A stretch of 64,000 bases of DNA, taken from IMG/VR virus record IMGVR_UViG_3300027763_000040, positions 1 to 64,000 of that record; one strand, given 5' to 3'. Shown here in pieces: positions 1 to 64,000 of this stretch (positions within the stretch are counted from its first letter, which is position 1; every line of letters begins with the position of its first letter). This stretch comes from a virus. The notes beneath the pieces are model-generated. The model was not told the DNA's origin and made no database searches. It saw only the letters and a list, made by a program, of their open reading frames with translations. A program made the position numbers and the translations under genes.

Positions 1-127
1 CCAACATAATTGCTAATGCTCTTGCTTCTGATGAAGATGAATGTGCTACGATTTTTGTAATACAATCAAAGAGTTCTTCACGAGTGTATGAGAATGCTTT
101 TGCTTCTTGGTTGAGTTTGTAAGTCAT
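1..127 (-). CDS. Hypothetical protein, runs off the window edge; resembles the 339-557 product
   Basis: ATG at 127 overlaps the stop of 124-342. Reads MTYKLNQEAKAFSYTREELFDCITKIVAH..., similar to SIDELFEIVTKVIA in 339-557. Confidence 0.6.
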   Translation of the reverse strand, partial: MTYKLNQEAKAFSYTREELFDCITKIVAHSSSSEARALAIML

Positions 128-342
128 TTTTTTGTCATTACATAAGAATAATAAGTATCTCTACCCCTCAAATTCCAAGGGTCAAAGTTTGGTTGAGACA
201 TACGATACTCACTTTCCATTTTATACCACCCATAGTTGAGTTCTTCCCAAAATGCTGCGACATCAATTATATCATTATAATCAAATCTGGAATGAATACA
301 GCATTTCCAAGACCACCAAGCATCTTCAAACCATTCTTTCAT
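124..342 (-). CDS. Small hypothetical phage protein
   Basis: 72-aa ORF in a chain of ATGA-overlapping minus-strand ORFs. Confidence 0.65.
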   Translation of the reverse strand: MKEWFEDAWWSWKCCIHSRFDYNDIIDVAAFWEELNYGWYKMESEYRMSQPNFDPWNLRGRDTYYSYVMTKK

Positions 343-557
343 TTTCCCTCCAGTTCATCAAGAATACCCGCAGCATAACCACCAAAGTCAATCTCACAAC
401 CTTCCTCACAATAACCAGGCAGAGCATCAATCAGGTAATCATCAAATCCAACAAATACCTGAATAGCACGGCGTTTGTCGTGTTCTGTGATGGCAGTATG
501 AGGAGAAGCAATAACCTTGGTTACAATCTCAAAGAGTTCATCGATAGAAAGTGTCAT
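339..557 (-). CDS. Small hypothetical phage protein
   Basis: 72-aa acidic ORF, translationally coupled to the next gene. Confidence 0.7.
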   Translation of the reverse strand: MTLSIDELFEIVTKVIASPHTAITEHDKRRAIQVFVGFDDYLIDALPGYCEEGCEIDFGGYAAGILDELEGK

Positions 558-586
558 TTGCTGTTTGCGAATTGCGTATAGGAGTA

Positions 587-787
587 TTATAGGGCATTCT
601 GTGGGACTTTGGAGTGTCCTTGTGCCAGTTCTTCAAGTGTCCTCCTTCCAATTACAGCAAGGACTTTACGATTTGGATACTTCTCGGCAATCACATCACG
701 GGCATCCTCATAATCAATCGCATCTTCTACAGTCTCATAATACACAGTTTTATCTGCGGCATCATATGTTTGGACTTCATAGTTCAT
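587..787 (-). CDS. Small hypothetical protein
   Basis: Start moved to MNYEVQ (ATG 787, overlapping the upstream stop). Shares a YE.V...DYEDA...A...P..K motif with 2849-2989. Confidence 0.65.
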   Translation of the reverse strand: MNYEVQTYDAADKTVYYETVEDAIDYEDARDVIAEKYPNRKVLAVIGRRTLEELAQGHSKVPQNAL

Positions 788-987
788 TTCTTCTGCTCCA
801 TTTGTAAGTAAGTACAATCCTTGAATCGTTCCCATTCTTGTGGTGAGAAGTTGTCAGAGGCATAAGGAATACCCACAGCACTCGCACAATATCGTGCCAC
901 ACTTTCAGGCACATGAACCGTATTATGCTTCATATTATACTGATACGAAGGAAGTTGAAGAAAGGTGAAAGCAAGAAGTGAAATCAT
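784..987 (-). CDS. Small hypothetical protein with hydrophobic N-terminus
   Basis: 67-aa ORF with ATGA overlaps on both sides. Confidence 0.6.
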   Translation of the reverse strand: MISLLAFTFLQLPSYQYNMKHNTVHVPESVARYCASAVGIPYASDNFSPQEWERFKDCTYLQMEQKK

Positions 988-1241
988 TGTTGGGTAGGAA
1001 GTTCGGGGGCAGGAGGAACCACAGGAGGTGGGGGAGTTACAGGTTGTTGAACCACTTGAACAGGGGGAGTAATAGGTTGTACTTTTTTTGCTTCCAGTTG
1101 TTGCTTTAGGTCTTGAATAATCACCTGTTGCTTTTGTGTATTCTCTTGTTGATTGTCAAACACTTTGTATGCAGTTACGGAAGTCACTGCGATTGTGCTC
1201 AGTGCTGCGATTGTGGATACTATTGTGCTGAACCGACTCAT
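984..1241 (-). CDS. Membrane-anchored protein with coiled coil and Pro-rich tail
   Basis: N-terminal hydrophobic helix, Q/K-rich heptads, PPPPVVPPAP tail. Confidence 0.65.
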   Translation of the reverse strand: MSRFSTIVSTIAALSTIAVTSVTAYKVFDNQQENTQKQQVIIQDLKQQLEAKKVQPITPPVQVVQQPVTPPPPVVPPAPELPTQQ

Positions 1242-1429
1242 TGATAACTATCTCCAGATTGGTGGGAAAAATCAAATACTTCACTTACAGTCAACATTAC
1301 TGCATCTGTAATGGCATCTACAATTTGTTCTTCTGTTGGATTTTCAACTCGTTTGAATGCCCTTCGGTATCCAAGAAGTGCTCCTTCTTCTACTGCTCGT
1401 TGAAGAATCACATATGTGTTTGGTTTCAT
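1238..1429 (-). CDS. Small hypothetical protein
   Basis: Start taken at MKPNTY (ATG 1429, overlapping the upstream stop). Confidence 0.65.
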   Translation of the reverse strand: MKPNTYVILQRAVEEGALLGYRRAFKRVENPTEEQIVDAITDAVMLTVSEVFDFSHQSGDSYQ

Positions 1430-1995
1430 TTTCCAGTACCATGAAGAGGACAATCACCATTCACCCACTTTTTATGATCGGGCATTTCTTGATTATCAAG
1501 AATAGGACACTTACATCCTTGCTCGTATGCTTTGTCTGAACCAGGAACTAAATCACCCCAAGACTTATAAGGTGAAGGTGCATTCCAATCACTCCCATCA
1601 TCTCTGGGATAATCACCCTTCTCACACTGCTCTGGAAGAACACTTGCAAGTTTTTCTTTCAGTTGACGGATTTCTTCCTTCAGAACAATGATGTCCTCAT
1701 AAGTGAATGGTTGTTTATCTTGCAGTTCATACTCATCCATCAACTTCTTCATATCATCTTGCCTGTTGCAATCATTAAATGCAACACGACAAGCAGCATC
1801 CATAATGCCATACTCATCAAATCCAACAGCACGAAGAAAACTCTTGAAGAGTTCAAAATACTGATGAGTAGTCAAGTCTTGTGCAGGTGCTTCAATAGTA
1901 ATCGTCTGCTTATCTACGGTTTCAGGAAAATACCTGTTGTGAGATGCTTCTGTGTCGTTGATGTAAGAAAACTTGATGGTTGCGTTGTAAGACAT
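1426..1995 (-). CDS. Hypothetical protein with C-terminal Cys/His cluster
   Basis: 189 aa ending GCKCP...DCPLH. Directly downstream of the promoter at 2018-2073. Confidence 0.7.
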   Translation of the reverse strand: MSYNATIKFSYINDTEASHNRYFPETVDKQTITIEAPAQDLTTHQYFELFKSFLRAVGFDEYGIMDAACRVAFNDCNRQDDMKKLMDEYELQDKQPFTYEDIIVLKEEIRQLKEKLASVLPEQCEKGDYPRDDGSDWNAPSPYKSWGDLVPGSDKAYEQGCKCPILDNQEMPDHKKWVNGDCPLHGTGK

Positions 1996-2017
1996 GGTTT
2001 TATTCGATTACCCCCAT

Positions 2018-2073
2018 ACTATAAGACCCCTGACTGCGAAAGTCAAGGGTCAGTGGACGGTTTTTCAGGTGTC
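2018..2073 (-). promoter_or_regulatory. Early-type promoter with upstream two-box motif
   Basis: Minus strand: GACAC-CTGAAAAA-CCGTCCAC ... TTGACT-17 nt-TATAGT. Confidence 0.7.
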
Positions 2074-2076
2074 TGC

Positions 2077-2310
2077 TTAGACTTCGTAATAAGCACTAAT
2101 CACTTTATCATCCCATGCACTCGGTAGTTCGTGCTCTCGGGATTTCATATGATTTAAACCTGAAATTGGAAGTTCAAGTAACTCTGGGTCGTGCAGCACT
2201 CCATCTAACTGCTTTCTTTCGTTTTCTGTATGCGGATATCTAAATGCTCCGCTATGCCAACCTTCTGTATTCCTATAAGTTCTAGACATAATGTTTGTGA
2301 ATAAACACAA
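2077..2310 (-). CDS. Small hypothetical protein
   Basis: ORF track; the true start is probably MSRTYR. Confidence 0.6.
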   Translation of the reverse strand: MCLFTNIMSRTYRNTEGWHSGAFRYPHTENERKQLDGVLHDPELLELPISGLNHMKSREHELPSAWDDKVISAYYEV

Positions 2311-2321
2311 TACTAATTATA

Positions 2322-2552
2322 TCACTTATTGAATTCTTTTTCAAGTTCCTTTGCAATTCTTAAGGAACGACGCCACATAAGATGTTTTACAATTGGATTT
2401 GCAGGATTGTGAAGCAACCACCACTTTTGTTTTTCGTATTGGAATCTTAAGATCTTAGAGACTAAGGTGACAGCATATGCTACACTATCATCCGTTGCTA
2501 CAAGGTAGAAGACGAAGATAAAGATTCCAAACCAAAAGTAGTAGGCGGTCAT
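2322..2552 (-). CDS. Small membrane protein
   Basis: N-terminal hydrophobic segment YYFWFGIFIFVFYLV. Confidence 0.65.
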   Translation of the reverse strand: MTAYYFWFGIFIFVFYLVATDDSVAYAVTLVSKILRFQYEKQKWWLLHNPANPIVKHLMWRRSLRIAKELEKEFNK

Positions 2553-2585
2553 ATAGCAAATTTTTATTTTACTATTTAATCAAGT

Positions 2586-2849
2586 TTACAGAAATGTTTC
2601 TAATGATGATGTACTTGATTTTACTTTTTTTGGTTTGGATGCCTTAATCTGTTTTTGAATGTAAGATTTAGCAGTCGCAAGAGTTCCAACAACATGAACC
2701 TGCTCCCCATTGTGAAGGATCATAAACTTTTTTCCAAAAGGAACTGCAGCCCACATGCCATCATTTGACACATAACCCTGAGGATCTCCAGGAGTTGGAC
2801 CAAGAATGCTGGGAAAATCAATAAAAGGTTTTTGAAAACGTTCACTCAT
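2586..2849 (-). CDS. Small hypothetical protein
   Basis: 87-aa ORF coupled to the upstream ORF. Confidence 0.65.
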   Translation of the reverse strand: MSERFQKPFIDFPSILGPTPGDPQGYVSNDGMWAAVPFGKKFMILHNGEQVHVVGTLATAKSYIQKQIKASKPKKVKSSTSSLETFL

Positions 2850-2989
2850 CAGAATACTGCGGTTACACTCATAAATTTTGCGGTTGGATTACGTGCAAGA
2901 GCAGTGCGCTTTGCATCTTCATAGTCACGCGCCTGAACTTCTTCATAAAAGACTTTACCAGCAACATAAAGTTTAACTTGGCATTTCAT
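2849..2989 (-). CDS. 46-aa hypothetical protein missed by the ORF track
   Basis: MKCQVKLYVAGKVFYEEVQARDYEDAKRTALARNPTAKIMSVTAVF*. Lies just downstream of the promoter at 3019-3073. Confidence 0.75.
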   Translation of the reverse strand: MKCQVKLYVAGKVFYEEVQARDYEDAKRTALARNPTAKFMSVTAVF

Positions 2990-3018
2990 TGAGAGGAACC
3001 TCTGTTGGTTACATGAAT

Positions 3019-3073
3019 ATTATAACAGAAAGGGGACCCCTAAGGATCCCCATGTGACAGTTATGAAAGTGTC
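3019..3073 (-). promoter_or_regulatory. Early-type promoter with upstream two-box motif
   Basis: GACAC-TTTCATAA-CTGTCAC, a GGGGATCC/GGGTCCCC inverted repeat, then extended -10 TGTTATAAT. Confidence 0.7.
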
Positions 3074-3084
3074 ATACCCAATTA

Positions 3085-4227
3085 TCAGTTGGGGTTATAT
3101 GCCTGCCAAACGTTGGGAAAGAACGTTTTCAGATCAAGTTTAGCAACACCTCGTTCTGCGGCGAAGCGGTTATATGCGCGAAGAATATAATTGTAAGCCA
3201 CACTTTCTTCCCACAGACCAGAAATTCTGGGTTTGCTAAGATGAGTCATTGTCTCACCATCAATTTGAATCATTTTATCGTGCCTGTTCCAATATGTTTT
3301 GATAGAAAACTCAAGATGTTCCCGATCAAAGATAATGTTGTCAGAAACTGCTAATTGATCTGCACGATAGAAAATATAAGCAACACCTTTTAGATCATAA
3401 GCGTTTACAATTTTGGCACGTTTAAGATCTATAACTGCATATTTGGAGTTGGTATAGCATTCTTGAAGAAGACTGCAAGATTTTTTGAGATATTTTGCCC
3501 AAGGTGCCATTGAAGTGGGTTTTGTACCAAAAATCAAAGAAAAAACTGCAAAACCTTCTATGCTGTAACGATTGGGTTCTGTTGGAAATACTTTGTATGA
3601 ATTTGGCATCAGATCAAGTTTTAGATCATCCAATTCATTGTAAATGCGAATGCAATCACGGTTATTTGCATGATACCCAATAAAGAAGTTTTCTTCTGGA
3701 TTGCTCTTCTTTGATTTGTTATTTACTGCATCATATCCAAAAGCACAAATCTCTTTCGCAGTTTTTGTAGATCCTTTCTTGACAATAGTTTTGGCGAAAG
3801 GAACAGCGAAATCTAGATCATCTGCGTTATCAAGAAGTGCGGCTAAAGAATGTTGCTGATCAAATACAATGTTGCCGTAGTTTTCATCTGAAACAGATTG
3901 AAATACTCCACGAACGGAAAGATCAAACCCACGACGAGAAATTTTCTTACTATGAGTTTTTGTAAATTGGCGTTGTGCTTCAGTCAAAACTCCTGCTTCT
4001 GCAATCTTGCTTTCTGTGAGAACTTGAATTGCGTTATCGCTTTCATACAGTTTGATTTCAGGAACATGATCTGAGTTTTGTTGAATCAGATGATATTGCT
4101 CAATGACCTGTTCACGAAGTGGAAAAACTCGTGAAAGTTCTGCTCCTGCAAGTACAGGTTTTTCTACACCGCCTTTCTTCATAGACATAAGATTGTCCAT
4201 GATTGTGCGGAATTTGTTATTTAACAT
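3085..4227 (-). CDS. Hypothetical protein with a degenerate DGQHR/ParB-like motif
   Basis: 380 aa. IVFDQQHSLAA resembles IIDGQHRLAA. Confidence 0.55.
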   Translation of the reverse strand: MLNNKFRTIMDNLMSMKKGGVEKPVLAGAELSRVFPLREQVIEQYHLIQQNSDHVPEIKLYESDNAIQVLTESKIAEAGVLTEAQRQFTKTHSKKISRRGFDLSVRGVFQSVSDENYGNIVFDQQHSLAALLDNADDLDFAVPFAKTIVKKGSTKTAKEICAFGYDAVNNKSKKSNPEENFFIGYHANNRDCIRIYNELDDLKLDLMPNSYKVFPTEPNRYSIEGFAVFSLIFGTKPTSMAPWAKYLKKSCSLLQECYTNSKYAVIDLKRAKIVNAYDLKGVAYIFYRADQLAVSDNIIFDREHLEFSIKTYWNRHDKMIQIDGETMTHLSKPRISGLWEESVAYNYILRAYNRFAAERGVAKLDLKTFFPNVWQAYNPN

Positions 4228-4301
4228 TAAATAATTACCTTTTTGAGATGGCGGTTAATTTTGGATTATTGGAGGAAACCTTTTCCCCAATCCATATTAA
4301 A

Positions 4302-4330
4302 AGAATAACATCTTTGGATAGACATGTCAA
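4302..4330 (-). promoter_or_regulatory. Sigma70-type promoter for 3085-4227
   Basis: TTGACA-17 nt-TATTCT. Confidence 0.55.
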
Positions 4331-4346
4331 GCCCCCTGTCGAAAAA

Positions 4347-5582
4347 TCAGCGTTTGATCACACTGACAGCAGGTTCGCCCTGAACAAAGATAGTGTCCAC
4401 GACTGCCTGCAGTTTCTTGGCGGTTGTAATGCCAGTGTTACTGTACACGGGAACATGAACAAATCCATATGCCTTGTGATAGTTCTTCAATTGTCCAGGA
4501 ATCAGAGACCCTTCTGAGAGGCGCCTAGCATCGTCTGTATGGAGGCGAATCACACGACCGATAGTCTGTGCCATGGCAATGTAGTCCATGTTCCTCATGA
4601 GCACACAGGAGGTCAGACCAGGGCAGTTGATACCTTCACTCAGGATCGAATAGTGAAGAAGAATGAATTTCTTCTCAGAATCCTTACCCCATTCAGTCAG
4701 AGTATCAAAGAACACTTCACGACCAACCTTCTGATTGTTGATGAATGCACCATACTTTGCAGTGATCCACATCACATCATAACCATGAGACTGCACTTCA
4801 GTCATGAATTCAGTTTCTGCAAGCATCCGCATGAGAACCTTAGTGTTTGGTGCGGCCACCAACACCTTCTCCATGTTATCCTCATTGAGAATCGTGTCAA
4901 GTAGGGTCATGCAATCACGTTCCGCAGCAAACTCTTGGTCACGGTAAACGTTCATAGAATGCACTTGAATTTGAGGAGGAAGAATGTATCCACCATTAAC
5001 CAATTCAGGTGCAGAAACATTACAGATCACTGGACCATAAATTGCACTATCATTCATTCCAGGTTTGGATGCAACAGCAGAATGCTTTGGAGTTGCAGTA
5101 AAGAAATAGGAACGATTCGCACAATCACTGAAATGTTTGGTAGGTTCAAAGAAGTGTCGTTGAACTGAATTATGTGCTTCATCAAAATAAATGGTATGAA
5201 TAGGAATACCAGATCGTTGAATCTGAATCAGTGAATGATAAGTCGTAAAGATCAGTTTATGACCTTTGACCTGATAATTCCAAGCAAAGATCTTACTTGG
5301 ATTGGTTGTACTAAAGTGATGTGTCTCACCAGAATGCACGTGCATCACAGAAGCATTTGTAATATGCTCCAAGAACTCTGCAGACAACTGCTCTGCCAGC
5401 ATGATTCTTGGAGCCACCACTACAATCTTCTGAGGAACATTACTGGAAAACTCTCTGATAGCATCAGCGATCATGGTCAGAGTCTTACCACCTCCAGTGG
5501 TCATGAGCACTTGACCTTTGCTGTGCTGCTTCATGGCATCGTAAGCACGGTCTTGATGGGGACGAAGAATCATGGGTTTCAT
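4347..5582 (-). CDS. Superfamily 2 (DEAH-box, ResIII-like) helicase
   Basis: Q motif LRPHQ, Walker A TGGGKT, FDEAH, TATP, SEGIN, QTIGRVIR. Start moved downstream of the -10 box. Confidence 0.9.
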   Translation of the reverse strand: MKPMILRPHQDRAYDAMKQHSKGQVLMTTGGGKTLTMIADAIREFSSNVPQKIVVVAPRIMLAEQLSAEFLEHITNASVMHVHSGETHHFSTTNPSKIFAWNYQVKGHKLIFTTYHSLIQIQRSGIPIHTIYFDEAHNSVQRHFFEPTKHFSDCANRSYFFTATPKHSAVASKPGMNDSAIYGPVICNVSAPELVNGGYILPPQIQVHSMNVYRDQEFAAERDCMTLLDTILNEDNMEKVLVAAPNTKVLMRMLAETEFMTEVQSHGYDVMWITAKYGAFINNQKVGREVFFDTLTEWGKDSEKKFILLHYSILSEGINCPGLTSCVLMRNMDYIAMAQTIGRVIRLHTDDARRLSEGSLIPGQLKNYHKAYGFVHVPVYSNTGITTAKKLQAVVDTIFVQGEPAVSVIKR

Positions 5583-5595
5583 TGTGTATGGGACC

Positions 5596-5653
5596 ATTAT
5601 AACACTAAAAAACCCCCTGTGATGGGGGTTCAGTGGACGGTTTTTAAAGTGTC
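5596..5653 (-). promoter_or_regulatory. Early-type promoter with upstream two-box motif
   Basis: GACAC-TTTAAAAA-CCGTCCAC, a CCCCC/GGGGG inverted repeat, then TGTTATAAT. Confidence 0.7.
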
Positions 5654-5708
5654 CTATAGATCCTTAAAGCTTCATCTTCAAACCCAACAAAGGTACTCTA
5701 GCAGTATT

Positions 5709-8336
5709 TTAGAAAAGTGTCAAGCTTGTAGAACCAACACCAACAACAGTGAATGTTAATCTATTTCCAACTGTAGTAATTTTCACTGCAGTTCCAATAC
5801 CACTACTAAATCCATTGATCGATGTTACAATACCTGCTGTACCGTTTATAGTTACTCCAGTACCAACTCTGATATCAGTAGCAGTTACTATGCCAGCATT
5901 AATATTATTAAGATTTGTAGTTTCTGTAAATGGATTGGTTAGATTATTCCATTTAGTTCCATTATAATTTTCAACTGACTTAGATGTGCTATTATAGATT
6001 AATGCACCTTCTGCAGTTGAAATTCCATTCGGTCCAGCAGTTGTATTTGGAGCAATATAGAAATTGAGTTTATCTGATGTTGAAACAGTTGGTAGAATTA
6101 TGTAACGGTATGATTTGTCGGGATTTCCAGCAAATCTAAAATCAACCGTAGATTTTGGTGCAGTTGTCCCAATACCAATCGCTTGACCAAGAATAGTTCC
6201 TGATGAGGCATCTACACTAGTGGGCCCAATAGTTGGTGTGGGCCATTCAATATCTGTCCAAATAAAACTGGTTCTGACTCCTATAGCACCATCGTTGAGT
6301 ACTATAAATCCTAACTGAGAACTCGTAGAAGAAGCTTTAAAAACATATGGAAAAGGCACATTGGTTGTACCAATTCCAATTGAATTTGTTACATTTAATT
6401 GGGAAATATTTGCATTGAAAAATGTAGATACGCCCGTATTGGCATATACATTTCCAGTAAGATTTCCTTGAATATTTGCAAATAGGGTGTTAGTAAATGT
6501 GGGACTAACTCCAAATGTAGTATTTCCATATAGAGTAGTATTTCCTTTTACCTCAAGATTACTTCCAAAATATGCACTATCAGTAACTGTTGAAGTTCCT
6601 ACAACATGAAGTCTATTTGTTGGATTTGTAACTCCCAATCCAAGATTTCCACCATAAGTCAATGACATTAAAATAGAATTTTGACCTCCATAAATCCAAT
6701 TAAAACTTCCAGTTCCTAATCCACTAATTGTTCCTAAATGAAGATAACTATTGATATTTCCATAGGAATAATTTATAATATCTAAAGTATGTTGAGTACT
6801 GTATGGATATATCCCAGAAGTATTTCCATATTTAATTTCCGCATTTTGCCCCAAACGATCAGTAGACCTACCTATAGCAACATAAGATTCTGCAGAGGCA
6901 CTTGTTATTCTTACACTACATGTAGAATTTTGTCTAATATGAACATTTTCAAATACATTACTTAAATCTAGTGTTCCAATGCCAACATTACCAGTGACAT
7001 ATGCAACTGTCGATGTTGAAATCCCCAATCTAGAATAATCACTATAAATGCTATTAACATTAATATTTGGAAATCCTGTTAGATTTGATGCTAATGATGA
7101 AGTTCCAGTTACATTTCCAATAAGATTTCCACTAAAACCAGATGATGCGGAGATTGATCCACTAACACTAATATTTTGTGGCAATCTGGCATTATCTAAA
7201 GTTCCGGAAGAAATATTACTTGCATTAACTTGTGTTATTCCAATTCCAGATCCATAAAAAGAACCTGAAGTAGTACTACTTCCAACACTAATATTTGATA
7301 CTCCAGTAATATTTCCATTATTAATAGAAACTACTCCTGCCGTAACAATTCCACTAACACTAATATTTTGTGGCAATCTGGCATTATCTAAAGTTCCGGA
7401 AGAAATATTACTTGCATTAACTTGTGTTATTCCAATTCCAGATCCATAAAAAGAACCTGAAGTAATACTTTGTCCTGCACTTATGCTTCCTACCGCACTA
7501 ACAATTCCAGTGATACTAATACTTTGTGGTAATCTGGCATTATTTAAGGTTCCAGAAGAAACATTACTTGCGCTGATTGATGTAATGTTTGATCCATCTC
7601 CAAAGAAATTACTTGCTGTTATACTACCTTGTAACAAAGCATCTTGCCCATATAGATCGTCTGCTGAAGTAATACTACCAGCTACACTAATAGTTTGTGG
7701 CAATCTAGAATTAGTTAATGTTCCTGAGGAAATATTACTTGCATTGATTGTGGTAATATCCGAACCAATACCCACAAATTTGAATCCAGTAATAATACCA
7801 GAAGCATTAATTGAACCAGAGGCAGTAATTGATCCATAGGTAATAATTGAACCAGCGGTAATAATTGTACCATTCGAATTAATTCCTACACCAGATTGTC
7901 CTGCACCAACATTTCCACCAATTTGTAAGGTATAATATGGAAGAGTTGTACCTATTCCAACATTTCCTGCGGCATAGATGCTAGTATAACCAAATCCAGG
8001 ATCAACATCTATCCATTGTGAAGTTGGCAAATTAAGGAGTCTTCTACCATCACCATAATAAGTTATGATACCAGAAGTTGCTGTTACAATACCTGATGTT
8101 ATTGAAACAATTCCAACATTTAATCTGTTTGAACTAATGATTGGAGCAGTAATAGTTGGTGAGTTAATTGAAGTTGCTGTAAGAAAACCAGAAACTTTGA
8201 CAGTTCCATAAACGTCTAAGACTTCTCTTGGAATACTTGTTCCAATTCCCACCAATCCATTCGAATTGACTATAAAATTACTATTATCAACTTGTACCCC
8301 ATTTCTAAAATTAAATGACTTATTATAATTTGCCAT
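5709..8336 (-). CDS. Tail-fibre-like virion structural protein
   Basis: 875 aa, rich in G/S/T/N/I, with recurring GNVGIGT motifs and NASNISSGTL..ARLPQ repeats. Confidence 0.8.
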   Translation of the reverse strand: MANYNKSFNFRNGVQVDNSNFIVNSNGLVGIGTSIPREVLDVYGTVKVSGFLTATSINSPTITAPIISSNRLNVGIVSITSGIVTATSGIITYYGDGRRLLNLPTSQWIDVDPGFGYTSIYAAGNVGIGTTLPYYTLQIGGNVGAGQSGVGINSNGTIITAGSIITYGSITASGSINASGIITGFKFVGIGSDITTINASNISSGTLTNSRLPQTISVAGSITSADDLYGQDALLQGSITASNFFGDGSNITSISASNVSSGTLNNARLPQSISITGIVSAVGSISAGQSITSGSFYGSGIGITQVNASNISSGTLDNARLPQNISVSGIVTAGVVSINNGNITGVSNISVGSSTTSGSFYGSGIGITQVNASNISSGTLDNARLPQNISVSGSISASSGFSGNLIGNVTGTSSLASNLTGFPNINVNSIYSDYSRLGISTSTVAYVTGNVGIGTLDLSNVFENVHIRQNSTCSVRITSASAESYVAIGRSTDRLGQNAEIKYGNTSGIYPYSTQHTLDIINYSYGNINSYLHLGTISGLGTGSFNWIYGGQNSILMSLTYGGNLGLGVTNPTNRLHVVGTSTVTDSAYFGSNLEVKGNTTLYGNTTFGVSPTFTNTLFANIQGNLTGNVYANTGVSTFFNANISQLNVTNSIGIGTTNVPFPYVFKASSTSSQLGFIVLNDGAIGVRTSFIWTDIEWPTPTIGPTSVDASSGTILGQAIGIGTTAPKSTVDFRFAGNPDKSYRYIILPTVSTSDKLNFYIAPNTTAGPNGISTAEGALIYNSTSKSVENYNGTKWNNLTNPFTETTNLNNINAGIVTATDIRVGTGVTINGTAGIVTSINGFSSGIGTAVKITTVGNRLTFTVVGVGSTSLTLF
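7158..7464. repeat. 115-bp direct repeat (7158-7272 and 7350-7464), period 192 bp
   Basis: The two DNA copies read as identical and encode the TSGSFYGSGIGITQVNASNISSGTLDNARLPQNISVSG unit. Confidence 0.85.
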
Positions 8337-8351
8337 CTTCTAGATACATTT

Positions 8352-8867
8352 TTAGTTATTTATTAATTCAACTTCTGTGGATTTTTTCACATCAACCATT
8401 AAAAATTTCATTGCAGACTGGGAATAATTATATCCTTCATGAATATAATCCATAACTTCAAATACCTTTGGTTCTCCCTCATTCCAATAAACCTTCTCTC
8501 CACCCCAAATCATATAACATAATTCTTTATCGGGAATTTGTAAAGGTATCTGAATTCTTTTATATGGTTCTCTATAGATATTTGGATCTCGGTGCGGGCC
8601 CAGTTCTGTTCCAGAATCAAATGCTGCAAACATTGAAAAAATAATTTCCGAATTATCATAAATGTTTTCAACTTCGATATTCTTAATAATCTTCTTTCTA
8701 ATATACTTAACAACAGAATTTCCACATTTACTTATCGATTCACCTTTTACCCAACAATATGAAATGGGTTTATTTGAATATCCTTCGGCAGTTGGAGCAG
8801 TACGATAATAAACCTGACTATCTTTTGCCCATTGATATAATGTTTGTAAATCTTGTTTTGTTATCAT
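8352..8867 (-). CDS. Asp/Asn beta-hydroxylase-like 2OG-Fe(II) oxygenase
   Basis: LGPHRD (HxD), RIQIPL, W.EGE..VF, IHEGYN (distal His). Confidence 0.7.
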   Translation of the reverse strand: MITKQDLQTLYQWAKDSQVYYRTAPTAEGYSNKPISYCWVKGESISKCGNSVVKYIRKKIIKNIEVENIYDNSEIIFSMFAAFDSGTELGPHRDPNIYREPYKRIQIPLQIPDKELCYMIWGGEKVYWNEGEPKVFEVMDYIHEGYNYSQSAMKFLMVDVKKSTEVELINN

Positions 8868-8876
8868 TTTTTATTA

Positions 8877-9386
8877 TTATAGAATATAAAAAATTCCCAA
8901 TACATCTTTATCATTCATATTTAAATTATATTTCTTATTGGCGTATATCTGCGAATAATCATATCTTTTTAACTTTTTATTATTTACTATTGGATTTCCG
9001 TCTAAACAAAGAATAAAAGTTTTCTTGGATCCAAAAACAAGATCATCATCATTTGAAGTAATTATTTTATATGCCCATTTAACATCTTTATCTAATGTAT
9101 TAAACCCAATAAGAAAAAAATCACTATCAGATGCGAATGATACTCGGTCATTTACATAATCTCGAACATCTGCAATTTCTTTTTTATTAGCATCTAAAGT
9201 TATTGGATTAGGATCAAAGATTCTACCAAATTTTCCAGATCCATATACTCCATAATAAAAAATAGTATATCTTTCATTTGGATGTTCGGAAATTACATAT
9301 CCAGATTCCCCTATATTAACGCATAAAGAAAACTCATCACAATTTCTAAAAAATCTTTTACATTTTGGATCATTTAAATCATTCAT
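8877..9386 (-). CDS. Hypothetical protein, possibly cupin-like
   Basis: 169-aa beta-rich ORF in the same operon. Confidence 0.6.
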   Translation of the reverse strand: MNDLNDPKCKRFFRNCDEFSLCVNIGESGYVISEHPNERYTIFYYGVYGSGKFGRIFDPNPITLDANKKEIADVRDYVNDRVSFASDSDFFLIGFNTLDKDVKWAYKIITSNDDDLVFGSKKTFILCLDGNPIVNNKKLKRYDYSQIYANKKYNLNMNDKDVLGIFYIL

Positions 9387-9388
9387 AA

Positions 9389-9787
9389 TTATAATTCAGT
9401 TTCACCTTCCTCTTCAAAAAGATCAATTTCATCCATTGATGGCAATTCCCCTATAAGAATAGTGGAAACTAAGTGGTCAACCTCAGCAACAACAACTTTA
9501 TTTAAATGATTTTCAATTGATGGAATTTTTTCCAATTCACTTTCCATATTTCCTTCCATGATTGGTTCTTCAGATTCTTGTGCCTTCATTGAACTAAATC
9601 CAGATTTCATAATACTACAAATAAATTTTTCATAATCGGTGAAATCTAAATTTACACAATCAACCATTACCGAATAATAGTCATCAATATTTTTGGGCGC
9701 CCTCTGTCTACAATACTTAACTTCAATTTGTTCTACCCCATGTTCAGTTTCTGGATAATAATTTACAATTTTAAATGCTACTTTCAT
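9389..9787 (-). CDS. Hypothetical acidic protein
   Basis: Start at MKVAFK overlaps the upstream stop. Confidence 0.6.
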   Translation of the reverse strand: MKVAFKIVNYYPETEHGVEQIEVKYCRQRAPKNIDDYYSVMVDCVNLDFTDYEKFICSIMKSGFSSMKAQESEEPIMEGNMESELEKIPSIENHLNKVVVAEVDHLVSTILIGELPSMDEIDLFEEEGETEL

Positions 9788-10356
9788 GATTCCTCTTGCA
9801 TTGTTGCCCACGACGTGACAATATATTTATTCTGTTCTATGGGTGGATTTCCCCTATGAGTATGAGTAAATCCTGCAGGAAAGATGAGAACTTTTCCTTG
9901 TTCTGCATTTATTCTTTTGTTTAAGTATAAAAACTCCGTCTCCCCACCTTCCTTAACTGTATTAAGATATAATTGTATTACTAATACTCTATTTGAACTT
10001 GCATATGTTCCATTTTCATAATGCCAAGTATGGGATCCTCCCCCACTATCAATTTTTGTAGCTTTTATATCATATAATAAAAATTTGTTCTGCGCTAAGA
10101 TAGAATATTTTGCCAAATACTCTTCAATATACTCCTTAATATTTGGAAGAAATAATTCTCCAATCCAACTCCAAGATTTTAAATTGTAAAAATGTGTAAA
10201 ATTTATTGAATTGTCATCAATTTTGTGCTTAAAATTCCGACTTGGAACAACAATTCCCCTATCTTCAAGTAAGTCGATATGTTCAATTAATTGTTCACAA
10301 AAATTTTGAGAAAATGCATTTTCATATGTGCCCAAAAAATTGTCATGATTTTTCAT
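9784..10356 (-). CDS. Prolyl-4-hydroxylase-like 2OG-Fe(II) oxygenase
   Basis: WHYE, LYLNTVKEGGETEF, IFPAGFTHTHRGNPP..KY. Confidence 0.9.
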   Translation of the reverse strand: MKNHDNFLGTYENAFSQNFCEQLIEHIDLLEDRGIVVPSRNFKHKIDDNSINFTHFYNLKSWSWIGELFLPNIKEYIEEYLAKYSILAQNKFLLYDIKATKIDSGGGSHTWHYENGTYASSNRVLVIQLYLNTVKEGGETEFLYLNKRINAEQGKVLIFPAGFTHTHRGNPPIEQNKYIVTSWATMQEES

Positions 10357-10377
10357 ATTATTGAAATAATTTAAAAA

Positions 10378-10385
10378 TATTTATA
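10378..10385 (-). promoter_or_regulatory. T4-type late promoter
   Basis: TATAAATA about 20 nt upstream of the ATG at 10356. Confidence 0.7.
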
Positions 10386-10403
10386 ATTAGGTTTAAAAAT
10401 CAA

Positions 10404-11396
10404 CTATACCCCAAGTTCAGATCCAGAAATTGGATTACCAGTTATGGTATAACTGCCTCCGATACTATAGTTAACAATAACTCCATATCCATTAGAACCT
10501 GCTCCACCACCACCATTAGCAACTACATTACCAACTCCACTGCCGCCATTTTGGGCGGATGTAGATGAATCTCCACCATTACCACCAGTACCACCAGCAG
10601 CATAACCTCCATGATTTCCTCCACCTCCTCCAGCACCTCTCACAGTGGTTCCAGCGGAACTTCCCGGTCTTCCCCCTACCGCTGTTCCACCACCACCATT
10701 GCCGCCGCCGCCCGCAGGCAGGCCTGCTCCACCGCCCCCACCTCCTCCGGATGCTGACCATGTTCGTCTGCTTTTTTTACCACCTGTTGCACTTCCAGCA
10801 CCTCCTCCACCGCCTCCACCACCATAACCACATTGTATAAGTCCATTATTTGTGATTGCAACTGGATATTCAACTATTAGAGCACTAGTTCCAGGTTGTC
10901 CATTAATGTCACCACCCGCACTGCCATCACCACCTCTACCGCCGCGGCCAAGAATATATCCATTACTAGCAACATTCATTAACAAAGTTGTGTCTGCATC
11001 CCAGGATCCCGTAGCAAGGGAACCATCGCCCTGCCCCTGGGCGTAATAATTTGCAACTGTACCATTTACATTAATAATTACTTTTTTACCACTACTATTG
11101 GATGGTGGACTTATAAATCCACCAACAGTCTCTGCATAAGTTCTATTGACATAACGAGACCTTGCATTAAGTCCACTATATGAAGTGTATGTTAATAGTA
11201 CTGTATTTAATCTTGTGCTATAAAAATCACTAAATTTTATTTCTCCCGACTGTGGAATTCCTTCGGCAAGTGGAAGATTAGTCAAACTACCAATACTTTT
11301 ACTCATTCTATATGCACCAAGATTTCTTCCTGGTGGAAATCCGTGTTCTTGAGAAATTTCAGAAAAACTTAATGAACCAGATGCTTTTATAGTCAT
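10404..11396 (-). CDS. Glycine-rich tail-tip adhesin-like protein (gp38-like architecture)
   Basis: Short N-terminal domain (SGSLSFSEI...GEIKFSDFY), then INVNG/GRGGRGG and poly-Gly segments. Lies downstream of an S74-bearing fibre. Confidence 0.65.
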   Translation of the reverse strand: MTIKASGSLSFSEISQEHGFPPGRNLGAYRMSKSIGSLTNLPLAEGIPQSGEIKFSDFYSTRLNTVLLTYTSYSGLNARSRYVNRTYAETVGGFISPPSNSSGKKVIINVNGTVANYYAQGQGDGSLATGSWDADTTLLMNVASNGYILGRGGRGGDGSAGGDINGQPGTSALIVEYPVAITNNGLIQCGYGGGGGGGGAGSATGGKKSRRTWSASGGGGGGGAGLPAGGGGNGGGGTAVGGRPGSSAGTTVRGAGGGGGNHGGYAAGGTGGNGGDSSTSAQNGGSGVGNVVANGGGGAGSNGYGVIVNYSIGGSYTITGNPISGSELGV

Positions 11397-11416
11397 ATTA
11401 CCTTAAGTTTTTTATG

Positions 11417-11424
11417 TATTTATA
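11417..11424 (-). promoter_or_regulatory. T4-type late promoter
   Basis: TATAAATA about 20 nt upstream of the ATG at 11396. Confidence 0.7.
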
Positions 11425-11426
11425 TT

Positions 11427-12128
11427 TTATGTAAATTTTTTCCAATATTTTTCATTAATGTATCCCATAGAGTATGATAGATGTTCTTCTTTCAGAATTA
11501 AAGTAATATCTCCAACTATTGCCAATCTTTCTCCAGTAAAAACATCGGACATTGCATCAGTGCAATGAATTGTTTTACTTGGAAATAATACAACATTTCC
11601 TTCTTCGGGTACTATAAAAAATGTCTGACTATTGACTTCATTATATGATTCTACAAACATTCTTTTATGTGATGGATAATCATTATCATTCATCCCAAGA
11701 AATAAACTATTTGGTTGATGTTGATTTTTAAATGTAATTGAATGTGAATTTTTTGGCATATTCAAATAATATGCAAAAGATATATGACTAGTTGAATGAA
11801 TATGCCATTGAATTTGATCTTTTGCTTGTCTTGCTCTAGATAACCAAGTTTTAGTAATTACAACATCGAACATATCTTTGAGTAATAAAACCTCATGCAT
11901 ATATTTCTTAACATGAATTACAATTTCTTCAAATAATGGATTTAAAGTTTCTTCTAAGTGAATTAATGGATTTCCACTATTTTCACTCACCGTATTTACA
12001 TCTTCCCCATCTTCTTCATAATCAAATTTTGGATATACTTTGTAAAATTCTGCTTTATGATCCTCATGGTTATTCAATCTTCCAGCATATACCGTAGTTG
12101 GAAAAATATTAAAAATATTGTAATTCAT
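11427..12128 (-). CDS. Putative 2OG-Fe(II) oxygenase (TIGR02466-like)
   Basis: IFPT N-terminus, WHIH..S.IS.AYYL, PEEGNVVLFPS...H, R. Confidence 0.8.
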   Translation of the reverse strand: MNYNIFNIFPTTVYAGRLNNHEDHKAEFYKVYPKFDYEEDGEDVNTVSENSGNPLIHLEETLNPLFEEIVIHVKKYMHEVLLLKDMFDVVITKTWLSRARQAKDQIQWHIHSTSHISFAYYLNMPKNSHSITFKNQHQPNSLFLGMNDNDYPSHKRMFVESYNEVNSQTFFIVPEEGNVVLFPSKTIHCTDAMSDVFTGERLAIVGDITLILKEEHLSYSMGYINEKYWKKFT

Positions 12129-12153
12129 TAAAAATAATCAATTTAAGATAAAA

Positions 12154-15100
12154 TTATTTAGATTTCTTTAACTCATCAATTTCTTTTTTGAGTTCTTTAA
12201 TTGCTTCAATGAGAAGTGGTACAAGTTTATCATACTTAACTGTTAAATACTCATCACTTGCTGGAGCAGGACAAACTGCTTCTGGAAGAACTGCTTGAAC
12301 TTCTTGTGCTGATACACCTGAATGTCTTAGTGATACATCAAATCCAAGTTCTTCTCCAATTTCATTGAAGTTATAAGTAAATCCACGGAGTTGAAGTACC
12401 TTATCCAAACCATCCTTAATTGGTTCAACATTAGTTTTTAATCTTTCATCAGAAGCAAATGCGATAATATCACCAGCACTTGTAAGTCCACCACTTCCTA
12501 CTGCAGTTCCACCGTTGATTCCCCTAAACATTAAAGTATCTGAATCACCATTTCTGGTTGCAGTCATATTTTCCCTAAATCCATTGGTAATACCAGGATC
12601 TGTACTTCCAGAAACTGTTATTTTAGTTTTGTCTGGTAGGGTAACTGTAACATCACTGCTATTGTTAAATGTGGAATCGACTCCAGATCCCACAATTCTG
12701 ACTGATCTTTGGAGTTGTCCAATTAATCTATTACCTGCAGTAACATTACCAGTAGCACTAACATTACCGCTAGCACTAATATTACTAGATACTGATAGAC
12801 TACTTGATAATGTAGCAGCACCAGTAACTCCAAGTGCGCCAGATACTGATAGGCTACTTGATAATGTAGCAGCACCAGAAACGCTAAGAGTTCCTGCAAT
12901 AGTAGAAGATGTATTTGTAAGTCTTAAAATTTGATTTTCGGATCCACCTGCATTTTTAAGAATAAATATAGTTTCACCACCATTAGCAGTATTATAAATT
13001 CCCCATACCCCATCAGATCCACCAGAACTTCCAAGATCACCTTGACCCATTCCACTTGTATTGATATTCAGAGCATTTACGGTTGCTGATCCAGCAGCAA
13101 CTAAAGTCGAATTGAGTGTTGTAGCGCCATCAACTGTTAAAGATCCACCTAAATCTGTTGTCTTTGATGCGGCAACACCAAGATTTCCACTCAAATTAGT
13201 GTTGCCAACAACACTCAAAGTACCACCAAGAGTTGTAGATTTTGAAGTAGCGACACTTAAATTTCCACCAATATAAACATTCTTTGCGATTCCAGCACCA
13301 CCAGCAACTCTTAATGAACCTGCGGTGATACTTGTAGATTCGGTGGTATTATTAGCATAAAGAATTCCACCAATATTAACATTTTTTACAATTCCAGCAC
13401 CACCATCAATTTGCAAAGATCCCGTTGTTTCACTTGTAGATTCAATTGTATTATTTCCGTATATAATACCATTAACATGAATACTGCTAGAAATTCCAAC
13501 TCCACCAGCAACTATTAAAGATCCTGTTGAGGCACTTGTAGTTTCGGTGGTATTATTGGCATACACAGTTCCACCAATTTGAACATTTCTTGAGATTCCA
13601 GCTCCACCAGAAACTATTAATGACCCTGTTGAAACACTCGTAGACTGAGATGTATTTTCTGCATAAACAATGCCGCCAATATGAGTATTTTGTAAAATAC
13701 CAACTCCACCATTTACAACTAAGGCGCCACTATATCTACTGATAGAAGGTGTGACATCAATAATTTTTACTTGTTTGCTAAATGTTGTTTTTGCTTTAAC
13801 TCTAACCTGACCATTGAGTGTAAGAGGTCCATTAAACTGAGATAGAACTTGAGCAGAAACTCCACCCTCAACCAACAATCTTTCTTTAACTGTGACTTCA
13901 TCAAAGACCACACTTAATTTTGTTGGATCTTGACCAGTTACAGTTGGATTTGGAATATCATAAGAAACAACTTCTCCACTAGATGCTATGGTTTTAGTGT
14001 TTCCGCTGAATACATCACCTTTATTGTTCATTCCAGTGTAAATAACCGCACCGCAAGATCTTTCTTGTGCCTGCGAAAGAAACTCTTCTCTTTCTGTAAG
14101 AGATCTAATTTGAACTTGTGGAAGACCAGTAGAATAGTTACCAGGACCAAATCCCATGTATTCAAAAGTATGTCCAGAAGCACGTAGAATAGATGGTCTT
14201 CTAAATTCTACCGCAATTGGAGAAATTTTACGAATTAATGTACCCGCATCATGTTCTTCTTGAAGAGTGCCGAGGGATCCACGAATAACTCCAAATGTGG
14301 TTTCACTACCAGAACTGGTAATTCTCATAATTTCATTATCAAGTTGAATATAAGATCCTAATGGGAATCTTTGAGCAATACTTGATATTCCTGCTATTCT
14401 TGGTAAAACAGTAATACTAGTCTCAGTTGTAATTGAATTTACTAGTTTCAGAGTCTCTTTTGCATATAGATGCATTCCTCTCGTAGCAAGACTTTCGCTT
14501 CTCTTGTCAGAAACACCTTCATTTGCAGACATTCCATGCTTTAAGATATATCCATTTGTTGCAGAGATTGATTTATAAGTATATGTGGTAAAAGTAGTTA
14601 CTCCAGATCTTACATCTACAACATAATCTCCAAGATTATTATTTGAAGAATCGAGGATTCTAAATTTATTTCCACTAACTAATCCATGTGCCTCTGGGCA
14701 TGTAATTGTCAGAACTCCTGATGTAGAGTCGTATGATGTTGATGTAATTCTGACAGAAGGTCCAACAATAAATGCATACTGTGAAGTAAAAATTGGAGAA
14801 TCTCCAGAAGTTTTAGCAATACTAATTCTATTGTTATCTGGTATGGATGTAATTCGATAATATTGATTCGAAGAACTTGTTCTACCAACACCAGCAGAAC
14901 CTGAAATTTGAACAACATCTCCAACATTTGTGGAAATACCAGCAGTTGCTAGAGTGATATAAGCATTTGCCGCTCCACCAATAACTGTACTGTCAAAATA
15001 TAGGATATTTCCAGAACTATAACCAGATCCTGGAGCAATAATACTTGCAGAAGTTACAGAATTTCCGACACCAGAAACTGTAACTTTGGCAGTTGCACCA

Positions 15101-18100
15101 TTCCATGTGGATAGGGTATTTTCATTATAAAGTTTTACATTATAATATGTTCCTGCAGTTTTTCCACTACCACCAGTTAATGTTGAATAATTTACAACTC
15201 CTGATAAATTATGATCTTTATTAATAGTTATAGTTGCACTTGTTGAGGAAGATGAAACTGAGGAAATTCGAAGGCCCCTATTAAAATCAAGTAAAAATTT
15301 GTCGATAGTTTCTCTGGTGACACTCTTCTCAAGATCACTAGTTACAATATCTCCTACGGGAGATCTTTTTGCATATGTTACTGCTGATTCCGGATTTGAT
15401 TCATAATTATCTCTATCTAATTGTGGATATAAATCAACCGAATTTTGACTATATTTTAGATTTGTAAATTCTGTGGCAACGGCATTGCTTGCATTCAGTA
15501 AGTATAAGTGATATATTCCATTTTGTTTTCCTTGAATATAAGTTGATATTACTTCATTTCTATAGATAAAAATATTTGATTGTAAGTCATTTCTTTCATA
15601 TCTTGGAAGATTTCCACTGCGAACATTTAAATTATTTGTAAATGTTCCTATCACGTGTGAAATTCCATTGACATCAACAATGGAATATGTAAATGACATG
15701 TTATTACTGTCAACAGTAACAACTCTAAATTTGCCATTATATCCATCGGTAAAATCATCACCTCCAGGATTACTGGTATCAGTTACATACTTAACGTTAA
15801 TAATATCTCCTACCTTCAAATTGTGAGGTAATTCAGTAGTTACCGTAACATAAACGCCATCTGTTTGGCATTTTGCAATAAATCTTGGATTTTTTTGAAA
15901 ATCATAATCATTTTGAGTAATAGATGGCCTGGTAAAATCTGCATCATTTCTTACACCAGTTGAACTCGATTCTTGAAGAACAAATCCTGATTCTGGATTT
16001 TTGGAGTTTGTAAATTCTGCAGGAATTACCACTCTAACTTTATAGAGTTTTTCATCAAGTGCTCTTCCATCAGTAACTCTTTTAATATAAGACAAGTCTG
16101 TAGTTTCAGAAAGTTCCTCCACACCCAAAGTATTGAGAGCATTATAAAAAGAACTATCCTCTTCTACTTTAATATACCAATTTTCATTTACAGTGTCATA
16201 TTGAATTGGTGATCCAATGTCTCCCGCATTTTTATCAGATACTCTACTTTTAATTACGAGATTTGATCCACCATAAACTTCAAGTGCATTACCTAAAATA
16301 GCATTTGTATAAGATGCTGCTAATTGAATTTGAAGTGAATTAACTTTAATGGCATAATATAAAGTATGTTCGGTAATATTCTCTGGAAGATCACCAACTG
16401 CACTATTAATTATGACTTTTTCACCATCTTCCAATAAATTTAATGCGGTATCGAGGGTAAATGTATTTCCAGCTGGAGATCCAATTACTCGATAACTTTT
16501 TTCTGCGCTTATAAGACCAGTACCACTAGGGTCTGTCATATAAATTTTCGCATTATATTCCACACCATTATATGAGAAGTAGAGAATATCATTTTTACGA
16601 GCACCAACACGATATCCTTGAGTAAGACTTACTGGAATACCATCAGGAGCTGTGAAACCATAAAGATAAAGTCTCGAACTATCTGTCGTAGAATTGCCAT
16701 ATGATGTTGTAAGTCCAACATCTATAGATAACCATTCAATATCATCAGAATCAAATGGATTAATATCTCTTGGTGGAATTATTGATGTGATAAATGCTTT
16801 ATTATCTTTTGCAAACGCATCTTTTTTAAATCCTTCGGCGTTTAAAGAAATTTGTCCGAAGTTTGAGTTTGAGTTGGTAATAGATGCATCACCACCAGAT
16901 TGAACATCAAAATGCTTATTGAAACCAATTGCAAAAACAGAAACAATTTGAATAAATGAATCATTTTGAATTTTGATGTGACTAGATTCCCACCCGTTTC
17001 TATAAATTGCATCTTGATCTAAGTGATATACCTTAGCAGGATTAGTTTCAGAAGATCCTAAAGGAAGTGCTGCTCCCGATACAGGTTCAATATTAATTCC
17101 ATTATAAGTTCTAGTTGTTTCATCATACTTAACAAAGGCACGGTCATCCTTCTGCAGAGATACGGCAGTATATTGTGCAACAACCATGGAACGGAATCCA
17201 GATGCTTTTGATCCATCTGCCGTCATTCCATTCATTCCCCATACTGAACGCATCGAACAGTTGAAGATGTATGGAGATGCTCCAGATACTGTATCAGTTT
17301 CGACGGTTACTGTTGCTCCAGATACACTTGGATTTGCATCTAGATTAATTGGAAAACTTGCTAATAGGAATGTAAATTGAGTTGAACTTATTATTTCTTG
17401 AACTTTTGTTGATACATTATAGAATGCTTCTGAAACATTTCTAAGTTTTATTGGAGTTCCAACATTTAAATTGTGCTCAGCAGCAGTTGTTACTGTTACT
17501 CTATTTCCTGCTGTAGTTCCATTTCCAGAAAATAAATCAGTGATGTCAATGGGATCTGATGCAAATGCCCCAACAATTTCCCATTCTGGAGCTCTTTTTG
17601 AAAATCCTAATGGTTCTGCTGGGAATTTTGAGTCAATGTTTCGATAGGTATTATATGCATTTGAAACTTTACTATAATAGATATCAAGATCTGTAAGATC
17701 ATATATTGGATTAACATTTACACCATCAGCATATTCGAATACTGTTAGTTTATGGTGTGAAAATGTTGGAGTTGATTTATATGTATCAGTAAAATAAGTT
17801 GGATTTGTATAAACTAATCCGGTTTCATCTCCGTCAAATATAGATAATTGCCAAAAATAACATGCACCAGTAATTCTAAAGATTGCGGAATATGGTACAG
17901 AAGAATCTGTAGGATTTGGAACATATTTTGGTCTTAATTTTGTCTTTCTGAGGTCAAGACCAACAATCGAAGTACCTCTGGGTACTATAACTCCACCATT
18001 AATACTATTAAATCTATGGAGAATATTTTCTGGATCTGTTAAATCAAATGAAGAATTTAATTCTAAGGATAATACTTGAGCAGCAGGAACTCCCACTCCA

Positions 18101-18405
18101 CCTGTTGTGGGCACAGCATATGCAACTCCTCCATTATCATAAATGGCATAACCAGGTCTGTTATCAATTAAATGTTCGCCAGGAAATAATAAGATTGTTG
18201 TTTTCTCGGTAATATCATTATTATAACCTCTTAAGTAGGAAAATCTTGCAGATTCTAAAAGTGCTCTTTGAACAGTTTTGAATGGTTGTGCAAGTGAATT
18301 TCCTTGATTAGTGACTGAATCAGTGGCGTCAAGGTCATTTGGATTTACATAAAGAATACGACCTTCGGTATTCTTAATAAAATTCTCTAGCTTATTAAGA
18401 GGCAT
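12154..18405 (-). CDS. Large tail fibre/virion protein with C-terminal intramolecular chaperone (peptidase S74)
   Basis: 2083 aa. Cyanophage-type N-terminus GRILYVNPNDLDATDS, repeated ST.TGSL.V.GG.GI units, and C-terminal SDERLKTN...YDKLVPLLIEAIKEL. Confidence 0.85.
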   Translation of the reverse strand: MPLNKLENFIKNTEGRILYVNPNDLDATDSVTNQGNSLAQPFKTVQRALLESARFSYLRGYNNDITEKTTILLFPGEHLIDNRPGYAIYDNGGVAYAVPTTGGVGVPAAQVLSLELNSSFDLTDPENILHRFNSINGGVIVPRGTSIVGLDLRKTKLRPKYVPNPTDSSVPYSAIFRITGACYFWQLSIFDGDETGLVYTNPTYFTDTYKSTPTFSHHKLTVFEYADGVNVNPIYDLTDLDIYYSKVSNAYNTYRNIDSKFPAEPLGFSKRAPEWEIVGAFASDPIDITDLFSGNGTTAGNRVTVTTAAEHNLNVGTPIKLRNVSEAFYNVSTKVQEIISSTQFTFLLASFPINLDANPSVSGATVTVETDTVSGASPYIFNCSMRSVWGMNGMTADGSKASGFRSMVVAQYTAVSLQKDDRAFVKYDETTRTYNGINIEPVSGAALPLGSSETNPAKVYHLDQDAIYRNGWESSHIKIQNDSFIQIVSVFAIGFNKHFDVQSGGDASITNSNSNFGQISLNAEGFKKDAFAKDNKAFITSIIPPRDINPFDSDDIEWLSIDVGLTTSYGNSTTDSSRLYLYGFTAPDGIPVSLTQGYRVGARKNDILYFSYNGVEYNAKIYMTDPSGTGLISAEKSYRVIGSPAGNTFTLDTALNLLEDGEKVIINSAVGDLPENITEHTLYYAIKVNSLQIQLAASYTNAILGNALEVYGGSNLVIKSRVSDKNAGDIGSPIQYDTVNENWYIKVEEDSSFYNALNTLGVEELSETTDLSYIKRVTDGRALDEKLYKVRVVIPAEFTNSKNPESGFVLQESSSTGVRNDADFTRPSITQNDYDFQKNPRFIAKCQTDGVYVTVTTELPHNLKVGDIINVKYVTDTSNPGGDDFTDGYNGKFRVVTVDSNNMSFTYSIVDVNGISHVIGTFTNNLNVRSGNLPRYERNDLQSNIFIYRNEVISTYIQGKQNGIYHLYLLNASNAVATEFTNLKYSQNSVDLYPQLDRDNYESNPESAVTYAKRSPVGDIVTSDLEKSVTRETIDKFLLDFNRGLRISSVSSSSTSATITINKDHNLSGVVNYSTLTGGSGKTAGTYYNVKLYNENTLSTWNGATAKVTVSGVGNSVTSASIIAPGSGYSSGNILYFDSTVIGGAANAYITLATAGISTNVGDVVQISGSAGVGRTSSSNQYYRITSIPDNNRISIAKTSGDSPIFTSQYAFIVGPSVRITSTSYDSTSGVLTITCPEAHGLVSGNKFRILDSSNNNLGDYVVDVRSGVTTFTTYTYKSISATNGYILKHGMSANEGVSDKRSESLATRGMHLYAKETLKLVNSITTETSITVLPRIAGISSIAQRFPLGSYIQLDNEIMRITSSGSETTFGVIRGSLGTLQEEHDAGTLIRKISPIAVEFRRPSILRASGHTFEYMGFGPGNYSTGLPQVQIRSLTEREEFLSQAQERSCGAVIYTGMNNKGDVFSGNTKTIASSGEVVSYDIPNPTVTGQDPTKLSVVFDEVTVKERLLVEGGVSAQVLSQFNGPLTLNGQVRVKAKTTFSKQVKIIDVTPSISRYSGALVVNGGVGILQNTHIGGIVYAENTSQSTSVSTGSLIVSGGAGISRNVQIGGTVYANNTTETTSASTGSLIVAGGVGISSSIHVNGIIYGNNTIESTSETTGSLQIDGGAGIVKNVNIGGILYANNTTESTSITAGSLRVAGGAGIAKNVYIGGNLSVATSKSTTLGGTLSVVGNTNLSGNLGVAASKTTDLGGSLTVDGATTLNSTLVAAGSATVNALNINTSGMGQGDLGSSGGSDGVWGIYNTANGGETIFILKNAGGSENQILRLTNTSSTIAGTLSVSGAATLSSSLSVSGALGVTGAATLSSSLSVSSNISASGNVSATGNVTAGNRLIGQLQRSVRIVGSGVDSTFNNSSDVTVTLPDKTKITVSGSTDPGITNGFRENMTATRNGDSDTLMFRGINGGTAVGSGGLTSAGDIIAFASDERLKTNVEPIKDGLDKVLQLRGFTYNFNEIGEELGFDVSLRHSGVSAQEVQAVLPEAVCPAPASDEYLTVKYDKLVPLLIEAIKELKKEIDELKKSK

Positions 18406-18437
18406 CGGATTATATCAACAAAAATATTTCTATGTTT

Positions 18438-18444
18438 TATTTAG
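18438..18444 (-). promoter_or_regulatory. Late promoter variant
   Basis: CTAAATA upstream of the ATG at 18405. Confidence 0.55.
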
Positions 18445-18743
18445 TTAGTCAGATCCTCCCCATTAAACTCCATAATGTCTTCTGGTAGGTCTTGTGGATT
18501 CTCTAAATCCATCTCAAATAATAGTGGATGTGCCTCCTCATCTATCAAATAGAAAGAGTTCTTAAATAAATCTTCTGGTTCAAATGATCTTTGTTTGTCT
18601 GCCAATTTACACAGTTCTTTATCGTATAAGTGCCCGTCTGGTAATTCATCAAATGTAAAGGGAACTTGATTTATGAAATACATTTTGACTATCATACTAC
18701 CTTCATTATACCAGCAGTATGCTTGACTGATTTGATAAGACAT
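18441..18743 (-). CDS. Hypothetical protein
   Basis: 100-aa acidic ORF preceded by ATAAATA at 18764-18770. Confidence 0.7.
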   Translation of the reverse strand: MSYQISQAYCWYNEGSMIVKMYFINQVPFTFDELPDGHLYDKELCKLADKQRSFEPEDLFKNSFYLIDEEAHPLLFEMDLENPQDLPEDIMEFNGEDLTN

Positions 18744-18766
18744 TTAAGTATTTCAATATCTTATAT

Positions 18767-19231
18767 TTATTTTTTGTTTTTACCCCTATAAGTATCAGTC
18801 TGTGCGTGACAATTGGGGCACAGGATACGAAGGTTTTCTAAACGATTATCGTGATGGTTGCCGTTTATGTGATCTAATTCTATAGGTGTTGGTTGATTAT
18901 TCCATTCAGATATACCACAGCACTCACACTTATGTTCTTTGAGACCTTCTGTAATTAATCTTTTTTTAAGTTTATGTGATTGATGATGAGAGTTTTCAGT
19001 TAAGTAGTATTCTATTGGTCTTTTAGGTCCAAGTGTTTTTCCTTTACTCCAACCTTGCCCATTAGCACCATCAGCAAGACTAATGCCAAGTTTTTCTATT
19101 CTTTGTTGGGCAACTTTGTAATTACCACCTGCTTCTTTTAATCCAAGTTTTGATAATACTTGTCTTACGCTAGTAGATGTTTTTACTGCTTCAATAAATT
19201 GATTATCAGTGTAAGTTCTGGGTTTTCCCAT
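18767..19231 (-). CDS. Free-standing HNH endonuclease (putative homing endonuclease)
   Basis: CECC...ELDHINGNHHDNRLENLRILCPNCH, with a helical N-terminal domain that may bind DNA. Confidence 0.9.
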   Translation of the reverse strand: MGKPRTYTDNQFIEAVKTSTSVRQVLSKLGLKEAGGNYKVAQQRIEKLGISLADGANGQGWSKGKTLGPKRPIEYYLTENSHHQSHKLKKRLITEGLKEHKCECCGISEWNNQPTPIELDHINGNHHDNRLENLRILCPNCHAQTDTYRGKNKK

Positions 19232-19240
19232 AATAGTAAC

Positions 19241-19272
19241 GGCAAACTCTATTATTATTTATAAAATTTGCC
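19241..19272 (-). promoter_or_regulatory. Late promoter TATAAATA (19256-19263) inside a 12-bp RNA hairpin upstream of the HNH gene
   Basis: GGCAAATTTTAT-AAATAATA-ATAGAGTTTGCC, ending 9 nt before the HNH ATG. Confidence 0.7.
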
Positions 19273-19279
19273 TTTTAAG

Positions 19280-19562
19280 TGCGAGTAGGGAGACTTGAAC
19301 TCCCACGGGCAATGCCCAACAGATTTTCTTACCACTATAGTTTTCACTACCCTTTCGGTTTGTGGTCTGGACTATACCTTCACCATACCTTTCGGTTTAG
19401 GTGTTCCCCGTCTAGTCTCTACACCTTCAAGATTTCTCTTGCTTGGCTCGGTATTGCCATTTTACAGGTTTCACCGAATTTGAGGAATTACACTCATAAA
19501 GTTTCCTAAATGAGGCTCAATTTTCATAAGTCTGGTGTGTCTACCGATTCCACCATACTCGC
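19280..19562 (-). tRNA. trnL: tRNA-Leu(UAA) interrupted by an intron; exons 19562-19528 and 19327-19280
   Basis: 5' exon GCGAGTATGGTGGAATCGGTAGACACACCAGACTT and 3' exon AAAATCTGTTGGGCATTGCCCGTGGGAGTTCAAGTCTCCCTACTCGCA. Perfect 7-bp acceptor stem, long variable arm, spliced anticodon loop CU-UAA-AA. Confidence 0.95.
19328..19527 (-). ncRNA. Group I intron (IC3-like), 200 nt, no ORF
   Basis: Follows exon U and ends in G. Guide GAG pairs with exon CUU. Core elements: P AAATTCGGTGAAACC, Q AATACCGAGCC, R GTAGAGACTAGACGG, S AAGGTATAGTCC; P7 is GACTA/TAGTC. Confidence 0.93.
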
Positions 19563-19572
19563 TTGTGAGACT

Positions 19573-19601
19573 ATTATAACTCAAAGAATCATAATAGTCA
19601 A
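19573..19601 (-). promoter_or_regulatory. Sigma70-type promoter directly upstream of tRNA-Leu
   Basis: TTGACT-17 nt-TATAAT, overlapping a 14-bp inverted repeat (GACTATTATGATTC/GAGTTATAATAGTC). Confidence 0.7.
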
Positions 19602-19602
19602 G

Positions 19603-19676
19603 TGCTCCTTGTCGGGATCGAACCGACCTTAGCCGAATTATGAGTTCGGTGCTTTCAACCAGAGAGCTAAAGGAGC
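19603..19676 (-). tRNA. tRNA with CAU anticodon, probably Ile2 (lysidine-modified); elongator Met not excluded
   Basis: GCTCCTT/AAGGAGC acceptor stem, CCGAA-CTCATAA-TTCGG anticodon arm, GGTTCGATCCC T arm. C4-G69 and C5-G68 pairs are TilS-type determinants. Confidence 0.85.
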
Positions 19677-19706
19677 ATTCTCTATTCGCAAATAACGAAT
19701 AGCAAA

Positions 19707-19794
19707 TAGTCGCCCAGGGTATCGAACCCTGCCAAAGGCCCTAATCTGGGGCAAAGGACTTATAAGATCCCTCTGAACACCTGTTCTGACGACC
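19707..19794 (-). tRNA. Atypical tRNA-like RNA with UAU anticodon (nominally Ile)
   Basis: GGTCGTC/GGCGACT-A acceptor stem, CAGGG-TTCGATA-CCCTG T arm, CTTATAA loop. D-loop is only 4 nt and the variable arm is long. Confidence 0.7.
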
Positions 19795-19811
19795 ATAAAA
19801 AACTCAGAATA

Positions 19812-19985
19812 CTACTGAGCTTCGTTATTCTCCTCGGTGTGTATTCGTATAAGGTCGTCATCTGCGGGCATCATCACTGCTGCCTGCCCGTTTTCGTTGA
19901 CGATACCTAAATGTTCTCCATTTTCAACTCTTTCCACAAGTTCGTCGAATCTTTCTTGAAACTCTTCCACTGTAAAAACTTCCAT
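19812..19985 (-). CDS. 57-aa protein resembling the Phd/YefM antitoxin N-terminal fold, missed by the ORF track
   Basis: MEVFTVEEFQERFDELVERVENGEHLGIVNENGQAAVMMP... follows the Phd pattern of helices plus a beta hairpin. Confidence 0.65.
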   Translation of the reverse strand: MEVFTVEEFQERFDELVERVENGEHLGIVNENGQAAVMMPADDDLIRIHTEENNEAQ

Positions 19986-19988
19986 TTC

Positions 19989-20174
19989 TTAAAAGGGATT
20001 ACTGTATGCAAGGCAATCTTCACTTACCCGAGTGCGAACTACTTCCAGTACGCTCATAAACTGGTCAACAGTCTCACATTCTACAACTTGTTCTTTACCT
20101 TCACTCGAATAAAGATAGAACTTTCGTGCAAGAGTATCGACAACGCAACGACTCAAGAACTCTTCGGTTTGCAT
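19989..20174 (-). CDS. Small hypothetical protein
   Basis: 61 aa, first gene after the promoter at 20200-20255. Confidence 0.7.
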   Translation of the reverse strand: MQTEEFLSRCVVDTLARKFYLYSSEGKEQVVECETVDQFMSVLEVVRTRVSEDCLAYSNPF

Positions 20175-20199
20175 TCGGTCTTTGATTGATTACCTGAAT

Positions 20200-20255
20200 A
20201 TTATATGACGCTTAGGGGAATCTGTCAAGGGGGATGTGCCAGTTGATCAAGTGTA
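20200..20255 (-). promoter_or_regulatory. Early-type promoter with upstream two-box motif, driving the small ORFs and tRNA cluster
   Basis: TACAC-TTGATCAA-CTGGCAC ... TTGACA-17 nt-TATAAT (perfect consensus). Confidence 0.8.
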
Positions 20256-20258
20256 ACA

Positions 20259-20822
20259 TTAAATACTAAAGTAAAAATAAGCATTAGCGCCATATGTGCT
20301 CGCAAAAAGTCCATTTCCACCATTTATAGAACCATCTGTTGTGTATTGCACTTGTCCAGAATTAGAAAGTGATGCTGGATTAAATGGAGATGTTGTATAA
20401 TATTGATTACTTACATTACCCGAAACTCTAAAAATTCGATTACCATTAAATGACATGCTATAAAAATCAAAAAATAACTCAGATGCGCCATAAATTCCAC
20501 TAACTCCAAGAAATCCAGTTCTGAAGATATAAAAAATATCATTCAGTATATTATAATTTGTTGTTGATAGTGGAGTAATATTGGTTGTTTGAATCACCCC
20601 ATCGCCTGAAAAAGTTGTACCAGGATAAGTCACTGGAAATCTGATAGATTTTGTTCCGTTGGGGTCATTTAATACTTCAATACTATATGTGGTAGAAGAT
20701 GCGCCGAGGAAAGTATAAGTATTTCCAGAAGTTGTACCTAATGAAAAATCCACAGAACTTTGAACTATTCCATCAACTAATGAATAACCACTAAAAAAAA
20801 ACATCTGTTGAATAGTTGTCAT
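20259..20822 (-). CDS. Fibre-associated hypothetical protein
   Basis: 187 aa, S/T/G/N/F-rich, ATGA-coupled to the fibre gene. Confidence 0.65.
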   Translation of the reverse strand: MTTIQQMFFFSGYSLVDGIVQSSVDFSLGTTSGNTYTFLGASSTTYSIEVLNDPNGTKSIRFPVTYPGTTFSGDGVIQTTNITPLSTTNYNILNDIFYIFRTGFLGVSGIYGASELFFDFYSMSFNGNRIFRVSGNVSNQYYTTSPFNPASLSNSGQVQYTTDGSINGGNGLFASTYGANAYFYFSI

Positions 20823-23800
20823 GATAATCCTGCTCCAGAAATTACAAATGTATTAGGTGTAACGACACAAAGAACAGTACATACACCTCTTTGTGCCAAT
20901 ATTCTATCTGCATTTATTGAAGTTCCGGCAAGATACATTGTTACTCCTGATCGAGAAATTGTTTGTGATGATGCAGAATTATTATAGATTGTAATTGCAT
21001 CACCTGCACTGAACACACCAGATGGAACAGTAACTCCACCTGTGGTGGTATTAATCAATTCTCCAACATCTTCTATTACAAGAGTATAACTAGCAGATTT
21101 CGCATTATTTGGAAGTTTTCTAATATTTCCACCTACATCTGCAACTATTGTTGATGTTAATGTTCCAGTTGATGGATTGTATGTGAGTTTACTTGATGAT
21201 GTTCTAAAATCAGCACTAGATGAAGATGTTGAAATTGTTGGATAATAAGTTGAATTTGTACTGGTATCATCAGATAATAATGCAGTAGATTTTCCAACAG
21301 CAGAAGTAACCGCCCAGGTACGGTAATTGGAACCAGCAGAATAAGTTTGAGTACTATATCTTAAATAAACTCCATTATAATATTTTGCCGCTGCTGGAAC
21401 TGTTGCGGATACCAATGTCCAAACATTAGAAGTATAACTTCCAACAGTAACAGTACCTAAAATATTCCAGATTGAATTGTCATAAGAATATTCCAAATAT
21501 AGATCATCATAAGCAGTATCTCCCCATCCACCACCACCTCGGTTTACATAAAATTGAATAATATCGACTGCTGCAAGACAAATCTTAGATCTGTTGGTTA
21601 TTCTTCTGGGAGATCCATACCATCCAGGATAAAGATCCGCTTCACCAAATACTACAATTGAAGTTGTGGATGGAACTTGAGTAGCTGAATTCATTCCAGA
21701 TACTGATCCAACAGTAGTTAATCTTCCCCCAGATGTAGGAGTTGGAAGATCCACCGTATCTTGATTTAATAAATCAATTACACTAAAACTACTTGGACTA
21801 TATGATTGATCAAATTCATTAATTGTTGTTACTATTGAAGTAACAGCCCAAGTACGATAAACATTTGCAGTACCATAAGAACCATTATTAAATCTTAAAA
21901 ATACACCATTATAATACTTTGCCGCTGCAGGAATTACAACTTCTCTTAGTGCCCATACGTTACTGAATACCTCTGTATATCCATCATAACTAGCAACGCC
22001 TACAGTATAAAGTGTAGTCCAACCACTAGTCCCATTAATAGAATATTCCAAGTATAACGGATCGTATGCTATATCTCCCCATCCACCACCACCTCTATTT
22101 ACATAGAAATATAAAGTTTTTAGTCCTGCAAGAAAAACCTTATTTTTAATAGTGACTGTTCTTGTAGAACTAATATATCCATTACCATCAAAAACTATAA
22201 TTGGAGTTGTGGATGGAACTTGAGTAGCTACTGCCATTCCAGTTACTGATCCAACAGTCGTTAATCTGGTTCCTGGTTGAGGTGTTGGTAGATCAAAATT
22301 ATTTGAAGATGATAAATCTAATAGTGCAAGAGAAGTAGATCCTCCAGATGAACCAGTAGATCCTGCTGCACCATCTAAATCAAATGTTATGGAAGTAACA
22401 GCCCAAGTACGATAAACACTTGCAGTACCATAATAACCATTATTAAATCTTAAAAAGACGCCATTATAATACTTTGCCGCAGCTGGAACTGTAATACTCA
22501 ATAATGTCCATACATTACTATCTTGAATATCTCCATCATCAATCGTCCATAAAGTAGTCCAACTAGAACCGTCAATAGAATATTGTAAATATAAAGGATC
22601 GTATGCTATATCTCCCCATCCACCACCACCTTTATTCACATAGAAATAAACTTTACTTACTGATGTTAGAAAAACCTTATTCTTAGTAGTGACTGTTCTT
22701 GTTGAATTATTGTAACCATTACCATCAAAAACTATAATTGGAGTCGTGGATGGAACTTCAGTTCTTGAATTCATTCCAGATACTGATCCAACAGTCGTTA
22801 ATCTGGTTCCTGGTTGAGGTGTTGGTAAATCAAAATTATTTGAAGATGATAAATCTAATAGTGCAAGAGAAGTAGATCCTCCGGATGATGCTCCTCCAGA
22901 TGATCCTGGAATAGAAAAAGATGCTACTATGGAAGTAACAGCCCAAGTACGATAAACAGTTGCAGTACCATAAGAACCATTATTAAATCTTAAAAATACA
23001 CCATTATAATACTTTGCCGCAGCTGGAACTGTAATACTCAATAATGTCCATACATTACTATCTTGAATATCTCCATCATCAATCGTCCATAAAGTAGTCC
23101 AACCACTAGTCCCATTAATAGAATATTCCAAGTATAAAGGATCGTATGCTATATCTCCCCATCCACCACCACCTTTATTCACATAGAAATAAATTTTATC
23201 TACAGTAACAAAATATACTTTATTTGGGGTGGTAACTGTTCTTGTACTACTATATATACCATTACCATCAAAAACTGCAATTGGAGTTGTGCCTGGAACT
23301 TCAGTTCTTGTATTCATTCCAGTTACTGATCCAACAGTCGTTAATCTGGTTCCAGAATTATTGGGATATGTTGGCAATATTGCTGTATTTGATGTTGATA
23401 AATCAAAAACTGCAAATGAGTTTGATCCACTACTTGATGAAGATCCGCCAGAAGCACCCAATTGATAAATTAGTGATGTAACTGCCCAAGTATCATTTCC
23501 AGAACTTGGAGATGTGGATTGGGCAAATCTTAAAAAGACGCCATTATAATATTGAGAACCTGTAAAATTACTAAGTATAATTTCTCGTTGTGTCCATACA
23601 TTACTAGATAATACCGAATAATCTACAGAATCTATAGTAGTCCAACTAGAACCATTAATCGAATATTGTAAATTTATTGCATCAAAAGGAGTATCTCCCC
23701 ATCCACCACCGCCTCGGTTTATATAATAAAATAACTTAGTTACTGATGTTAAATAAACTTTATTAATATTTGTTAAAGTTCTAGCACCAGTGCCGTCAAA

Positions 23801-25531
23801 AACTGCAATTGAAGTCGTGCCTGGAACTTGAGTATCTACATTTATTCCAGTTACTGATCCAACAGTTGTGAGTCTCGCACCTGCCCCTACAGTTAATGTT
23901 CCAGATACAGAAGTATCCATTAAAGCAAGACTTCCACCACTTCCACTAGTGGCGACTGAAGCAGAAGCACCTTGAAGTCCTTGGGTATTCTGAGTACCTT
24001 GAGCACCTGCTCCACCTTGAGCACCAGAACCGCCAGTAAATCCTTGAGCACCTTGACGACCTTGAGCACCTTGTGATCCTACACTACCTTGAGCGCCTGT
24101 AGAACCAGTTTGTCCAGATACTCCTTGAAGACCTTGGTTACCTTGAGCACCTTGACGACCTTGAGTACCTTGATCACCTACAGCACCTTGAGCACCCGAG
24201 AATCCACTAAGACCTTGAATACCTTGGCGACCTTGAGTACCTTGGAAACCTTGTGGCCCTTGAATACCTTGAGCGCCTTGATTTCCTGCAGTTCCTTGAA
24301 TACCTTGAGCACCTTGATCTCCTTTAATACCCGCCTGTCCAGTCAATCCTTGAGTACCTTGATAACCTTGCGATCCTATAGATCCTTGAGTACCTTGATT
24401 TGCTCTTCCTTGAATACCTTGAGCTCCTTGGAACCCAGCAGATCCTTGAGCACCTTGTGAACCAACACCTTGCAATCCTTGAATACCTTGAATTCCTTGA
24501 TTACCTTGATTACCTTGAGTACCTTGGAAATTACTCAAAAATCCTTGAAGACCTTGAATACCTTGATTACCTTGCGTACTTTGAATTCCTTGAGCACCTT
24601 GACCAACAAATTCACCAGAAAGTCCTTGAGCACCTTGAGTTCCTTGAGCACCTTGAGTTCCTTGAGCACCTTGTCCAACAAATAAACCAGAAACGCCTTG
24701 AATACCTTGACGACCTTGAGTACCTTGAGTACCTTGATCACCCACAGTTCCTTGACTCCCCACAGAACCAACTGATCCACTAATACCCTGAAATCCTTGT
24801 GATCCTATGGATCCTTGAATACCTTGATTTGATAATCCTTGAGTACCCTGATTTCCTTGAATACCCTGAAATCCTTGAGATCCTATAGATCCCTGAGTAC
24901 CTTGATTTGATAATCCCTGAGTACCTTGAGTACCTTGATTTCCTTGAGTACCCTGAGATCCTTGAGATCCTTGAGTACTCTGATTTCCTTGAACACCTTG
25001 ATTTCCTTGACGACCTTGAGTACCTTGAGCACCTTGACCAACAAATTCTCCACTTATACCCTGATTACCCTGATTACCCTGATTACCTTGATTACCCTGA
25101 GTCCCTTGAGTACCTTGGGCACCTTGAGAACCTTGACGACCTTGAGTACCCTGAGTACCCTGAGTACCTTGAGTACCCTGAGTACCTTGAGTACCTTGGA
25201 AATTACTTAAAAATCCTTGAACACCTTGAGCACCCTGAGTACCTTGAGCACCCTGAGTACCTTGAGCACCCTGAGTACCAGAAGGTCCAGTAGAACCAAT
25301 TCCAGAAAGACTACTTGTTTTTATCCAATATCTTTTTCCAATTTCTCCCGCTACTGCACCTAAAAGGTATTGATCTCCTACTGGAAAAGGATTTGCAACA
25401 ACAGATGATACACCAACTATTGGATCTCCTAAATCTGGTTCTGCTTGCTCTAATCCCAGATATTGGTAACGATCCGATGTAATACCAGTTTGTCCAAATC
25501 TTTTTACTCTTCCAGAATTATATTTTGTCAT
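20819..25531 (-). CDS. Collagen-like fibre protein with five tandem reelin-like beta-sandwich domains
   Basis: About 440 aa of Gly-X-Gln triplets, then five repeats of about 180 aa (LEYS.NG..W.TL...W......P...FLRF....TWAVTS), then a C-terminal fibre domain. Confidence 0.8.
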   Translation of the reverse strand: MTKYNSGRVKRFGQTGITSDRYQYLGLEQAEPDLGDPIVGVSSVVANPFPVGDQYLLGAVAGEIGKRYWIKTSSLSGIGSTGPSGTQGAQGTQGAQGTQGAQGVQGFLSNFQGTQGTQGTQGTQGTQGTQGRQGSQGAQGTQGTQGNQGNQGNQGNQGISGEFVGQGAQGTQGRQGNQGVQGNQSTQGSQGSQGTQGNQGTQGTQGLSNQGTQGSIGSQGFQGIQGNQGTQGLSNQGIQGSIGSQGFQGISGSVGSVGSQGTVGDQGTQGTQGRQGIQGVSGLFVGQGAQGTQGAQGTQGAQGLSGEFVGQGAQGIQSTQGNQGIQGLQGFLSNFQGTQGNQGNQGIQGIQGLQGVGSQGAQGSAGFQGAQGIQGRANQGTQGSIGSQGYQGTQGLTGQAGIKGDQGAQGIQGTAGNQGAQGIQGPQGFQGTQGRQGIQGLSGFSGAQGAVGDQGTQGRQGAQGNQGLQGVSGQTGSTGAQGSVGSQGAQGRQGAQGFTGGSGAQGGAGAQGTQNTQGLQGASASVATSGSGGSLALMDTSVSGTLTVGAGARLTTVGSVTGINVDTQVPGTTSIAVFDGTGARTLTNINKVYLTSVTKLFYYINRGGGGWGDTPFDAINLQYSINGSSWTTIDSVDYSVLSSNVWTQREIILSNFTGSQYYNGVFLRFAQSTSPSSGNDTWAVTSLIYQLGASGGSSSSSGSNSFAVFDLSTSNTAILPTYPNNSGTRLTTVGSVTGMNTRTEVPGTTPIAVFDGNGIYSSTRTVTTPNKVYFVTVDKIYFYVNKGGGGWGDIAYDPLYLEYSINGTSGWTTLWTIDDGDIQDSNVWTLLSITVPAAAKYYNGVFLRFNNGSYGTATVYRTWAVTSIVASFSIPGSSGGASSGGSTSLALLDLSSSNNFDLPTPQPGTRLTTVGSVSGMNSRTEVPSTTPIIVFDGNGYNNSTRTVTTKNKVFLTSVSKVYFYVNKGGGGWGDIAYDPLYLQYSIDGSSWTTLWTIDDGDIQDSNVWTLLSITVPAAAKYYNGVFLRFNNGYYGTASVYRTWAVTSITFDLDGAAGSTGSSGGSTSLALLDLSSSNNFDLPTPQPGTRLTTVGSVTGMAVATQVPSTTPIIVFDGNGYISSTRTVTIKNKVFLAGLKTLYFYVNRGGGGWGDIAYDPLYLEYSINGTSGWTTLYTVGVASYDGYTEVFSNVWALREVVIPAAAKYYNGVFLRFNNGSYGTANVYRTWAVTSIVTTINEFDQSYSPSSFSVIDLLNQDTVDLPTPTSGGRLTTVGSVSGMNSATQVPSTTSIVVFGEADLYPGWYGSPRRITNRSKICLAAVDIIQFYVNRGGGGWGDTAYDDLYLEYSYDNSIWNILGTVTVGSYTSNVWTLVSATVPAAAKYYNGVYLRYSTQTYSAGSNYRTWAVTSAVGKSTALLSDDTSTNSTYYPTISTSSSSADFRTSSSKLTYNPSTGTLTSTIVADVGGNIRKLPNNAKSASYTLVIEDVGELINTTTGGVTVPSGVFSAGDAITIYNNSASSQTISRSGVTMYLAGTSINADRILAQRGVCTVLCVVTPNTFVISGAGLS
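21290..23930. repeat. Five imperfect tandem repeats of about 540 bp
   Basis: Near-identical blocks recur at 540-bp spacing, e.g. gaagtaacagcccaagtacgataaac near 21836, 22392 and 22932 and tctccccatccaccacc in all five units. Boundaries are approximate. Confidence 0.85.
23970..25285. repeat. 9-bp-period coding repeat (Gly-X-Gln)
   Basis: Tandem ccttgagta / ccttgagca / ccttgatta units. Confidence 0.9.
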
Positions 25532-25539
25532 TTATTTTA

Positions 25540-25899
25540 TTACTGCTTAGCAGTTTCAAGAACACTTAAAATAAGATTCAATACTCCATTTGCATTTGCT
25601 TGAATTTTAATAGCATCATTAGTTTCTAATGCCAGTCTCCCATCAGAAACCAAATTATAAGCATCATTTGGAGGAATTGAAACTGCATTTGCAAAAACAT
25701 AATCCGTAGGACTATCCGTACCCCTATAATGTGATGCTGTCACTGAATATGTACTTGCAGATGCTCCTACGGAAATATTAGCAACTTTGGAAAGAATAAC
25801 AATTGAAGATACTCCAATTGGGCAAGTATAAATTCCAACATTATTTGTTGTAATTCCGACTCGTATTGTTCTAAATTTATTAAGTGCAATTGCTGCCAT
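25540..25899 (-). CDS. Small structural-cluster protein
   Basis: 119-aa beta-rich ORF (IYTCPIG...IPPNDA...LALET.D) between two fibre genes. Confidence 0.7.
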   Translation of the reverse strand: MAAIALNKFRTIRVGITTNNVGIYTCPIGVSSIVILSKVANISVGASASTYSVTASHYRGTDSPTDYVFANAVSIPPNDAYNLVSDGRLALETNDAIKIQANANGVLNLILSVLETAKQ

Positions 25900-25903
25900 T
25901 TTT

Positions 25904-28900
25904 TTAACTCAATGCAATGATTAGGGGTGTTACTGTATTTAACAGACTTTGACTGAACGCCCTTCCAGAAATAGTACCAGTTAATTGATTAATTACAACG
26001 CCATCACCAATTTGGAAGTTACCGCCTTGATTTGTACTGGTATAAACAACTTGTCCACCATTACGTTTATCAGTTTCATTTTCCTGAATAGTAACTCCAC
26101 CCAATGCGGGTTTTGCAGTATTAATATCTGTACCAGATCCTACCCATTCAAGTGAAATTGATGTTGCAATCTGAAGGCTGATTCTTGAGAAATAAACTGT
26201 CGTACCAGGATCAACACTATTATTTAGATTCTGTGTCAGAATAACAGTTGAGATGCCAGAAACAGGAAGTGTTGCAGTTTGAATCGTATAATATAAAGGA
26301 TATAATACTGCTGTTGCATCACCACCAACTCCAGATCCTCCAGGAGCATTGGAAATTGTTACATTAGGAACTGTTGAATATTGACTTCCAGTACTAATAA
26401 CATCAATGGAAGTTATAATACCATTTTCATCCACATTTGCGGATGCTTCTGCACGAATTCCACTAGGACCTTCTGGAAAATCAATTGTCACATTTGGTGG
26501 ATTAAGTTGACTATATCCACTTCCACCATTAGTAACTTGAAGAGAATTTATTTGATAATATAATTCTCCAAAATAAATTGCCTGACCATCATATGGACGT
26601 TGCCCGCCCAATCCAGAAATTGTCACAGTATCAGTTTCAATTTCAGCACTATTAACTACTTCACCAGTATAACGGTAAATTGATTTTGTCTCATAATCTC
26701 CAACACCATCAGATACTAGTCCATAGTTTCCGAATGAACAGTTGGAGTTTGTAATGTCGCATTGTCCACCAGACTTAGTAAAGATGCCAATATCATCGCA
26801 AATTGTAAAGATCGAAACTAACTGAGAATATGCACCATTTGTAATTGAGCATCCAATTCCACCTTGATTGTATTGTGTATAAGAGTCAACACTCATGGTC
26901 CCAGTTACACCAATATCTTCTGCCTCTCCAGGTTCTGCGTTAAATCCATCAACTCTCATTCCAATACTATCTGGAATAAAGTTTGTACAGTTTCTAATAT
27001 AAGGACCTTGAGTAATAGGACCAACACCCTTAGAATATGGAGGAAGAACTACGCCACCAGTAACATACTTATGTGCCATTGGTGCTGTACCAACGTTAAC
27101 AGTAAATGTACTTCCAGTGCCAACAACACTTAATACTCTAAAATCATATCCATTATTTCCTGTTGGATAGATTGTAGTTGTTCCAGAACCACTTAAACAA
27201 GAAAACTCCAAATCACGAATGGTTACAAAATCTCCAACTCTCACATTCAAATTTGGAGCAGTGATTGTGGTAATTCCAGTTAAATTATTATATGATGCAG
27301 TGGTAACACCTACTGAACGATTTATAATATATCCTCCAGAAACATATGTATGTGGAATAGTACTAATTCCAGTATAGATGTCAAATGTCCCATTTGGATA
27401 GACTTTTTCAATATAAAACTCATATCCATATCTTCCAGATGGGAATAATTGAGTCGATGTTGGTCCACCAGATGAACAAGAGAAAAGTAAATCACGGACT
27501 TCGATAATATCACCCTTTTTCAAAGAGAATCCTTGTGATGTAATTGTTGTTTTACCACTCTTTTCATCATAAATTGCATTTTGAATTTTTCTAATCGAAT
27601 CAAATCCAGATCCCCTATTTCCGGGATATGTGGTATTAAATCCAACATATGCAAATGCTGTAGATCCAAATCCTACAATTGAAGTTACAATGCCAACACA
27701 AGATTTTAATGCTGATGCAACATCGGCACACGAAGCAATAACATCATTAAATCCGGTTTTAGGATCAACTTGCATTGCAAGATCTTTGATTTGTGTGTAT
27801 TGATTTTGGAAGTTTGTGTATTTTTGAATTGTTCCACCCGAAACATAAGTATGTGGTAAGGTTGATTGTCCAACTACAACTTCAAATGTGTTCACTCCAA
27901 CTATAGATTTAACTGGGAAAATATACCCAAGATTTCCACTTGGATATAATAATGTTCCAGGTCCAGAAGGGCAAGTGAATCCAAGACCAGCAATCTTTAC
28001 TGGATCATTTTTAGTCAATCCGTGGTTTATTGCGGTTATAGTTGTAATACCTGTATTTGCATCATACACAGCATTTACCACAGTGGTTCCCAATCCAACA
28101 GGATAACCTCCCCAGGAGCAGTTATTAATTACGGCTCGGGCAATATTGAATGAATAATTAAATGTTGAGATTGTTTGTTGAACTTCTCCAGGATTATGAA
28201 GAATTTGTGGAATTAGATTCCAATTAGAATCATAATAAGCTTTACCTGCCGCAACCGATCTAGAGTTTCCACCTCTTGTAATATCATGAATTATACACTT
28301 CCATACCGATCTAACATCATCTGAACAATCTCCACTTTCAAGTACAACACCATAACGAACTGATGGTGCAGTTAATGTACTTGCTGCCCCAATCATATTG
28401 GTCACAATACCGACAAGTTGGCGAATAGTTGTTCCGACACCAACACATCCACCATTTACAATAATTACCGATGCATCTTTGATTTGGGAAACACTACCAA
28501 TTCCAGATTGATATGAAATTGGAGGAGTATAATTATTAATCACATGAGTTGCAATTCCTGCAGCATAATTTAGTGCAGCAATTGTTGCTCTTTGAGTTGC
28601 AATACCAGTAATATGAATTAGACCACCAGAACTATTGAAATATGAATATCCCGCACCAATTGATTTGCGATTACTGTTTGCCTTAAGATCATAAGAAACA
28701 GCATTCATAATGCTGACAACATCTTCCCTACAGTTTGTATAATCTCCGCTTGATAATGTAAATCCATATCCAACAGGTGATGTTAAGAATCCAACTGCTT
28801 CTGCAGAAATATAATTTAAGTTCTTATCAATTAGTCTTGCAGCATCTTGCTCTCTGTGACTGCCTGCAAATCCACTAAATCCACTTGTTAAGAATCCAAC

Positions 28901-31900
28901 AGATTCTTTTGCAATATAATCTAAATTCAAACGAATCATTCTTGCTGCATCAAAGAATCTATCTGTCGCCACACCAGATAGTGGTTGTAAAGAAACGACA
29001 GCAGATCCACTGGTCATATTTGGTCCAATGAAACTTATATTAGTAATGTGGCATCCATTGTTTACATAGAATAGATCCTGATCTGGATATTGTGGTGTTA
29101 CTACACAGTTACGAAGTTCTGTTCCCTGTACTGATACTGTTTTTGCCAGAACAATTGGATTATTTTCAACATATACTCCCGGAAATACTTTAATTGTGTC
29201 TCCAAACAAAGCAACAGAGGCAGCTGATTTGATAGTTCTTTTTGGATAATTTTCTGCTAATCCAGTATTATCATCATTACCAGTTTGAGAAACATAAATT
29301 GTTTTTCCAATTGGACGATATGCATCAACAGTTACCCTACCTTTTCCTGGATTTTGTGTTGAGGTAATATCAATACCAATACCAGGTACTAATTGCGTTA
29401 CAATTCCAACTAGATTTACACCACTACCAAAATATTCCGTGGAAGTTGTTGTTCCTACAACTGTTAAAGTATTTGTTACAATACTTGTTCCAATACCAAC
29501 ACTACCGGATGATGGATTATAAACTAATTTTTTAGAAGAAACATATTCATTATTTGTTGTTCCACTTGTTTGTTTTACGAATGTTAGATAATCAACTTCA
29601 TTGGTAGTATTATTGTCTTCTAATACTATGACTCCAGAACCAGGAATTCCTTGAAGACCTTGGTTTCCTTGAGTACCTTGGCGTCCTTGAGTACCTTGAG
29701 TACCTTGAGTACCTTGAGGACCTTGAAAAGATGCTGCACCCTGAAGTCCTTGATTAGCCTGAAGACCTTGGCGACCTTGAGTACCTTGAACACCTTGATT
29801 ACCCTGAGTACCTTGAACACCTTGATTACCCTGAGTACCTTGAGTACCCTGAGTCCCTTGAAAAGATGCTGCACCCTGAAGTCCTTGATTACCTTGTGTA
29901 CCTTGTGTACCTTGATTACCTTGAGTTCCTTGGAAATTACTTAAAAATCCTTGAACACCTTGGTTTCCTTGAGTGCCTTGAGTGCCTTGAGCACTTTGTT
30001 GTCCTTGAGTGCCTTGAAATCCCTGATTACCTTGTGTACCTTGTGTACCTTGATTACCTTGAGTACCTTGATTACCTTGAGTACCTTGGAAATTACTTAA
30101 AAATCCTTGAACACCTTGGTTTCCTTGAGTACCCTGGTCACCTTGAGTACCTTGGAATCCTTGAGTACCTTGAGCACCTTGAGTACCTTGGAAATTACTT
30201 AATGGTCCTTGAAGTCCTTGGCGACCTTGATTACCTTGCGTACCTTGATTACCTTGCGTACCTTGATTACCTTGAGTTCCTTGACGACCCTGATTTCCTT
30301 GAGTACCTTGAGCACCAAGGCCTTGATTACCTTGAAGTCCCTGAGTACCTTGGAAATCACTTAATGGTCCTTGAAGTCCTTGAGTTCCTTGGAAATTACT
30401 TAATGTACCTTGATTTCCTTGAGTACCCTGGCGCCCTTGAGCACCCTGAGTACCTTGAGTACCTTGGGCACCTTGAGTTCCTTGGAAATTACTTAAAAAT
30501 CCTTGAACACCTTGACGACCTTGGGGACCTTGAATACCTTGAGCACTTTGTTGACCTTGAGTACCTTGAGTACCTTGGAAATTACTTAATGTACCTTGGT
30601 TTCCTTGAGCACCTTGGTTTCCTTGAGCACCTTGAGTACCCTGGGACCCTTGAAAAGATGCTGCACCCTGAAGTCCTTGATTACCTAATCCTTGAGTACC
30701 TTGAGTACCTTGATCACCTTGAGTACCTTGATTTCCTTGAGTACCTTGGAATCCTTGATTTCCTTGTAGACCCTGGCGACCTTGATTTCCTTGTAGACCC
30801 TGGCGACCTTGGTTTCCTTGAGTACCTTGATTTCCTTGATTTCCTTGAAGACCTTGATTTCCTTGATTTCCTTGATTTCCTTGAAGACCTTGGTTTCCTT
30901 GATTACCTTGAGTACCCTGGTCACCTTGAGTACCTTGGTTTCCTTGATTTCCTTGAGTACCTTGGCGCCCCTGGCGTCCCTGAGTACCTTGAGTACCCTG
31001 GTCACCTTGAGTACCTTGGTTTCCTTGATTACCTTGGGTGCCCTGGTCACCTTGAGTACCTTGGTTTCCTTGATTACCCTGGCGACCTTGAGTACCTTGA
31101 GCACTTTGTTGACCTTGAAGACCTTGATTTCCTTGAATACCTTGATTGGAAAGTCCTTGAGTACCTTGGGCGCCCACGCGCCCTTGAGCAGCTTGAGTAC
31201 CCTGGCGACCCTGATTACCTTGGTTTCCCTGATTACCTTGGACACCTTGATCACCTTGAGTACCTTGGCGACCTTGAGTACCTTGGAAATTACTTAATGG
31301 TCCCTGAAGTCCTTGGCGACCTTGAGTACCTTGAAATCCTTGGCGACCTTGAGTACCTTGAGCACCCTGAGTACCCTGAAAATTACTCAAAAATCCCTGA
31401 ACACCTTGATTTCCTTGAAGTCCTTGAGTACTTTGGTTTCCTTGAGTACCTTGGAAATCACTTAATGGTCCTTGAAGTCCTTGAAGTCCTTGAGTGCCTT
31501 GACGACCTTGAAGACCTTGAAGACCTTGAAGACCTTGATTACCTTGAGTACCTTGGAAATCACTTAATGGTCCTTGAAGACCTTGAAGACCTTGAAGACC
31601 TTGAAGACCTTGATTGCCTTGGTTTCCTTGAGTTCCTTGGTTTCCTTGAGTGCCTTGACGACCTTGAAGTCCTTGATTACCTTGAAGACCTTGAAGACCT
31701 TGATTACCTTGAGTACCTTGGAAATCACTTAATGGTCCTTGAACACCTTGAACACCTTGAGTGCCCTGAGCACCTTGACGACCTTGAGTACCTTGGTCAC
31801 CTTGAGTGCCTTGATTACCTTGAGAACCAAAACCACCAGTAAATCCTTGAGCACCTTGACGACCTTGAGTACCTTGGACACCTTGATCACCTTGAGTACC

Positions 31901-32323
31901 CTGAGTACCCTGATTGCCTTGGTTTCCTTGAGTACCTTGAGTACCTTGAGTACCTTGAAATCCTTGAGTACCTTGAGTACCCTGGAATCCTTGATTGCCC
32001 GGAGTACCTTGAAGTCCCTGTAGACCTTGGCGACCTTGAAGACCTTGAGTACCTTGTCCAGAAAATTGCCCACTTGTACCCTGAATAGCTTCGACGGATG
32101 CGTATCCTAGATTATTCCAAGGAGTAACTCCATCACCAAACTTAAAGCGATTAGTATCAGATTCAATACCTAAAGTACCAGCTGATAAAATTTCATTTTC
32201 AGATTCCCATTCTGAAGCTAATTGATATTTACCATCTTGAAGATTTGGTGCAATAATATTTTTAAAAAAAGTTACCTTTTCATTAAAATAAGATTCATTT
32301 CCAAATACGGTAATATCTGCCAT
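25904..32323 (-). CDS. Very large collagen-like fibre protein
   Basis: 2139 aa. N-terminal W...N.IL..G..GIESDTNRFKFGDGVTPWNNLGY (Mtd_N/hyaluronidase N-terminal type), about 800 aa of Gly-X-Gln, then IYVSQTGNDDNTG...GDTIKVFPGVY (beta-helix start) and PHTYVSGG repeats. Confidence 0.8.
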   Translation of the reverse strand: MADITVFGNESYFNEKVTFFKNIIAPNLQDGKYQLASEWESENEILSAGTLGIESDTNRFKFGDGVTPWNNLGYASVEAIQGTSGQFSGQGTQGLQGRQGLQGLQGTPGNQGFQGTQGTQGFQGTQGTQGTQGNQGNQGTQGTQGDQGVQGTQGRQGAQGFTGGFGSQGNQGTQGDQGTQGRQGAQGTQGVQGVQGPLSDFQGTQGNQGLQGLQGNQGLQGRQGTQGNQGTQGNQGNQGLQGLQGLQGLQGPLSDFQGTQGNQGLQGLQGLQGRQGTQGLQGLQGPLSDFQGTQGNQSTQGLQGNQGVQGFLSNFQGTQGAQGTQGRQGFQGTQGRQGLQGPLSNFQGTQGRQGTQGDQGVQGNQGNQGNQGRQGTQAAQGRVGAQGTQGLSNQGIQGNQGLQGQQSAQGTQGRQGNQGNQGTQGDQGTQGNQGNQGTQGDQGTQGTQGRQGRQGTQGNQGNQGTQGDQGTQGNQGNQGLQGNQGNQGNQGLQGNQGNQGTQGNQGRQGLQGNQGRQGLQGNQGFQGTQGNQGTQGDQGTQGTQGLGNQGLQGAASFQGSQGTQGAQGNQGAQGNQGTLSNFQGTQGTQGQQSAQGIQGPQGRQGVQGFLSNFQGTQGAQGTQGTQGAQGRQGTQGNQGTLSNFQGTQGLQGPLSDFQGTQGLQGNQGLGAQGTQGNQGRQGTQGNQGTQGNQGTQGNQGRQGLQGPLSNFQGTQGAQGTQGFQGTQGDQGTQGNQGVQGFLSNFQGTQGNQGTQGNQGTQGTQGNQGFQGTQGQQSAQGTQGTQGNQGVQGFLSNFQGTQGNQGTQGTQGNQGLQGAASFQGTQGTQGTQGNQGVQGTQGNQGVQGTQGRQGLQANQGLQGAASFQGPQGTQGTQGTQGRQGTQGNQGLQGIPGSGVIVLEDNNTTNEVDYLTFVKQTSGTTNNEYVSSKKLVYNPSSGSVGIGTSIVTNTLTVVGTTTSTEYFGSGVNLVGIVTQLVPGIGIDITSTQNPGKGRVTVDAYRPIGKTIYVSQTGNDDNTGLAENYPKRTIKSAASVALFGDTIKVFPGVYVENNPIVLAKTVSVQGTELRNCVVTPQYPDQDLFYVNNGCHITNISFIGPNMTSGSAVVSLQPLSGVATDRFFDAARMIRLNLDYIAKESVGFLTSGFSGFAGSHREQDAARLIDKNLNYISAEAVGFLTSPVGYGFTLSSGDYTNCREDVVSIMNAVSYDLKANSNRKSIGAGYSYFNSSGGLIHITGIATQRATIAALNYAAGIATHVINNYTPPISYQSGIGSVSQIKDASVIIVNGGCVGVGTTIRQLVGIVTNMIGAASTLTAPSVRYGVVLESGDCSDDVRSVWKCIIHDITRGGNSRSVAAGKAYYDSNWNLIPQILHNPGEVQQTISTFNYSFNIARAVINNCSWGGYPVGLGTTVVNAVYDANTGITTITAINHGLTKNDPVKIAGLGFTCPSGPGTLLYPSGNLGYIFPVKSIVGVNTFEVVVGQSTLPHTYVSGGTIQKYTNFQNQYTQIKDLAMQVDPKTGFNDVIASCADVASALKSCVGIVTSIVGFGSTAFAYVGFNTTYPGNRGSGFDSIRKIQNAIYDEKSGKTTITSQGFSLKKGDIIEVRDLLFSCSSGGPTSTQLFPSGRYGYEFYIEKVYPNGTFDIYTGISTIPHTYVSGGYIINRSVGVTTASYNNLTGITTITAPNLNVRVGDFVTIRDLEFSCLSGSGTTTIYPTGNNGYDFRVLSVVGTGSTFTVNVGTAPMAHKYVTGGVVLPPYSKGVGPITQGPYIRNCTNFIPDSIGMRVDGFNAEPGEAEDIGVTGTMSVDSYTQYNQGGIGCSITNGAYSQLVSIFTICDDIGIFTKSGGQCDITNSNCSFGNYGLVSDGVGDYETKSIYRYTGEVVNSAEIETDTVTISGLGGQRPYDGQAIYFGELYYQINSLQVTNGGSGYSQLNPPNVTIDFPEGPSGIRAEASANVDENGIITSIDVISTGSQYSTVPNVTISNAPGGSGVGGDATAVLYPLYYTIQTATLPVSGISTVILTQNLNNSVDPGTTVYFSRISLQIATSISLEWVGSGTDINTAKPALGGVTIQENETDKRNGGQVVYTSTNQGGNFQIGDGVVINQLTGTISGRAFSQSLLNTVTPLIIALS
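29640..32085. repeat. 9-bp-period coding repeat (Gly-X-Gln), about 2.4 kb
   Basis: Tandem ccttgagta / ccttgattt / ccttgaaga units with a recurring ggaaattacttaa interruption. Confidence 0.9.
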
Positions 32324-32324
32324 T

Positions 32325-32879
32325 TTATGAACCTATCACTGTAGTTTTTGCTATATCAAACGCTTTACCAACAATATCTCCACCAACAAAACTTCCAGAA
32401 AATATTTGACTACCAAAAGATTGTTTAATCGCATTTCCAGTTAAAGCATCAATATCAGCTTTATTACCCTTCATTAAAATTCTACCAGATCCAGAATTTA
32501 ATGTAATATTTCTTCCCGCTTTAATATCTACGTCTTCATCTGCATCTATCATTATATTTTTCCCCTTAATTCTAACTGAACCATTTCTCATTGCTGTAAT
32601 AGTAACATCTCCACTCATTCCCGCAATTACAATGTCTACCCCGTCACTACTTTCCTTATTTCCTGCAATAATTTCAATATGCCTATCATTATAAATTCTA
32701 TATGATCCAGATTCAGTTAAACCGACAAGATTGACATCATTGTTGTCAGTTACTCCATAAAGAGCATAAACATTTGTTCCGTTGGATCCCATTTGGGGAT
32801 TAGTAACGTCAATTCTAAACTTTGGACCTAAACTCCAAATATCTCTTGCTTCCCAATTTTGATTCGGTCTTTCTGCCAT
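32325..32879 (-). CDS. Baseplate spike-associated protein, similar to the gp5 C-terminal beta-helix
   Basis: Periodic beta repeats (DVTITAMRNGSVRIKGKNIMIDADEDVDIKAGRNITL) directly after gp5. Confidence 0.6.
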   Translation of the reverse strand: MAERPNQNWEARDIWSLGPKFRIDVTNPQMGSNGTNVYALYGVTDNNDVNLVGLTESGSYRIYNDRHIEIIAGNKESSDGVDIVIAGMSGDVTITAMRNGSVRIKGKNIMIDADEDVDIKAGRNITLNSGSGRILMKGNKADIDALTGNAIKQSFGSQIFSGSFVGGDIVGKAFDIAKTTVIGS

Positions 32880-32880
32880 T

Positions 32881-35382
32881 TTATGTTATACAGTCAACTA
32901 CTATTTTTAATTCTCCCTGAGGAGTTGTTGAAAGTTCTCCAACAATTGGTTTTAATATTGCTCCAACACCAGTTTTCGATTTAATTTTAATAACTGGTAA
33001 ATCTGATATTGTCATACTATTTATTGGTCGTCTCTGAGTAAGTTTTTTATTAGTATTGGTATTGGTACTAGAAACTGTTAGTCCAGGATTTTCTTGAATG
33101 ATATTTGATATGATTTCTGGGGTCAGGGTGTCTTGTAAGGTTATGGAAACTGACGTAACAGTTCCAACATCATCAACAATTAGATTGTAGGTATTATTAT
33201 AATTATCAGTTCCGACATCTCCAGCATTGTATCCTATTCCACCATTAATAACTGCAACTCTAACAACACCATATGGTTTGTATTGTGGATTTGTTTCAGC
33301 AGTAGATACTGATGATTGGAAATTAACATCTCCTAAAGGATAATTTTCACCTTCTGATACCATATAAATCTCAACTATTTCACCAGCATCATTAATTATT
33401 GATCTAGCAACAGCCCCATATCCTTGATTACAATTATCGACAAATTCTACAAATGGTGGATAACGATATCCCGATCCAGCATTATCTAATCTAACTCCAA
33501 TTATACTTGCGGTTCTTTGTTCGGTAATATTATTATTGTTTAATACATTGTTAGCAAAATTTCCCAAAATTGCTGTTGCTGTTCCCCCAGATCCACCACC
33601 ACCAAAAATACGAACTTTGGGAGGCCCACACGATGTTGGTTTCCCAGTATAACATCCCCCTAAAGGACTATTAGTTGCAGGGGTTTTTGTTCCTGCTCCA
33701 AAAATATCCCATTGACCATATTCTTGATTAAATGTGAAAGTTGGAGATGCTTCCGATAAAGTAGTATCTGTAATTGGAGAAATTAATGAAAAACTTGATC
33801 CAACATCATAATTTGTAGAAATTCCAGAATATGCCCTTTCAACAGAAATTTGATTGATTTTTGGATTTATTGAAGTAATTTTCATAATTTCAGAATTACT
33901 TGTAAGTAATCCATCAACTTCAAAACCATTCAAATTATCAAATAAAAGAGTATTATCGGTTTTAGTAACTATACTAGTTACTTTTCTTAATCCTACGTAA
34001 TTATCTTTTACAATAGAATCATTTTCTTGAACATCTTTCACATATGGTGATAGTCCAACAGCTGCAGCAACATTCATATTATCCAATATACTTTTAAAGG
34101 TGCTCTCTTCATTTTCGCTTGATTTTGCACCACTTCCAATAGTCCATTCTTTAACAAGTCCAGAACATTTTCCCTTTGATTGGTTGCAATCAAACAATCC
34201 ACCAATAGATTTAATTGAATCAATGCCACTACGAAGAAAATTAGCAACATTAAACCCCCCAATTAAAGATAGGAGTTTTTGCACCCCATTTAAAGGTCCT
34301 GCAAGACCTTGAACAATCTTATTAATAATTCCATTCATAAATGCACCAGAAAATTGATTTCCAGCACATGTAACAAAGTTGTCAACATTATCTAAGACAG
34401 ATTTTAAAAGATTTTTTACAATACTGCCAAGTCCACTTACAATTTTTCCAGCAACACATGGAATTGCTTCTTCCAACTTTTTAACTGGATTAATCATAGC
34501 AGTTTGTGCTGCTACTCCTGCTAAATGTGCAATTCCAGGATTTAGTGTTGCTGCCAATACTTTTGCAAAAACTGTTTTAAATAATAATTGAAGACCTTTT
34601 TTAAGAAGTGGAATAAGTTTATTGAAAAGAGAGTTGAACATTTGTCCAACTATGTTATTTGCAATCGAAACTATTTTTTCAACCGAACGACTAATTTCTC
34701 CGGCAATATTTGAAACTTTTGAAACTCCATCAGATACCTTATCCAACAAATTAGTTACTTCAGTTATTATTCCCTTTACTGCAGTATCATCACAAGTATT
34801 TGCGAATACAATTTTTTTACCTACACCACTGTAATATGCAATTTCATCTTTAGTTTCTTTATTTGAATTTAATTTATTAATAACCTTTGGCGGAACATCT
34901 CTTGGAGATTTCTGAGATGTTGAATTTGATTCACTTGTTTGACTATTATATACTTTACCATTTGGATCTGCAACATTATCAGTATACCCAGTAAATGGAA
35001 CGAATGGAGAAACATAGTCATTGGATGGAACTTGACTTGTTCTACCAAAAAGTCCCATAATTACAGGATTTTGTCCATTATCTCCGTCCAAGAAAAATCC
35101 AAAAACAACATCACCAGGTCGAAGTTTGGGATTTGTTGAGTAATTTGCTGCGCCAGATCCAGAAGTTGTTGGAAGAAGAACTTGCGCCCAGGGCAAATCT
35201 TCATTCTTAAGTTCTACATTATTATATGGGTGATAACCCATAATACGAACTTTACAACGATTTCCCCATCCACCACCATTAGTCTGCTTTCCTTGAGACT
35301 CAATTGGTGGAATTTGCCCAATCCACCAACGAAATCCATCTCTTCCTATAAAATTACTTTGAAGTAGTGATTGATCAATCAT
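32881..35382 (-). CDS. gp5: Baseplate hub subunit gp5-like
   Basis: OB-fold motif WWIG...RCKVRIMGYH...DLPWAQV...VFGFFLDGDNGQNPVIMG. Confidence 0.85.
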   Translation of the reverse strand: MIDQSLLQSNFIGRDGFRWWIGQIPPIESQGKQTNGGGWGNRCKVRIMGYHPYNNVELKNEDLPWAQVLLPTTSGSGAANYSTNPKLRPGDVVFGFFLDGDNGQNPVIMGLFGRTSQVPSNDYVSPFVPFTGYTDNVADPNGKVYNSQTSESNSTSQKSPRDVPPKVINKLNSNKETKDEIAYYSGVGKKIVFANTCDDTAVKGIITEVTNLLDKVSDGVSKVSNIAGEISRSVEKIVSIANNIVGQMFNSLFNKLIPLLKKGLQLLFKTVFAKVLAATLNPGIAHLAGVAAQTAMINPVKKLEEAIPCVAGKIVSGLGSIVKNLLKSVLDNVDNFVTCAGNQFSGAFMNGIINKIVQGLAGPLNGVQKLLSLIGGFNVANFLRSGIDSIKSIGGLFDCNQSKGKCSGLVKEWTIGSGAKSSENEESTFKSILDNMNVAAAVGLSPYVKDVQENDSIVKDNYVGLRKVTSIVTKTDNTLLFDNLNGFEVDGLLTSNSEIMKITSINPKINQISVERAYSGISTNYDVGSSFSLISPITDTTLSEASPTFTFNQEYGQWDIFGAGTKTPATNSPLGGCYTGKPTSCGPPKVRIFGGGGSGGTATAILGNFANNVLNNNNITEQRTASIIGVRLDNAGSGYRYPPFVEFVDNCNQGYGAVARSIINDAGEIVEIYMVSEGENYPLGDVNFQSSVSTAETNPQYKPYGVVRVAVINGGIGYNAGDVGTDNYNNTYNLIVDDVGTVTSVSITLQDTLTPEIISNIIQENPGLTVSSTNTNTNKKLTQRRPINSMTISDLPVIKIKSKTGVGAILKPIVGELSTTPQGELKIVVDCIT

Positions 35383-36701
35383 TTCTTTTTGGGTCCGAAT
35401 GTATCTCTAATTAACTTCATAGAAGTATATGATCTTTCAACATCAAAATGATGGCATAATTCTTTTATCATATATAGACCACTTGTTTCTGAATCATATT
35501 CTTTTGCATCAGATTCGGAAATTTTGGGAAATTGACATTCGATAATATCACCTGCTCTCAAATTTGTATTTGAGGGAACCATAATACTCATAGTTTGTGT
35601 GAAAAGAGTGTTATATCTCATCAATGATTGTGATTGGTGTAATGATGGATCCGAATTTTGCGATGTAGATACGCCTGGATCCATTGTTCCAACATCCAAA
35701 ATTTGACTCATAATTCTTGTTGGTACTTCATCGAGACCTAGATTGGAACTATTTGAAATTTTTGGAAGTTCTAATTTTTTACCTAGATTCTTTGTTTTTT
35801 TAGAATAATTATTATATGTAAATACAGTGTTTGAAAAATTAAAATCCAATGGATTGAAGAATAATCTTTGACTAGAATACGCCCCTAATCTAAGTTTTTC
35901 TATTAGATTTTGATTTTTATCAGTAATATAATTTAAAATTTTCAAATCATTATCATCTTTCTTATCTTCAGAATCATAAGAAGTTGTTGCTTCACTATAT
36001 GTGTATGTTGCTTTTGGAGATTGTTCAATCAAATTATCAATAGATCTAAATTGGAATCCATCAATTGTTTGATAAAATAAAAATCCTGCTGTACCAGATC
36101 CAGAAGATTCGGGAACAGATTTTGATGCTAACCAAGTTAAAATTGTAAATGGTTTTCTCATATTTCCAACAAAACCATATTTGTTTGAGGTCTTATCAAT
36201 TTTTCCAATTTTTTTCGCTATCAAATAGTCATTAAGAATTGCTCTAACAGAATTATCAATTGTTGATGATGGGTTAAATTTTTTTGGAACTCTAGAAGTT
36301 TCATTTGTAATTGATTCTCTTGAAGTTAAATGAAGAGTAAAACTTTCTCTTTGAGTCTCAGAAATTACATCAGTAATACTTGAAACATAAAGATAACCAT
36401 TAGAATTTTTTGAAAAATCTAATCCTGGATTTTTTTCACTGTTTCCTGAAATTCTTATTGATAATCTCTCTCCACCTCTTAAAGGAAGTCCATTATAAAT
36501 TGATTGCTTATCTCCATCTGGATTTTCTTTGGGAGCAATTACATTTCCAGTGTCCATTACTTTAATTTTGGCAGTAATGGTAGGTGAAAAAATATCTTCA
36601 AAATATTCAACTGCAATAGTACCACTACTAATATCAACAGTTCTACTTTGATCGTTTGATTCTATAATTAATTCTTCAAATATAGATTTTTTTATTGACA
36701 T
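35379..36701 (-). CDS. Baseplate hub protein, probably gp27-like
   Basis: YFEDIFSP, FLFYQTIDGFQFRSID, LRAGDII...SGLYMI..LCH. Adjacent to gp5. Confidence 0.6.
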   Translation of the reverse strand: MSIKKSIFEELIIESNDQSRTVDISSGTIAVEYFEDIFSPTITAKIKVMDTGNVIAPKENPDGDKQSIYNGLPLRGGERLSIRISGNSEKNPGLDFSKNSNGYLYVSSITDVISETQRESFTLHLTSRESITNETSRVPKKFNPSSTIDNSVRAILNDYLIAKKIGKIDKTSNKYGFVGNMRKPFTILTWLASKSVPESSGSGTAGFLFYQTIDGFQFRSIDNLIEQSPKATYTYSEATTSYDSEDKKDDNDLKILNYITDKNQNLIEKLRLGAYSSQRLFFNPLDFNFSNTVFTYNNYSKKTKNLGKKLELPKISNSSNLGLDEVPTRIMSQILDVGTMDPGVSTSQNSDPSLHQSQSLMRYNTLFTQTMSIMVPSNTNLRAGDIIECQFPKISESDAKEYDSETSGLYMIKELCHHFDVERSYTSMKLIRDTFGPKKK

Positions 36702-38671
36702 TATAGATACGCTAGCTCTAGAAGAAGTTTTTGCTTAATAAATCTATTTAACAAGTAAGTATTATCTACTTGACCAGTAGGTTTTTTTCCTTCTGTTGGA
36801 TAAGATGCTACTGTGGTTTGTGGAGGTGGTGATGATTCGGGAACATCGACAACAATTGTTTGACCTTTTCTTTCTGGAGTAATTACTTGTTCAACATTTG
36901 ATTTTGCTGTAGGATATAAATTTGCCTTCGCTGGTTTTCCAGAAAGATCCGATCCAGAAGATCCAGAAGCACCGTGAGAAACGGTAATTCCCTGACTTCC
37001 AACAATTTCTGCCTCTCTTCCATATCCTCCCCTATAATAGACCGAACCTACGGCAAAGGGAAATTTAGTTGCCGATCCTGGTTGAGATGGAAAAGTTCTT
37101 TGCACTGAAGGATTAGTTTCCTGTATATCAACTGCCATGCTGCTTCTTGCACCATGTGCTTGCTGTTCTGCAGCAATTTGAGATTTTAGAGTTGCATCAT
37201 CTTTACTTGCAAAAATTCCAGCATTTCCAAAATAAACACTAGATCCTCTTGCAAACATTGCCTTTACAGCATAAAAGGCAACATCTCTAATTCTTGCAAG
37301 TATTGATGGATCATTTGTTTTGGAAGAATAATCCAAATGAAAATGTGTTGCATATAATTTATCTTTACCATTTCCAGATCCACCCTGAATAAATCCACCA
37401 GACCCACTTTGGGGTATAAGTGATAATCCAGTGGAAGTATTTGTAGGTTTTGTTGAGATTGTTGTTGGAGTTGGTTTTGCTGATTGTGTTGGTTGTGCCT
37501 TTGATACTGGAGTTCTTCTCGCCTGCTCAACAATTGCCCTTTCTTTAGTAGAGTATTTGGATCCTCCAGAAGTCCAAGGTGCTATTCCCCTTTCTTGCAT
37601 TAATGCAAGTGCCATTCTATCTTGATTTTCGGGACTAAATTGATCGCTTGGTTTTAAACCTGCAGAATTCATTGCTCCTGGAAGAGTATTACCAATCATT
37701 TGATATTTTCCAGCAGCATGAACTCCCAAATCAGGTTTTGCGTTTCTTGGATATTTTCTTTCATTTTGACGATCAATGACTTCACCAATGGTCATATCAG
37801 TTAAATTTTTACCAATAATATCTTTTGAAGTTTTGCCTCCCATAGTTGATCCAACTATGTTTCCATTTTTATCAGTTCCTTGATTCATAGCATTATAATT
37901 GCCACCACTTTCTGGACCAGCAATAATATCCAATGCTTGTTTATGAATTCCTCCTACAGGGCTAGAAGGTGTTGATGGTTGAGGATAAAGTGTATTTGGC
38001 GCTTCTTCTCCTAATGGTGGTGCTTCTTCTTCAGTATCAGAAGATTGTGTAAGTGGTGTGGTTAATAATTTATAAGCTTGAAACAATTCATCATTTACAG
38101 ATTGCATGGAAGAATTTAAATCTAAAAATGAATTTTTTACTCTGCCTGATTGATCAGTAAAATCAAAAGTTGCTATGTTAGTAACAACACTTGTTAAAAG
38201 AGTTCCAAAATTACTTATTATATTTAAAGTATCTCCTATAAAATCCGATATTAAACTTCCAACTTTAAATACTCTAGAAATAAATTCCTTTCCTATAAAA
38301 ATTATTGTTGGCAAATTCTCAACTAACCATCCAGCAGTTAAAAATCCAAGAAATCCCAATAATCTCTGAAATGGTCCAGCAGAACTTGAACTAATCATTC
38401 TAAATCCACTTGTTGGATTTGTAGTTACTTTTGATGCTTCAATCCTATCTTCAATTTCCTTTCTTCTAGATGCTTCTCTTCTTCTTGCATCAAGAATACT
38501 TGATTTAAATGCCAATCTTTCCTTTTCTTTCGTATTAGATGATATTACTCTAGAAATTTTATTAATAGAAATATTAGATTTTAAGATTTGGTTTTTTGTA
38601 GTATTAATAGATCTATTAGCATCTTCGGATGCAAGTAAAGATAATCTAAAAGAACTGGATATAGATGCCAT
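36701..38671 (-). CDS. Tail-associated muralytic protein: lysozyme-like domain plus M23-like domain
   Basis: ALDIIAGPESGGNYNA...AAGKYQMI..TL...FSPENQDRMA (lambda-lysozyme/transglycosylase-like), then HFH, H..D, GGYG and SH motifs. Confidence 0.7.
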   Translation of the reverse strand: MASISSSFRLSLLASEDANRSINTTKNQILKSNISINKISRVISSNTKEKERLAFKSSILDARRREASRRKEIEDRIEASKVTTNPTSGFRMISSSSAGPFQRLLGFLGFLTAGWLVENLPTIIFIGKEFISRVFKVGSLISDFIGDTLNIISNFGTLLTSVVTNIATFDFTDQSGRVKNSFLDLNSSMQSVNDELFQAYKLLTTPLTQSSDTEEEAPPLGEEAPNTLYPQPSTPSSPVGGIHKQALDIIAGPESGGNYNAMNQGTDKNGNIVGSTMGGKTSKDIIGKNLTDMTIGEVIDRQNERKYPRNAKPDLGVHAAGKYQMIGNTLPGAMNSAGLKPSDQFSPENQDRMALALMQERGIAPWTSGGSKYSTKERAIVEQARRTPVSKAQPTQSAKPTPTTISTKPTNTSTGLSLIPQSGSGGFIQGGSGNGKDKLYATHFHLDYSSKTNDPSILARIRDVAFYAVKAMFARGSSVYFGNAGIFASKDDATLKSQIAAEQQAHGARSSMAVDIQETNPSVQRTFPSQPGSATKFPFAVGSVYYRGGYGREAEIVGSQGITVSHGASGSSGSDLSGKPAKANLYPTAKSNVEQVITPERKGQTIVVDVPESSPPPQTTVASYPTEGKKPTGQVDNTYLLNRFIKQKLLLELAYL

Positions 38672-38672
38672 C

Positions 38673-40415
38673 TTACATTACCACATTATAATTTAACTGA
38701 GAATACAAGATATAAAAATTATCAGGGTTTGCTGAATTTATCAATGGAACATCAGTCATACTTTCACCAGTACTTGGAAAAACTTTCTGTGATTTTTGTG
38801 GAGATTGTCCAGATGATGTGACGATAACATTTGGTTTTGCTTCGGGCAAATTACCTACATTTGGAACTGGTTTTGGTATATTTTGAACTTGAGCTGGTTG
38901 TATATTTAATTTTTTCTCATTTGATTGAGTGGGTGAAGTTACTTCTGGAATATTTTGTTCATTTGTTTTAGACTCTACCTCTAATTTTTGTTCAGATTGT
39001 TTACTATCAAATGAATTTTCGATACGCTTAAATTCTGGATTTGATGTGTCAATATTGAAAGTATAATTACCAACTCCAGCAGTCATTGGTGTTTGTGGAG
39101 TAGATTTAATTTCAGGTTGTGTTGGTGCTGGTGAAGGTGTTGCTGAATTAATCTTTGGTTGTGTTGCTGTTACTGATGGTGCAGCTGCTGGTGAAGGTGT
39201 TGCTGAATTAATCTTTGGTTGTGTTGCTGTTACTGATGGTGCAGCTGCTGGTGAAGGTGTTGATTTTTGTGAATTAATTTTTGGTTTTGCTGTTTCTGAT
39301 GATTTTTCTGCTGGTTTTGGTGCATTTGCTCCTGTAAGAAGGTCAGTACCTTTTCCTGCAAGTATAAATCCTGCAGCTCCACCAGCAATCATTCCTGGAA
39401 GTTTTAATGGTCCTGGCAATTTTGCCCCCATCTGAGCGCCTTTTTCTGCCCCATAAAGACTAGCAGCAGTTCCTGCTCCCGCCTGAACATTTGTTTGTCC
39501 CTCATTCTTTCTTTCTATAAATTCGGTAGCACCCAGAACAACATTAACGGCACCTTTAGCAACACCCTTAAGTACATTACCAGTATTTTTTAATAATCCA
39601 CTAGTGGCACCCTCTGTTGCACCTTTAGTGGCGGCCGTTGTTGCGCCTTTAGCAGCACCACCACTAAAAATACTTTTTGCCGTAGATGTAACTGCTTTAA
39701 TTGGAGCGGTAATAATTTTTCCAATCAATCCTGTAATTTTTGCAACAACACTTCCAAGTGTTTTAATAATTAAATTAAATCCACCTTTAATTGTAAAAAG
39801 AATTCCAGCGGCAATACCAAGATGTTTAATAATATTATTTTTAATCTCAGTAAGTTTACTCCTATCTCCTTGCTGCTTAGCATCAAAAAATTTAACTAAC
39901 TCATTTGTTAGCCACCCAGCAAAAAGAAATGTGAGTGCCTTTTGAACATTACCAAAAATATCTTGAACTTTTGGTGTAAGTTTTTGAACTGGTATAAGAA
40001 CTGCAGATTGTATTTTCTGCTCTATCTCATTTTCTTTACCAATTCTTATTTCCTGTTCTGCATATCTTCTTTGTCTTTCTGCTTCTGATATTAATCTAGA
40101 TTGGTCGGAAGCACCATCTTGCTGAATTAATACTGCAATTTTTTCTAATCCAGAATTTAAAGTTACAACTTGCTGATTGAGATTTTTAACCTGAGTATCA
40201 AGTGCAATTAAAGATTGTTGATTTGTTTGTGCAAGTTGTAAATTTTGATTATTATTCTCTACATATTGGGATATAAAAGTAGTATCTCCCCTAAAGGATG
40301 AACTTGATATTTTTGTACTATTTAAAATTGCCTGCCTTACTTCTTTGGACAGCGGAGATCCTGTAATTGGATCTACTCCATTACTAGCAACTGATTTTAA
40401 ATCAACTTCCGCCAT
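38673..40415 (-). CDS. Tape-measure/baseplate-hub-like protein
   Basis: Coiled-coil N-terminus, hydrophobic G/A-rich middle, Pro/Thr-rich tail. Located next to gp51 and gp26. Confidence 0.55.
   Translation of the reverse strand: MAEVDLKSVASNGVDPITGSPLSKEVRQAILNSTKISSSSFRGDTTFISQYVENNNQNLQLAQTNQQSLIALDTQVKNLNQQVVTLNSGLEKIAVLIQQDGASDQSRLISEAERQRRYAEQEIRIGKENEIEQKIQSAVLIPVQKLTPKVQDIFGNVQKALTFLFAGWLTNELVKFFDAKQQGDRSKLTEIKNNIIKHLGIAAGILFTIKGGFNLIIKTLGSVVAKITGLIGKIITAPIKAVTSTAKSIFSGGAAKGATTAATKGATEGATSGLLKNTGNVLKGVAKGAVNVVLGATEFIERKNEGQTNVQAGAGTAASLYGAEKGAQMGAKLPGPLKLPGMIAGGAAGFILAGKGTDLLTGANAPKPAEKSSETAKPKINSQKSTPSPAAAPSVTATQPKINSATPSPAAAPSVTATQPKINSATPSPAPTQPEIKSTPQTPMTAGVGNYTFNIDTSNPEFKRIENSFDSKQSEQKLEVESKTNEQNIPEVTSPTQSNEKKLNIQPAQVQNIPKPVPNVGNLPEAKPNVIVTSSGQSPQKSQKVFPSTGESMTDVPLINSANPDNFYILYSQLNYNVVM
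39126..39262. repeat. 60-bp tandem repeat, about 2.3 copies
   Basis: Encodes TPSPAAAPSVTATQPKINSA twice. Confidence 0.9.
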
Positions 40416-40581
40416 TTGATTGATTCTTCAGATTTTCTTCTTCGATGTATTGTTGGAGAAGAGATACATAAATTTCTCTTTCCCAAGGTATCATATTTTC
40501 TAACTCCGTCAAAGAGTATTTATGATGTTGAATCAAAGCAAAGTTCGTTTTATAGTATGACGCAAGATCTTCATGCGACAT
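40402..40581 (-). CDS. gp51: Baseplate hub assembly protein gp51-like (59 aa), missed by the ORF track
   Basis: MSHEDLASYYKTNFALIQHHKYSLTELENMIPWEREIYVSLL... Confidence 0.8.
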   Translation of the reverse strand: MSHEDLASYYKTNFALIQHHKYSLTELENMIPWEREIYVSLLQQYIEEENLKNQSNGGS

Positions 40582-40583
40582 AC

Positions 40584-41303
40584 CTAAGCGAAAAAACTTG
40601 ACAATCCCTCTAAAACAACTGTGCTTTCAACATTAGTATTTGGATTTTTGAGACTAACAGTATGAGAAAGTTTTGGCATAGTCTCAAAGAATTTTTCAAT
40701 TTCTTTAAATTGATTAGAAGTTAATTGCTCCAAAAATTGAATTAGATCTTTGTTGGAAAAATCACTTGCATTCCAAGACTCTTCTTCGCTATAAACTTGC
40801 TCAATGCATGAACAGATCAGGTCAAAAGTATCATCAACACTAACATCATTAGTATTGGAAAAATTACTTTTAATAAATTCCTGTATAGATGGATACTTCA
40901 TTCTCATTGTCAAAGCATCGTCCAATTTAATATCCCGAGAATGTTGATCACTAACTTCAACTTTAATTTCGTCAAGATTGATACTTACTGGTACTTTTGT
41001 TACACCATCATCTGGGCAAGTAATCAAAACATTTACAGTTTCTCCTACAGATTTTCCACGAATATTTAAAAATAGATATTCAATATCAAATGTGGATAGT
41101 TTTTCAATTTTGATTCCTCTTGTAATCAAACAGTTTGAAATTACATTTTTAACAGCATCTGCAATTTGCTTGGAATCTTCACTTTCCATTGCAATGATAA
41201 GAATTTTTTCTTCCTTTACAAGAAATGGTCTATATTTAATTGTTTTTTTAATTGAAGGAATTTCCAACTCATATGTTGGTGTAGAGATTGTTGGTAAAGG
41301 CAT
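40584..41303 (-). CDS. gp26: Baseplate hub subunit gp26
   Basis: MPLP...PTYEL.IPS....KYRPFLVKEEKIL, FDIEYLFLNIRGKSVGE. Confidence 0.9.
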   Translation of the reverse strand: MPLPTISTPTYELEIPSIKKTIKYRPFLVKEEKILIIAMESEDSKQIADAVKNVISNCLITRGIKIEKLSTFDIEYLFLNIRGKSVGETVNVLITCPDDGVTKVPVSINLDEIKVEVSDQHSRDIKLDDALTMRMKYPSIQEFIKSNFSNTNDVSVDDTFDLICSCIEQVYSEEESWNASDFSNKDLIQFLEQLTSNQFKEIEKFFETMPKLSHTVSLKNPNTNVESTVVLEGLSSFFA

Positions 41304-41337
41304 AATGACCTATAGAATTCAGTAAATTTATTTAGGG

Positions 41338-42150
41338 TCAAATTGTTTGAATAGGATTGTATGGTCCACCAACTCCTCTTGGTCTTGGATCATCCAATCT
41401 TCCCGTACCTTGATTTAGATTTCTCCAAAGCATTTCCTGCTTACCAGTAGCAAGTTTATTTGGCAATACACTATTGTCAATTGTAGCAGATGCTGGTATT
41501 AAATTATTGTTAATATTTTGATAAATTGATAAACTAGTAGTTCTTCCTGCAATATAACGATCAAATTGGAATGAAACGTTGATGAGCATTATATTTGAAG
41601 AACTATATGAAACTGGAATTGAGGATATGCTTAACGGGAAAAGTCCAATAAAGTTATACTCAATTTCTGCATTATAATCTCGATCAAATTTAATTATTTT
41701 TGTGGATTCCGATTTATAGTATTTTGGATACTGCATCCTAACAAAATATGCCTGAGATTCTTGCCGAATAGGATTAGAAACTCCTGCAATTGGATTATAA
41801 GAACCACTCGTAGTGAATTCCATCCAATATTCTAAAAATTTTAATATATTATAATTACTATCAACATAAAATTCCATCGAAATTTGAGAATAAACTTTCG
41901 AATGGGCAAATTTTTCTTGAACTCCTATATGATTATAAATCTCCCCAGATCCCAATTGAAATGTTGGAAGAGATGTGGAAGAACACAGAAGTCCAGCATC
42001 ATTGGTAATAAATCTTTGAGTTATTCCTCTCCTATCCAAATAGGACAGCAATTGACCACTAAATCCACCAAATTGAACTTCATAGTGTGAAGTTTGGGCA
42101 AGATTTGAAAATAGTGGTTTAATGTCCGATATTCTACGCGGTGAAGCCAC
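41338..42150 (-). CDS. Baseplate tail-tube initiator (gp54/gp19-like fold)
   Basis: LLCSSTSLP, MEFYVD..Y..LKFLEYW, YNFIGLFPLSISSIPVSY. Divergent from gp4. Confidence 0.7.
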   Translation of the reverse strand: MASPRRISDIKPLFSNLAQTSHYEVQFGGFSGQLLSYLDRRGITQRFITNDAGLLCSSTSLPTFQLGSGEIYNHIGVQEKFAHSKVYSQISMEFYVDSNYNILKFLEYWMEFTTSGSYNPIAGVSNPIRQESQAYFVRMQYPKYYKSESTKIIKFDRDYNAEIEYNFIGLFPLSISSIPVSYSSSNIMLINVSFQFDRYIAGRTTSLSIYQNINNNLIPASATIDNSVLPNKLATGKQEMLWRNLNQGTGRLDDPRPRGVGGPYNPIQTI

Positions 42151-42151
42151 T

Positions 42152-42185
42152 CTAAATACCTATTATATGTCGTATTAGTATTTAG
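42152..42185. promoter_or_regulatory. Late promoter pair in a 35-bp spacer between divergent genes
   Basis: CTAAATA on plus (42152-42158) and CTAAATA on minus (42179-42185). Confidence 0.65.
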
Positions 42186-42623
42186 ATGTCATATAAGGGA
42201 AAATATCAACCAGCATTCCCCAAAAAGTATAAGGGCGATCCATCAAATATCACATATAGGTCTTTGTGGGAACGTAAATTTATGGTGTATTGTGATACTA
42301 ATGAAAATATTTTAGAATGGGGAAGTGAAGAATTGGCGCTTCCTTATAGATCTCCAATAGATAATCGCATTCATAGATACTTTCCAGACTTTTATATTAA
42401 GGTCAAAGAAAGTAACGGTTCAATTAAGAAATATCTAATTGAAATCAAACCAAAAAAACAAACAGTAGAACCAATACCACAAAAAAGAAAAACAAAAGGA
42501 TATATCTATGAAGTTTATGAATATGCTAAAAATCAGGCAAAATGGAAAGTGGCGCGGGAATTCTGTGAAGATCGCCAATGGGAATTTAAAGTTTTAACCG
42601 AAGATGATTTGGGGATTAAATAA
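42186..42623 (+). CDS. gp4: Head completion nuclease gp4
   Basis: YKGKYQP..PKKYKGD...YRSLWE, HRYFPDFYIK, LIEIKPKKQT, NQAKW. Confidence 0.92.
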   Translation: MSYKGKYQPAFPKKYKGDPSNITYRSLWERKFMVYCDTNENILEWGSEELALPYRSPIDNRIHRYFPDFYIKVKESNGSIKKYLIEIKPKKQTVEPIPQKRKTKGYIYEVYEYAKNQAKWKVAREFCEDRQWEFKVLTEDDLGIK

Positions 42624-43189
42624 TGGCATCTAAATTAACTGGATACGAGAAACAATTAGACAGTTATACTAAAAATGAATTGGTCGAAATTGCACAGAAA
42701 TATACAATTTATTATATTGGAGAATCTGGTCAAGGAAAAACATCTGGTTATAGCAAATTAACAAAAGAAAAGTTAATTTCAATTATTCGTAATGATAATG
42801 ACTATAAGGATGCAAATCCAAATATTAATAATAGACCAGTTAATAGAATTCAAAGACTGGTTAACAGTTTATATGGAACTGAGGAACCTGAGGAACTGAT
42901 GGATTATATTTTGGAAGCACTGTCTGATGGAGGAAGTTCAAGTACATCCAAAGGAAAATACTACACCTTTTTATATTATGCAAAAACTCCAAGAATAACT
43001 TACGATCAACATCCACTTATTCTTGCTGGCGATTCTACTGCAAATGGATTTTATGGATTCAATTATCACTGGGGAAAAGTACGCCGATATACTTATCCAG
43101 AAGCTGCTAGTCCATTTTTTGAAGTTTCAGTTCGAGAATTTTATTCCTTGAAGCAACTTCCTTATGCAAAATATATTACAAAGACCTGA
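42623..43189 (+). CDS. DNA end-protector gp2-like protein
   Basis: GKYYTFLYYAKT...YDQHPLI...FYGFNYHW resembles the T4 gp2 core. Confidence 0.55.
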   Translation: MASKLTGYEKQLDSYTKNELVEIAQKYTIYYIGESGQGKTSGYSKLTKEKLISIIRNDNDYKDANPNINNRPVNRIQRLVNSLYGTEEPEELMDYILEALSDGGSSSTSKGKYYTFLYYAKTPRITYDQHPLILAGDSTANGFYGFNYHWGKVRRYTYPEAASPFFEVSVREFYSLKQLPYAKYITKT

Positions 43190-43209
43190 TAAATAGTTAG
43201 AAAACAATA

Positions 43210-44106
43210 ATGGCAGGATCTTTAAGATATCCGATTAAAAACATAGGAATAAATGATGATTATCTCAGAATAGAGATTGTTGAATATGTTCCACCTGGAC
43301 TTGGGCAGCAAGGGCAAGGATTTGCATTGGGAACTACGGATCAAGCAATAAAAAATAATAAAAAACTATTACAGACGATTATATTACCAATACCACAAAA
43401 TATTTCAGATTCAAATTCTGCTAGTTGGGGAGAAAATTCATTAGATTCTGTTGCGGGTGGACTTATGAGTGGAACTGCAGATGTAATGTCCTCATCAACT
43501 CCATTTAATACTGGATTAAAAGCAGTAAAAGGTGTAATTGATAAAGTTACGGGAGGAGTTACTGATGCTACAGGACAAAAAGCAGCAACGACAGCATTTA
43601 CAGGATTAGCAGTACAAACATTATTAAGTGGAGAAGCAAATATTAATCAACTAGTTTCCAGATCAACTGGAGCAGTTATTAATCAGAATGTTGAGTTGTT
43701 ATTTGGAGGAGTTACGATTAGAACACCATTTCAATTTTCATACGACTTGATACCCAGATCTGAAGAAGAATCGTTAGTGGTTAAAAATATTATTAGATTA
43801 TTCAAACAAAATATGACAGCAAGTAAAGGTAGTGCAGAGTCTAATGGTGGAGGATTTTTTGTAAAATCTCCAAATGTATTCTTACTATCTTACATGAGTG
43901 GTGGAAAAATACACCCATTTTTAAACAAATTTAAACCTTGTGCTCTATTAAATATGGGAGTAAACTATACTGCTTCTGGACAGTATGCAACTTATTCAGA
44001 TGCTACTCCAGTTCATCTACAACTAAGTCTTTCATTTCAAGAATTATCTGTTGTATATGCTGAAGATTATAATGAAGGAGACGGTACAATAGGAGTAGGT
44101 TACTAA
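43210..44106 (+). CDS. gp48: Baseplate tail-tube cap gp48
   Basis: LRYP, IILPIP, N.ELLFGG...FQFSYDLIPRS..E, FKPCAL..M.VNY. Preceded by ATAAATA at 43189. Confidence 0.88.
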   Translation: MAGSLRYPIKNIGINDDYLRIEIVEYVPPGLGQQGQGFALGTTDQAIKNNKKLLQTIILPIPQNISDSNSASWGENSLDSVAGGLMSGTADVMSSSTPFNTGLKAVKGVIDKVTGGVTDATGQKAATTAFTGLAVQTLLSGEANINQLVSRSTGAVINQNVELLFGGVTIRTPFQFSYDLIPRSEEESLVVKNIIRLFKQNMTASKGSAESNGGGFFVKSPNVFLLSYMSGGKIHPFLNKFKPCALLNMGVNYTASGQYATYSDATPVHLQLSLSFQELSVVYAEDYNEGDGTIGVGY

Positions 44107-44107
44107 A

Positions 44108-44755
44108 ATGTCATACTTTAGAGAATTACCAAATCTAGAATATCAATCAATACTTTCTGATAGAGTATCTTCTGACGAATATTTAATTGTAAAAAATTTA
44201 TTTCGTAGAGCAAAACTTAGAGAAGATCTTCAAAATGTTTTTACGATCTTTAATAAGTATCAAATACCAGATGGATCTAGACCAGAATTAGTTGCTAAAG
44301 AGATCTATAATAGCGCACAATATGATTGGATTGTTTTAATTGGTGCAGGAATCACTAATGTTAGGGATCAATGGCCATTATCCGATAGAGATCTTTATAC
44401 TTATGCCGAAGAAATATATGGTGAAAATTTAAATGATATTCATCATTATGAGACTACGGAAGTCAAAGATTTAAAAGGAAGATTAATTCTTCCTGCAGGA
44501 AAAGTTGTTGATGCATCCTTCACTATACCAAACCAAAATTTGTTGACTCAAACTATAAATCCTGTAACTGGAATTACTAATTATGAATATGAAGTAAGAA
44601 AAAATAATAAAAAAAGATTAATATATGTTATCAAACCATCTTACTTAAAACAAATTATTAAAGATATGAGAAACAGTTTACTTTATGATGAATCTTCACA
44701 ATATATTAATGAAAAATTGATTAAAACTGAAAATACTAGAAATACCTTACCATAA
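44108..44755 (+). CDS. gp53: Baseplate wedge gp53
   Basis: MSYFRELP, KNLFRR, DGSRPELVA..IY, DQWPLS, HHYET. Confidence 0.9.
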   Translation: MSYFRELPNLEYQSILSDRVSSDEYLIVKNLFRRAKLREDLQNVFTIFNKYQIPDGSRPELVAKEIYNSAQYDWIVLIGAGITNVRDQWPLSDRDLYTYAEEIYGENLNDIHHYETTEVKDLKGRLILPAGKVVDASFTIPNQNLLTQTINPVTGITNYEYEVRKNNKKRLIYVIKPSYLKQIIKDMRNSLLYDESSQYINEKLIKTENTRNTLP

Positions 44756-45334
44756 GAGTTCTAGATTCTTATCAAATATCATTACATATCGATGTTTGCG
44801 GGAGCGGTCTTTCCAGTCTCCTTCAGCACCTTTAATTTTGCCTCTAGAGTGTTTAGTTCCGTCTGCATAATAGAAATCTTTTTTTGCGTCTGTGAGTCCG
44901 CAATATTTAAAATTACAAGCGCGATAGATTGTACCATTATGGAAATCACTATCAGCGTAAGAGATGATTGCTTTAACTTCAGTATCCTTCCGTAACTGTC
45001 TAATCGCTCTTGAAACAAACCAAGAAGTGATATTATGCTCAGTTCGTTGAGTTTCGGGATGGATGCAGAGTCTTGATAACTCAAAAAGTCCTTGTTGTTC
45101 ATTTCGTTCAAGTCCAAATGCACCTGTTGCAATTTCGGGAACAGGCAGTCCAGTAAAAATACAAACTCCTTGAAGACCACCAATATTTAATGGGCAAAAA
45201 TCATTATTTTTATAAAGACCATAGTTATACCCAGATTTAAAATCTTTAGATATATCTTTAAGATAATGAAACTTCAGAAGTAACTCTGAAGATTCGGATT
45301 TACTTATGCGATCTATATAAAAATCTGACTTCAT
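44747..45334 (-). CDS. Mom-like (GNAT-fold) putative DNA-modification protein
   Basis: FHYL, ELSRLC, SWFVSRAIR, IISYAD..H.GTIYRACNF.YCG. Confidence 0.7.
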   Translation of the reverse strand: MKSDFYIDRISKSESSELLLKFHYLKDISKDFKSGYNYGLYKNNDFCPLNIGGLQGVCIFTGLPVPEIATGAFGLERNEQQGLFELSRLCIHPETQRTEHNITSWFVSRAIRQLRKDTEVKAIISYADSDFHNGTIYRACNFKYCGLTDAKKDFYYADGTKHSRGKIKGAEGDWKDRSRKHRYVMIFDKNLELLW

Positions 45335-45729
45335 AAGAGTTTTTCTAAAGGATTTCTAATATCACTACCACTAAAATGATTTTTTAACAAATTTACTTGT
45401 TCTTTAAATTTTTCTTCTGGACAGCGTTGTCTGCCCAAATTAAATAATCTAAGTGCAATAACAACATTGCCAGGAATATAACCATCAAATTCGTCCAATC
45501 TTTCTAAACTTGGCGCAAGTGGATTATGAGATTCAAAAACTCCTTGTGGGTTAATTGGAAATCCTGTCCAATAACATTTGCCATTTTGGTTAAAAAATTG
45601 CTCAACTAAATACGTTTCATCAATAGTAACATCTAATGGTTCTGTTCTTTTGATTCCGTTTTTCTTTTCTTGTCCAGGTCGCGCAGCAGTTTTTGCTTTA
45701 TGAATAAGTGCTTTCCAAGGATTTTTCAT
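45331..45729 (-). CDS. HNH-like (His-Me finger) endonuclease, divergent
   Basis: QNGKCYWTG...PSLERLD..DGYIPGNV.....FN. Start taken at MKNPWK. Confidence 0.6.
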   Translation of the reverse strand: MKNPWKALIHKAKTAARPGQEKKNGIKRTEPLDVTIDETYLVEQFFNQNGKCYWTGFPINPQGVFESHNPLAPSLERLDEFDGYIPGNVVIALRLFNLGRQRCPEEKFKEQVNLLKNHFSGSDIRNPLEKLL

Positions 45730-45733
45730 AATT

Positions 45734-45769
45734 AAAAAAATAGGGGAGAGGACTCTCAACTTCTCCCCC
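45734..45769 (-). terminator. Intrinsic terminator after gp32
   Basis: GGGGAGA...TCTCCCC stem followed by TATTTTTTT. Confidence 0.65.
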
Positions 45770-45786
45770 ATTATAGCACAAATATC

Positions 45787-46704
45787 TTATTCTGCCAACT
45801 TTGCGAAGTAGGACAGAGTATCATCCTCATCTTCATCATATGAAGAAGACTTAGAAGAAGAACTCAGATTACTCAATTCGGTGCGAAGATCTTCATCAAG
45901 GTCACGAACTGGACCGCGAGAAGTCTCTTCCTCATCAGCAACCTCAGGGTCTTGACGACGAGCAGTCTTGTTGCCGAGAACATAATCAAGACGCTTCTTC
46001 AGTTCATCATAAGACTTGAACTGGTCAGCAGCAACGAGTTCTGCAAGAGAATACTGCTTCTTCCAGATTGCTTCCATTGCATCATCATCGTCCAGAAGAG
46101 CACCTTGTGCGGCAAACTCTGAAGAATCATAATTACGATAACCAGCAACATTCTTTGCCTTCAGTTTGAAGTTAGCACCCTGCCAGAAGTCAAACGGATC
46201 GATAGGAGTCTCATCTTCAAACTCTGGTTGCATTGCAGCAGTCAGTTTATCGAAGATTTTCTTACCAAACTTATAAAGGAACACTTTACCTTCGTTAGCA
46301 GGATTAGCAGGATCCTTGACAACATAGATGTTGCTCACATAAGTCAGTTTGCGCTTCTGCTTACGTGCTACTTCTTTACCAGCATCAGTACCATTGTTCC
46401 ACAATTCGGAGTTGAGTTCCGATACGGGATCCTTCTGGTTCATGGTAGTAAGAGAATTCTCAATATACCAACCGCCAGGGCCTTGAAATGCGTGGGAGTA
46501 CAGTTTTACAAACGGAAGATCTTCACCGTTAGGAGCAGGGAGGAAACGAATGACGGCATAACCATTGCCGCTCTTATCACATTCGAGTTTCCAAAGACGA
46601 TCATCGCCAGATGATGTGTTATTATTCATTTTTTCTACTTCCTTGACCAGTTTTGCGGTCAGGGAACCAAGTTTAGATTGTTTCTTAAGATCAGAAAAAG
46701 ACAT
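45787..46704 (-). CDS. gp32: Single-stranded DNA-binding protein gp32
   Basis: DDRLWKLE.DKSGNGYAVIRFLPAP, WYIENSLTT, YKFGKKIFDK, acidic C-terminal tail. Confidence 0.95.
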   Translation of the reverse strand: MSFSDLKKQSKLGSLTAKLVKEVEKMNNNTSSGDDRLWKLECDKSGNGYAVIRFLPAPNGEDLPFVKLYSHAFQGPGGWYIENSLTTMNQKDPVSELNSELWNNGTDAGKEVARKQKRKLTYVSNIYVVKDPANPANEGKVFLYKFGKKIFDKLTAAMQPEFEDETPIDPFDFWQGANFKLKAKNVAGYRNYDSSEFAAQGALLDDDDAMEAIWKKQYSLAELVAADQFKSYDELKKRLDYVLGNKTARRQDPEVADEEETSRGPVRDLDEDLRTELSNLSSSSKSSSYDEDEDDTLSYFAKLAE

Positions 46705-46747
46705 TTGGATTCGTTGTGTAAATTGGATGTTTTGGATTTACTTAGAT

Positions 46748-46776
46748 ATTATAACAAAAATAATATCACTTGTCAA
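46748..46776 (-). promoter_or_regulatory. Sigma70-type promoter for gp32
   Basis: TTGACA-17 nt-TATAAT. Confidence 0.8.
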
Positions 46777-47098
46777 TAAATTCCTTGAGAGACTCAATTG
46801 TTTTGTTCATACTATTGAAAAGTATATTCATATCTGTGTCAGGAGGAAATCCCATAATTGCCACAGATTTGCGAAGATTCTCTTTCATCTCAACCGCTTG
46901 TGGATCATCAGAAAGAGAAAGTCTTGTGTACATAATACGTTGCTTTTCTAGCAACTGAGTCAATTTATCAATGTGTTCCAGTTTATCTTCACGGGTCATC
47001 GAACCAAAAGTAAGAATACTTCCATAAATGAACTTTTGAAGTTCATTAATTTCTTCAAGTTCTTCCTGAATCAATTCAGAATCAAAGAATTTACTCAT
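46766..47098 (-). CDS. Conserved cyanophage/cyanobacterial protein (DUF1825-like)
   Basis: FFDSELIQEE...LLEKQRIMYTRLSLSDDPQA. Confidence 0.7.
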   Translation of the reverse strand: MSKFFDSELIQEELEEINELQKFIYGSILTFGSMTREDKLEHIDKLTQLLEKQRIMYTRLSLSDDPQAVEMKENLRKSVAIMGFPPDTDMNILFNSMNKTIESLKEFIDK

Positions 47099-47681
47099 TT
47101 ACAATTTCCCGTAAAAGTTTTTTGTACTGGAATACATCGATATTTAGAAACGGTTTGTATTTTTTAATTTTTAAACTTACGGTTTCCCACACTGGGTCCA
47201 AAAGTTTTTTATCAAACACATTCCCGAACTGGAATATTATATCATAAATCACCAGGGTTTCAATACCAATCTTCCCGCCCAGGAACTTTTTTAGAACTGG
47301 TGGATGTCCTTTCGAACAATTGAAAGCATCTTCTAATTTTGTTTCCGAGAGTAATTCTTCCGATTGTTCTTTGAACAAGTAGGTCAAACTCTGCTGTCGT
47401 TTCATCCACTCGACGTATGTTCTTTCTCCAGAATTTATAATTTCTCCAATCCATATGTTTTGTGGGTTATCGGCGGCAAGAAAATTGGCAAGAAAATAAT
47501 CTACTATTTCTTTATCAGAATATTTACGACTGGATTTCTCAAACCAATATTTATCTTTGCGTTTGTTAAAAGAAGTTAGAGTTGCCCTTGACTTCCCACC
47601 ATATTTAAAGAAATCGTATTTTGGATTTGTAAAATGACTTTTGAGTGAAAGATAATGTTGATAGGTCTCAAAAGGACTCAT
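47091..47681 (-). CDS. gp59: Helicase loader gp59
   Basis: YLSLKSHF...YDFFKYGGK, SFNKRKDKYWFEK. Located between gp33 and gp32. Confidence 0.85.
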   Translation of the reverse strand: MSPFETYQHYLSLKSHFTNPKYDFFKYGGKSRATLTSFNKRKDKYWFEKSSRKYSDKEIVDYFLANFLAADNPQNIWIGEIINSGERTYVEWMKRQQSLTYLFKEQSEELLSETKLEDAFNCSKGHPPVLKKFLGGKIGIETLVIYDIIFQFGNVFDKKLLDPVWETVSLKIKKYKPFLNIDVFQYKKLLREIVNE

Positions 47682-47938
47682 AGGGGCAATTTTGCTCTCG
47701 AAGTTTTTTTCATAAAGTTTAGGTTGATAGCATCATACTTCAATCTTTCTTTAAGTGGTTTTGATACGAGTTTCGTAATTGAATCTACTTCAATACCATT
47801 CACTTCACAATAGTGAACGATTGCATCAATATAGTTGCACTTTTCTTCTGCAACAATTTTTTCCACTTCCAGTGCAAACTTGGAAGGGGTGAGGAATTTA
47901 TCCTCCATTACCTGCTCTAGTTCTTTATTTGGTTCCAT
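47678..47938 (-). CDS. gp33: Late-transcription coactivator gp33
   Basis: KFALEVEKIV....NYIDAIVHYCE.NGIE...SKPLKERLKYDA. Start taken at MEPNK. Confidence 0.85.
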   Translation of the reverse strand: MEPNKELEQVMEDKFLTPSKFALEVEKIVAEEKCNYIDAIVHYCEVNGIEVDSITKLVSKPLKERLKYDAINLNFMKKTSRAKLPL

Positions 47939-48605
47939 ACTGCTCAAGTTTATCTCCAACAAATTTTCTAATATATTGGACGAGCAATTTAAGGTACTTT
48001 GCTTTGTCGTATTCTTCATAAACTACACATTCTCCATTTTCACAAGACATAATGATAACAAATTTTTTGACTGGTATCTCAGTCAGTTCGTAATACATTG
48101 CTGCATAAGCACAGCACTGTACAAAATAATGGTCAATCCACTCACGTGGTTTGGGTTTTTTGGAAGTCTTAAAGTCGATGATCGCTAGTTCGCCATTATA
48201 TTCAGCAATGCAATCAACGGTTCCCGCAACACCTAATTGCTTACTATATAGGGAACCTTCAAGAGCGTGAATATTATTTATATTATTCAGTTCCGTTTTT
48301 GCAATCTTAAAAAGAAAATCCGCCAGCGGCGCAACAGACGGCAAATCTTGATTTTTAAGATAGTTCTCCGTAAGAGAATGCATATCCGTACCGCGAGAAG
48401 TAGCCGCCTTAGTAATCTTCTCCGCCTCCGCCTCACCAATCCTTTTGCGCCACTTAACAAATATTTCACGATTAAAATGACTTGTAACAGAAGTAATTGA
48501 AACTAGTTTAAGAAGTTCTTCCTCGTCAGGAACTTTATAATATCGAATACCATCTATAGTCTCCCGTTCAAGTTTTGGGAGAATCACATCAACATGATTG
48601 AACAT
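47925..48605 (-). CDS. PD-(D/E)XK exonuclease
   Basis: SITSVTS, RGTDMH, AGTVDCIAEY, IIDFKTS, YFVQ..AYA. Confidence 0.9.
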   Translation of the reverse strand: MFNHVDVILPKLERETIDGIRYYKVPDEEELLKLVSITSVTSHFNREIFVKWRKRIGEAEAEKITKAATSRGTDMHSLTENYLKNQDLPSVAPLADFLFKIAKTELNNINNIHALEGSLYSKQLGVAGTVDCIAEYNGELAIIDFKTSKKPKPREWIDHYFVQCCAYAAMYYELTEIPVKKFVIIMSCENGECVVYEEYDKAKYLKLLVQYIRKFVGDKLEQYGTK

Positions 48606-49360
48606 TAAAAACCTGCTTCTATTTTAGCAACAATGTATTCTTTGACAAGTCCAGAACGAACAATATCATCAACACCAAATTCTATTATATCAATAGATGG
48701 CATTTTACGCAAGATGCTCATAAAATCAACAATTCCATTACGCTCATTAGATTTCTGCAAATCCGACTGAGTAGCATCTCCACAAAACATAATCTTAGAG
48801 TTTTCACCAACACGAGTAATGATTGAATCCAATTCATGTGCCGTACAGTTTTGAAATTCATCTACAATAATGATTGAGTTATCAAGTGTCGTGCCTCTCA
48901 AAAATGAGGTACTCCAGAACTTAATCGTTTCCTGTGCCTTAAGATTACCATAAAGCATCTCAAACTCTGCATCAGAAGGCATCTGGAACATATACTTTAC
49001 CATATTCTTATAAGGAATCTGATAGATATCCGATTTGTCTTCATAGGAACCAGGAAGGAAACCAATCTCCCTTGTAGCAACTAAAGAACGAACCAAATAG
49101 ATTTTCTCATAAGGAGTTCTTTCATCAAGAACTTCACGAAGAGCATTATAAAGAGTGATGAAAGTCTTACCGGTTCCTGCACATCCATATGCGACAAGAT
49201 GTTTACCTTCGGCATATGCGTCAAAAAGTTTGCCTTGATTATCCGTAAGTGGATCAATATCTAATAGATATTCGCTCCCGAGTGCCTTTTTCCTCTTTGC
49301 CTGACGGGTTGTAAGACCAACACCAATTGGTTGGTCGTTCGTCCTTTTTCTTCTTGCCAT
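48605..49360 (-). CDS. phoH: PhoH-family ATPase
   Basis: GCAGTGKT, REIGFLPG, FLRGTTLD, VDEFQN, CGDATQSDL, DIVRSGLVKEY. Confidence 0.95.
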   Translation of the reverse strand: MARRKRTNDQPIGVGLTTRQAKRKKALGSEYLLDIDPLTDNQGKLFDAYAEGKHLVAYGCAGTGKTFITLYNALREVLDERTPYEKIYLVRSLVATREIGFLPGSYEDKSDIYQIPYKNMVKYMFQMPSDAEFEMLYGNLKAQETIKFWSTSFLRGTTLDNSIIIVDEFQNCTAHELDSIITRVGENSKIMFCGDATQSDLQKSNERNGIVDFMSILRKMPSIDIIEFGVDDIVRSGLVKEYIVAKIEAGF

Positions 49361-49361
49361 A

Positions 49362-49604
49362 TTAAAGTTTTTTTATAGTTGAACCGGGCATTTTCTGTGC
49401 TTTTCCAAGAACATCATTCCATCCTGGATGTTTGTTGGCGAGTTTATCTCTCCATTCTCCAACCTCTCCTGGACTTGCGGATCCCTGCGACCAATCCCTT
49501 TGCCACTCAGGATTGTCCTGATACCACTGCGTGATGTCATGAACACTCATTTCAATCACTTTCGTCTCACCAGTTTCTTTATGAATAATCGGATAAATTG
49601 CCAT
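49362..49604 (-). CDS. Conserved hypothetical protein upstream of phoH
   Basis: 80 aa, MAIYP...TGE..., GWNDVL......PGS. Confidence 0.7.
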   Translation of the reverse strand: MAIYPIIHKETGETKVIEMSVHDITQWYQDNPEWQRDWSQGSASPGEVGEWRDKLANKHPGWNDVLGKAQKMPGSTIKKL

Positions 49605-49629
49605 GGGGTTTAATAATGTGTATCGTTAT

Positions 49630-50265
49630 TTAGACCCATTCAAGGGCTTCTGAGACTGCTGGGAATTGTTCGGCAAACACTTTCTTACATGCCTCTGCAA
49701 TTTCCATATGTTCTTTTTGAGTTCCGTGTGCAGAACGCAGATTGATATAATGAATCCACGACCTGCAAGAGCCTGTCATATAAATTTTTGTAGGAACTGC
49801 AAGTGGCAATACAAACCTAGCACACTCCTTTGCCACATCACACTCTAGGAGTTCCTTGTAGAGGTCTTGAGCGGCATCAAAATGATCTTGGATCTTAGAG
49901 TAGAGTTCTATCTTAAGGTCTGCTGGGAGGTCGTCTGTGGAGTTCTGGCGGTTCTTTGTGTCCTGCCTACGAAGTTCTGGTAGGGGAATATCCTCTGCAA
50001 TCAGATTTGTGTCAGCATAACGTTGTGAGAACTCTTGGAATGTGAAGCTACGATGACGCAGAATTTGTGCGGCAATACCACGAGTAGTCTCAATCTCCAG
50101 TGTCATAGAAGACTGTTCAAACACAGACCAATGATTATGCTTAATGCAATAAGCAAGCAACTTGGAATAGTTTTCGTTATCCTGATTTGCAGGATTAGAA
50201 ACTCTCGCAATAAATGCCATTGTTTTTTCTGCATCTGGTGTAATACTAATTAATTTTACAGTCAT
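49630..50265 (-). CDS. thyX: Flavin-dependent thymidylate synthase
   Basis: HWSVFE, QILRHRSFTFQEFSQRY (ThyX motif), ECARFVLP, LR....Q.EH. Confidence 0.95.
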   Translation of the reverse strand: MTVKLISITPDAEKTMAFIARVSNPANQDNENYSKLLAYCIKHNHWSVFEQSSMTLEIETTRGIAAQILRHRSFTFQEFSQRYADTNLIAEDIPLPELRRQDTKNRQNSTDDLPADLKIELYSKIQDHFDAAQDLYKELLECDVAKECARFVLPLAVPTKIYMTGSCRSWIHYINLRSAHGTQKEHMEIAEACKKVFAEQFPAVSEALEWV

Positions 50266-50429
50266 TTCTTTCCAAATCCTTTTGATGTTTGTTGTTCAAT
50301 TTGTTCCAATTCTTGTTTTACACTTCGAAGTTGTGCTTTCATTTCTTTCAATTGTTCTCCAGAATAAAGATGATCTTGTTTGATCAATTTTTCCAACAAT
50401 TTTACAAGTTCTTTTGCTTTATTAGTCAT
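50262..50429 (-). CDS. 55-aa coiled-coil protein missed by the ORF track
   Basis: MTNKAKELVKLLEKLIKQDHLYSGEQLKEMKAQL...KGFGKK*. Stop overlaps the thyX ATG. Confidence 0.7.
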   Translation of the reverse strand: MTNKAKELVKLLEKLIKQDHLYSGEQLKEMKAQLRSVKQELEQIEQQTSKGFGKK

Positions 50430-50580
50430 TATAGTCCTCAAAGATTTCGTCGTAATCTAATTCTCTTGGTTTAATATCATCATATCGATATGATGGTGTA
50501 TCGGAATAAATTTCCGCCTTTAACGAATCAAGAAGAAGTTCCATATTTCGGATTATGAGTTTTAATTTGTCTTTGTCCAT
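50422..50580 (-). CDS. 52-aa acidic protein missed by the ORF track
   Basis: MDKDKLKLIIRNMELLLDSLKAEIYSD...YDEIFEDYND*. Confidence 0.7.
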   Translation of the reverse strand: MDKDKLKLIIRNMELLLDSLKAEIYSDTPSYRYDDIKPRELDYDEIFEDYND

Positions 50581-50601
50581 CCTTTATAGATCTCTCAAAA
50601 C

Positions 50602-50636
50602 ATTTTACATAAAAAAAAGGAGGGTGTCAACCCCCC
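50602..50636 (-). terminator. Intrinsic terminator overlapping a sigma70 promoter
   Basis: GGGGGG-TTGACA-CCCTCC-T8. The loop TTGACA is 17 nt from TAAAAT. Confidence 0.7.
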
Positions 50637-50642
50637 AGTATA

Positions 50643-50756
50643 TTATCGCATTGCCATTACAAGTTTTGCTTGATGCTTGCGTTGTTCTTTTTCCTTTTGC
50701 TGCTTGATTAAAACAAGTTGCCAGTTATTTTTATTTTTCACATTTGCTTGTGACAT
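50643..50756 (-). CDS. 37-aa basic, Gln/Lys-rich peptide downstream of the riboswitch
   Basis: MSQANVKNKNNWQLVLIKQQKEKEQRKHQAKLVMAMR*, with SD AAGGAG at 50765-50770 and a terminator after it. Confidence 0.7.
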   Translation of the reverse strand: MSQANVKNKNNWQLVLIKQQKEKEQRKHQAKLVMAMR

Positions 50757-50788
50757 TAGGTTTTCTCCTTAGTGGTTTAGGTTAAAGA

Positions 50789-51002
50789 GCGTTCCTTCAG
50801 TCGGCGGTTGCGTCTATTTTACACTCTTTGGGAGTAATTTTTTTGATTTCCCAAATTAAATCGTTGCGAGTTTGTGGAGGCATATTTGCCTTCATAACTC
50901 TTCCAATGATTAACTTTGCTTGTAGACAACTAAGTAAGAGTGCTTCCATAGATGAACGATCCGTTCCGCGTCGGCTTACTTCCGACCCTTTCGGGTTGAA
51001 CG
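50789..51002 (-). ncRNA. Glutamine riboswitch-like RNA (glnA motif) with a large internal insertion
   Basis: 5' CGTTCA-ACCC GAAA GGGT-CGGAAGTAAG and 3' CTGAAGGAACGC match the P1, P2 and E-loop elements of the glutamine-I aptamer. Confidence 0.7.
50797..50949 (-). CDS. 50-aa ORF nested in the riboswitch-like RNA
   Basis: MEALLLSCLQAKLIIGRVMKANMPPQTRNDLIWEIKKITPKECKIDATAD*. The track's upstream TTG start lies in the -35 box, so it is unlikely to be used. Confidence 0.55.
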   Translation of the reverse strand: MEALLLSCLQAKLIIGRVMKANMPPQTRNDLIWEIKKITPKECKIDATAD

Positions 51003-51009
51003 TAGAGGT

Positions 51010-51062
51010 ATTATACCCCCATTGCGGGTATTTAGTCAAATAATTCTGTAAAATGTGATACA
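51010..51062 (-). promoter_or_regulatory. Sigma70 promoter with an upstream NtcA-type box and an overlapping late-promoter-like CTAAATA
   Basis: TTGACT-18 nt-TATAAT (51039-51010) and TGTA-N8-TACA at 51047-51062. Confidence 0.7.
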
Positions 51063-51065
51063 GTT

Positions 51066-51437
51066 TTACTTGCGCTTTTTCTTTTCTGGAACACTATATC
51101 CCCAATTTCTAGGGTTAATCTTACCATAACCCCATCTAATACTACGAATAGTATTGCCTATTTTATCATAGTACATATCAAAAAGATTTACTCTTTTTCC
51201 ACATCTTGTTAAATCATAACAAATCTCACCATCTACGATATATTCAACAATATATGCATCTGTTGGTACAGTATAATCTTTTGTTTCTTGTAATGTACAA
51301 TTGTGTTTGAGTATTTCACACCCATAACGAGATTTAAGTTCTTTTATTTCCTGAGCGTTCCAAATATAATTGGAATCTTTATCAGATACTTTATTTTTTT
51401 CTGTTGACATTATATTTTCTGCAACTACATTTTTCAA
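51066..51437 (-). CDS. Conserved hypothetical protein
   Basis: ORF track: YGCEIL...FDMYYD...WGYG.INP. Start uncertain. Confidence 0.7.
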   Translation of the reverse strand: MKNVVAENIMSTEKNKVSDKDSNYIWNAQEIKELKSRYGCEILKHNCTLQETKDYTVPTDAYIVEYIVDGEICYDLTRCGKRVNLFDMYYDKIGNTIRSIRWGYGKINPRNWGYSVPEKKKRK

Positions 51438-51471
51438 TTTTTTAAATCCACAATATTAATTAATAACAATA

Positions 51472-52122
51472 TTAACCACGATTTCCCCAACAAATATCCG
51501 GATATGCTTGGGAAACAATGTCCTTTGAAATTTTATACTTTGTCTCTAGATTCTTATCTTTAGTAAGGCAGAGAATTTCCGATTCAAGTGGATGAAGTCC
51601 TTGAAGAATATTAATAAACATTGTCTCTCTACGAATAGAAGATAGTCCATCATTACCACCTTTTACAAAATTATAAAATTTGGTATATTCTTTACGAATT
51701 GATGATTTACCTTGATCCGTTGAACCAAGTGATTGTGTTCCAAGTTCTCCCATTTTATAAACAGCATCTTCAATTTTTTGACTTAGAGTCGAATTAAAAG
51801 ATCCTTGTTCACTAACATCAGAGTAAGGAACTTCTCCCGAAGGAAGTAATGAAATTATAGTTTCATCAAAATTCCAAATAAAAATTGCTTTTAATGAATC
51901 ATGTTCATATTTTTTAAGAACTTCAACCTTTTTAGAAATACTCCTTTGCTTTGAAGCAAGATTGAGAATTTCAAATATAAATGGGTTAGCTGGAAGTTCT
52001 AGAATTGGAGTTTCAACAACCTTTTCGGTAACTGTTTTTGGTTGTACCGTTTTAGTTGCCGCTTTAGTTGCTGCTTTAGTCGTCGTCTTCTGTGTCGTCA
52101 TATTCATAGTCAGTGTTTTCAA
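51472..52122 (-). CDS. Conserved T4-like hypothetical protein
   Basis: LPANPFIFEIL, IWNFD, RRETMFINILQGLHPLESEIL. Start uncertain. Confidence 0.75.
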   Translation of the reverse strand: MKTLTMNMTTQKTTTKAATKAATKTVQPKTVTEKVVETPILELPANPFIFEILNLASKQRSISKKVEVLKKYEHDSLKAIFIWNFDETIISLLPSGEVPYSDVSEQGSFNSTLSQKIEDAVYKMGELGTQSLGSTDQGKSSIRKEYTKFYNFVKGGNDGLSSIRRETMFINILQGLHPLESEILCLTKDKNLETKYKISKDIVSQAYPDICWGNRG

Positions 52123-52303
52123 ATCTAAATGCGATTACTTCATCGGGAATAACATTCCCATGATTATCATAAAATTCAGGATGCATTCTTGGCGTTTCCT
52201 GATAACTCAACATATACTCTCTAGCAACCCATCCCAAACCTATTCCCACTATAAGAAATAATACGGTTAAAAATGAGCCAAATACTAAACTGATTGCTAA
52301 CAT
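52076..52303 (-). CDS. Small membrane protein
   Basis: N-terminal transmembrane helix, HPEFYD..GN..PD, acidic tail. Confidence 0.7.
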   Translation of the reverse strand: MLAISLVFGSFLTVLFLIVGIGLGWVAREYMLSYQETPRMHPEFYDNHGNVIPDEVIAFRFENTDYEYDDTEDDD

Positions 52304-52320
52304 TTTTTTTCTCCGGGAAA

Positions 52321-52500
52321 TTACTTCTTTTTTCTTGATTGAAAGTAAAATTCGAAATGAATGGTTGTTTCCCGATTAAGAAAGCAGACCATCTTTTCAA
52401 AAATAATATGGAACGGTTTGGTCTGCTTTTTGTTGCCTCCTTTAAGTATAACTTCGACTCCACGATTAATATCGGGGAATTCATTATTATTTATGCCCAT
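52321..52500 (-). CDS. Small basic hypothetical protein
   Basis: MGINNNEFPDINRGVEVIL..., starting just after the glutaredoxin stop. Confidence 0.55.
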   Translation of the reverse strand: MGINNNEFPDINRGVEVILKGGNKKQTKPFHIIFEKMVCFLNRETTIHFEFYFQSRKKK

Positions 52501-52501
52501 C

Positions 52502-52738
52502 TTAGACAATTTTTTGTTCCCTAAGGAAATTGATTGTATCAATACATCCGCCCAATTTTGTACCGTCACAAACAACTTGTGGGAAAGTTGACCCTTCACC
52601 AAATTCTGAATAGAATTCATCTCTAGTAAAGTCGGAATCTAAAGTATAAACTGCAAAGTTACTTTTTGTCAACTCCAAAACAGTTTTGACTTTATAGCAA
52701 TAAGGACAATCATTTTTGCTGTAAACTGTAAAATTCAT
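52502..52738 (-). CDS. nrdC: Glutaredoxin
   Basis: VYSK..CPYC, TFPQV, LGG. Confidence 0.9.
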   Translation of the reverse strand: MNFTVYSKNDCPYCYKVKTVLELTKSNFAVYTLDSDFTRDEFYSEFGEGSTFPQVVCDGTKLGGCIDTINFLREQKIV

Positions 52739-52772
52739 AATAGAAAAAAATTAATTTATTGTTAGTATATAT

Positions 52773-54881
52773 TTAAAATCCAAGATTCTTTCTACGAACA
52801 AATTTTAAATCATATGTCGTATGTGAAGCGGATAGTGTTTCATTATTAAATGGATATTCAAATGGATGAAAATTCCAATCTGTTCCTTCTTGATTTCTCC
52901 AATAGTCTCCCCATTTTTCTCTCATATAATACCCATTACAGTCATGGGCATAATCTATTTTTTCCCTCAATTGAGGATCTGTTCTCCAAGTTTGAGACCC
53001 ACTATTTTCATAATCTTTTTCGCCATGTAGATATTCTACCGACAGATTATGAATCTTAATATTTTTCTTCACGGTTCTCAAATAATAATCACAATCCTCC
53101 ATATAAGCGGGATAAAAATTCTCATCAAATAATCCACACTCTTGAATAACTGAATCTTTAATTAAAAACAAATCCCATTGATATTGCTTTCCTTTGATAA
53201 TATCAACATTTTCATCCTTCGATTTCTCCACAAATTCTTTTAATAAATTTGGAGTAAATGCAATATCATGACTACAGATAATCCAATATGGAGATTGCAT
53301 GTATGATTTGATAATTAAATTATAAGCTCCAGAGCATCCAATATTTGATGGTAGATTGCAAATATGAATTTTTTGAATAAAGTTATGAGGGGTTTTAGAG
53401 AGTCTCTCCAAATCCTCATCAAGTTCACCCCTTCCGTTATTATTAATTACACATAATTCTTTAACAGGATAATCAACACTATCAACTAATCTTTGCAACC
53501 AATTAAAACCATTAACAATTGGTACACCAATTACGGGGATTGGATTTGAAAACTCTGGTGGTAATTTTTTTTCAACTTCAACTCCAATACGATTTAAGTT
53601 TTCGTATACCGATTGTTGATATTGTGCGTTTAAATCATAATTATTATAGAGATCTAATAAAATTGATTTAGATTCCTCATTTTTTCCCCACCACCAACCA
53701 GAGATTGCCTTTTCAAAAAGAAGTCCATATCTTCCAGGATATTCAACATCAGTTAAAAGTGGAGGATTGGATTCAAAATCTGCGTACATCAATGCATTAT
53801 TAGCATGAATATAACAATCTTGCCACCATTGCCTTCTTTCAGCAAATCTACTTAAAAGAAAATATGCTTCTGGTCTTTTGGGTAATACACAGAGTGCTTG
53901 TTCAAGAAGAGATTTTGCACTTCCATCTCTAGTACCTTGCTTATCATAACAATATGATGCACGAATCAATGCCTCATAGGCAAGATTATCATCATCAGAT
54001 CTCTCAGCGCATCTCAAAAAATAAGAAAGTGCTGGGGCCGTATGTCCCTGATTTTCATACCAAACAGCAATATTAAAATTATGCATTGGATTCTCAGTAT
54101 CCAAAGAATAATTGGTCAAAAGTTGTTCCAGTTCTGATTTTAAATGAATCTTCTTTATTTCCATTTTAGATTTCCAATAATTCAATACAATATTATGAGC
54201 AATTTTATGATTATTTTTTTGTCCAAAATTTACATCGTCATCCTGATCTTTTGAAAATGTTGAATCAAATTCAATATTTTCTACAAATAATGGAACAGTA
54301 TATGTTTTACCCGTCGTGAATAAAATATTTTCTATTAAAGGCATTATTTCACAATTTGGAATTTCCAAGTGAAAAGTATCACCGTTAATATAAGTATCTA
54401 TAAGTTTTTTTGCATATCCCCTAGTAATAATATATGCAGTTGCTCCCCAATCATTCCAATATCTATCACGAATAGAAAACGTATCAAAATCTTGCCTAAT
54501 TGTTAATAACTGAATACAGTCATAATCCATGGGAAAAGTTTTTACAAATTCTTCCCAAGTAAAGTCCCAATATTCAATAGTTTCTAACGAAAGATCATCC
54601 TCACAAAAAAATGCAAAATTTTCATTATAATTTTCATACCAATGCTTAATGGCTTTCAAGTGTGATACACAACATCCAGCAGTTCCAGCATTTAATTGAT
54701 GTAAATATTTACCACTAACACTATCATTAGATTCAGAAAATCTTTTTGAAATTATGGGAGTTAAGGAAATATTATATTTGGAGAATTGATCGTTCATATT
54801 TTTTTGACGATCTACACACTCCTCCAAAGACATGTAATATGCAGTTGGAAAATTTTCTAACTTATTCATGTTCCTTTGCAA
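52773..54881 (-). CDS. Multidomain glycosyltransferase: GT25-like, TPR, GT2-like
   Basis: GCCVSHLKA..W...FCEDD...AYIITR..AKKL (GT25); TPR-like helices; NIGCSGAYN...GLFDENFYPAYMEDCDY (GT2). Confidence 0.8.
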   Translation of the reverse strand: MQRNMNKLENFPTAYYMSLEECVDRQKNMNDQFSKYNISLTPIISKRFSESNDSVSGKYLHQLNAGTAGCCVSHLKAIKHWYENYNENFAFFCEDDLSLETIEYWDFTWEEFVKTFPMDYDCIQLLTIRQDFDTFSIRDRYWNDWGATAYIITRGYAKKLIDTYINGDTFHLEIPNCEIMPLIENILFTTGKTYTVPLFVENIEFDSTFSKDQDDDVNFGQKNNHKIAHNIVLNYWKSKMEIKKIHLKSELEQLLTNYSLDTENPMHNFNIAVWYENQGHTAPALSYFLRCAERSDDDNLAYEALIRASYCYDKQGTRDGSAKSLLEQALCVLPKRPEAYFLLSRFAERRQWWQDCYIHANNALMYADFESNPPLLTDVEYPGRYGLLFEKAISGWWWGKNEESKSILLDLYNNYDLNAQYQQSVYENLNRIGVEVEKKLPPEFSNPIPVIGVPIVNGFNWLQRLVDSVDYPVKELCVINNNGRGELDEDLERLSKTPHNFIQKIHICNLPSNIGCSGAYNLIIKSYMQSPYWIICSHDIAFTPNLLKEFVEKSKDENVDIIKGKQYQWDLFLIKDSVIQECGLFDENFYPAYMEDCDYYLRTVKKNIKIHNLSVEYLHGEKDYENSGSQTWRTDPQLREKIDYAHDCNGYYMREKWGDYWRNQEGTDWNFHPFEYPFNNETLSASHTTYDLKFVRRKNLGF

Positions 54882-55728
54882 TATAAAATTGAGGATGTAC
54901 TTCCTCCACTTTCCACTCAGTCATTGGATTCGCATAAATGTAATTTTTTTCCATATTAGATATCCATTCATGATTCATATTAATATGTGTTTGTGCCAAA
55001 CAAAAATCAGTTTGCCATTCCAATTCTTGGTTTCCAAATCCATTATTTTTTAATACTTCTTTTATTTCATCTCTACGATGTCTTTCAGAATCTGATGCTT
55101 CAAAATTTTCTGTTCTTTTATTATCTGGATGAGGAATATGAATTATATTGTGGTCATAATCAATTCCACGATTTTTTAAACCACAATTTTCCAATCTAAT
55201 CATAATATCTTGATCTTCAGAAGCATACCATTTGCGGAATTTTTCAGAAAAACCATTTACCTTCATAAAATTGTCTTTTGAAAGGTAAAGAAATCCAAAC
55301 AAATACTTATAATAAGGATCGAATCCTCTATCAATAGTATTTTGTCCACAAACAAAAGATTGATCATCTATAAAATAGTTTTCATTTTCAAAAAAACTAA
55401 AGTATGGATTTAAGATATAGTCACAATCCATTTTAAGAATATACTTACTGGTCGCTAACACAGCAGCAAGATTTAATGGTTGTGGTTGATTAAAATACTT
55501 TTGATCGGGTACTGATACAATTTTAATCCTTTTATCCCATTTTGTCAAATATTCCAACGATTCATCTGAGCTCCAATCAACAATAATAATTTCAGAAATT
55601 TGGTCAAAATTTAACCAAGATCGAAGAGAAATATTTAATGCAGGATTTCTATTTTTACAGGCACAAATAGCGGTAATAGATTTTTCAAACATATTCATAT
55701 AATTAATTTTTTGTATATTGCCAAACAC
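54862..55728 (-). CDS. GT-A glycosyltransferase (GT2/GT7-like)
   Basis: ACKNR, IIIVDWSS, KMDCD (DxD), F.KVNGFSE...W..EDQD...RL. Confidence 0.8.
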   Translation of the reverse strand: MFGNIQKINYMNMFEKSITAICACKNRNPALNISLRSWLNFDQISEIIIVDWSSDESLEYLTKWDKRIKIVSVPDQKYFNQPQPLNLAAVLATSKYILKMDCDYILNPYFSFFENENYFIDDQSFVCGQNTIDRGFDPYYKYLFGFLYLSKDNFMKVNGFSEKFRKWYASEDQDIMIRLENCGLKNRGIDYDHNIIHIPHPDNKRTENFEASDSERHRRDEIKEVLKNNGFGNQELEWQTDFCLAQTHINMNHEWISNMEKNYIYANPMTEWKVEEVHPQFYIAKEHE

Positions 55729-57340
55729 CAGAAGAATGTACGATCACGCTATCGCCAAAATATTCATGAACAGCTTTTGATACTCCAGGAAAATGATTAT
55801 AGTCATCTCCACAAATAATTCCATTTTGTTTTAATTTTGGATACCATGCAGTAATATCAGCAAGAACATCAGAGTATTCATGTGAGGCGTCAACATAGAT
55901 TATATCAATGCTACTATCATCAAATTCGTTGCAAGAATTTAAACTAGTACCCCTAATAGTTTGTACATATTGAGAGACTTTACAATAATCAAGATGCTTT
56001 TCATATTCTTGTAAAAAACTAGAATTATTTGCAGTCAATTGAGTTGAGATATCAATATGACATTGTTCAGTTTGACTGCCTTCAAAGGTATCAATTGCAT
56101 AGAATTTCACATCCTTATTTGACTTTTTAATCAATTCAGCAATGTAACAAGTTGATCTTCCCATGAAACATCCAACCTCAACAACAGTTGATTCTGAAGG
56201 AATTTCCTTTATGTACTTTTTAAATACTTCGGTGTGTGCAAACCATCCCGGCACGTGCTCCCAACTTGGATTTTCTGGAGTATTTAAATTTCCATAATTG
56301 TAGTAAGTATTATCTATAGCATTGGTTGGAATTATTTTTACAAATTTGCTACTACTATTACCAAATATAAAATCAGTAACAAACTGCTTTGAAACGCGAA
56401 GAAGGTATGCGGCGTTGTCTTGAAATCCAAAAGTGATCAAATAATCATTTTCATACTCACACATACCAACAGCAAATTCCACTTCTGCATTTAAAAATGC
56501 AAATTGATCAGAAACTTTTACAATATTCCAATCTTTATCCCAAACAACAAATCGATGACGATATGTACCATCTTTCCTATCCGCTGGACTACGGAAAAGA
56601 TACGTTTCGTGATTAAGACAAACACGATACTCCCCCATAGGAATTACTTGAGATCCTCCACGAAGATCAATGCATCCAAGATTTTTCCAATCTTTAACCA
56701 GAACTTGTTCTGTGGTATTTGTCTCTATATCATATTTTACAACTTCAGTTCCATTAGTCCATTTGACAAAGTGATATGGCATATCAAGAATTGGCATCCA
56801 ATTCTTTTCACAATATGATCCTTCATTCCCAACATGATTTGGAACTGGAATGCGATATTGGGCAATTTCCTTTACTCCATCTTCAGTGATTTCAATTTCA
56901 GAGAGTTCCATTCTACCAATACCGGTAGTTTCAAGATCTCGTCTTACTCCACACATGTAGAGTTTTCCATCCCATCGAACAATTCTTGCATCTTCAAGTC
57001 CAACAAATTCCCAAAGTTCTTTATCTGGAAACTTTGATGTATCGATATGATTGTATCGTTTAATTTGCATATTTTCATCAACTTCGCACATAATATTTTT
57101 TGTACGAAGACGCAAATCATTCTCGGGATGAATATAAACCAATGGTCCCCAATGATGCTCAAATTTTTTCTTTTCAGAATGATAAAGGGTATAATTTATA
57201 TTTCTAAGATTCATAAGAATCTTTCCATTATCATTATAAATTGATGGGTTAGTTACCGCAGGCCCCATCAAATATGAAGATGGGACCAATAATGGATGAA
57301 TACTTCCACCATTTTCTAATGCACGTTTTACAAAATTCAT
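55703..57340 (-). CDS. Beta-propeller glycosidase-like domain fused to a class I SAM methyltransferase
   Basis: TNPSI, GLEDARIV, EKNWMP, LRGGS, VEFAVG (GH43/GH130-like clan); VEVGCFMGRST, IDTFEGS, YVDASHEY..V..DI..W..LK..G...GDDY. Confidence 0.75.
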   Translation of the reverse strand: MNFVKRALENGGSIHPLLVPSSYLMGPAVTNPSIYNDNGKILMNLRNINYTLYHSEKKKFEHHWGPLVYIHPENDLRLRTKNIMCEVDENMQIKRYNHIDTSKFPDKELWEFVGLEDARIVRWDGKLYMCGVRRDLETTGIGRMELSEIEITEDGVKEIAQYRIPVPNHVGNEGSYCEKNWMPILDMPYHFVKWTNGTEVVKYDIETNTTEQVLVKDWKNLGCIDLRGGSQVIPMGEYRVCLNHETYLFRSPADRKDGTYRHRFVVWDKDWNIVKVSDQFAFLNAEVEFAVGMCEYENDYLITFGFQDNAAYLLRVSKQFVTDFIFGNSSSKFVKIIPTNAIDNTYYNYGNLNTPENPSWEHVPGWFAHTEVFKKYIKEIPSESTVVEVGCFMGRSTCYIAELIKKSNKDVKFYAIDTFEGSQTEQCHIDISTQLTANNSSFLQEYEKHLDYCKVSQYVQTIRGTSLNSCNEFDDSSIDIIYVDASHEYSDVLADITAWYPKLKQNGIICGDDYNHFPGVSKAVHEYFGDSVIVHSSGVWQYTKN

Positions 57341-57358
57341 AATAACTAAAAAAATTTA

Positions 57359-57574
57359 TTATTCGGTTACTTCTTCAGCAGTGGTTTCTACAACTTCAGG
57401 TTGTGGTTCTGGAACTGGTGTAGTAATAGTGATTTCGATCTGGTGATCCGCACCATGCTCTTCAATCAATGCTGCTACTTCCTCAACAGTATAACCAGTA
57501 GTATTTGCTGGATCCGCAGTCAAGTGATATACATGCATCAAAGGCATTGTAAGAGTTTCAGTTTTAGTATCCAT
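57359..57574 (-). CDS. Small acidic hypothetical protein
   Basis: 71-aa ORF in the operon. Confidence 0.6.
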   Translation of the reverse strand: MDTKTETLTMPLMHVYHLTADPANTTGYTVEEVAALIEEHGADHQIEITITTPVPEPQPEVVETTAEEVTE

Positions 57575-59431
57575 TTAAAATTTCCTCCAAAGTTCTTTTG
57601 AAAATTTAACCCAGTCTTGGATTCTAGTATCCCAACTGTAGTAGTTATTTATTACTTGTACTTGAGCGGTGCTATCAAACTGCCCATTTCGGTATTCCGT
57701 AATAGTTTGTTTGAGTTCTCCTGCAAAACGCTCAATGTGCTTTTGACGATCAGGAATATACCCATAAAGACGAGCAAATCCCATTCCAGTCTCAGGAAGT
57801 GCTGCAAGATTACTTGCAACAACAGAACATCCAGCAGCAAGTGCTTCAATCAAACAAATACAAGATGTCTCTTGGAAATATGATGGATATGCAAAGATAT
57901 GAGTCTTCATGAGTTGCTCACGGATCTTAGAGTTATTCGTTCTTGTATGGCGAACAATTCTCTTATCAGCATTTGCAAGTGCTAAGCAATAGCGAAGAAA
58001 CTGTTCTTCTTGCTCATTGACATGAGAGTATTCATAAGTTTGCAGGCCCTGAGCATATTGTTTTTTACGCTCATCAGGATCAAGTTCATGAAAAATATGA
58101 AGTTCAAAGTCCTCTTCTGGAATTAGTTTAATACCTTCTAGAAGAAGATCCAATCCACGAATAGGATTAGGATGGAACATCAATTGAAGTTTTCCTTCTG
58201 GTTTTTTATGTGATTCAAATGGATGAATAGCATTCTTAAGAACAAAACATTTTTCCATGGGAAGATTAAACTTCTCACCAAATCTTTCGTACTGCCAGTC
58301 AGAAACAAACACATATGCCTTGAAATGTTTCTGGAATTGTTTATCCATCAACTGTTCAAGACCAACCTCATTATGATGAGGATGCAACCAAACAATGTTA
58401 GAATTATCTGGTGCAATAATATTATCTCCAGGAATCACACACCAGTGCCAATCAGCAAGATCTGGTGCGGCAGGAAGAACTAAATCTTGCCATGCTCTTC
58501 CCATAATCTCCGTACCACCAGTTCCATCAGGATTCAATGATGCCTCAAGAAGTGGTGGCATATTGTTGTGAAGAAACTCTGGTTTTGTTACAACTTCAGG
58601 TTCTGGCATTTTATAATATTCTTCTGCGAATGTTTTAATTATAGCACTTTTAAAGTCTTCTGGAAAGTTTGAAAAGTCATATTTGATGAATTGCTTATTC
58701 TCATGCTTACGATCTAAAAGATCAGTTCCAGTTTTAATTGCTTTAAGAATGTGCTGTTCGTTTTTAATTTCATCTGTATTGAATTCCTGATGAGCATAAG
58801 ATTCAATCTTTGTTTTGATTTGTTCAACACCACCAAAAAATGTAAGATGCCATCCAGACTTTTCTGCAAATGGGAATGAAAAACAATTTGCTCTTAAGTA
58901 GTTACATCCTTTTTCTAAGGCATTTCCAACTGTAGTGAATACAGTTCCCGCCCAAGTATCATTTTCATAAGTGTTAAAATTATAATAAAAGTTATCACAT
59001 ATTGCAGTTGCAAATGGTTCTTTAGAAATATTATCTTTCATATAAAGGATGAGTTCCTTTTTAGGAATCTCATCGGCATCACTTAACATGAAAAGATCTT
59101 CAAAAGCAAACTGAAATAGACCTTTACTAATATGATCTCTCTGACCTTGTTCTAGTTTCCAAAATCCAGATTCAAAATCACATTCTTCTTTGTTACTAAA
59201 ATCATATTCACTAATGTCTGGTTCATATTGCAATCTAATAATTTTATTACGAAGTTCTTCATCAAACTGATCAATCACTTGATCCAAATAATATGGTTTT
59301 GGTTTTCCAGAATGCGTATAGTTACATTCTGAGATTACAAAATAATCTACCACATCACGAAGATATTCCAATCTTAACTTAAGAATATCAAACTCATTGA
59401 AAAATGAAAATCCATCAATAACTTTCATCAC
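57575..59431 (-). CDS. Fused glycosyltransferase: GT17 (MGAT3-like) plus GT-B (GT4-like)
   Basis: FFNEFDIL.LRL..L..VVDYFVISE...THSG.PK, SDADEIP, GWHLTFFG...KIESYAH; then FAYPS.FQETSCICLIEALAAG. Confidence 0.85.
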   Translation of the reverse strand: MMKVIDGFSFFNEFDILKLRLEYLRDVVDYFVISECNYTHSGKPKPYYLDQVIDQFDEELRNKIIRLQYEPDISEYDFSNKEECDFESGFWKLEQGQRDHISKGLFQFAFEDLFMLSDADEIPKKELILYMKDNISKEPFATAICDNFYYNFNTYENDTWAGTVFTTVGNALEKGCNYLRANCFSFPFAEKSGWHLTFFGGVEQIKTKIESYAHQEFNTDEIKNEQHILKAIKTGTDLLDRKHENKQFIKYDFSNFPEDFKSAIIKTFAEEYYKMPEPEVVTKPEFLHNNMPPLLEASLNPDGTGGTEIMGRAWQDLVLPAAPDLADWHWCVIPGDNIIAPDNSNIVWLHPHHNEVGLEQLMDKQFQKHFKAYVFVSDWQYERFGEKFNLPMEKCFVLKNAIHPFESHKKPEGKLQLMFHPNPIRGLDLLLEGIKLIPEEDFELHIFHELDPDERKKQYAQGLQTYEYSHVNEQEEQFLRYCLALANADKRIVRHTRTNNSKIREQLMKTHIFAYPSYFQETSCICLIEALAAGCSVVASNLAALPETGMGFARLYGYIPDRQKHIERFAGELKQTITEYRNGQFDSTAQVQVINNYYSWDTRIQDWVKFSKELWRKF

Positions 59432-60285
59432 AACACCTCCTTAAGAAAGTTTTCCATAGGAGACTTTTTAAATACTTCTAGAGCATTTTCTGCACCATTA
59501 TCCATTTGTACTGGATTTCTAAGAAGTTCGTATGCAGTGTTAACAAACTCATGATAAGGTGCTGTATAAGATGTTTGTTCCATATATGAAGGAAAATCAG
59601 TATCTGGATTTCTTTCACAAAGAACAGGAACATTATTTTGAATCAAATGACTTATACGAACCATTTCAAAGATCTTATTGTCATTGTTATGTAGATTAAT
59701 CACCAACTTTGCTCTCTTAATATAATCATCTCTTTCATCACCATAAATGCTATTAATAGAAACAAAATTAATATTTGGATCCTTTTCAAAGACTTCCATT
59801 ACAGCAAGTCTTCTAGGAGAAGGATTCATATAAGCAAGAATGTCAATATCCCTTTCTTCAGGTCTATTTCTTTCAAAATAACTAATCTCTGGAACGTAAC
59901 CAATCTTACAGTGTTTGATGTTCTCAACTCCTGCCTTACGAAGAACTTCAACATTTCTCATTGAATAGTCCCACACTTCAAGACCACGATACTTACGACA
60001 CCAACGCATACATTCTGGGGCATCTTTCATTTGCTCCAAGGAATAAATGATCGTATCCTTTGGAATATCATGTCTCACAACATCCACAGGACAGTGATGC
60101 ATCCCAAATACAATGTTTCGTGCATTAGTTTTAAACTCATTCACACTATTGGTAACTTCATATCCCATTCTTTGAAGAGTGAAGAACATCGCTGCTTCAA
60201 TTTCATTAAAGACCTGAGAATGAACATAAAACCCATTATCGGGTACAATACGGCATAAATTAAATTTCACGAATAAACTCTCCAA
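59428..60285 (-). CDS. GT-B-like glycosyltransferase
   Basis: IYSLEQ, VWDYS..N, DIDIL, RAKLVINLH....FEMVRI. Confidence 0.6.
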   Translation of the reverse strand: MESLFVKFNLCRIVPDNGFYVHSQVFNEIEAAMFFTLQRMGYEVTNSVNEFKTNARNIVFGMHHCPVDVVRHDIPKDTIIYSLEQMKDAPECMRWCRKYRGLEVWDYSMRNVEVLRKAGVENIKHCKIGYVPEISYFERNRPEERDIDILAYMNPSPRRLAVMEVFEKDPNINFVSINSIYGDERDDYIKRAKLVINLHNNDNKIFEMVRISHLIQNNVPVLCERNPDTDFPSYMEQTSYTAPYHEFVNTAYELLRNPVQMDNGAENALEVFKKSPMENFLKEVL

Positions 60286-61744
60286 AATTCTTTTTGATTT
60301 CGTTAATAAGATTTATATCTTTACTCACAACTCCCAATCCGTTGCAATGTCCAAAATTAGTTTTAGGAAGACTGATCTCTTTAAAGAATCTACTCACACC
60401 GAACTCTGGATTTTCAACCATGGTATCATGCATTAGTATTATACCACCTTCTTCCAAAAATGGCGACCACTTCTCAAAATCATTCTTGACTGCCTCATAG
60501 GTATGAAGACCATCAATATGAAGAATATCAATCTTCTTATCCCAGGTTTGAACCACATCATCAAAGAATCCCTTAATGAAAGTAATATTATTCAGTTCAA
60601 GTTCTTTCTGTTTATCGGTCACATATTTGTAAAGTTGCTCAGTATCTCTTTCTCCTGCATGGACATCACCTTCAAAACTATCAATACCATAAACATGCCC
60701 AATCTCAGGAATCGCAAAACAGAAAGTTGAGTATGCATAATCAACTCCCAGATCCACAATCGTTTCTGGTTTCTTATAGCGAACAATCCAATCAGCAAAC
60801 CGACGATGATCTCTCCAGTTGAATAGATTCTTACTACCAACTTCCATCAGAATATCAAGTTTGTTTCTGGTGTATTTTGTCTCATCAGTTTTAATATCTT
60901 CACGATACATCTCAGGTGGGAAGTATGTGAAGTATCTTTCTAGCCCCTGATTATCATATTGATGATGGCGACGATAATGAAAACAATGTTGCTTTGGATT
61001 ACCAGTTGCCATCCAAAGTTCAAAACAATAGCGATAGTTTTGAAGTTCTCGCATCATTGCTTCTACATCCATATACTCTTCAATCTTAACTGGATGTTTC
61101 AGTTTGCGAATATAATCATTTCGTGCCCACCAGAAGTTTCCAGCATAGTGCTGAACCACAAAATCCAATTTAATATCATGGCGTTCGACCCAATCAACAC
61201 CACAACATTCATATCCTTCGTCCAGTTTAGCAATACAATCTTCCCACTTTTCAATATTATAATACTGCATATAGTGTCGCCAATCTTTAATGGCACCAGC
61301 AATATGAGTTGTATAAGAACTTATTCCTTTATTATGAAAATAGAAAACATATCCATCCTCATTTTGGCAGTGCTCATAAATCTTTGCAAGAGTTTGACCC
61401 TCATAAAGATTTGGTTGCTCTCCTAAAGGACGAGTATCAATGATATTCACAAATGGATAGCGATCTTTGATATAACCGAATACCATCTCATCATATGAAT
61501 GTCCTGTCTTGGAATTATGCAATCCAAGAGGAAGAGTCACACACATATTAATTCTTGCCTTATCAGCAAGTCCAGATGATTTTAACAGTCCCATCTGCTC
61601 ATCAATCCACCAAACCCACATATTATTAGTATCGGGAATGAATAAATGATAGAAAACTGTAATGGTTTTTTCGACTTTCTTTTCGTTTCTATACTGTAAC
61701 ATAACGCTCTCTTGGATAAGGTGCATAGTAATGATCAATCGCAC
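60260..61744 (-). CDS. YxHxKG-domain protein fused to a SAM methyltransferase
   Basis: N-terminal YFHNKG...WR.YM.Y...HYAGNFWW; C-terminal VDLGVD, IDSFEGD, LHIDGLHTYEAVKNDF...HD. Start uncertain. Confidence 0.75.
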   Translation of the reverse strand: MRLIITMHLIQESVMLQYRNEKKVEKTITVFYHLFIPDTNNMWVWWIDEQMGLLKSSGLADKARINMCVTLPLGLHNSKTGHSYDEMVFGYIKDRYPFVNIIDTRPLGEQPNLYEGQTLAKIYEHCQNEDGYVFYFHNKGISSYTTHIAGAIKDWRHYMQYYNIEKWEDCIAKLDEGYECCGVDWVERHDIKLDFVVQHYAGNFWWARNDYIRKLKHPVKIEEYMDVEAMMRELQNYRYCFELWMATGNPKQHCFHYRRHHQYDNQGLERYFTYFPPEMYREDIKTDETKYTRNKLDILMEVGSKNLFNWRDHRRFADWIVRYKKPETIVDLGVDYAYSTFCFAIPEIGHVYGIDSFEGDVHAGERDTEQLYKYVTDKQKELELNNITFIKGFFDDVVQTWDKKIDILHIDGLHTYEAVKNDFEKWSPFLEEGGIILMHDTMVENPEFGVSRFFKEISLPKTNFGHCNGLGVVSKDINLINEIKKNFGEFIREI

Positions 61745-62402
61745 TATAATGAATCGATCTTACCTTTGGACTATTGGTTGCCATCCAGACTTCATAACAG
61801 AATCGATGGCCTTCAAACTTTTCTGTAAATTTTTCATCATAATATGAACTCCTGTCCAGAACATTCGGAAGAGTTTTAATATAATCAGTTGTTGCCCACC
61901 AGAAGTTTCCTGCAAAATGAGGATAAGGGTCACGAGTCCAGTTCGTAGAAACTGCATCAACCTGATCATCTTCTAGTTTTTTAATACAATCCTTCCACCT
62001 TTCAACACACCAATAGTTCATATAATGGCGCCAATCTCTTGTTGGGATTGTTTGATGTGAGTTTATGGCATGAAGCATTCCTTTAGAATGAATATAAAGA
62101 ACATATCCATCATTTGCTTTTGAATATGTTTGAAGTTCTTTGAGTGTTTGTCCTTCAAATAAGTTCTCTTGTTCTCCTTTACCTTCAAGAATTCTAGAGG
62201 AAAGGATATTTACAAAAGGATATTTTTGTCTCACATAAATCTTGATTTCATTAATGGCATGATCTGGAGCAGCATAGCACATATTTACAGTTGCCACATC
62301 TGCAAGTCCAGAGGACTTAATCAATCCAAGTTGTTCATCCAAAAACTTATTCCAGAGACTATTGATTGCTCCAAGATGATAAAAGACTGCAAGTTTTTTC
62401 AT
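61689..62402 (-). CDS. Stand-alone YxHxKG-domain protein (putative glycosyltransferase), paralogue of the 60260-61744 N-terminal domain
   Basis: FEGQTL, LYIHSKG, DWRHYMNY, HFAGNFWWA, R.CYEVWMAT. Confidence 0.65.
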   Translation of the reverse strand: MKKLAVFYHLGAINSLWNKFLDEQLGLIKSSGLADVATVNMCYAAPDHAINEIKIYVRQKYPFVNILSSRILEGKGEQENLFEGQTLKELQTYSKANDGYVLYIHSKGMLHAINSHQTIPTRDWRHYMNYWCVERWKDCIKKLEDDQVDAVSTNWTRDPYPHFAGNFWWATTDYIKTLPNVLDRSSYYDEKFTEKFEGHRFCYEVWMATNSPKVRSIHYSAIDHYYAPYPRERYVTV

Positions 62403-63103
62403 ACTACAATATTAGATTTCACATGTCCTACGACTACAGTGGGATCTACATGAACTTGATATCCAAGATCTGCGACTCTTTCACACCAATAAAGATCTTC
62501 GCCCAATGGAAGATCATAAATCTCACCATCAACTTCCTGAGTAACTTTACCCAGTCCGTACCAAGGACGCTTCAAGGATTCAAAAACTCCTTGATTAACA
62601 CACATGAATCCAAGGCCAACACCATATGCGGGAAATGAATCTCCAGTTTGTTGAAGTGCTGTGATTTCTTCACGACTCATGGGACGAAAATCATCTTTGT
62701 TGCGATGAATCATGGCATCGGCACCTTGTGCTTCATAATAAACTCCAGAGATAATGTCTTTATCAGACTGAAGTAATTTTATAAACTGATCAGGATTCCA
62801 AACAATATCACTATCAATACAGAAGATTTTATCGTAGGTGTATTGACCTTTTCCTGGTGCCCGATTAAAAACTTCCAGTTGGCGACTACCAGTAATCGTT
62901 GCTTCTCGTGCATTAGTGACAAGAGATGCATATTCATTTTGATAGTGCCAGGTGATATTATTTGCCTGAAGAACTTGAATCGTTCCCAGCAGTGATTTTA
63001 CATATTCAGACACCAGTGATTTTCCTGGAGTCATGATTACTACATTAAAATGAGTCATAGGATTACCATTTTTTGATGACCGACACGAACTTTTGGATTG
63101 CAC
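62399..63103 (-). CDS. GT-A-fold glycosyltransferase-like protein
   Basis: YDKIFCIDSDI, DIISGVY, GLGFMC, PWY, GED..WC, VGH.K. Confidence 0.75.
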   Translation of the reverse strand: MQSKSSCRSSKNGNPMTHFNVVIMTPGKSLVSEYVKSLLGTIQVLQANNITWHYQNEYASLVTNAREATITGSRQLEVFNRAPGKGQYTYDKIFCIDSDIVWNPDQFIKLLQSDKDIISGVYYEAQGADAMIHRNKDDFRPMSREEITALQQTGDSFPAYGVGLGFMCVNQGVFESLKRPWYGLGKVTQEVDGEIYDLPLGEDLYWCERVADLGYQVHVDPTVVVGHVKSNIVV

Positions 63104-63771
63104 CAGATTTCAAATCCATGATCTCTGATATCTTCACACATAGCAACATCTTCAGAACACATATCTTCAAGAACAATTCCATCTTCACGAATGAGTTGAA
63201 CTTTCTTTGGTGCAAACCAAGGATAAGGAATCTTTTCAAAGATACCTTTCTTCATCAGAACCCAACCAAATCCACAGTATTCAATCTTAAATGGTTCTGA
63301 GCGGCGTTGCATATCTTCAATCGTTTCAAAATAATAAGAACCCTTCTCAAGAAGAAGTTTCTTATCCATATTCACAACAACAGTTGATTGATTGGATACA
63401 GGAGTTCCATTCGACTGAACATACCATCCAGTAGAAATATCCTTATCCATTTGCAGAAGTTCTATCAGATCTTCTGTCTTAAAAATAATATCACTATCGA
63501 TCCACATAATATAGTCATAAGGAACTTGACCCCTCCATGGAGTCAGTAGTGTCCCTGCAAAGTTATCTGCCTGCAGACAATCAGTTCTGGCGAAGTTTAC
63601 CATCGAACTGTATTTCTGCGAAATATAAAAGTTGATTCCCATTTGATTGAGATCAAACAAAAGGCGAATCATCTGAGTCATAAAGGTTCCTGAATATGAA
63701 AATCCAGGAAGACAGAATGCTATTGTTTTTCCCTTGAAATCATTCTTCGGTTGATTTGAATAATTAAGCAT
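63055..63771 (-). CDS. GT-A-fold glycosyltransferase-like protein, paralogue of 62399-63103
   Basis: YDYIMWIDSDI, GFGWVLMKKG.FE, PWF, SEDVAMC, RVGHQK. Confidence 0.75.
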   Translation of the reverse strand: MLNYSNQPKNDFKGKTIAFCLPGFSYSGTFMTQMIRLLFDLNQMGINFYISQKYSSMVNFARTDCLQADNFAGTLLTPWRGQVPYDYIMWIDSDIIFKTEDLIELLQMDKDISTGWYVQSNGTPVSNQSTVVVNMDKKLLLEKGSYYFETIEDMQRRSEPFKIEYCGFGWVLMKKGIFEKIPYPWFAPKKVQLIREDGIVLEDMCSEDVAMCEDIRDHGFEIWCNPKVRVGHQKMVIL

Positions 63772-63816
63772 AAACTAAAGTCATATACTAATGATTATAG
63801 CATATCTAGGCAAGTT

Positions 63817-64000
63817 TTACCACCAGGTTATTTTAACATATCCATTTCCACCCGAAGCACCATCTCCAAATCTATTTTGTTCTTGAGAATATCCTCCACC
63901 ACCTCCACCACCTCCACGAGTTCCAGCGCCACCATCTCCTGCCACAGATTGTGTTGTGGATGATGCAGTAGCAAGAGTTCCCGAAGGTCCAGCAGCAACA
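63817..64000 (-). CDS. C-terminus of a glycine-rich virion/fibre protein (partial)
   Basis: ...GDGAGTRGGGGGGGYSQEQNRFGDGASGGNGYVKITWW*. Confidence 0.6.
   Translation of the reverse strand, partial: VAAGPSGTLATASSTTQSVAGDGGAGTRGGGGGGGGYSQEQNRFGDGASGGNGYVKITWW

Follow-up and report, generated by a model that had tools for sequence, protein, structure and literature searches.

An ORF-less group I intron and a free-standing HNH endonuclease gene as apparently separate mobile modules at the trnL(UAA) gene of T4-like cyanophages

How group I introns without an open reading frame (ORF) move, and how introns first acquired their homing endonuclease genes, are long-standing questions for which, to the best of our knowledge, only two phage examples have been worked out, namely the psbA intron with F-CphI and the nrdB intron with MobE. 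A phage locus in which an ORF-less intron interrupts a tRNA-Leu gene, and in which an intact gene for a free-standing HNH endonuclease follows 48 bp downstream on the same strand, raises the question of whether these two elements make up another such pair. The initial annotation of this DNA had regarded them as a candidate unit of collaborative homing, in which the enzyme would cut intron-less trnL(UAA) alleles of co-infecting phages or of the host, the intron would give immunity to its own gene, and the two would spread together. The stretch of DNA analysed here (the window) comprises the first 64 kb (64,000 nucleotides) of a 98.9-kb IMG/VR virus record, which is about 47% complete. Its genes mark it as belonging to a T4-like cyanophage, and the Synechococcus phages S-SRM01, S-SCSM1 and S-SKS1 are its nearest named relatives.

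All of the parts described in that annotation were recovered at their coordinates, all on the minus strand, and the order of promoter, intron-split trnL, 48-bp spacer and intact HNH gene proved correct when read from 19601 down to 18767. The features of the locus, read downwards from 19985, are as follows.

From 19985 downwards, minus strand: Phd-like antitoxin gene, the first in the series
Between the Phd-like antitoxin gene and tRNA-Met, minus strand: tRNA-Ile(UAU)-like gene of 88 nt with a long extra arm
19602..19676, minus strand: tRNA-Met(CAU), within the conserved Ile-Met-Leu tRNA cluster
19573..19601, minus strand: sigma70-type promoter of trnL, TTGACT-N17-TATAAT, between tRNA-Met and trnL
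19528..19562, minus strand: 5' exon of tRNA-Leu(UAA), ending in ...CCAGACUU, the last base being U34
19328..19527, minus strand: ORF-less group I intron of the bacterial tRNA type, 200 nt, matching RF00028
19280..19327, minus strand: 3' exon of tRNA-Leu(UAA), from AAAAUCUGU... to the discriminator A, with CCA not encoded
19232..19279, minus strand: 48-bp spacer between trnL and the HNH ORF
19241..19272, minus strand: 12-bp hairpin inside the 48-bp spacer
19256..19263, minus strand: T4-type late promoter TATAAATA within the spacer hairpin
18767..19231, minus strand: gene for the free-standing HNH endonuclease, 154 aa, matching phrog_10822
18774..19279, minus strand: HNH cassette, an insertion of about 506 bp delimited by alignment with HNH-less relatives
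18441..18743, minus strand: conserved 100-aa gene, phrog_4134, bounding the slot of the HNH insertion on the right

The 100-aa gene is followed by a gene for a fibre-like protein of 2083 aa. A match to the Rfam family 'Plastid-ycf2' on the plus strand at 19602-19676 was rejected, because it corresponds to tRNA-Met read in antisense and does not reach the gathering score.

When ARAGORN was run on the raw window, the tRNA-Leu gene was not called, and in intron mode the same program proposed a 'tRNA-Tyr(ata) with a 198-nt intron'. The latter call was rejected for its wrong splice point, because the rule of a U at position -1 and a terminal G, together with the excision of 200 nt (19527-19328), gives a canonical tRNA-Leu(taa) of 83 nt, which ARAGORN does call; no valid tRNA-Leu was obtained when the 3' splice site was shifted by one base. 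The intron is inserted between positions U34 and A35 of the anticodon loop, and the 5' exon is identical across several related loci. Since tRNA finders miss genes split in this way, the tRNA sets of phages are under-counted. The promoter at 19601-19573 fits the consensus at 11 of 12 positions, and trnL is preceded by the same promoter in 54 of 92 distinct spacers, regardless of intron or HNH state; it is therefore to be seen as part of trnL and not of the intron/HNH pair. Transcripts of the tRNA would begin at this sigma70-type promoter.

The 200-nt insert matches the Rfam model RF00028 over its full length (positions 1-253) with a score of 62.1 bits (the gathering score is 50) and an E value of 1.9e-14. 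The 5' exon ends in ...GACUU, whose U at -1 forms the wobble pair in P1, the internal guide GAG comes after the P1 loop, and the intron ends in ...GGUAAG with its terminal G. No ORF of 40 aa or more was found on the intron's own strand. In an alignment of 20 related ORF-less copies, compensatory changes keep 21 of the 45 predicted intron pairs. Judging from this covariation, the intron is a conserved element of the ribozyme type under structural selection and presumably splices, as an insert in the anticodon loop would have to do from the precursor for the tRNA-Leu to work.

Copies of the intron with 87-98% identity are present in many phage contigs, and an exact 21-nt motif of its core was detected in at least 118 phage contigs; most of these copies occupy the same place in trnL(UAA), some lie in tRNA(CAU) or other tRNAs, and one is in a protein gene. 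The matching DNA among named phages belongs to huge uncultured phages, to the capsid gene of Pelagibacter phage HTVC120P and to Agrobacterium phage Atu_ph07. The 21-nt core also occurs in many bacterial genomes (Bradyrhizobium, Rhizobium, Herbaspirillum, Acidobacteriota and Patescibacteria), and there are no cyanobacteria among the 80 bacterial matches listed. At least six different trnL exon backgrounds bear the intron; the exons of the window are also known without it, from the intron-less allele of L247. The site RGACTT|AAAATY is present in every intron-bearing allele, which is what the pairing in P1 leads one to expect.

The 154-aa ORF was assigned by its match to phrog_10822 of PHROGs, 'HNH endonuclease' (E 4.7e-47). 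Its Pfam scores are both slightly under the cut-off (20.4 for HNH_3, cut-off 24.8, and 19.0 for HNH, cut-off 21.4), so that Pfam alone would not name it an HNH protein; PHROGs and the conserved motif do, and the residues C102, C105, H121, N133, C138, C141 and H142 are invariant in 76 relatives. The protein is made up of an N-terminal domain with a GGNY motif, which may bind DNA, and a C-terminal Cys4/HNH domain. A sequence search of solved structures with this protein gave no match at E values up to 1.

The limits of the inserted DNA were deduced from HNH-less relatives (L213, L206 and L257), whose alignment shows the empty site cleanly: the inserted cassette, about 506 bp long, follows directly on the final base of trnL and reaches as far as the promoter of the 100-aa gene. 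Two other loci, L232 and L024, are 97-100% identical from -44 to +513, i.e. over about 560 bp, while their flanks are 35-77% identical and their 100-aa genes about 75%. The trnL alleles of this pair cannot be aligned, one being a 74-nt intron-less gene and the other an 85-nt gene with the intron. On the evidence of these alignments, the HNH cassette is a discrete mobile unit. The exact late promoter TATAAATA is found in 47 of 61 distinct regions upstream of HNH genes, and the arms of the hairpin covary. A late promoter within a hairpin is a layout known from I-TevI-III, segB and Aeh1 mobE, where it belongs to the control of homing endonucleases (PMC2988022). Because TATAAATA lies inside the hairpin, late transcripts would be without the 5' arm of the latter, and expression of the HNH gene is probably late only.

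The co-occurrence of the intron and the HNH gene in related phages was assessed in three samples of IMG/VR loci, anchored on the HNH gene (80 of 386 HNH loci), on the intron (80 of at least 118 loci with its core) and on the 100-aa gene (80 of 352 loci, from related T4-like cyanophages), the last of these anchors being blind to both traits. Counts pooled over the three samples are biased by the sampling, and were used for the comparison of alleles only, not for a 2x2 test. In the HNH-anchored sample, 75 of the 80 loci have trnL(UAA) 45-55 bp upstream of the HNH gene; trnL is intron-less in 55-58 of these cases and intron-bearing in 17. The HNH closest to that of the window among T4-like phages (L005, 85% identical) stands beside an intron-less trnL. 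The intron-anchored sample, restricted to syntenic cyanophage loci, contains about 19 loci without the HNH gene and 11 with it. At the loci anchored on the 100-aa gene, both elements were present in 2 cases, the HNH gene only in 10-14 (4 of the 14 being partial matches at another position), the intron only in 10 and neither in 47-51. All four states of presence and absence thus occur, and no overall association of intron and HNH gene was seen in this sample (odds ratio 0.7-1.0, p = 1). The ten closest relatives of the window by the 100-aa gene (92-95% aa identity) have neither element.

The histories of the two elements were compared on trees and in individual loci. A tree of the flanking genes shows 11 changes of HNH state and 9 of intron state, and on the tree of the HNH itself there are at least 12 changes of intron state. 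Across 9 independent HNH contrasts, the intron changed in the same way in about 2 (2.2), in the opposite way in about 0 (0.1), and was unchanged in about 7. Identical trnL alleles are found both with and without the HNH gene. The intron of the window is 98% identical to the copy in L045, the two HNH proteins being only 67% identical, and an equally similar intron (98%) is present without an HNH gene in L213, whose 100-aa gene is 91% identical. An 846-bp module made up of the promoter, trnL with its intron, the spacer and the HNH gene is common to the window and to L006-L008 at 87.5% identity, and outside this module the flanks of L006-L008 are unrelated to the window. The distributions, the trees and the transfer tracts, taken together, indicate that the intron and the HNH gene are two separate mobile modules joining at the 3' end of trnL. 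Against the proposal that the two spread together as a unit stand the lack of overall association and the separate tracts of recent transfer, and the independent distribution in related phages that would speak against it is largely what was found.

Separate mobility leaves room for a common target, and the positions of the HNH family bear on this. In 102 loci, a member of the family is located about 50 bp downstream of trnL. Full-length homologues with 39-57% aa identity occur in other placements: free-standing and just upstream of an intron-bearing trnL (L082, L121, L140 and L186); within loop L1 of the intron, after the 5' splice site and before the internal guide (L103, L108, L164, L172 and L163); inside the intron in loop P6 in the sense direction (L089, L098, L119 and L167); and in the same loop in antisense (L084 and L079). 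In all of the upstream, L1 and P6 placements the site reads RGACTT|AAAATC. A family found downstream, upstream or within the intron of trnL is likely to have trnL as its target, so that the idea of an HNH enzyme directed at this gene gains comparative support from the positions of the family in or beside trnL(UAA). Intron-encoded endonucleases, by all precedent, cleave intron-less alleles near the insertion site; given this precedent and the homologues inside the intron, the anticodon region of trnL(UAA) is very probably the target of the HNH lineage.

In the HNH-anchored sample, the site RGACTT|AAAATY is interrupted by the intron in 17 cases and uninterrupted in 3 (L010, L068 and L070), all three having the same variant arm, CTCAGACTT|AAAATCTGA; the remaining 55 intron-less alleles beside the HNH gene have other anticodon stems, an example being GACCTT|AAAAGT in L232. 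At the HNH-less loci of the 100-aa-gene-anchored sample, the same site is interrupted in 10 cases and uninterrupted in 18. This amounts to a conditional odds ratio of about 10 (p = 0.001 when loci are counted, p = 0.06 when distinct alleles are counted); it should be noted that this figure ignores shared ancestry, compares two differently anchored samples and was found after several site widths had been tried. Such a pattern would be expected if the HNH enzyme were incompatible with a permissive arm left uninterrupted in the genome that encodes it. The immunity attributed to the intron in the initial annotation agrees with the rarity of uninterrupted arms beside the HNH gene. At 55 of the 75 HNH loci trnL is intron-less, and the intron is therefore not generally needed for self-immunity. 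In addition, the tract shared by L232 and L024 stops at the 3' end of trnL, so that in that pair the 3' exon was not co-converted, an edge more easily explained by a break near the insertion site than by one at the anticodon.

The explanation we favour, with a probability of about 0.5, is that the intron and the HNH gene are separately mobile and share trnL(UAA) as their target, and that the intron probably protects the gene in which it resides and is sometimes co-converted with the cassette. The HNH lineage would be dedicated to trnL(UAA), and the cassette of about 0.5 kb that is inserted exactly at the 3' end of that gene would carry a late-expressed, free-standing HNH homing endonuclease. 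What the enzyme most likely recognises is trnL in co-infecting phages, with the anticodon arm RGACUU|AAAAUC as part of the target, and it would cut there or nearby; repair from the HNH-bearing genome would then copy the cassette and sometimes also the intron, 48-250 bp away. In the phage of the window, the intron splits the anticodon-arm sequence and in this way probably protects the resident gene, whereas those HNH-bearing relatives that have no intron carry variant anticodon stems instead.

Less probable, though still to be taken seriously, is the reading that the two elements are simply independent neighbours. The HNH would then be an unexceptional free-standing homing endonuclease at home in the junction between trnL and the 100-aa gene; what it recognises would be this junction when uninterrupted, or else the 3' portion of trnL, and the site would be destroyed once the HNH gene had inserted itself. 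The intron would be irrelevant to immunity, would be passed on by descent and through general recombination between co-infecting T4-like phages and in no other way, and would have met the HNH gene in the window by chance. The lack of overall association, the clean empty sites and cassettes whose edge lies exactly where trnL ends, the intron-less state of trnL at most of the HNH loci, and the trnL alleles that are the same with and without the HNH gene are all in accord with this. So is the nature of the tRNA cluster, which appears to be a general landing pad, because an unrelated HNH-like gene of 112 aa fills the same slot in the L256 group and an unrelated HNH gene lies between tRNA-Ile and tRNA-Met in S-SRM01 (the latter gene was considered as a homologue of the HNH of the window, and dropped as unrelated). 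However, mere vicinity leaves unexplained why homologues reside inside the same intron in three ways, why the HNH gene lies upstream of trnL in other phages, and why HNH-bearing genomes are short of uninterrupted permissive arms.

We consider it improbable that the intron simply hitch-hikes in co-conversion tracts and offers no protection, the HNH enzyme cutting near its own insertion site in HNH-less phages and the intron lying 48 bp from the edge of the cassette. The precedent is MobE of phage T4, which is reported to promote the trans homing of the defunct I-TevIII intron (PMC2790892); there, as here, a free-standing HNH gene lies near an intron unable to move alone, which MobE mobilises by co-conversion. 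The physical closeness of intron and HNH gene, the 846-bp module common to L006-L008 and the weak tendency of the intron to follow the HNH gene in the independent contrasts (2.2 vs 0.1 of 9) all point in this direction. Yet hitch-hiking predicts a positive overall association, and none was seen in the 100-aa-gene-anchored sample, which also sets the present locus apart from the MobE case; trnL, including the intron-bearing gene, lies wholly outside the tract of L232 and L024, and the site-conditional pattern is left unexplained. Very improbable, finally, is the notion that the intron is a passive passenger captured from a host trnL and that the HNH protein has some other role, such as packaging or the degradation of host DNA. 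While the classical cyanobacterial trnL(UAA) intron does occupy the same U34|A35 position (Williams 2020 preprint), the nearest DNA matches of the intron of the window are in phages, and near-identical introns occur in different exon backgrounds. As for a role other than homing, the HNH gene comes and goes at a single exact site and its cassette is nearly the same in flanks that have diverged, a combination that typifies a homing gene, and the position of the gene tracks trnL and not the packaging genes.

Collaborative homing, trans homing, free-standing endonucleases in tRNA clusters and the bacterial trnL(UAA) intron are all already known. Zeng, Bonocora and Shub are said to have applied the term 'collaborative homing' in 2009 to F-CphI and the psbA intron of cyanophage S-PM2. 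In that case, as in ours, a cyanophage gene is interrupted by an ORF-less group I intron with a free-standing endonuclease gene next to it, and the enzyme is proposed to cut alleles that lack the intron, while the intron protects its own copy. The two cases differ in that the interrupted gene encodes a tRNA here and a protein there, and that the enzyme is a Cys4-HNH protein (phrog_10822) here and of the Endo VII type there; moreover, the enzyme described here stands mostly beside intron-less genes, and its overall distribution is independent of that of the intron. The family of F-CphI is the subject of a separate paper (PMC6083498). The analogy with SegB of phage T4, drawn in the initial annotation, holds loosely: SegB is likewise a free-standing homing endonuclease, whose gene is inserted among clustered phage tRNA genes and preceded by a hairpin and late promoter, but it is a GIY-YIG enzyme, its target is a tRNA intergenic region, and no intron is involved (PMC2988022).

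With the cellular trnL(UAA) intron, the intron of the window shares the insertion point, the U at -1, the terminal G and a compact core of the tRNA-intron type; it differs in that its carrier is a phage tRNA gene and that related copies encode or adjoin an HNH gene. We know of no endonuclease for the cellular trnL intron. An endonuclease of another tRNA intron, I-Ssp6803I in the tRNA-fMet intron of Synechocystis, was reportedly described by Bonocora and Shub in 2001. This enzyme, whose family is PD-(D/E)xK, is unlike the HNH of the window in enzyme family, in the tRNA concerned, in its cellular host and in being always intron-encoded.

According to a review of 2014, every phage intron known at the time lay in a protein gene, although phages have many tRNA genes (PMC3984707); the present locus and its relatives place group I introns in phage tRNA genes, a setting reported as unknown in that review. 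A survey of tRNA introns from 2020 dealt with cellular genomes only (Williams preprint), and our search of the literature, which covered few subscription journals, found no report on group I introns in phage tRNAs or on a trnL-specific HNH enzyme. Together with its relatives, the locus provides one small system in hundreds of natural variants, with five placements of one nuclease family around one 12-nt target in addition to all four states of presence and absence. It is plausible, though somewhat less likely than not, that they represent a natural series of a group I intron gaining a homing endonuclease, with a single HNH lineage specific for the anticodon arm of trnL(UAA) found in each of these placements, and that in T4-like cyanophages the adjacent HNH gene mobilises the ORF-less intron in trans while the intron shields the tRNA gene in which it resides; this system would then be the first of its kind in a phage tRNA gene. 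The same genome also contains a second group I intron, which lies in psbA and is adjoined by an ORF of the endonuclease VII type.

In the phage contigs L256, L258-L262, L265 and L267, the slot between trnL and the 100-aa gene is occupied by some 450 bp holding a 112-aa ORF that is unrelated to the window's HNH and has its own TATAAATA. This ORF has CxxC...HH...CxxCH motifs (HNH/Endo VII-like); the trnL beside it is intron-less and has the permissive anticodon arm. Between tRNA-Ile and tRNA-Met, S-SRM01 (NC_070963.1, 33079-33498) carries a different HNH gene that is not significantly similar to the one in the window, and four metagenomic loci (L214, L227, L254 and L279) have partial HNH matches there (43-51% amino acid identity). 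Nuclease genes therefore use the tRNA cluster as a general landing pad.

The intron core is not confined to trnL(UAA). It is found in phage tRNA(CAU) genes (L117, L130, L131, L133, L142 and L149), where the 3' exon starts with CATAATC, as well as in other phage tRNAs and one protein-coding gene (loci L138, L146, L152; L124, L132). Among named phages, Pelagibacter phage HTVC120P has an intron match within its capsid gene. Bacterial genomes, too, contain the exact 21-nt core, GGTATAGTCCAGACCACAAAC: at least 120 of them do, spread over many phyla and including Bradyrhizobium, Rhizobium, Herbaspirillum, Acidobacteriota and Patescibacteria, with no cyanobacterium among the 80 matches listed (genome contigs L283-L362).

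Outside the window, the same phage genome has a second group I intron, in psbA:

G000:C1:96753-96996 (= L003 1501-1744), minus strand: second group I intron, interrupting psbA (RF00028, 72.7 bits)
L003 1066-1464, plus strand: 132-aa endonuclease VII-type ORF (phrog_2633), adjoining the psbA intron on the opposite strand

This arrangement of intron and adjoining ORF has the same layout as that published for F-CphI/psbA 'collaborative homing'.

In contig L083, an HNH homologue lies divergently upstream of trnL(UAA), which follows the HNH gene by about 60 nt in the minus-strand view, and the insert in the anticodon loop, placed where the intron would sit, is only 41 nt long. It may be what a deletion left of the intron, in which case the tRNA gene would be dead.

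Three further features were recorded in and just upstream of the tRNA cluster of the window:

19573-19601, minus strand: trnL promoter, TTGAC(C/T)-N17-TATAAT, strikingly conserved in many cyanophages
19707-19794, minus strand: tRNA-Ile(UAU)-like gene, 88 nt, with a long extra arm
19812-20174, minus strand: Phd/YefM-type antitoxin-like gene and DUF7294 gene, just upstream of the cluster

The promoter, flanked by a GACC...GGTC inverted repeat, is located between tRNA-Met and trnL both here and in the equivalent spacers of L203-L282; a dedicated internal promoter in a tRNA cluster was unexpected. The tRNA-Ile(UAU)-like gene was not detected by ARAGORN and Rfam on the window; near-identical copies in L010, L013, L015 and S-SRM01 were called tRNA-Ile(tat) by ARAGORN (87-91 nt), and other relatives have a tRNA-Ile of normal form (72-75 nt). 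The antitoxin-like gene encodes 57 aa, its Phd/YefM-type match scores 29.1 bits, below the cut-off of 29.8, and no toxin partner was seen nearby. Synteny of the antitoxin-like and DUF7294 genes extends to S-TIM5 and to many contigs.

Follow-up and report, generated by a model that had tools for sequence, protein, structure and literature searches.

A phage-borne group I intron in the tRNA-Leu(UAA) gene of a T4-like cyanophage and its candidate HNH homing partner

The window analyzed here, a stretch of 64,000 nucleotides from IMG/VR record IMGVR_UViG_3300027763_000040, comes from a T4-like freshwater cyanophage and very probably carries a functional tRNA-Leu(UAA) gene that is interrupted between nucleotides 34 and 35 by a 200-nt IC3 group I intron of the "Leu.3Ug" type, which contains no ORF. 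To judge from its sequence, the group I intron is genuine and looks intact, and it is predicted to splice. The ribozyme itself is of the classical IC3 "Leu.3Ug" type, a class already known. What makes it notable is that it belongs to a mobile intron lineage of phages with a probable nuclease partner; the architecture of the ribozyme is not what sets it apart. A search of the open-access literature found no description of phage tRNA genes with group I introns, and in this respect the novelty supposed in an earlier, sequence-only reading of this DNA holds for open-access text.

The split gene was bracketed at 19279–19562 by ARAGORN with introns enabled and lies on the minus strand, as do all features given with coordinates below. 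The sequence-only reading had placed it at 19280–19562; the gene is there, with the bracket and strand as just given. The 5′ exon (19528–19562, 35 nt) comprises tRNA nucleotides 1–34 and ends in CCAGACUU; its last nucleotide, U34, is the U of the U·G wobble at the 5′ splice site. The intron (19328–19527, 200 nt) starts with AUGAAAAUUGAG and ends in GGUAAG, with the omega-G at 19328. The 3′ exon (19279–19327, 49 nt) starts with AAAAUCUG and runs from A35 through the long variable arm and the T arm to the discriminator A. Upon removal of the 200 nt in silico, ARAGORN recognized an 84-nt class II tRNA-Leu(taa). The exons were aligned to two intronless alleles, from L232, a related IMG/VR contig with identical exons, and from the cultured cyanophage S-TIM5, with near-identical ones. 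Both alleles span the predicted junction GACTT^AAAATC without a gap, so that the insertion is exactly 19328–19527 and the 200 nt are precisely what the intronless alleles are missing. The in silico splice and this alignment put the intron between nucleotides 34 and 35 of the tRNA, in agreement with the earlier claim that the two halves are parted after the first anticodon base by a 200-nt element ending in G.

Default ARAGORN missed the split tRNA-Leu gene and reported tRNA-Met only. With introns enabled, a check that had been proposed earlier, the program did find the split gene, but it put the intron at 37/38, in the eukaryotic style, and named the gene tRNA-Tyr(ata). Both the placement and the identity were ruled out by the intronless alleles and the U-1/omega-G rule, which fix the site at 34/35. 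Since standard tRNA finders miss or mislabel split genes, the tRNA repertoires of phages are under-counted. The assignment of the insert to group I is given by Rfam model RF00028 (Intron_gpI), which matches 19346–19537 over its full length (model positions 1–253) with 62.1 bits and an E value of 2.4e-13. The gathering score is 50, and the covariance-model search suggested beforehand thus returned a hit over the cut-off. With R1, a covariance model made from an alignment of phage introns, the window intron scores 259.6 bits.

The DNA had been taken for that of a phage, and the gene content agrees. PHROG matches to baseplate hub, tail and tail-fibre proteins mark the window as that of a T4-like cyanomyovirus, with DNA similarity to the Synechococcus phages S-SRM01, S-SCSM1 and S-SKS1. 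The order of a Phd-like ORF, tRNA-Met and tRNA-Leu is that of S-TIM5, and synteny also extends to S-SRM01. Each of 13 DNA runs, freshwater and lake metagenomes for the most part, contains at least half of the sampled sequence words. The full record of 98,873 bp (∼47% complete) holds two tRNA genes, and the split tRNA-Leu is its only tRNA-Leu. Among the leucine codons of its long ORFs, UUA accounts for 30% and UUG for 12.5% (together ∼42%), and the genome is AT-rich. This codon use appears consistent with a phage that brings along a tRNA of its own to read AT-rich codons.

The intron belongs to a family that was recovered from 79 IMG/VR contigs with a 34-nt pattern over P4-P5-P6. In addition, blastn matched two huge-phage genomes in GenBank, LR756501.1 (735 kb) and LR756511.1 (595 kb), whose tRNA-Leu(UAA) genes carry homologous introns at this very site. 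These two introns are unannotated, and sequences of the family are already public in both GenBank and IMG/VR. Rfam at its gathering threshold does not report the homologous introns of loci L001 and L003, both of which are detected by R1. Two kinds of gene with the anticodon UAA serve as hosts in the same syntenic slot, one a class II tRNA-Leu and the other a class I tRNA with a short variable loop; the two scaffolds are unrelated. Provisional ARAGORN calls add Ser-UGA, Asn-GUU and Ile-UAU tRNAs as further hosts, and members of the family also occur in phage protein genes, where the intron is ∼160 nt long.

A single syntenic slot exists in three allelic states: with neither intron nor HNH endonuclease gene (L232), with the intron only (L080 and L006), and with both (the window). 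An empty insertion site, in a tRNA(UAA) gene of the class I type, is also present in the cultured phage S-SRM01. In a tree of 28 loci, built from 870 bp of downstream flank, the intron requires at least four changes and the HNH gene at least five. The intron lineage is gained and lost among closely related phages.

The sequence-only reading had noted that the intron at this site is usually treated as lacking an endonuclease, a view that is not supported here. An HNH endonuclease gene of 154 aa (18767–19231) starts 48 nt downstream of the tRNA. It is free-standing and the probable homing partner of the intron. Its product matches phrog_10822, "HNH endonuclease," with an E value of 4.7e-47 and shows the motif DH..N...N..LCPNCH; its Pfam scores fall under the cut-offs (HNH_3, 20.4 versus 24.8 bits; HNH, 19.0 versus 21.4 bits). 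The gene sits in a cassette of ∼498 bp (∼18775–19272) that has precise limits and is missing from HNH-less alleles. Of the other intron-bearing loci, 58 could be assessed, and in 18 of them a homologue with 50%–88% identity starts on the same strand, 72–110 nt past the 3′ end of the intron; both tRNA(UAA) scaffolds are represented. In other phages the nuclease lies inside the intron: the intron of L003 (LR756511.1) encodes, within P6, a homologue 44% identical over 151 aa, and an intron-encoded homologue occurs in L052 as well. A homologue in L024 precedes one of the tRNA introns of that locus by ∼100 nt.

At least 120 contigs with the intronless junction were retrieved, 99 of them with enough downstream sequence to be assessed, and among the matches listed none of these 99 has an HNH gene beside its tRNA(UAA). 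Adjacency is thus 19 of 59 intron-bearing loci versus 0 of 99 intronless ones among the matches listed (Fisher p ∼9e-10), a value that overstates the association because the contigs are related and the loci phylogenetically non-independent. Collaborative homing, in which a free-standing nuclease mobilizes a neighboring intron, has mechanistic precedents in T4 mobE and in the psbA intron of cyanophages, which F-CphI accompanies. It predicts the pattern that is seen, with the HNH gene beside some intron-bearing alleles and beside none of the 99 intronless ones assessed, and we lean toward the adjacent HNH as a candidate agent of such homing.

The HNH gene could instead be an independent free-standing homing endonuclease with another target, acting by intronless homing like SegB, in which case its co-occurrence with the intron would reflect shared ancestry or linkage. 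The 40 of 58 other intron-bearing loci that have no HNH neighbor are in keeping with this view, as is the wide occurrence of the HNH family in unrelated phages, at sites apart from tRNA introns. In the syntenic subset, moreover, the association is 6 of 18 intron-bearing versus 0 of 10 intronless loci (p ∼0.06). Against it stand the empty intronless alleles, the homologues inside introns, and the flank tree, in which HNH-positive loci arise in at least five places, each on an intron-bearing background. HNH-positive loci also occur with both tRNA scaffolds. An independent nuclease is possible but seems doubtful on this balance.

Under collaborative homing, the HNH endonuclease would cleave those tRNA(UAA) alleles of co-infecting phages that have no intron, and repair of the break would copy the intron together with the nuclease gene into the cut allele. 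The intron would shield its own carrier through disruption of the HNH target site. It is conceivable, if rather unlikely, that intron and HNH gene form an attack-and-immunity pair directed against the uninterrupted tRNA(UAA) genes of co-infecting phages, and possibly against the tRNA-Leu gene of the host. If this were true, the phage lineage, with its moves between tRNA scaffolds, other tRNAs and protein genes, would be a reservoir that repeatedly seeds bacterial tRNA introns, which would bear on the debate over whether the tRNA-Leu intron is ancient or mobile.

The secondary structure of the intron was drawn by hand on the window sequence as a P1–P9 model that includes the P3/P7 pseudoknot; 39 distinct homologues, aligned with MAFFT, served to evaluate it. 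Standard pairs occupy 96% of the cells, and 27 of the 59 pairs show compensatory changes on both sides. None of 500 shuffles reached the observed pairing and compensation; when the 3′ partners were slid as a control, pairing fell to 29%–40% with at most 7 compensated pairs. The minimum free energy fold recovers every nested helix and the exon-exon anticodon stem (z = −2.83). Covariation backs P2, P3, P6, P8, one pair of P7 and, in P9, the outer helix together with P9a and P9b. P4, P5, and most of P7 are without any variation among the 39 homologues. The U·G at the 5′ splice site (U-1) is invariant in 39 of 39, and so is the omega-G; the base that precedes the omega-G is A, C, or U.

The elements listed in the sequence-only reading (guide, P2 with its GAAA loop, P4, P7, the P8 receptor motif and the P9 hairpins) are all present. 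P1 (19516–19530) pairs exon CUU and intron A1 with the guide UGAG (C-G, U-A, U·G, A-U) around a 7-nt loop, its pairs being invariant or compensated. The P2 hairpin (19493–19514) is capped by a GAAA tetraloop at 19502–19505 and shows both-side changes in 8 of 9 pairs. The catalytic core, P3–P8 (19369–19487), covaries in P3, P6, P7, and P8. P3 (19482–19487/19404–19409) covaries in 4 of 6 pairs, and P4 (UUCGGUG/UACCGAG, 19472–19478/19447–19453) is invariant. P5 (19467–19468/19457–19458) is likewise invariant and is indeed the stub it had been said to be, with 2 bp and an 8-nt loop. P6 (19424–19446) has a GAAA loop and covaries; P7 (GACUA/UAGUC, 19413–19419/19369–19374) has one covarying pair. The P7-region sequence is probably near-identical to that of the Azoarcus intron. 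P8 (19381–19403) carries the 11-nt-receptor-like motif CCUAAA...UAUGG and a GAAA loop and covaries in 4 of 7 pairs. In the P9 domain (19331–19366), an outer 5-bp helix surrounds the GAAA-capped hairpins P9a and P9b, and compensation is found in all four pairs of P9b and in one pair of the outer helix.

L2 has its GAAA loop and P8 its receptor-like motif, and P5 has no receptor. Given a P5 stub without the receptor for L9, autonomous folding might be weaker than in the bacterial relatives. The intron could then be real and yet a poor self-splicer that needs a phage or host protein to fold, as the stub drops a peripheral tetraloop-receptor contact. The invariance of the 2-bp P5 with its 8-nt loop across the family would suit such a dependence, as would the presence of a single canonical receptor, located in P8. 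Acidobacterial tRNA-Leu introns, however, have an equally short P5 (16 nt), the L2 loop and the P8 receptor are retained, every core helix is conserved and compensated, and there is no maturase-like ORF, so we regard this dependence as improbable. The sequence-only reading had also called the element a very small ribozyme. At 200 nt it is only marginally shorter than the sampled bacterial introns (202–312 nt among the matches listed), and the truly small relatives are the ∼160-nt introns in phage protein genes.

By the standard group I pathway, from which the splicing steps are inferred, the exon sequence CUU of the folded pre-tRNA would pair with the internal guide GAG, leaving the U·G wobble at the splice site, and exon-exon pairing in the anticodon stem would keep the two ends in place. 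P7 would bind an exogenous guanosine, which would attack 3′ of U34. The terminal G of the intron (19328) would then take the place of the guanosine, and ligation of the exons would yield an 84-nt tRNA reading UUA and UUG.

Metatranscriptome contigs cover the intron only, one of them with class I tRNA exons attached, and DNA carry-over may be involved. No spliced joint was seen over 19150–19750 in the contigs of four metatranscriptome runs (X15, X16, X19, and X20), a setting in which short tRNAs rarely assemble, so that the contigs bear on splicing in neither direction. The lack of a spliced joint would also be compatible with an intron that has decayed into a relic within a tRNA pseudogene. 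The 27 compensated pairs speak against decay, as does the invariance of U-1, the omega-G, P4 and P7 (one pair aside) in 39 distinct sequences. So do exons identical to those of the intronless L232 and the standing of the gene as the sole tRNA-Leu in a record (∼47% complete) that uses UUA and UUG heavily. A relic is very unlikely.

The relationship of the phage introns to bacterial ones was examined in GTDB genomes, where a scan with a P7 pattern returned at least 120 loci. The copies hosted by phage tRNA(UAA) genes score 180–270 bits with R1 and bacterial IC3 introns 70–175 bits among the matches listed. Cyanobacterial tRNA-Leu introns are detected by this phage-built model at 50–150 bits. Among 151 evenly drawn cyanobacterial genomes, 37 had a match, the maximum being 145 bits, and most of the picocyanobacterial-sized genomes (1.6–2.9 Mb) searched in this set had none. 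A maximum-likelihood tree was built from 98 rows and 187 columns with the exon flanks removed. Its backbone is poorly supported, and the phage and bacterial samples are biased because they were picked by sequence patterns. In this tree, a single group with moderate support (83/82) takes in 26 of 27 phage rows and one bacterium of unknown phylum. The cyanobacterial tRNA-Leu clade (14 cyanobacterial copies and one of unknown origin) is supported at 100/99 and free of phage rows. Another clade (100/99), likewise lacking phage rows, consists of four betaproteobacterial tRNA-Ile2(CAU) introns. They served as stand-ins for Azoarcus, which was outside the sample and whose intron belongs to this class.

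Core identities give a similar picture. The window intron has a median of 90% identity to the other phage tRNA(UAA) copies and, among the matches listed, 67% (range 65%–70%) to cyanobacterial Leu, 71% (up to 76%) to alphaproteobacterial Leu and 73% to acidobacterial Leu introns; to the four Ile2 stand-ins it has 72%. Together with the clades of the tree, these values set the phage introns apart from host trnL introns, as the sequence-only reading had proposed in speaking of a distinct lineage; the phylogeny that it asked for places the phage copies outside the cyanobacterial Leu clade and outside the Ile2 clade as well. Its further suggestion that the core is closer to that of Azoarcus finds slight backing in the 72% to the Ile2 class versus 67% to cyanobacterial copies. 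Leu introns of Proteobacteria and Acidobacteria nevertheless reach 71%–76% among the matches listed, the Ile2 clade is without phage copies, and the short P5 is shared with Acidobacteria. The apparent closeness to Azoarcus is at best weakly true, as far as such comparisons can indicate, and is unspecific.

Recent capture of a host cyanobacterial tRNA-Leu(UAA) gene with its classical trnL intron would explain the shared insertion site and ribozyme class and the trnL-like 5′ end of the intron, but it was rejected on the tree and the R1 scores and keeps hardly any probability, given the exclusion from the cyanobacterial clade, the far lower identity to cyanobacterial than to phage copies, and the lack of matches in most of the picocyanobacterial-sized genomes searched.

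The phage tRNA-Leu gene with its IC3 intron can be set beside the cyanobacterial and plastid tRNA-Leu(UAA) intron (IC3, "Leu.3Ug"; 10.1101/2020.01.27.920355), with which it shares the gene, the insertion point (CUU/..g/AAAA), U-1, the omega-G, and the core helices. Unlike that intron, it is carried by phages, it falls outside the cyanobacterial clade with 65%–70% core identity, it measures 200 nt versus a median of 255 nt and has P5 as a stub, and an HNH gene adjoins it or, in related copies, lies within it. A survey confined to bacteria and archaea found tRNA-Leu(UAA) introns to be widespread beyond cyanobacteria (Williams, 2020; 10.1101/2020.01.27.920355), and the wide noncyanobacterial occurrence observed here agrees with it. 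The intron of Azoarcus pre-tRNA-Ile(CAU), an IC3 intron of ∼205 nt, is a structural model system (PMC13168695). Both are compact IC3 ribozymes in a tRNA anticodon loop with an L2 GAAA loop and an 11-nt-type receptor in P8. The site differs, however, being 34/35 of tRNA-Leu rather than after nucleotide 36 of tRNA-Ile(CAU), the P5 receptor arm for L9 is missing in the phage intron, and P9 has two hairpins.

All phage group I introns known in 2014 were in protein-coding genes despite the many tRNA genes of phages (Hausner et al., 2014; PMC3984707). The tRNA introns of Lak megaphages were termed "enigmatic," and introns in phage tRNAs were called previously unreported (Devoto et al., 10.1101/356790). 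As in the window, these interrupt phage tRNA genes in the anticodon region; in contrast to the short Lak introns, which were not classed as group I, the window intron is a full ribozyme over the Rfam cut-off. The present family indicates that a classical tRNA-type ribozyme is frequent among uncultured cyanophages and in huge phages. It offers a tractable natural system for the homing of tRNA genes and a set of very compact ribozymes, from 200 nt here to ∼160 nt in related phage protein genes, and, as a candidate vector, it might account for the scattered occurrence of bacterial tRNA introns.

T4 SegB (reference list of PMC3984707; PMC13096335) is a homing endonuclease encoded among the tRNA genes of T4. 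Like the HNH gene, it is a phage nuclease gene in a tRNA cluster, and it biases the inheritance of the T4 tRNA region. Unlike the HNH product, it is a GIY-YIG enzyme and works without any intron. Homing in trans is represented in T4 by mobE and I-TevIII (PMC2790892). Another parallel is the group I intron in cyanophage psbA with the adjacent free-standing F-CphI (Zeng, Bonocora and Shub, 2009, as cited in PMC3984707 and PMC3037559). In that case as in the window, an ORF-less cyanomyovirus intron is adjoined by a free-standing homing-type nuclease, and each is present or absent among relatives. In the window, by contrast, the interrupted gene encodes a tRNA rather than a protein, the nuclease is an HNH enzyme of a different family, and homing is predicted. 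As a separate observation, a psbA intron is also present in the genome that carries the split tRNA-Leu gene.

The family of the 200-nt intron is not confined to the class II tRNA-Leu(UAA) that hosts it in the window. In related cyanophages, the place of this tRNA after tRNA-Met is taken by a class I tRNA of 73–75 nt with anticodon UAA, a short variable loop, and A as discriminator base. This alternative was observed at loci L015, L023, L053, L066, and others, and in NC_070963.1 at 33604–33676 (L335:305–377), and the main intron family is frequently present inside it. The cultured phage S-SRM01 carries an intronless copy that is unannotated in its record. The same combination was also recovered from a freshwater metatranscriptome: a 520-nt contig (run X19, record 6), compared with window positions 19150–19750, joins the main intron to class I tRNA(UAA) exons, and its intron differs from that of the window at six positions and by two gaps. 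This contig stems either from precursor RNA before splicing or from carried-over DNA.

Other tRNA genes also host the family. A single viral contig (L024) contains two members, both on the minus strand, at 3474–3713 and 2218–2427, in genes provisionally assigned by ARAGORN as tRNA-Ser(UGA) and tRNA-Asn(GUU), and a homologue of the free-standing HNH gene of the window is found near them. Homologues of this gene also occur within introns. In the tRNA-Leu(UAA) intron of the 595-kb huge phage LR756511.1 (L003:1529–2228) the HNH ORF is encoded in P6, and in the intron of viral locus L052 a related ORF occupies the 5′ portion.

Relatives of the main intron were further observed within phage protein-coding genes (L011:10371–10547, L018:7212–7388, L045:687–862, and L059:468–639), one of which matches the capsid gene of pelagiphage HTVC120P. 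These introns are merely ∼156–161 nt long, with one P9 hairpin, and may represent natural group I ribozymes of exceptionally small size.

Among the matches listed from the GTDB bacterial loci (L085–L204), group I introns at position 34/35 of tRNA-Leu(UAA) are not confined to cyanobacteria and are also held by Alpha- and Betaproteobacteria, Acidobacteriota, Bacteroidota, Chloroflexota, Verrucomicrobiota, and Bdellovibrionota. In a quick tree, three introns (L143, L153, and L172), whose hosts are Omnitrophota or unclassified bacteria, lay near the phage copies; in the careful tree only L153 still grouped with them.

The psbA gene of the same phage, outside the window, is split between ..MHER and NAHNFPLDLA by a second group I intron (G000:C1:96753–96996, locus L004, minus strand; Rfam, 72.7 bits), at the type of site familiar from cyanophage S-PM2.

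Upstream of the tRNAs lies a 57-aa ORF (19812–19985, minus strand), syntenic with the “Phd-AT” of S-TIM5, whose N terminus resembles Phd/YefM antitoxins at 29.1 bits, slightly below the Pfam cut-off; no toxin partner for it is evident. Three giant minus-strand ORFs probably encode tail fibers: one of 2139 aa (25904–32323) with many collagen triple-helix repeats, one of 1570 aa (20819–25531) with many such repeats and Reelin subrepeat-B domains, and one of 2083 aa (12154–18405) ending in an S74 intramolecular chaperone domain.

Follow-up and report, generated by a model that had tools for sequence, protein, structure and literature searches.

The genome surrounding the element described here is that of a T4-like cyanophage (Kyanoviridae; a record of 98.9 kb), and the window, by which we mean the whole stretch of 64,000 nucleotides that was analysed, carries every part of the element (51002-50789) and all of the neighbouring genes on its minus strand, to which the coordinates below refer unless stated otherwise. 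Ahead of the element lies a strong sigma-70-type promoter (51010-51039) with TTGACT at 51039-51034, an 18-nt spacer and TATAAT at 51015-51010, which agrees with the consensus at 11 of 12 positions; TATAAT boxes also stand 5' of the aptamer at many related loci, and transcription would start a few bases 5' of the aptamer. Further upstream, at 51048-51061, is a perfect NtcA-type box of the form GTA-N8-TAC, GTATCACATTTTAC, whose end is 32 nt upstream of the -10 hexamer. Classical NtcA-activated promoters have this box roughly 22 nt from the -10, so that the spacing here is larger than the classical one, and a good -35 is present as well.

What opens the RNA is a type-1 glutamine aptamer split in two, its 3' half following the 5' half only after a gap of about 190 nt. 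The 5' strand of the outer P1, CGUUC (50998-51002, with A50997 next to it), pairs in the MFE fold with GAACG at 50794-50790, and both strands are invariant across 33 aligned loci. There follow the P2 hairpin ACCC-GAAA-GGGU (50985-50996) and then the junction together with the 5' strand of the E-loop, CGGAAGUA (50977-50984), in which G50983 is the ligand-site G and G50982 the linchpin partner of C50789; these base roles are taken from crystal structures as they are quoted in PMC6212724 and PMC6698751. The 5' strand of P3, AGCCGACG (50969-50976), finds its long-range partner in the 3' strand, CGCCGACU (50806-50799), the final base of which is the U of a UGA stop codon. The 3' strand of the E-loop, GAAG (50795-50798), comes next, and after it the 3' strand of the outer P1 and the linchpin C50789. 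The two E-loop strands, GGAAGUA (50983-50977) and GAAG (50798-50795), thus flank P3 while lying some 180 nt apart.

At the far end of P3 sits a second, inner core. Its P1 is the hairpin GAACG-GAU-CGUUC (50954-50966; GAACG at 50966-50962 and the second CGUUC at 50958-50954), which every predicted fold contains once 55 nt have been transcribed. A local alternative in which the outer CGUUC takes the nearer GAACG as its partner, as had been proposed in the first-pass annotation, is disfavoured at this locus: the nearer GAACG instead pairs with the second CGUUC. The next helix, P2', is made by UCUAU (50948-50952), which includes the A and the U of an AUG, and by AUAGA (50813-50817), the two being paired in the MFE fold, and it is followed by the inner junction J', CGCAAC (50807-50812), in which the ligand-site G of the inner core is G50811 and its linchpin is C50810, with G50961 as partner. 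The CGCA of J' is invariant across loci. The junction at the inner P1 hairpin was itself our search pattern, and its invariance, the base after the inner GAACG included, is therefore fixed by selection. Between the strands of P2' runs an ORF of 50 codons plus UGA (50797-50949), with its AUG at 50949-50947 and its UGA at 50799-50797 within UGAAGG, so that the AUG overlaps UCUAU and the stop falls inside the E-loop strand, both as had been claimed. The final six residues of the product, IDATAD, are encoded by the 3' strand of P2', by J' and by the 3' strand of P3. Each of the elements named beforehand (P1, P2, the junction, P3, UCUAU/AUAGA, the AUG and the UGA) could in this way be placed on the minus strand.

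Directly 3' of the outer P1 lies an anti-Shine-Dalgarno (anti-SD) sequence, CUCUUUA (50783-50789), whose first base is the linchpin C, and which pairs in the folds with the Shine-Dalgarno (SD) sequence of the downstream gene, UAAGGAG (50765-50771). Every predicted fold contains this helix (50789-50783 with 50771-50765), which leaves the SD a probability of 0.02 of being unpaired; the anti-SD is conserved within the class of loci that has a G-C linchpin. The downstream ORF (50643-50756) encodes 37 aa and is a putative short variant of the IF17-like (DUF4278) proteins without the YRG motif. Among the matches listed the downstream product is a YRG-motif protein in 95 of 109 related loci, and the short YRG-less variant occurs in the window and at L066, L072 and L040; what the window's ORF has kept is the basic part alone, LIKQQKEKEQR...AMAMR, corresponding to the C-terminus of the protein of phage S-CREM1. 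Searches of Pfam and PHROGs with the window's own 37-aa product gave 0 matches, and its relatives match DUF4278 at E 7e-4 (DSL-LC02) and phrog_5049/545. The cassette ends at an intrinsic terminator (50611-50636), GGGGGG-UUGACA-CCCUCC and then a U run. This terminator overlaps the next promoter-like site (50602-50636, same strand), whose TTGACA lies in the loop of the terminator and is followed by TAAAAT at a spacing of 17 nt, an overlap consistent with early mini-cassettes placed back to back.

At the gathering threshold an Rfam scan reports no glutamine riboswitch in the window. With permissive settings RF01739 (gathering score 35) is found at 33.0 bits, E 4e-5, for 51004-50958 only, and this sub-threshold match is the single glutamine riboswitch match in the whole 98.9-kb record. 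It is a local reading, in which the first CGUUC is paired with the nearer GAACG and the GAAG strand is absent. The window falls below threshold because of the insert and not because of the core: an ORF-less relative (L013) scores 43.6 bits, and there Rfam picks the outer reading, with a 38-nt insert in P3. In the published annotation of S-CREM1 the element appears as one 99-nt glnA riboswitch of 44 bits. A home-made covariance model, consisting of 33 ORF-less loci, gives in the window a separate 5' match of 42.2 bits and a 3' match of 28.1 bits, and the 140-nt insert between them is not bridged.

A BLAST search against phage genomes recovered the full arrangement in Synechococcus phages DSL-LC02, DSL-LC03 and S-SRM01, and an ORF-less version in S-CREM1. 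Scanning IMG/VR for the 15-base junction GGAACGGAUCGUUCA yielded at least 120 loci; adding the window and the loci of the annotated phages gives 124 matches, in 118 of which the riboswitch 5' half lies upstream. Among the matches listed, two classes can be told apart by how far the 3' half lies from the junction, 23-57 nt in 60 loci (a plain hairpin) and 152-222 nt in 55 loci, and the long, insert-bearing layout is thus that of 55 of the 115 related loci among these matches. This recurrence, with the covariation described below and the Rfam score of the 5' part, sets the layout apart from a chance resemblance. Two reference phages, P-SSM2 and S-SSM7, belong to the long class, and CDSs are annotated there. 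UCUAU/AUAGA can be recognised from the ORF-less loci as the hairpin P2' of the second unit, which reads CGUUCA, hairpin, CGCAAA, GCCGACU, GAAGGAACG. The corresponding scan of genome contigs with the 15-mer was uninformative on hosts, 1 of the 120 matches listed being a real switch and the remainder chance matches.

Does the aptamer close around the insert, as had been proposed? The related loci indicate that it does. We define the linchpin as the third base of CG[G/C]AAGUA in unit 1 paired to the base after the far GAACG; in the crystal structure of a type-1 aptamer, as quoted in PMC6212724, it is the pair G23-C60. Across the insert this pair is G-C in 46 loci, C-G in 69 and mismatched in 0, and hence matched in all 115 loci among the matches listed. 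Both polarities occur within one nested-ORF family, and the matching holds in the short and in the long length class. Moreover, compensatory changes are found in relatives both for P3 and for UCUAU/AUAGA. For the 33 ORF-less loci our pair count gives 94.7% of cells paired, against 84.9% when the partners are shuffled and 31-53% when they are slid, and 14 pairs show changes on both sides (4 of 8 in P3, 6 of 8 in P2' and all 3 counted pairs in P2). The best-supported register of P3 is that of the family, with eight positions of which two are conserved C.A/A.C mismatches. The proposal that P3 is closed by long-range pairing therefore stands, since it covaries, whereas the bulged GCGG/CCGC register suggested along with it does not, given variants whose last pair is U-A or A-U (G-C 11, U-A 8 and A-U 3 across the ORF-less alignment). 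Within the insert-bearing class taken alone P3 shows almost no variation (77% paired versus 75% shuffled). The base stem of P2' in the insert-bearing loci has a mean of 6.56 contiguous pairs, compared with 3.86 (maximum 4.73) when partners are shuffled, and the ORF-enclosing helix appears as UCUAU/AUAGA, UCUCAU/AUGGGA, UCCUC/GAGGA and others.

Nested and swapped pairings of the P1 strands are indistinguishable by covariation, because these strands never vary, and the case for the nested pairing rests on the linchpin, on P3 and on folding energies, which for the window are -64.3 kcal/mol with the nested arrangement, -60.7 side by side and -65.1 unconstrained. The side-by-side arrangement deserves to be weighed in its own right: two independent, partly degenerate aptamers, unit 1 at 51002-50962 and unit 2 at 50958-50790, each with its own P1. 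Rfam does score unit 1 alone (the window, L002) or unit 2 alone (L122, L001, L012) at 33-38 bits, and 157 glutamine doublets have been counted as pseudo-cooperative tandems (PMC9481103). However, if paired locally, the linchpin bases of the window's class would meet as G.G (with G50961) and C.C (with C50789), which cannot pair, and the partners actually observed are always crosswise; unit 1 is without GAAG and unit 2 without GGAAGUA; neither unit has a P3 of its own, and covariation is seen for the long-range one; the 3-nt gap between the units leaves no room for an expression platform; and the side-by-side fold is 3.6 kcal/mol worse. We regard independent tandem aptamers as very improbable at this locus. 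What holds from the tandem alternative is that there are two sensor cores, and what does not is their placement, for the crosswise linchpins have them nested, with P3 common to both. A competing local helix, GUCGG/CCGAC, had also been pointed out; it is present in the window, but it is not conserved, the relatives reading GACGG, and we have dropped it as a real element.

We turn to the gene enclosed by this structure. Among the matches listed, the AUG stands 3-6 nt after CGUUCA in 54 of the 55 long loci, and in 49 of the 55 the ORF ends at a U(G/A)A that overlaps the E-loop strand. The proteins are 49-65 aa long and fall into several divergent groups, with a hydrophobic start and a DAKAD-like C-terminal tail that derives from the riboswitch core; Cys8 and Cys43 are invariant across proteins that are just 20-40% identical. 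For 22 members of the window's group the codon-position entropies are 0.87/0.45/1.26, 99% of pairs have a pN lower than pS, and dN/dS has a median of 0.23. None of the other frames stays open among relatives: each is closed in 43-48 of 48, and this applies also to the antisense frame, which the window happens to have open. A large protein database holds 28 relatives of the nested protein, and AF2 predicts a small helical hairpin with a mean pLDDT of 84. The earlier expectation of a conserved coding sequence is thus upheld by the substitution pattern, the boundaries and the closed frames, and, judged by how the sequence evolves, the nested ORF is a real gene, evolving as a protein.

The opposite reading, that the ORF is never translated and is kept only as structured RNA, could point to the long stems inside the ORF in the MFE fold, to the lack of a clear SD and to a Pfam search that found 0 families. 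Against it stand third codon positions that are the most variable, the excess of synonymous change given above, and lengths and AUG offsets that vary while the same E-loop stop recurs, together with the two invariant cysteines, the closure of the other frames and the confidence of the predicted helical hairpin; we find this reading scarcely credible. Further searches with the nested protein gave a weak match only in PHROGs (phrog_504, E 0.003), generic helical hairpins only with Foldseek against the PDB (E above 1), and eukaryotic matches at chance level in the ESM Atlas.

Two other ORFs at this position were considered and ruled out. One is a plus-strand ORF of 71 aa (50828-51043), the frame of which is closed in 43 of 48 relatives; the other is a TTG-started extension to 80 aa (50797-51039, minus strand), which we reject because the AUG offset varies among loci, the upstream frame therefore not being conserved. 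Gene callers often give the nested protein 64-80 aa by taking a TTG or other start inside the 5' half of the aptamer (P0001, P0004, P0005 and others). These N-terminal extensions are probably a systematic mis-annotation, the riboswitch core being without an in-frame stop.

How does this element relate to known ones? It has in common with the type-1 glutamine riboswitch (RF01739; the Synechocystis gifB/IF17 leader, PMC6212724, and the structure solved by Ren et al. 2015, which that paper quotes) the P1 CGUUC/GAACG, P2, the CGGAAGUA/GAAG E-loop and the G-C linchpin, and the likeness to the gifB/IF17 leader (PMC6212724) extends to an anti-SD directly after P1 and to a small, putatively DUF4278/IF17-related gene downstream. 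The difference lies in P3, which in the window is not a hairpin but pairs at long range, with a second core and a 50-codon gene between its strands, and it is for this reason that the Rfam model stays below threshold here. Tandem glutamine riboswitches, likewise with two aptamer-like units per leader and very common in marine and phage sequences, have been described as independent units standing side by side with their own platforms, and as "pseudo-cooperative" (Sherlock et al. 2022, PMC9481103; Weinberg et al. 2010, PMC2864571). The units in the window, by contrast, share P3, cross their linchpins, are 3 nt apart and have a single platform. In the literature that we searched, from whose coverage Ames and Breaker 2011 fell outside, there is no account of interlocked cores or of a gene inside a glutamine aptamer.

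The inner core bears some likeness to the type-2 glutamine riboswitch (RF01704; PMC6698751), with CGUUCA-hairpin-CGCA, GGAACGG, a C-G long-range pair and no E-loop, and small ORFs occur with both. It differs in being closed by the P1 hairpin loop, in opening into P3 and in having no P2 pseudoknot hairpin, and whereas the peptide ORF of type-2 lies downstream of the aptamer, the ORF in the window lies inside; RF01704 scores 13.9 bits on the window, against a threshold of 33. When its junction is compared with the binding site described in PMC6698751, the inner core is seen to keep the glutamine-contacting bases of the solved structures, CGUUC/GAACG, CGC and C50810-G50961. Because all ligand-contact bases are retained and only the E-loop is missing, the inner core is, on sequence grounds, plausibly a candidate second binding site.

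Two further comparisons are of a more general kind. Some group I introns, for instance that of phage T4 td, carry protein ORFs in their peripheral loops, and translation of these ORFs competes with folding. Here too a structured RNA has a helix that closes over an ORF in a hairpin loop, which makes these introns the closest analogy in kind; the RNA in the window differs from them in being a predicted ligand sensor and not a ribozyme, and its ORF is no homing endonuclease and overlaps the conserved core at both ends. In leader-peptide attenuators and in SD unmasking, a ribosome on a short upstream ORF sets the fold of the downstream RNA. The short ORF in the window differs in its position, within an aptamer of a metabolite-binding class, and in its product, a conserved protein and not a sensor peptide. 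Elsewhere in the window, likewise on the minus strand, Rfam finds a tRNA gene at 19603-19676 (53 bits) and, 65 nt downstream of it, a group I intron at 19346-19537 (62 bits).

Inserted genes are not confined to P2'. Among the matches listed P2 is expanded to about 190-225 nt, with a conserved ORF of 59-69 aa, in 32 of 118 loci; these P2-hosted ORFs start 3-7 nt after CGUUCA, and some of them end at the UAA of the AAGUAAG E-loop strand. Many of the P2-hosted ORFs (L007, L011, L023, L031, L052 and 27 others) have a signal-peptide-like N-terminus, MTKALLLLAWVPLL..., and two cysteines. For the 111 complete loci among the matches listed, the ORF slots are occupied as follows: none in 39, P2' only in 41, P2 only in 20 and both in 11. 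One ORF family sits in P2 at one locus and in P2' at another (L120, L112), and the hairpins therefore behave as exchangeable slots. Since about 35% of the complete loci (39 of 111, among the matches listed) have no ORF, the riboswitch works without one.

This combinatorial occupancy suggests a simple alternative, in which the nested gene is cargo, carried by an insertion-tolerant hairpin loop and served by the early promoter, and its overlaps with the aptamer reflect compaction and not regulation. The movement of one ORF family between the slots fits such a passenger, as do the varied places at which P2 ORFs stop and an expression platform that is unchanged in ORF-less loci. The access of the nested AUG points the same way. 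Ligand binding had been proposed to hide this start codon, and nearest-neighbour models lend the idea no support: the unpaired probability of the AUG is 0.47 whether or not the outer aptamer is forced, so that no ligand-linked change is seen. Against mere carriage, the narrow placement of the AUG after CGUUCA and the stop in the E-loop (54 and 49 of 55 loci, among the matches listed) hold across divergent families, and a translating or terminating ribosome is incompatible with P2', P3 and the outer P1, so that some functional interference is unavoidable if the nested ORF is translated. We think cargo without regulation possible and would not call it likely.

The reading that we prefer, and to which we would give somewhat better than even chances, is that of an early operon leader: a glutamine riboswitch made of two nested cores that share P3 around a real gene, in which folding of the sensor and translation of the gene are mutually exclusive. 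For the downstream output we take our lead from Synechocystis, where in the gifB model glutamine captures the C after P1 and melts the SD-blocking helix, giving an ON switch (PMC6212724). By analogy, glutamine binding at our locus would form the linchpin G50982-C50789, the anti-SD CUCUUUA would then leave the SD UAAGGAG, and the downstream IF17-related peptide would be turned ON. We infer ligand binding, the ON direction and translational coupling at this locus from these likenesses and from the layout of the RNA. A ribosome on the nested gene, for its part, would have to melt P2', J' and the 3' strand of P3, and once it had reached the UGA its footprint would take in the E-loop strand and the outer P1 as well as the linchpin C, with which the anti-SD begins. 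With this footprint lying over the helices of the sensor, sensor folding and nested translation would exclude one another, and disruption of the aptamer by ribosomes would follow from geometry alone. Each termination event may moreover act as a reset of the sensor and leave the downstream SD exposed for a short time; when the bases under a terminating ribosome are blocked in the model, the unpaired probability of the SD rises from 0.02 to 0.55. With a single hairpin closing around a real gene, nitrogen sensing and translation of that gene would therefore compete on one RNA. Taken as a whole, the interpretation offered by the first-pass annotation is partly supported.

One can take the argument further and imagine a two-ligand, two-output device. 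At low glutamine the sensor would be open, the AUG free and the nested gene expressed; at high glutamine the SD would be free and the IF17-like gene expressed; termination in the E-loop would act as the reset; and P2 and P2' would be exchangeable slots for a superfamily of two-cysteine small proteins under nitrogen control. We put this forward tentatively, as a picture that is more likely wrong than right in its full form.

The customary picture of a riboswitch aptamer is that of a compact domain without coding function, and tandem glutamine riboswitches are likened to beads on a string. In the window, the core sequence of a validated aptamer class also supplies the start region of a conserved protein gene, together with its last six codons and its stop, and the cores are interlocked through P3. 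Were the coupling real, it would be a natural case of ribosome traffic and metabolite sensing acting on common helices, and reference phages such as P-SSM2 would be tractable systems in which to study how folding and translation compete kinetically. There is also a practical side, in that standard Rfam scans miss or mis-place such elements, and a biological one, in that small cyanophage proteins of a widespread family may be linked to the nitrogen status of the host.

A last observation concerns the hairpin slots in themselves. A near-invariant hairpin module, UUCGCUAU-loop-AUAGCGAA, occupies, among the matches listed, the P2' slot in 28 loci (for example L001, L012 and L019) and the P2 slot in 10 (for example L003, L017 and L021), while its flanks vary. 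Such constancy of sequence in two different slots suggests that the module serves some purpose in its own right, perhaps as a protein site or in a tertiary contact.
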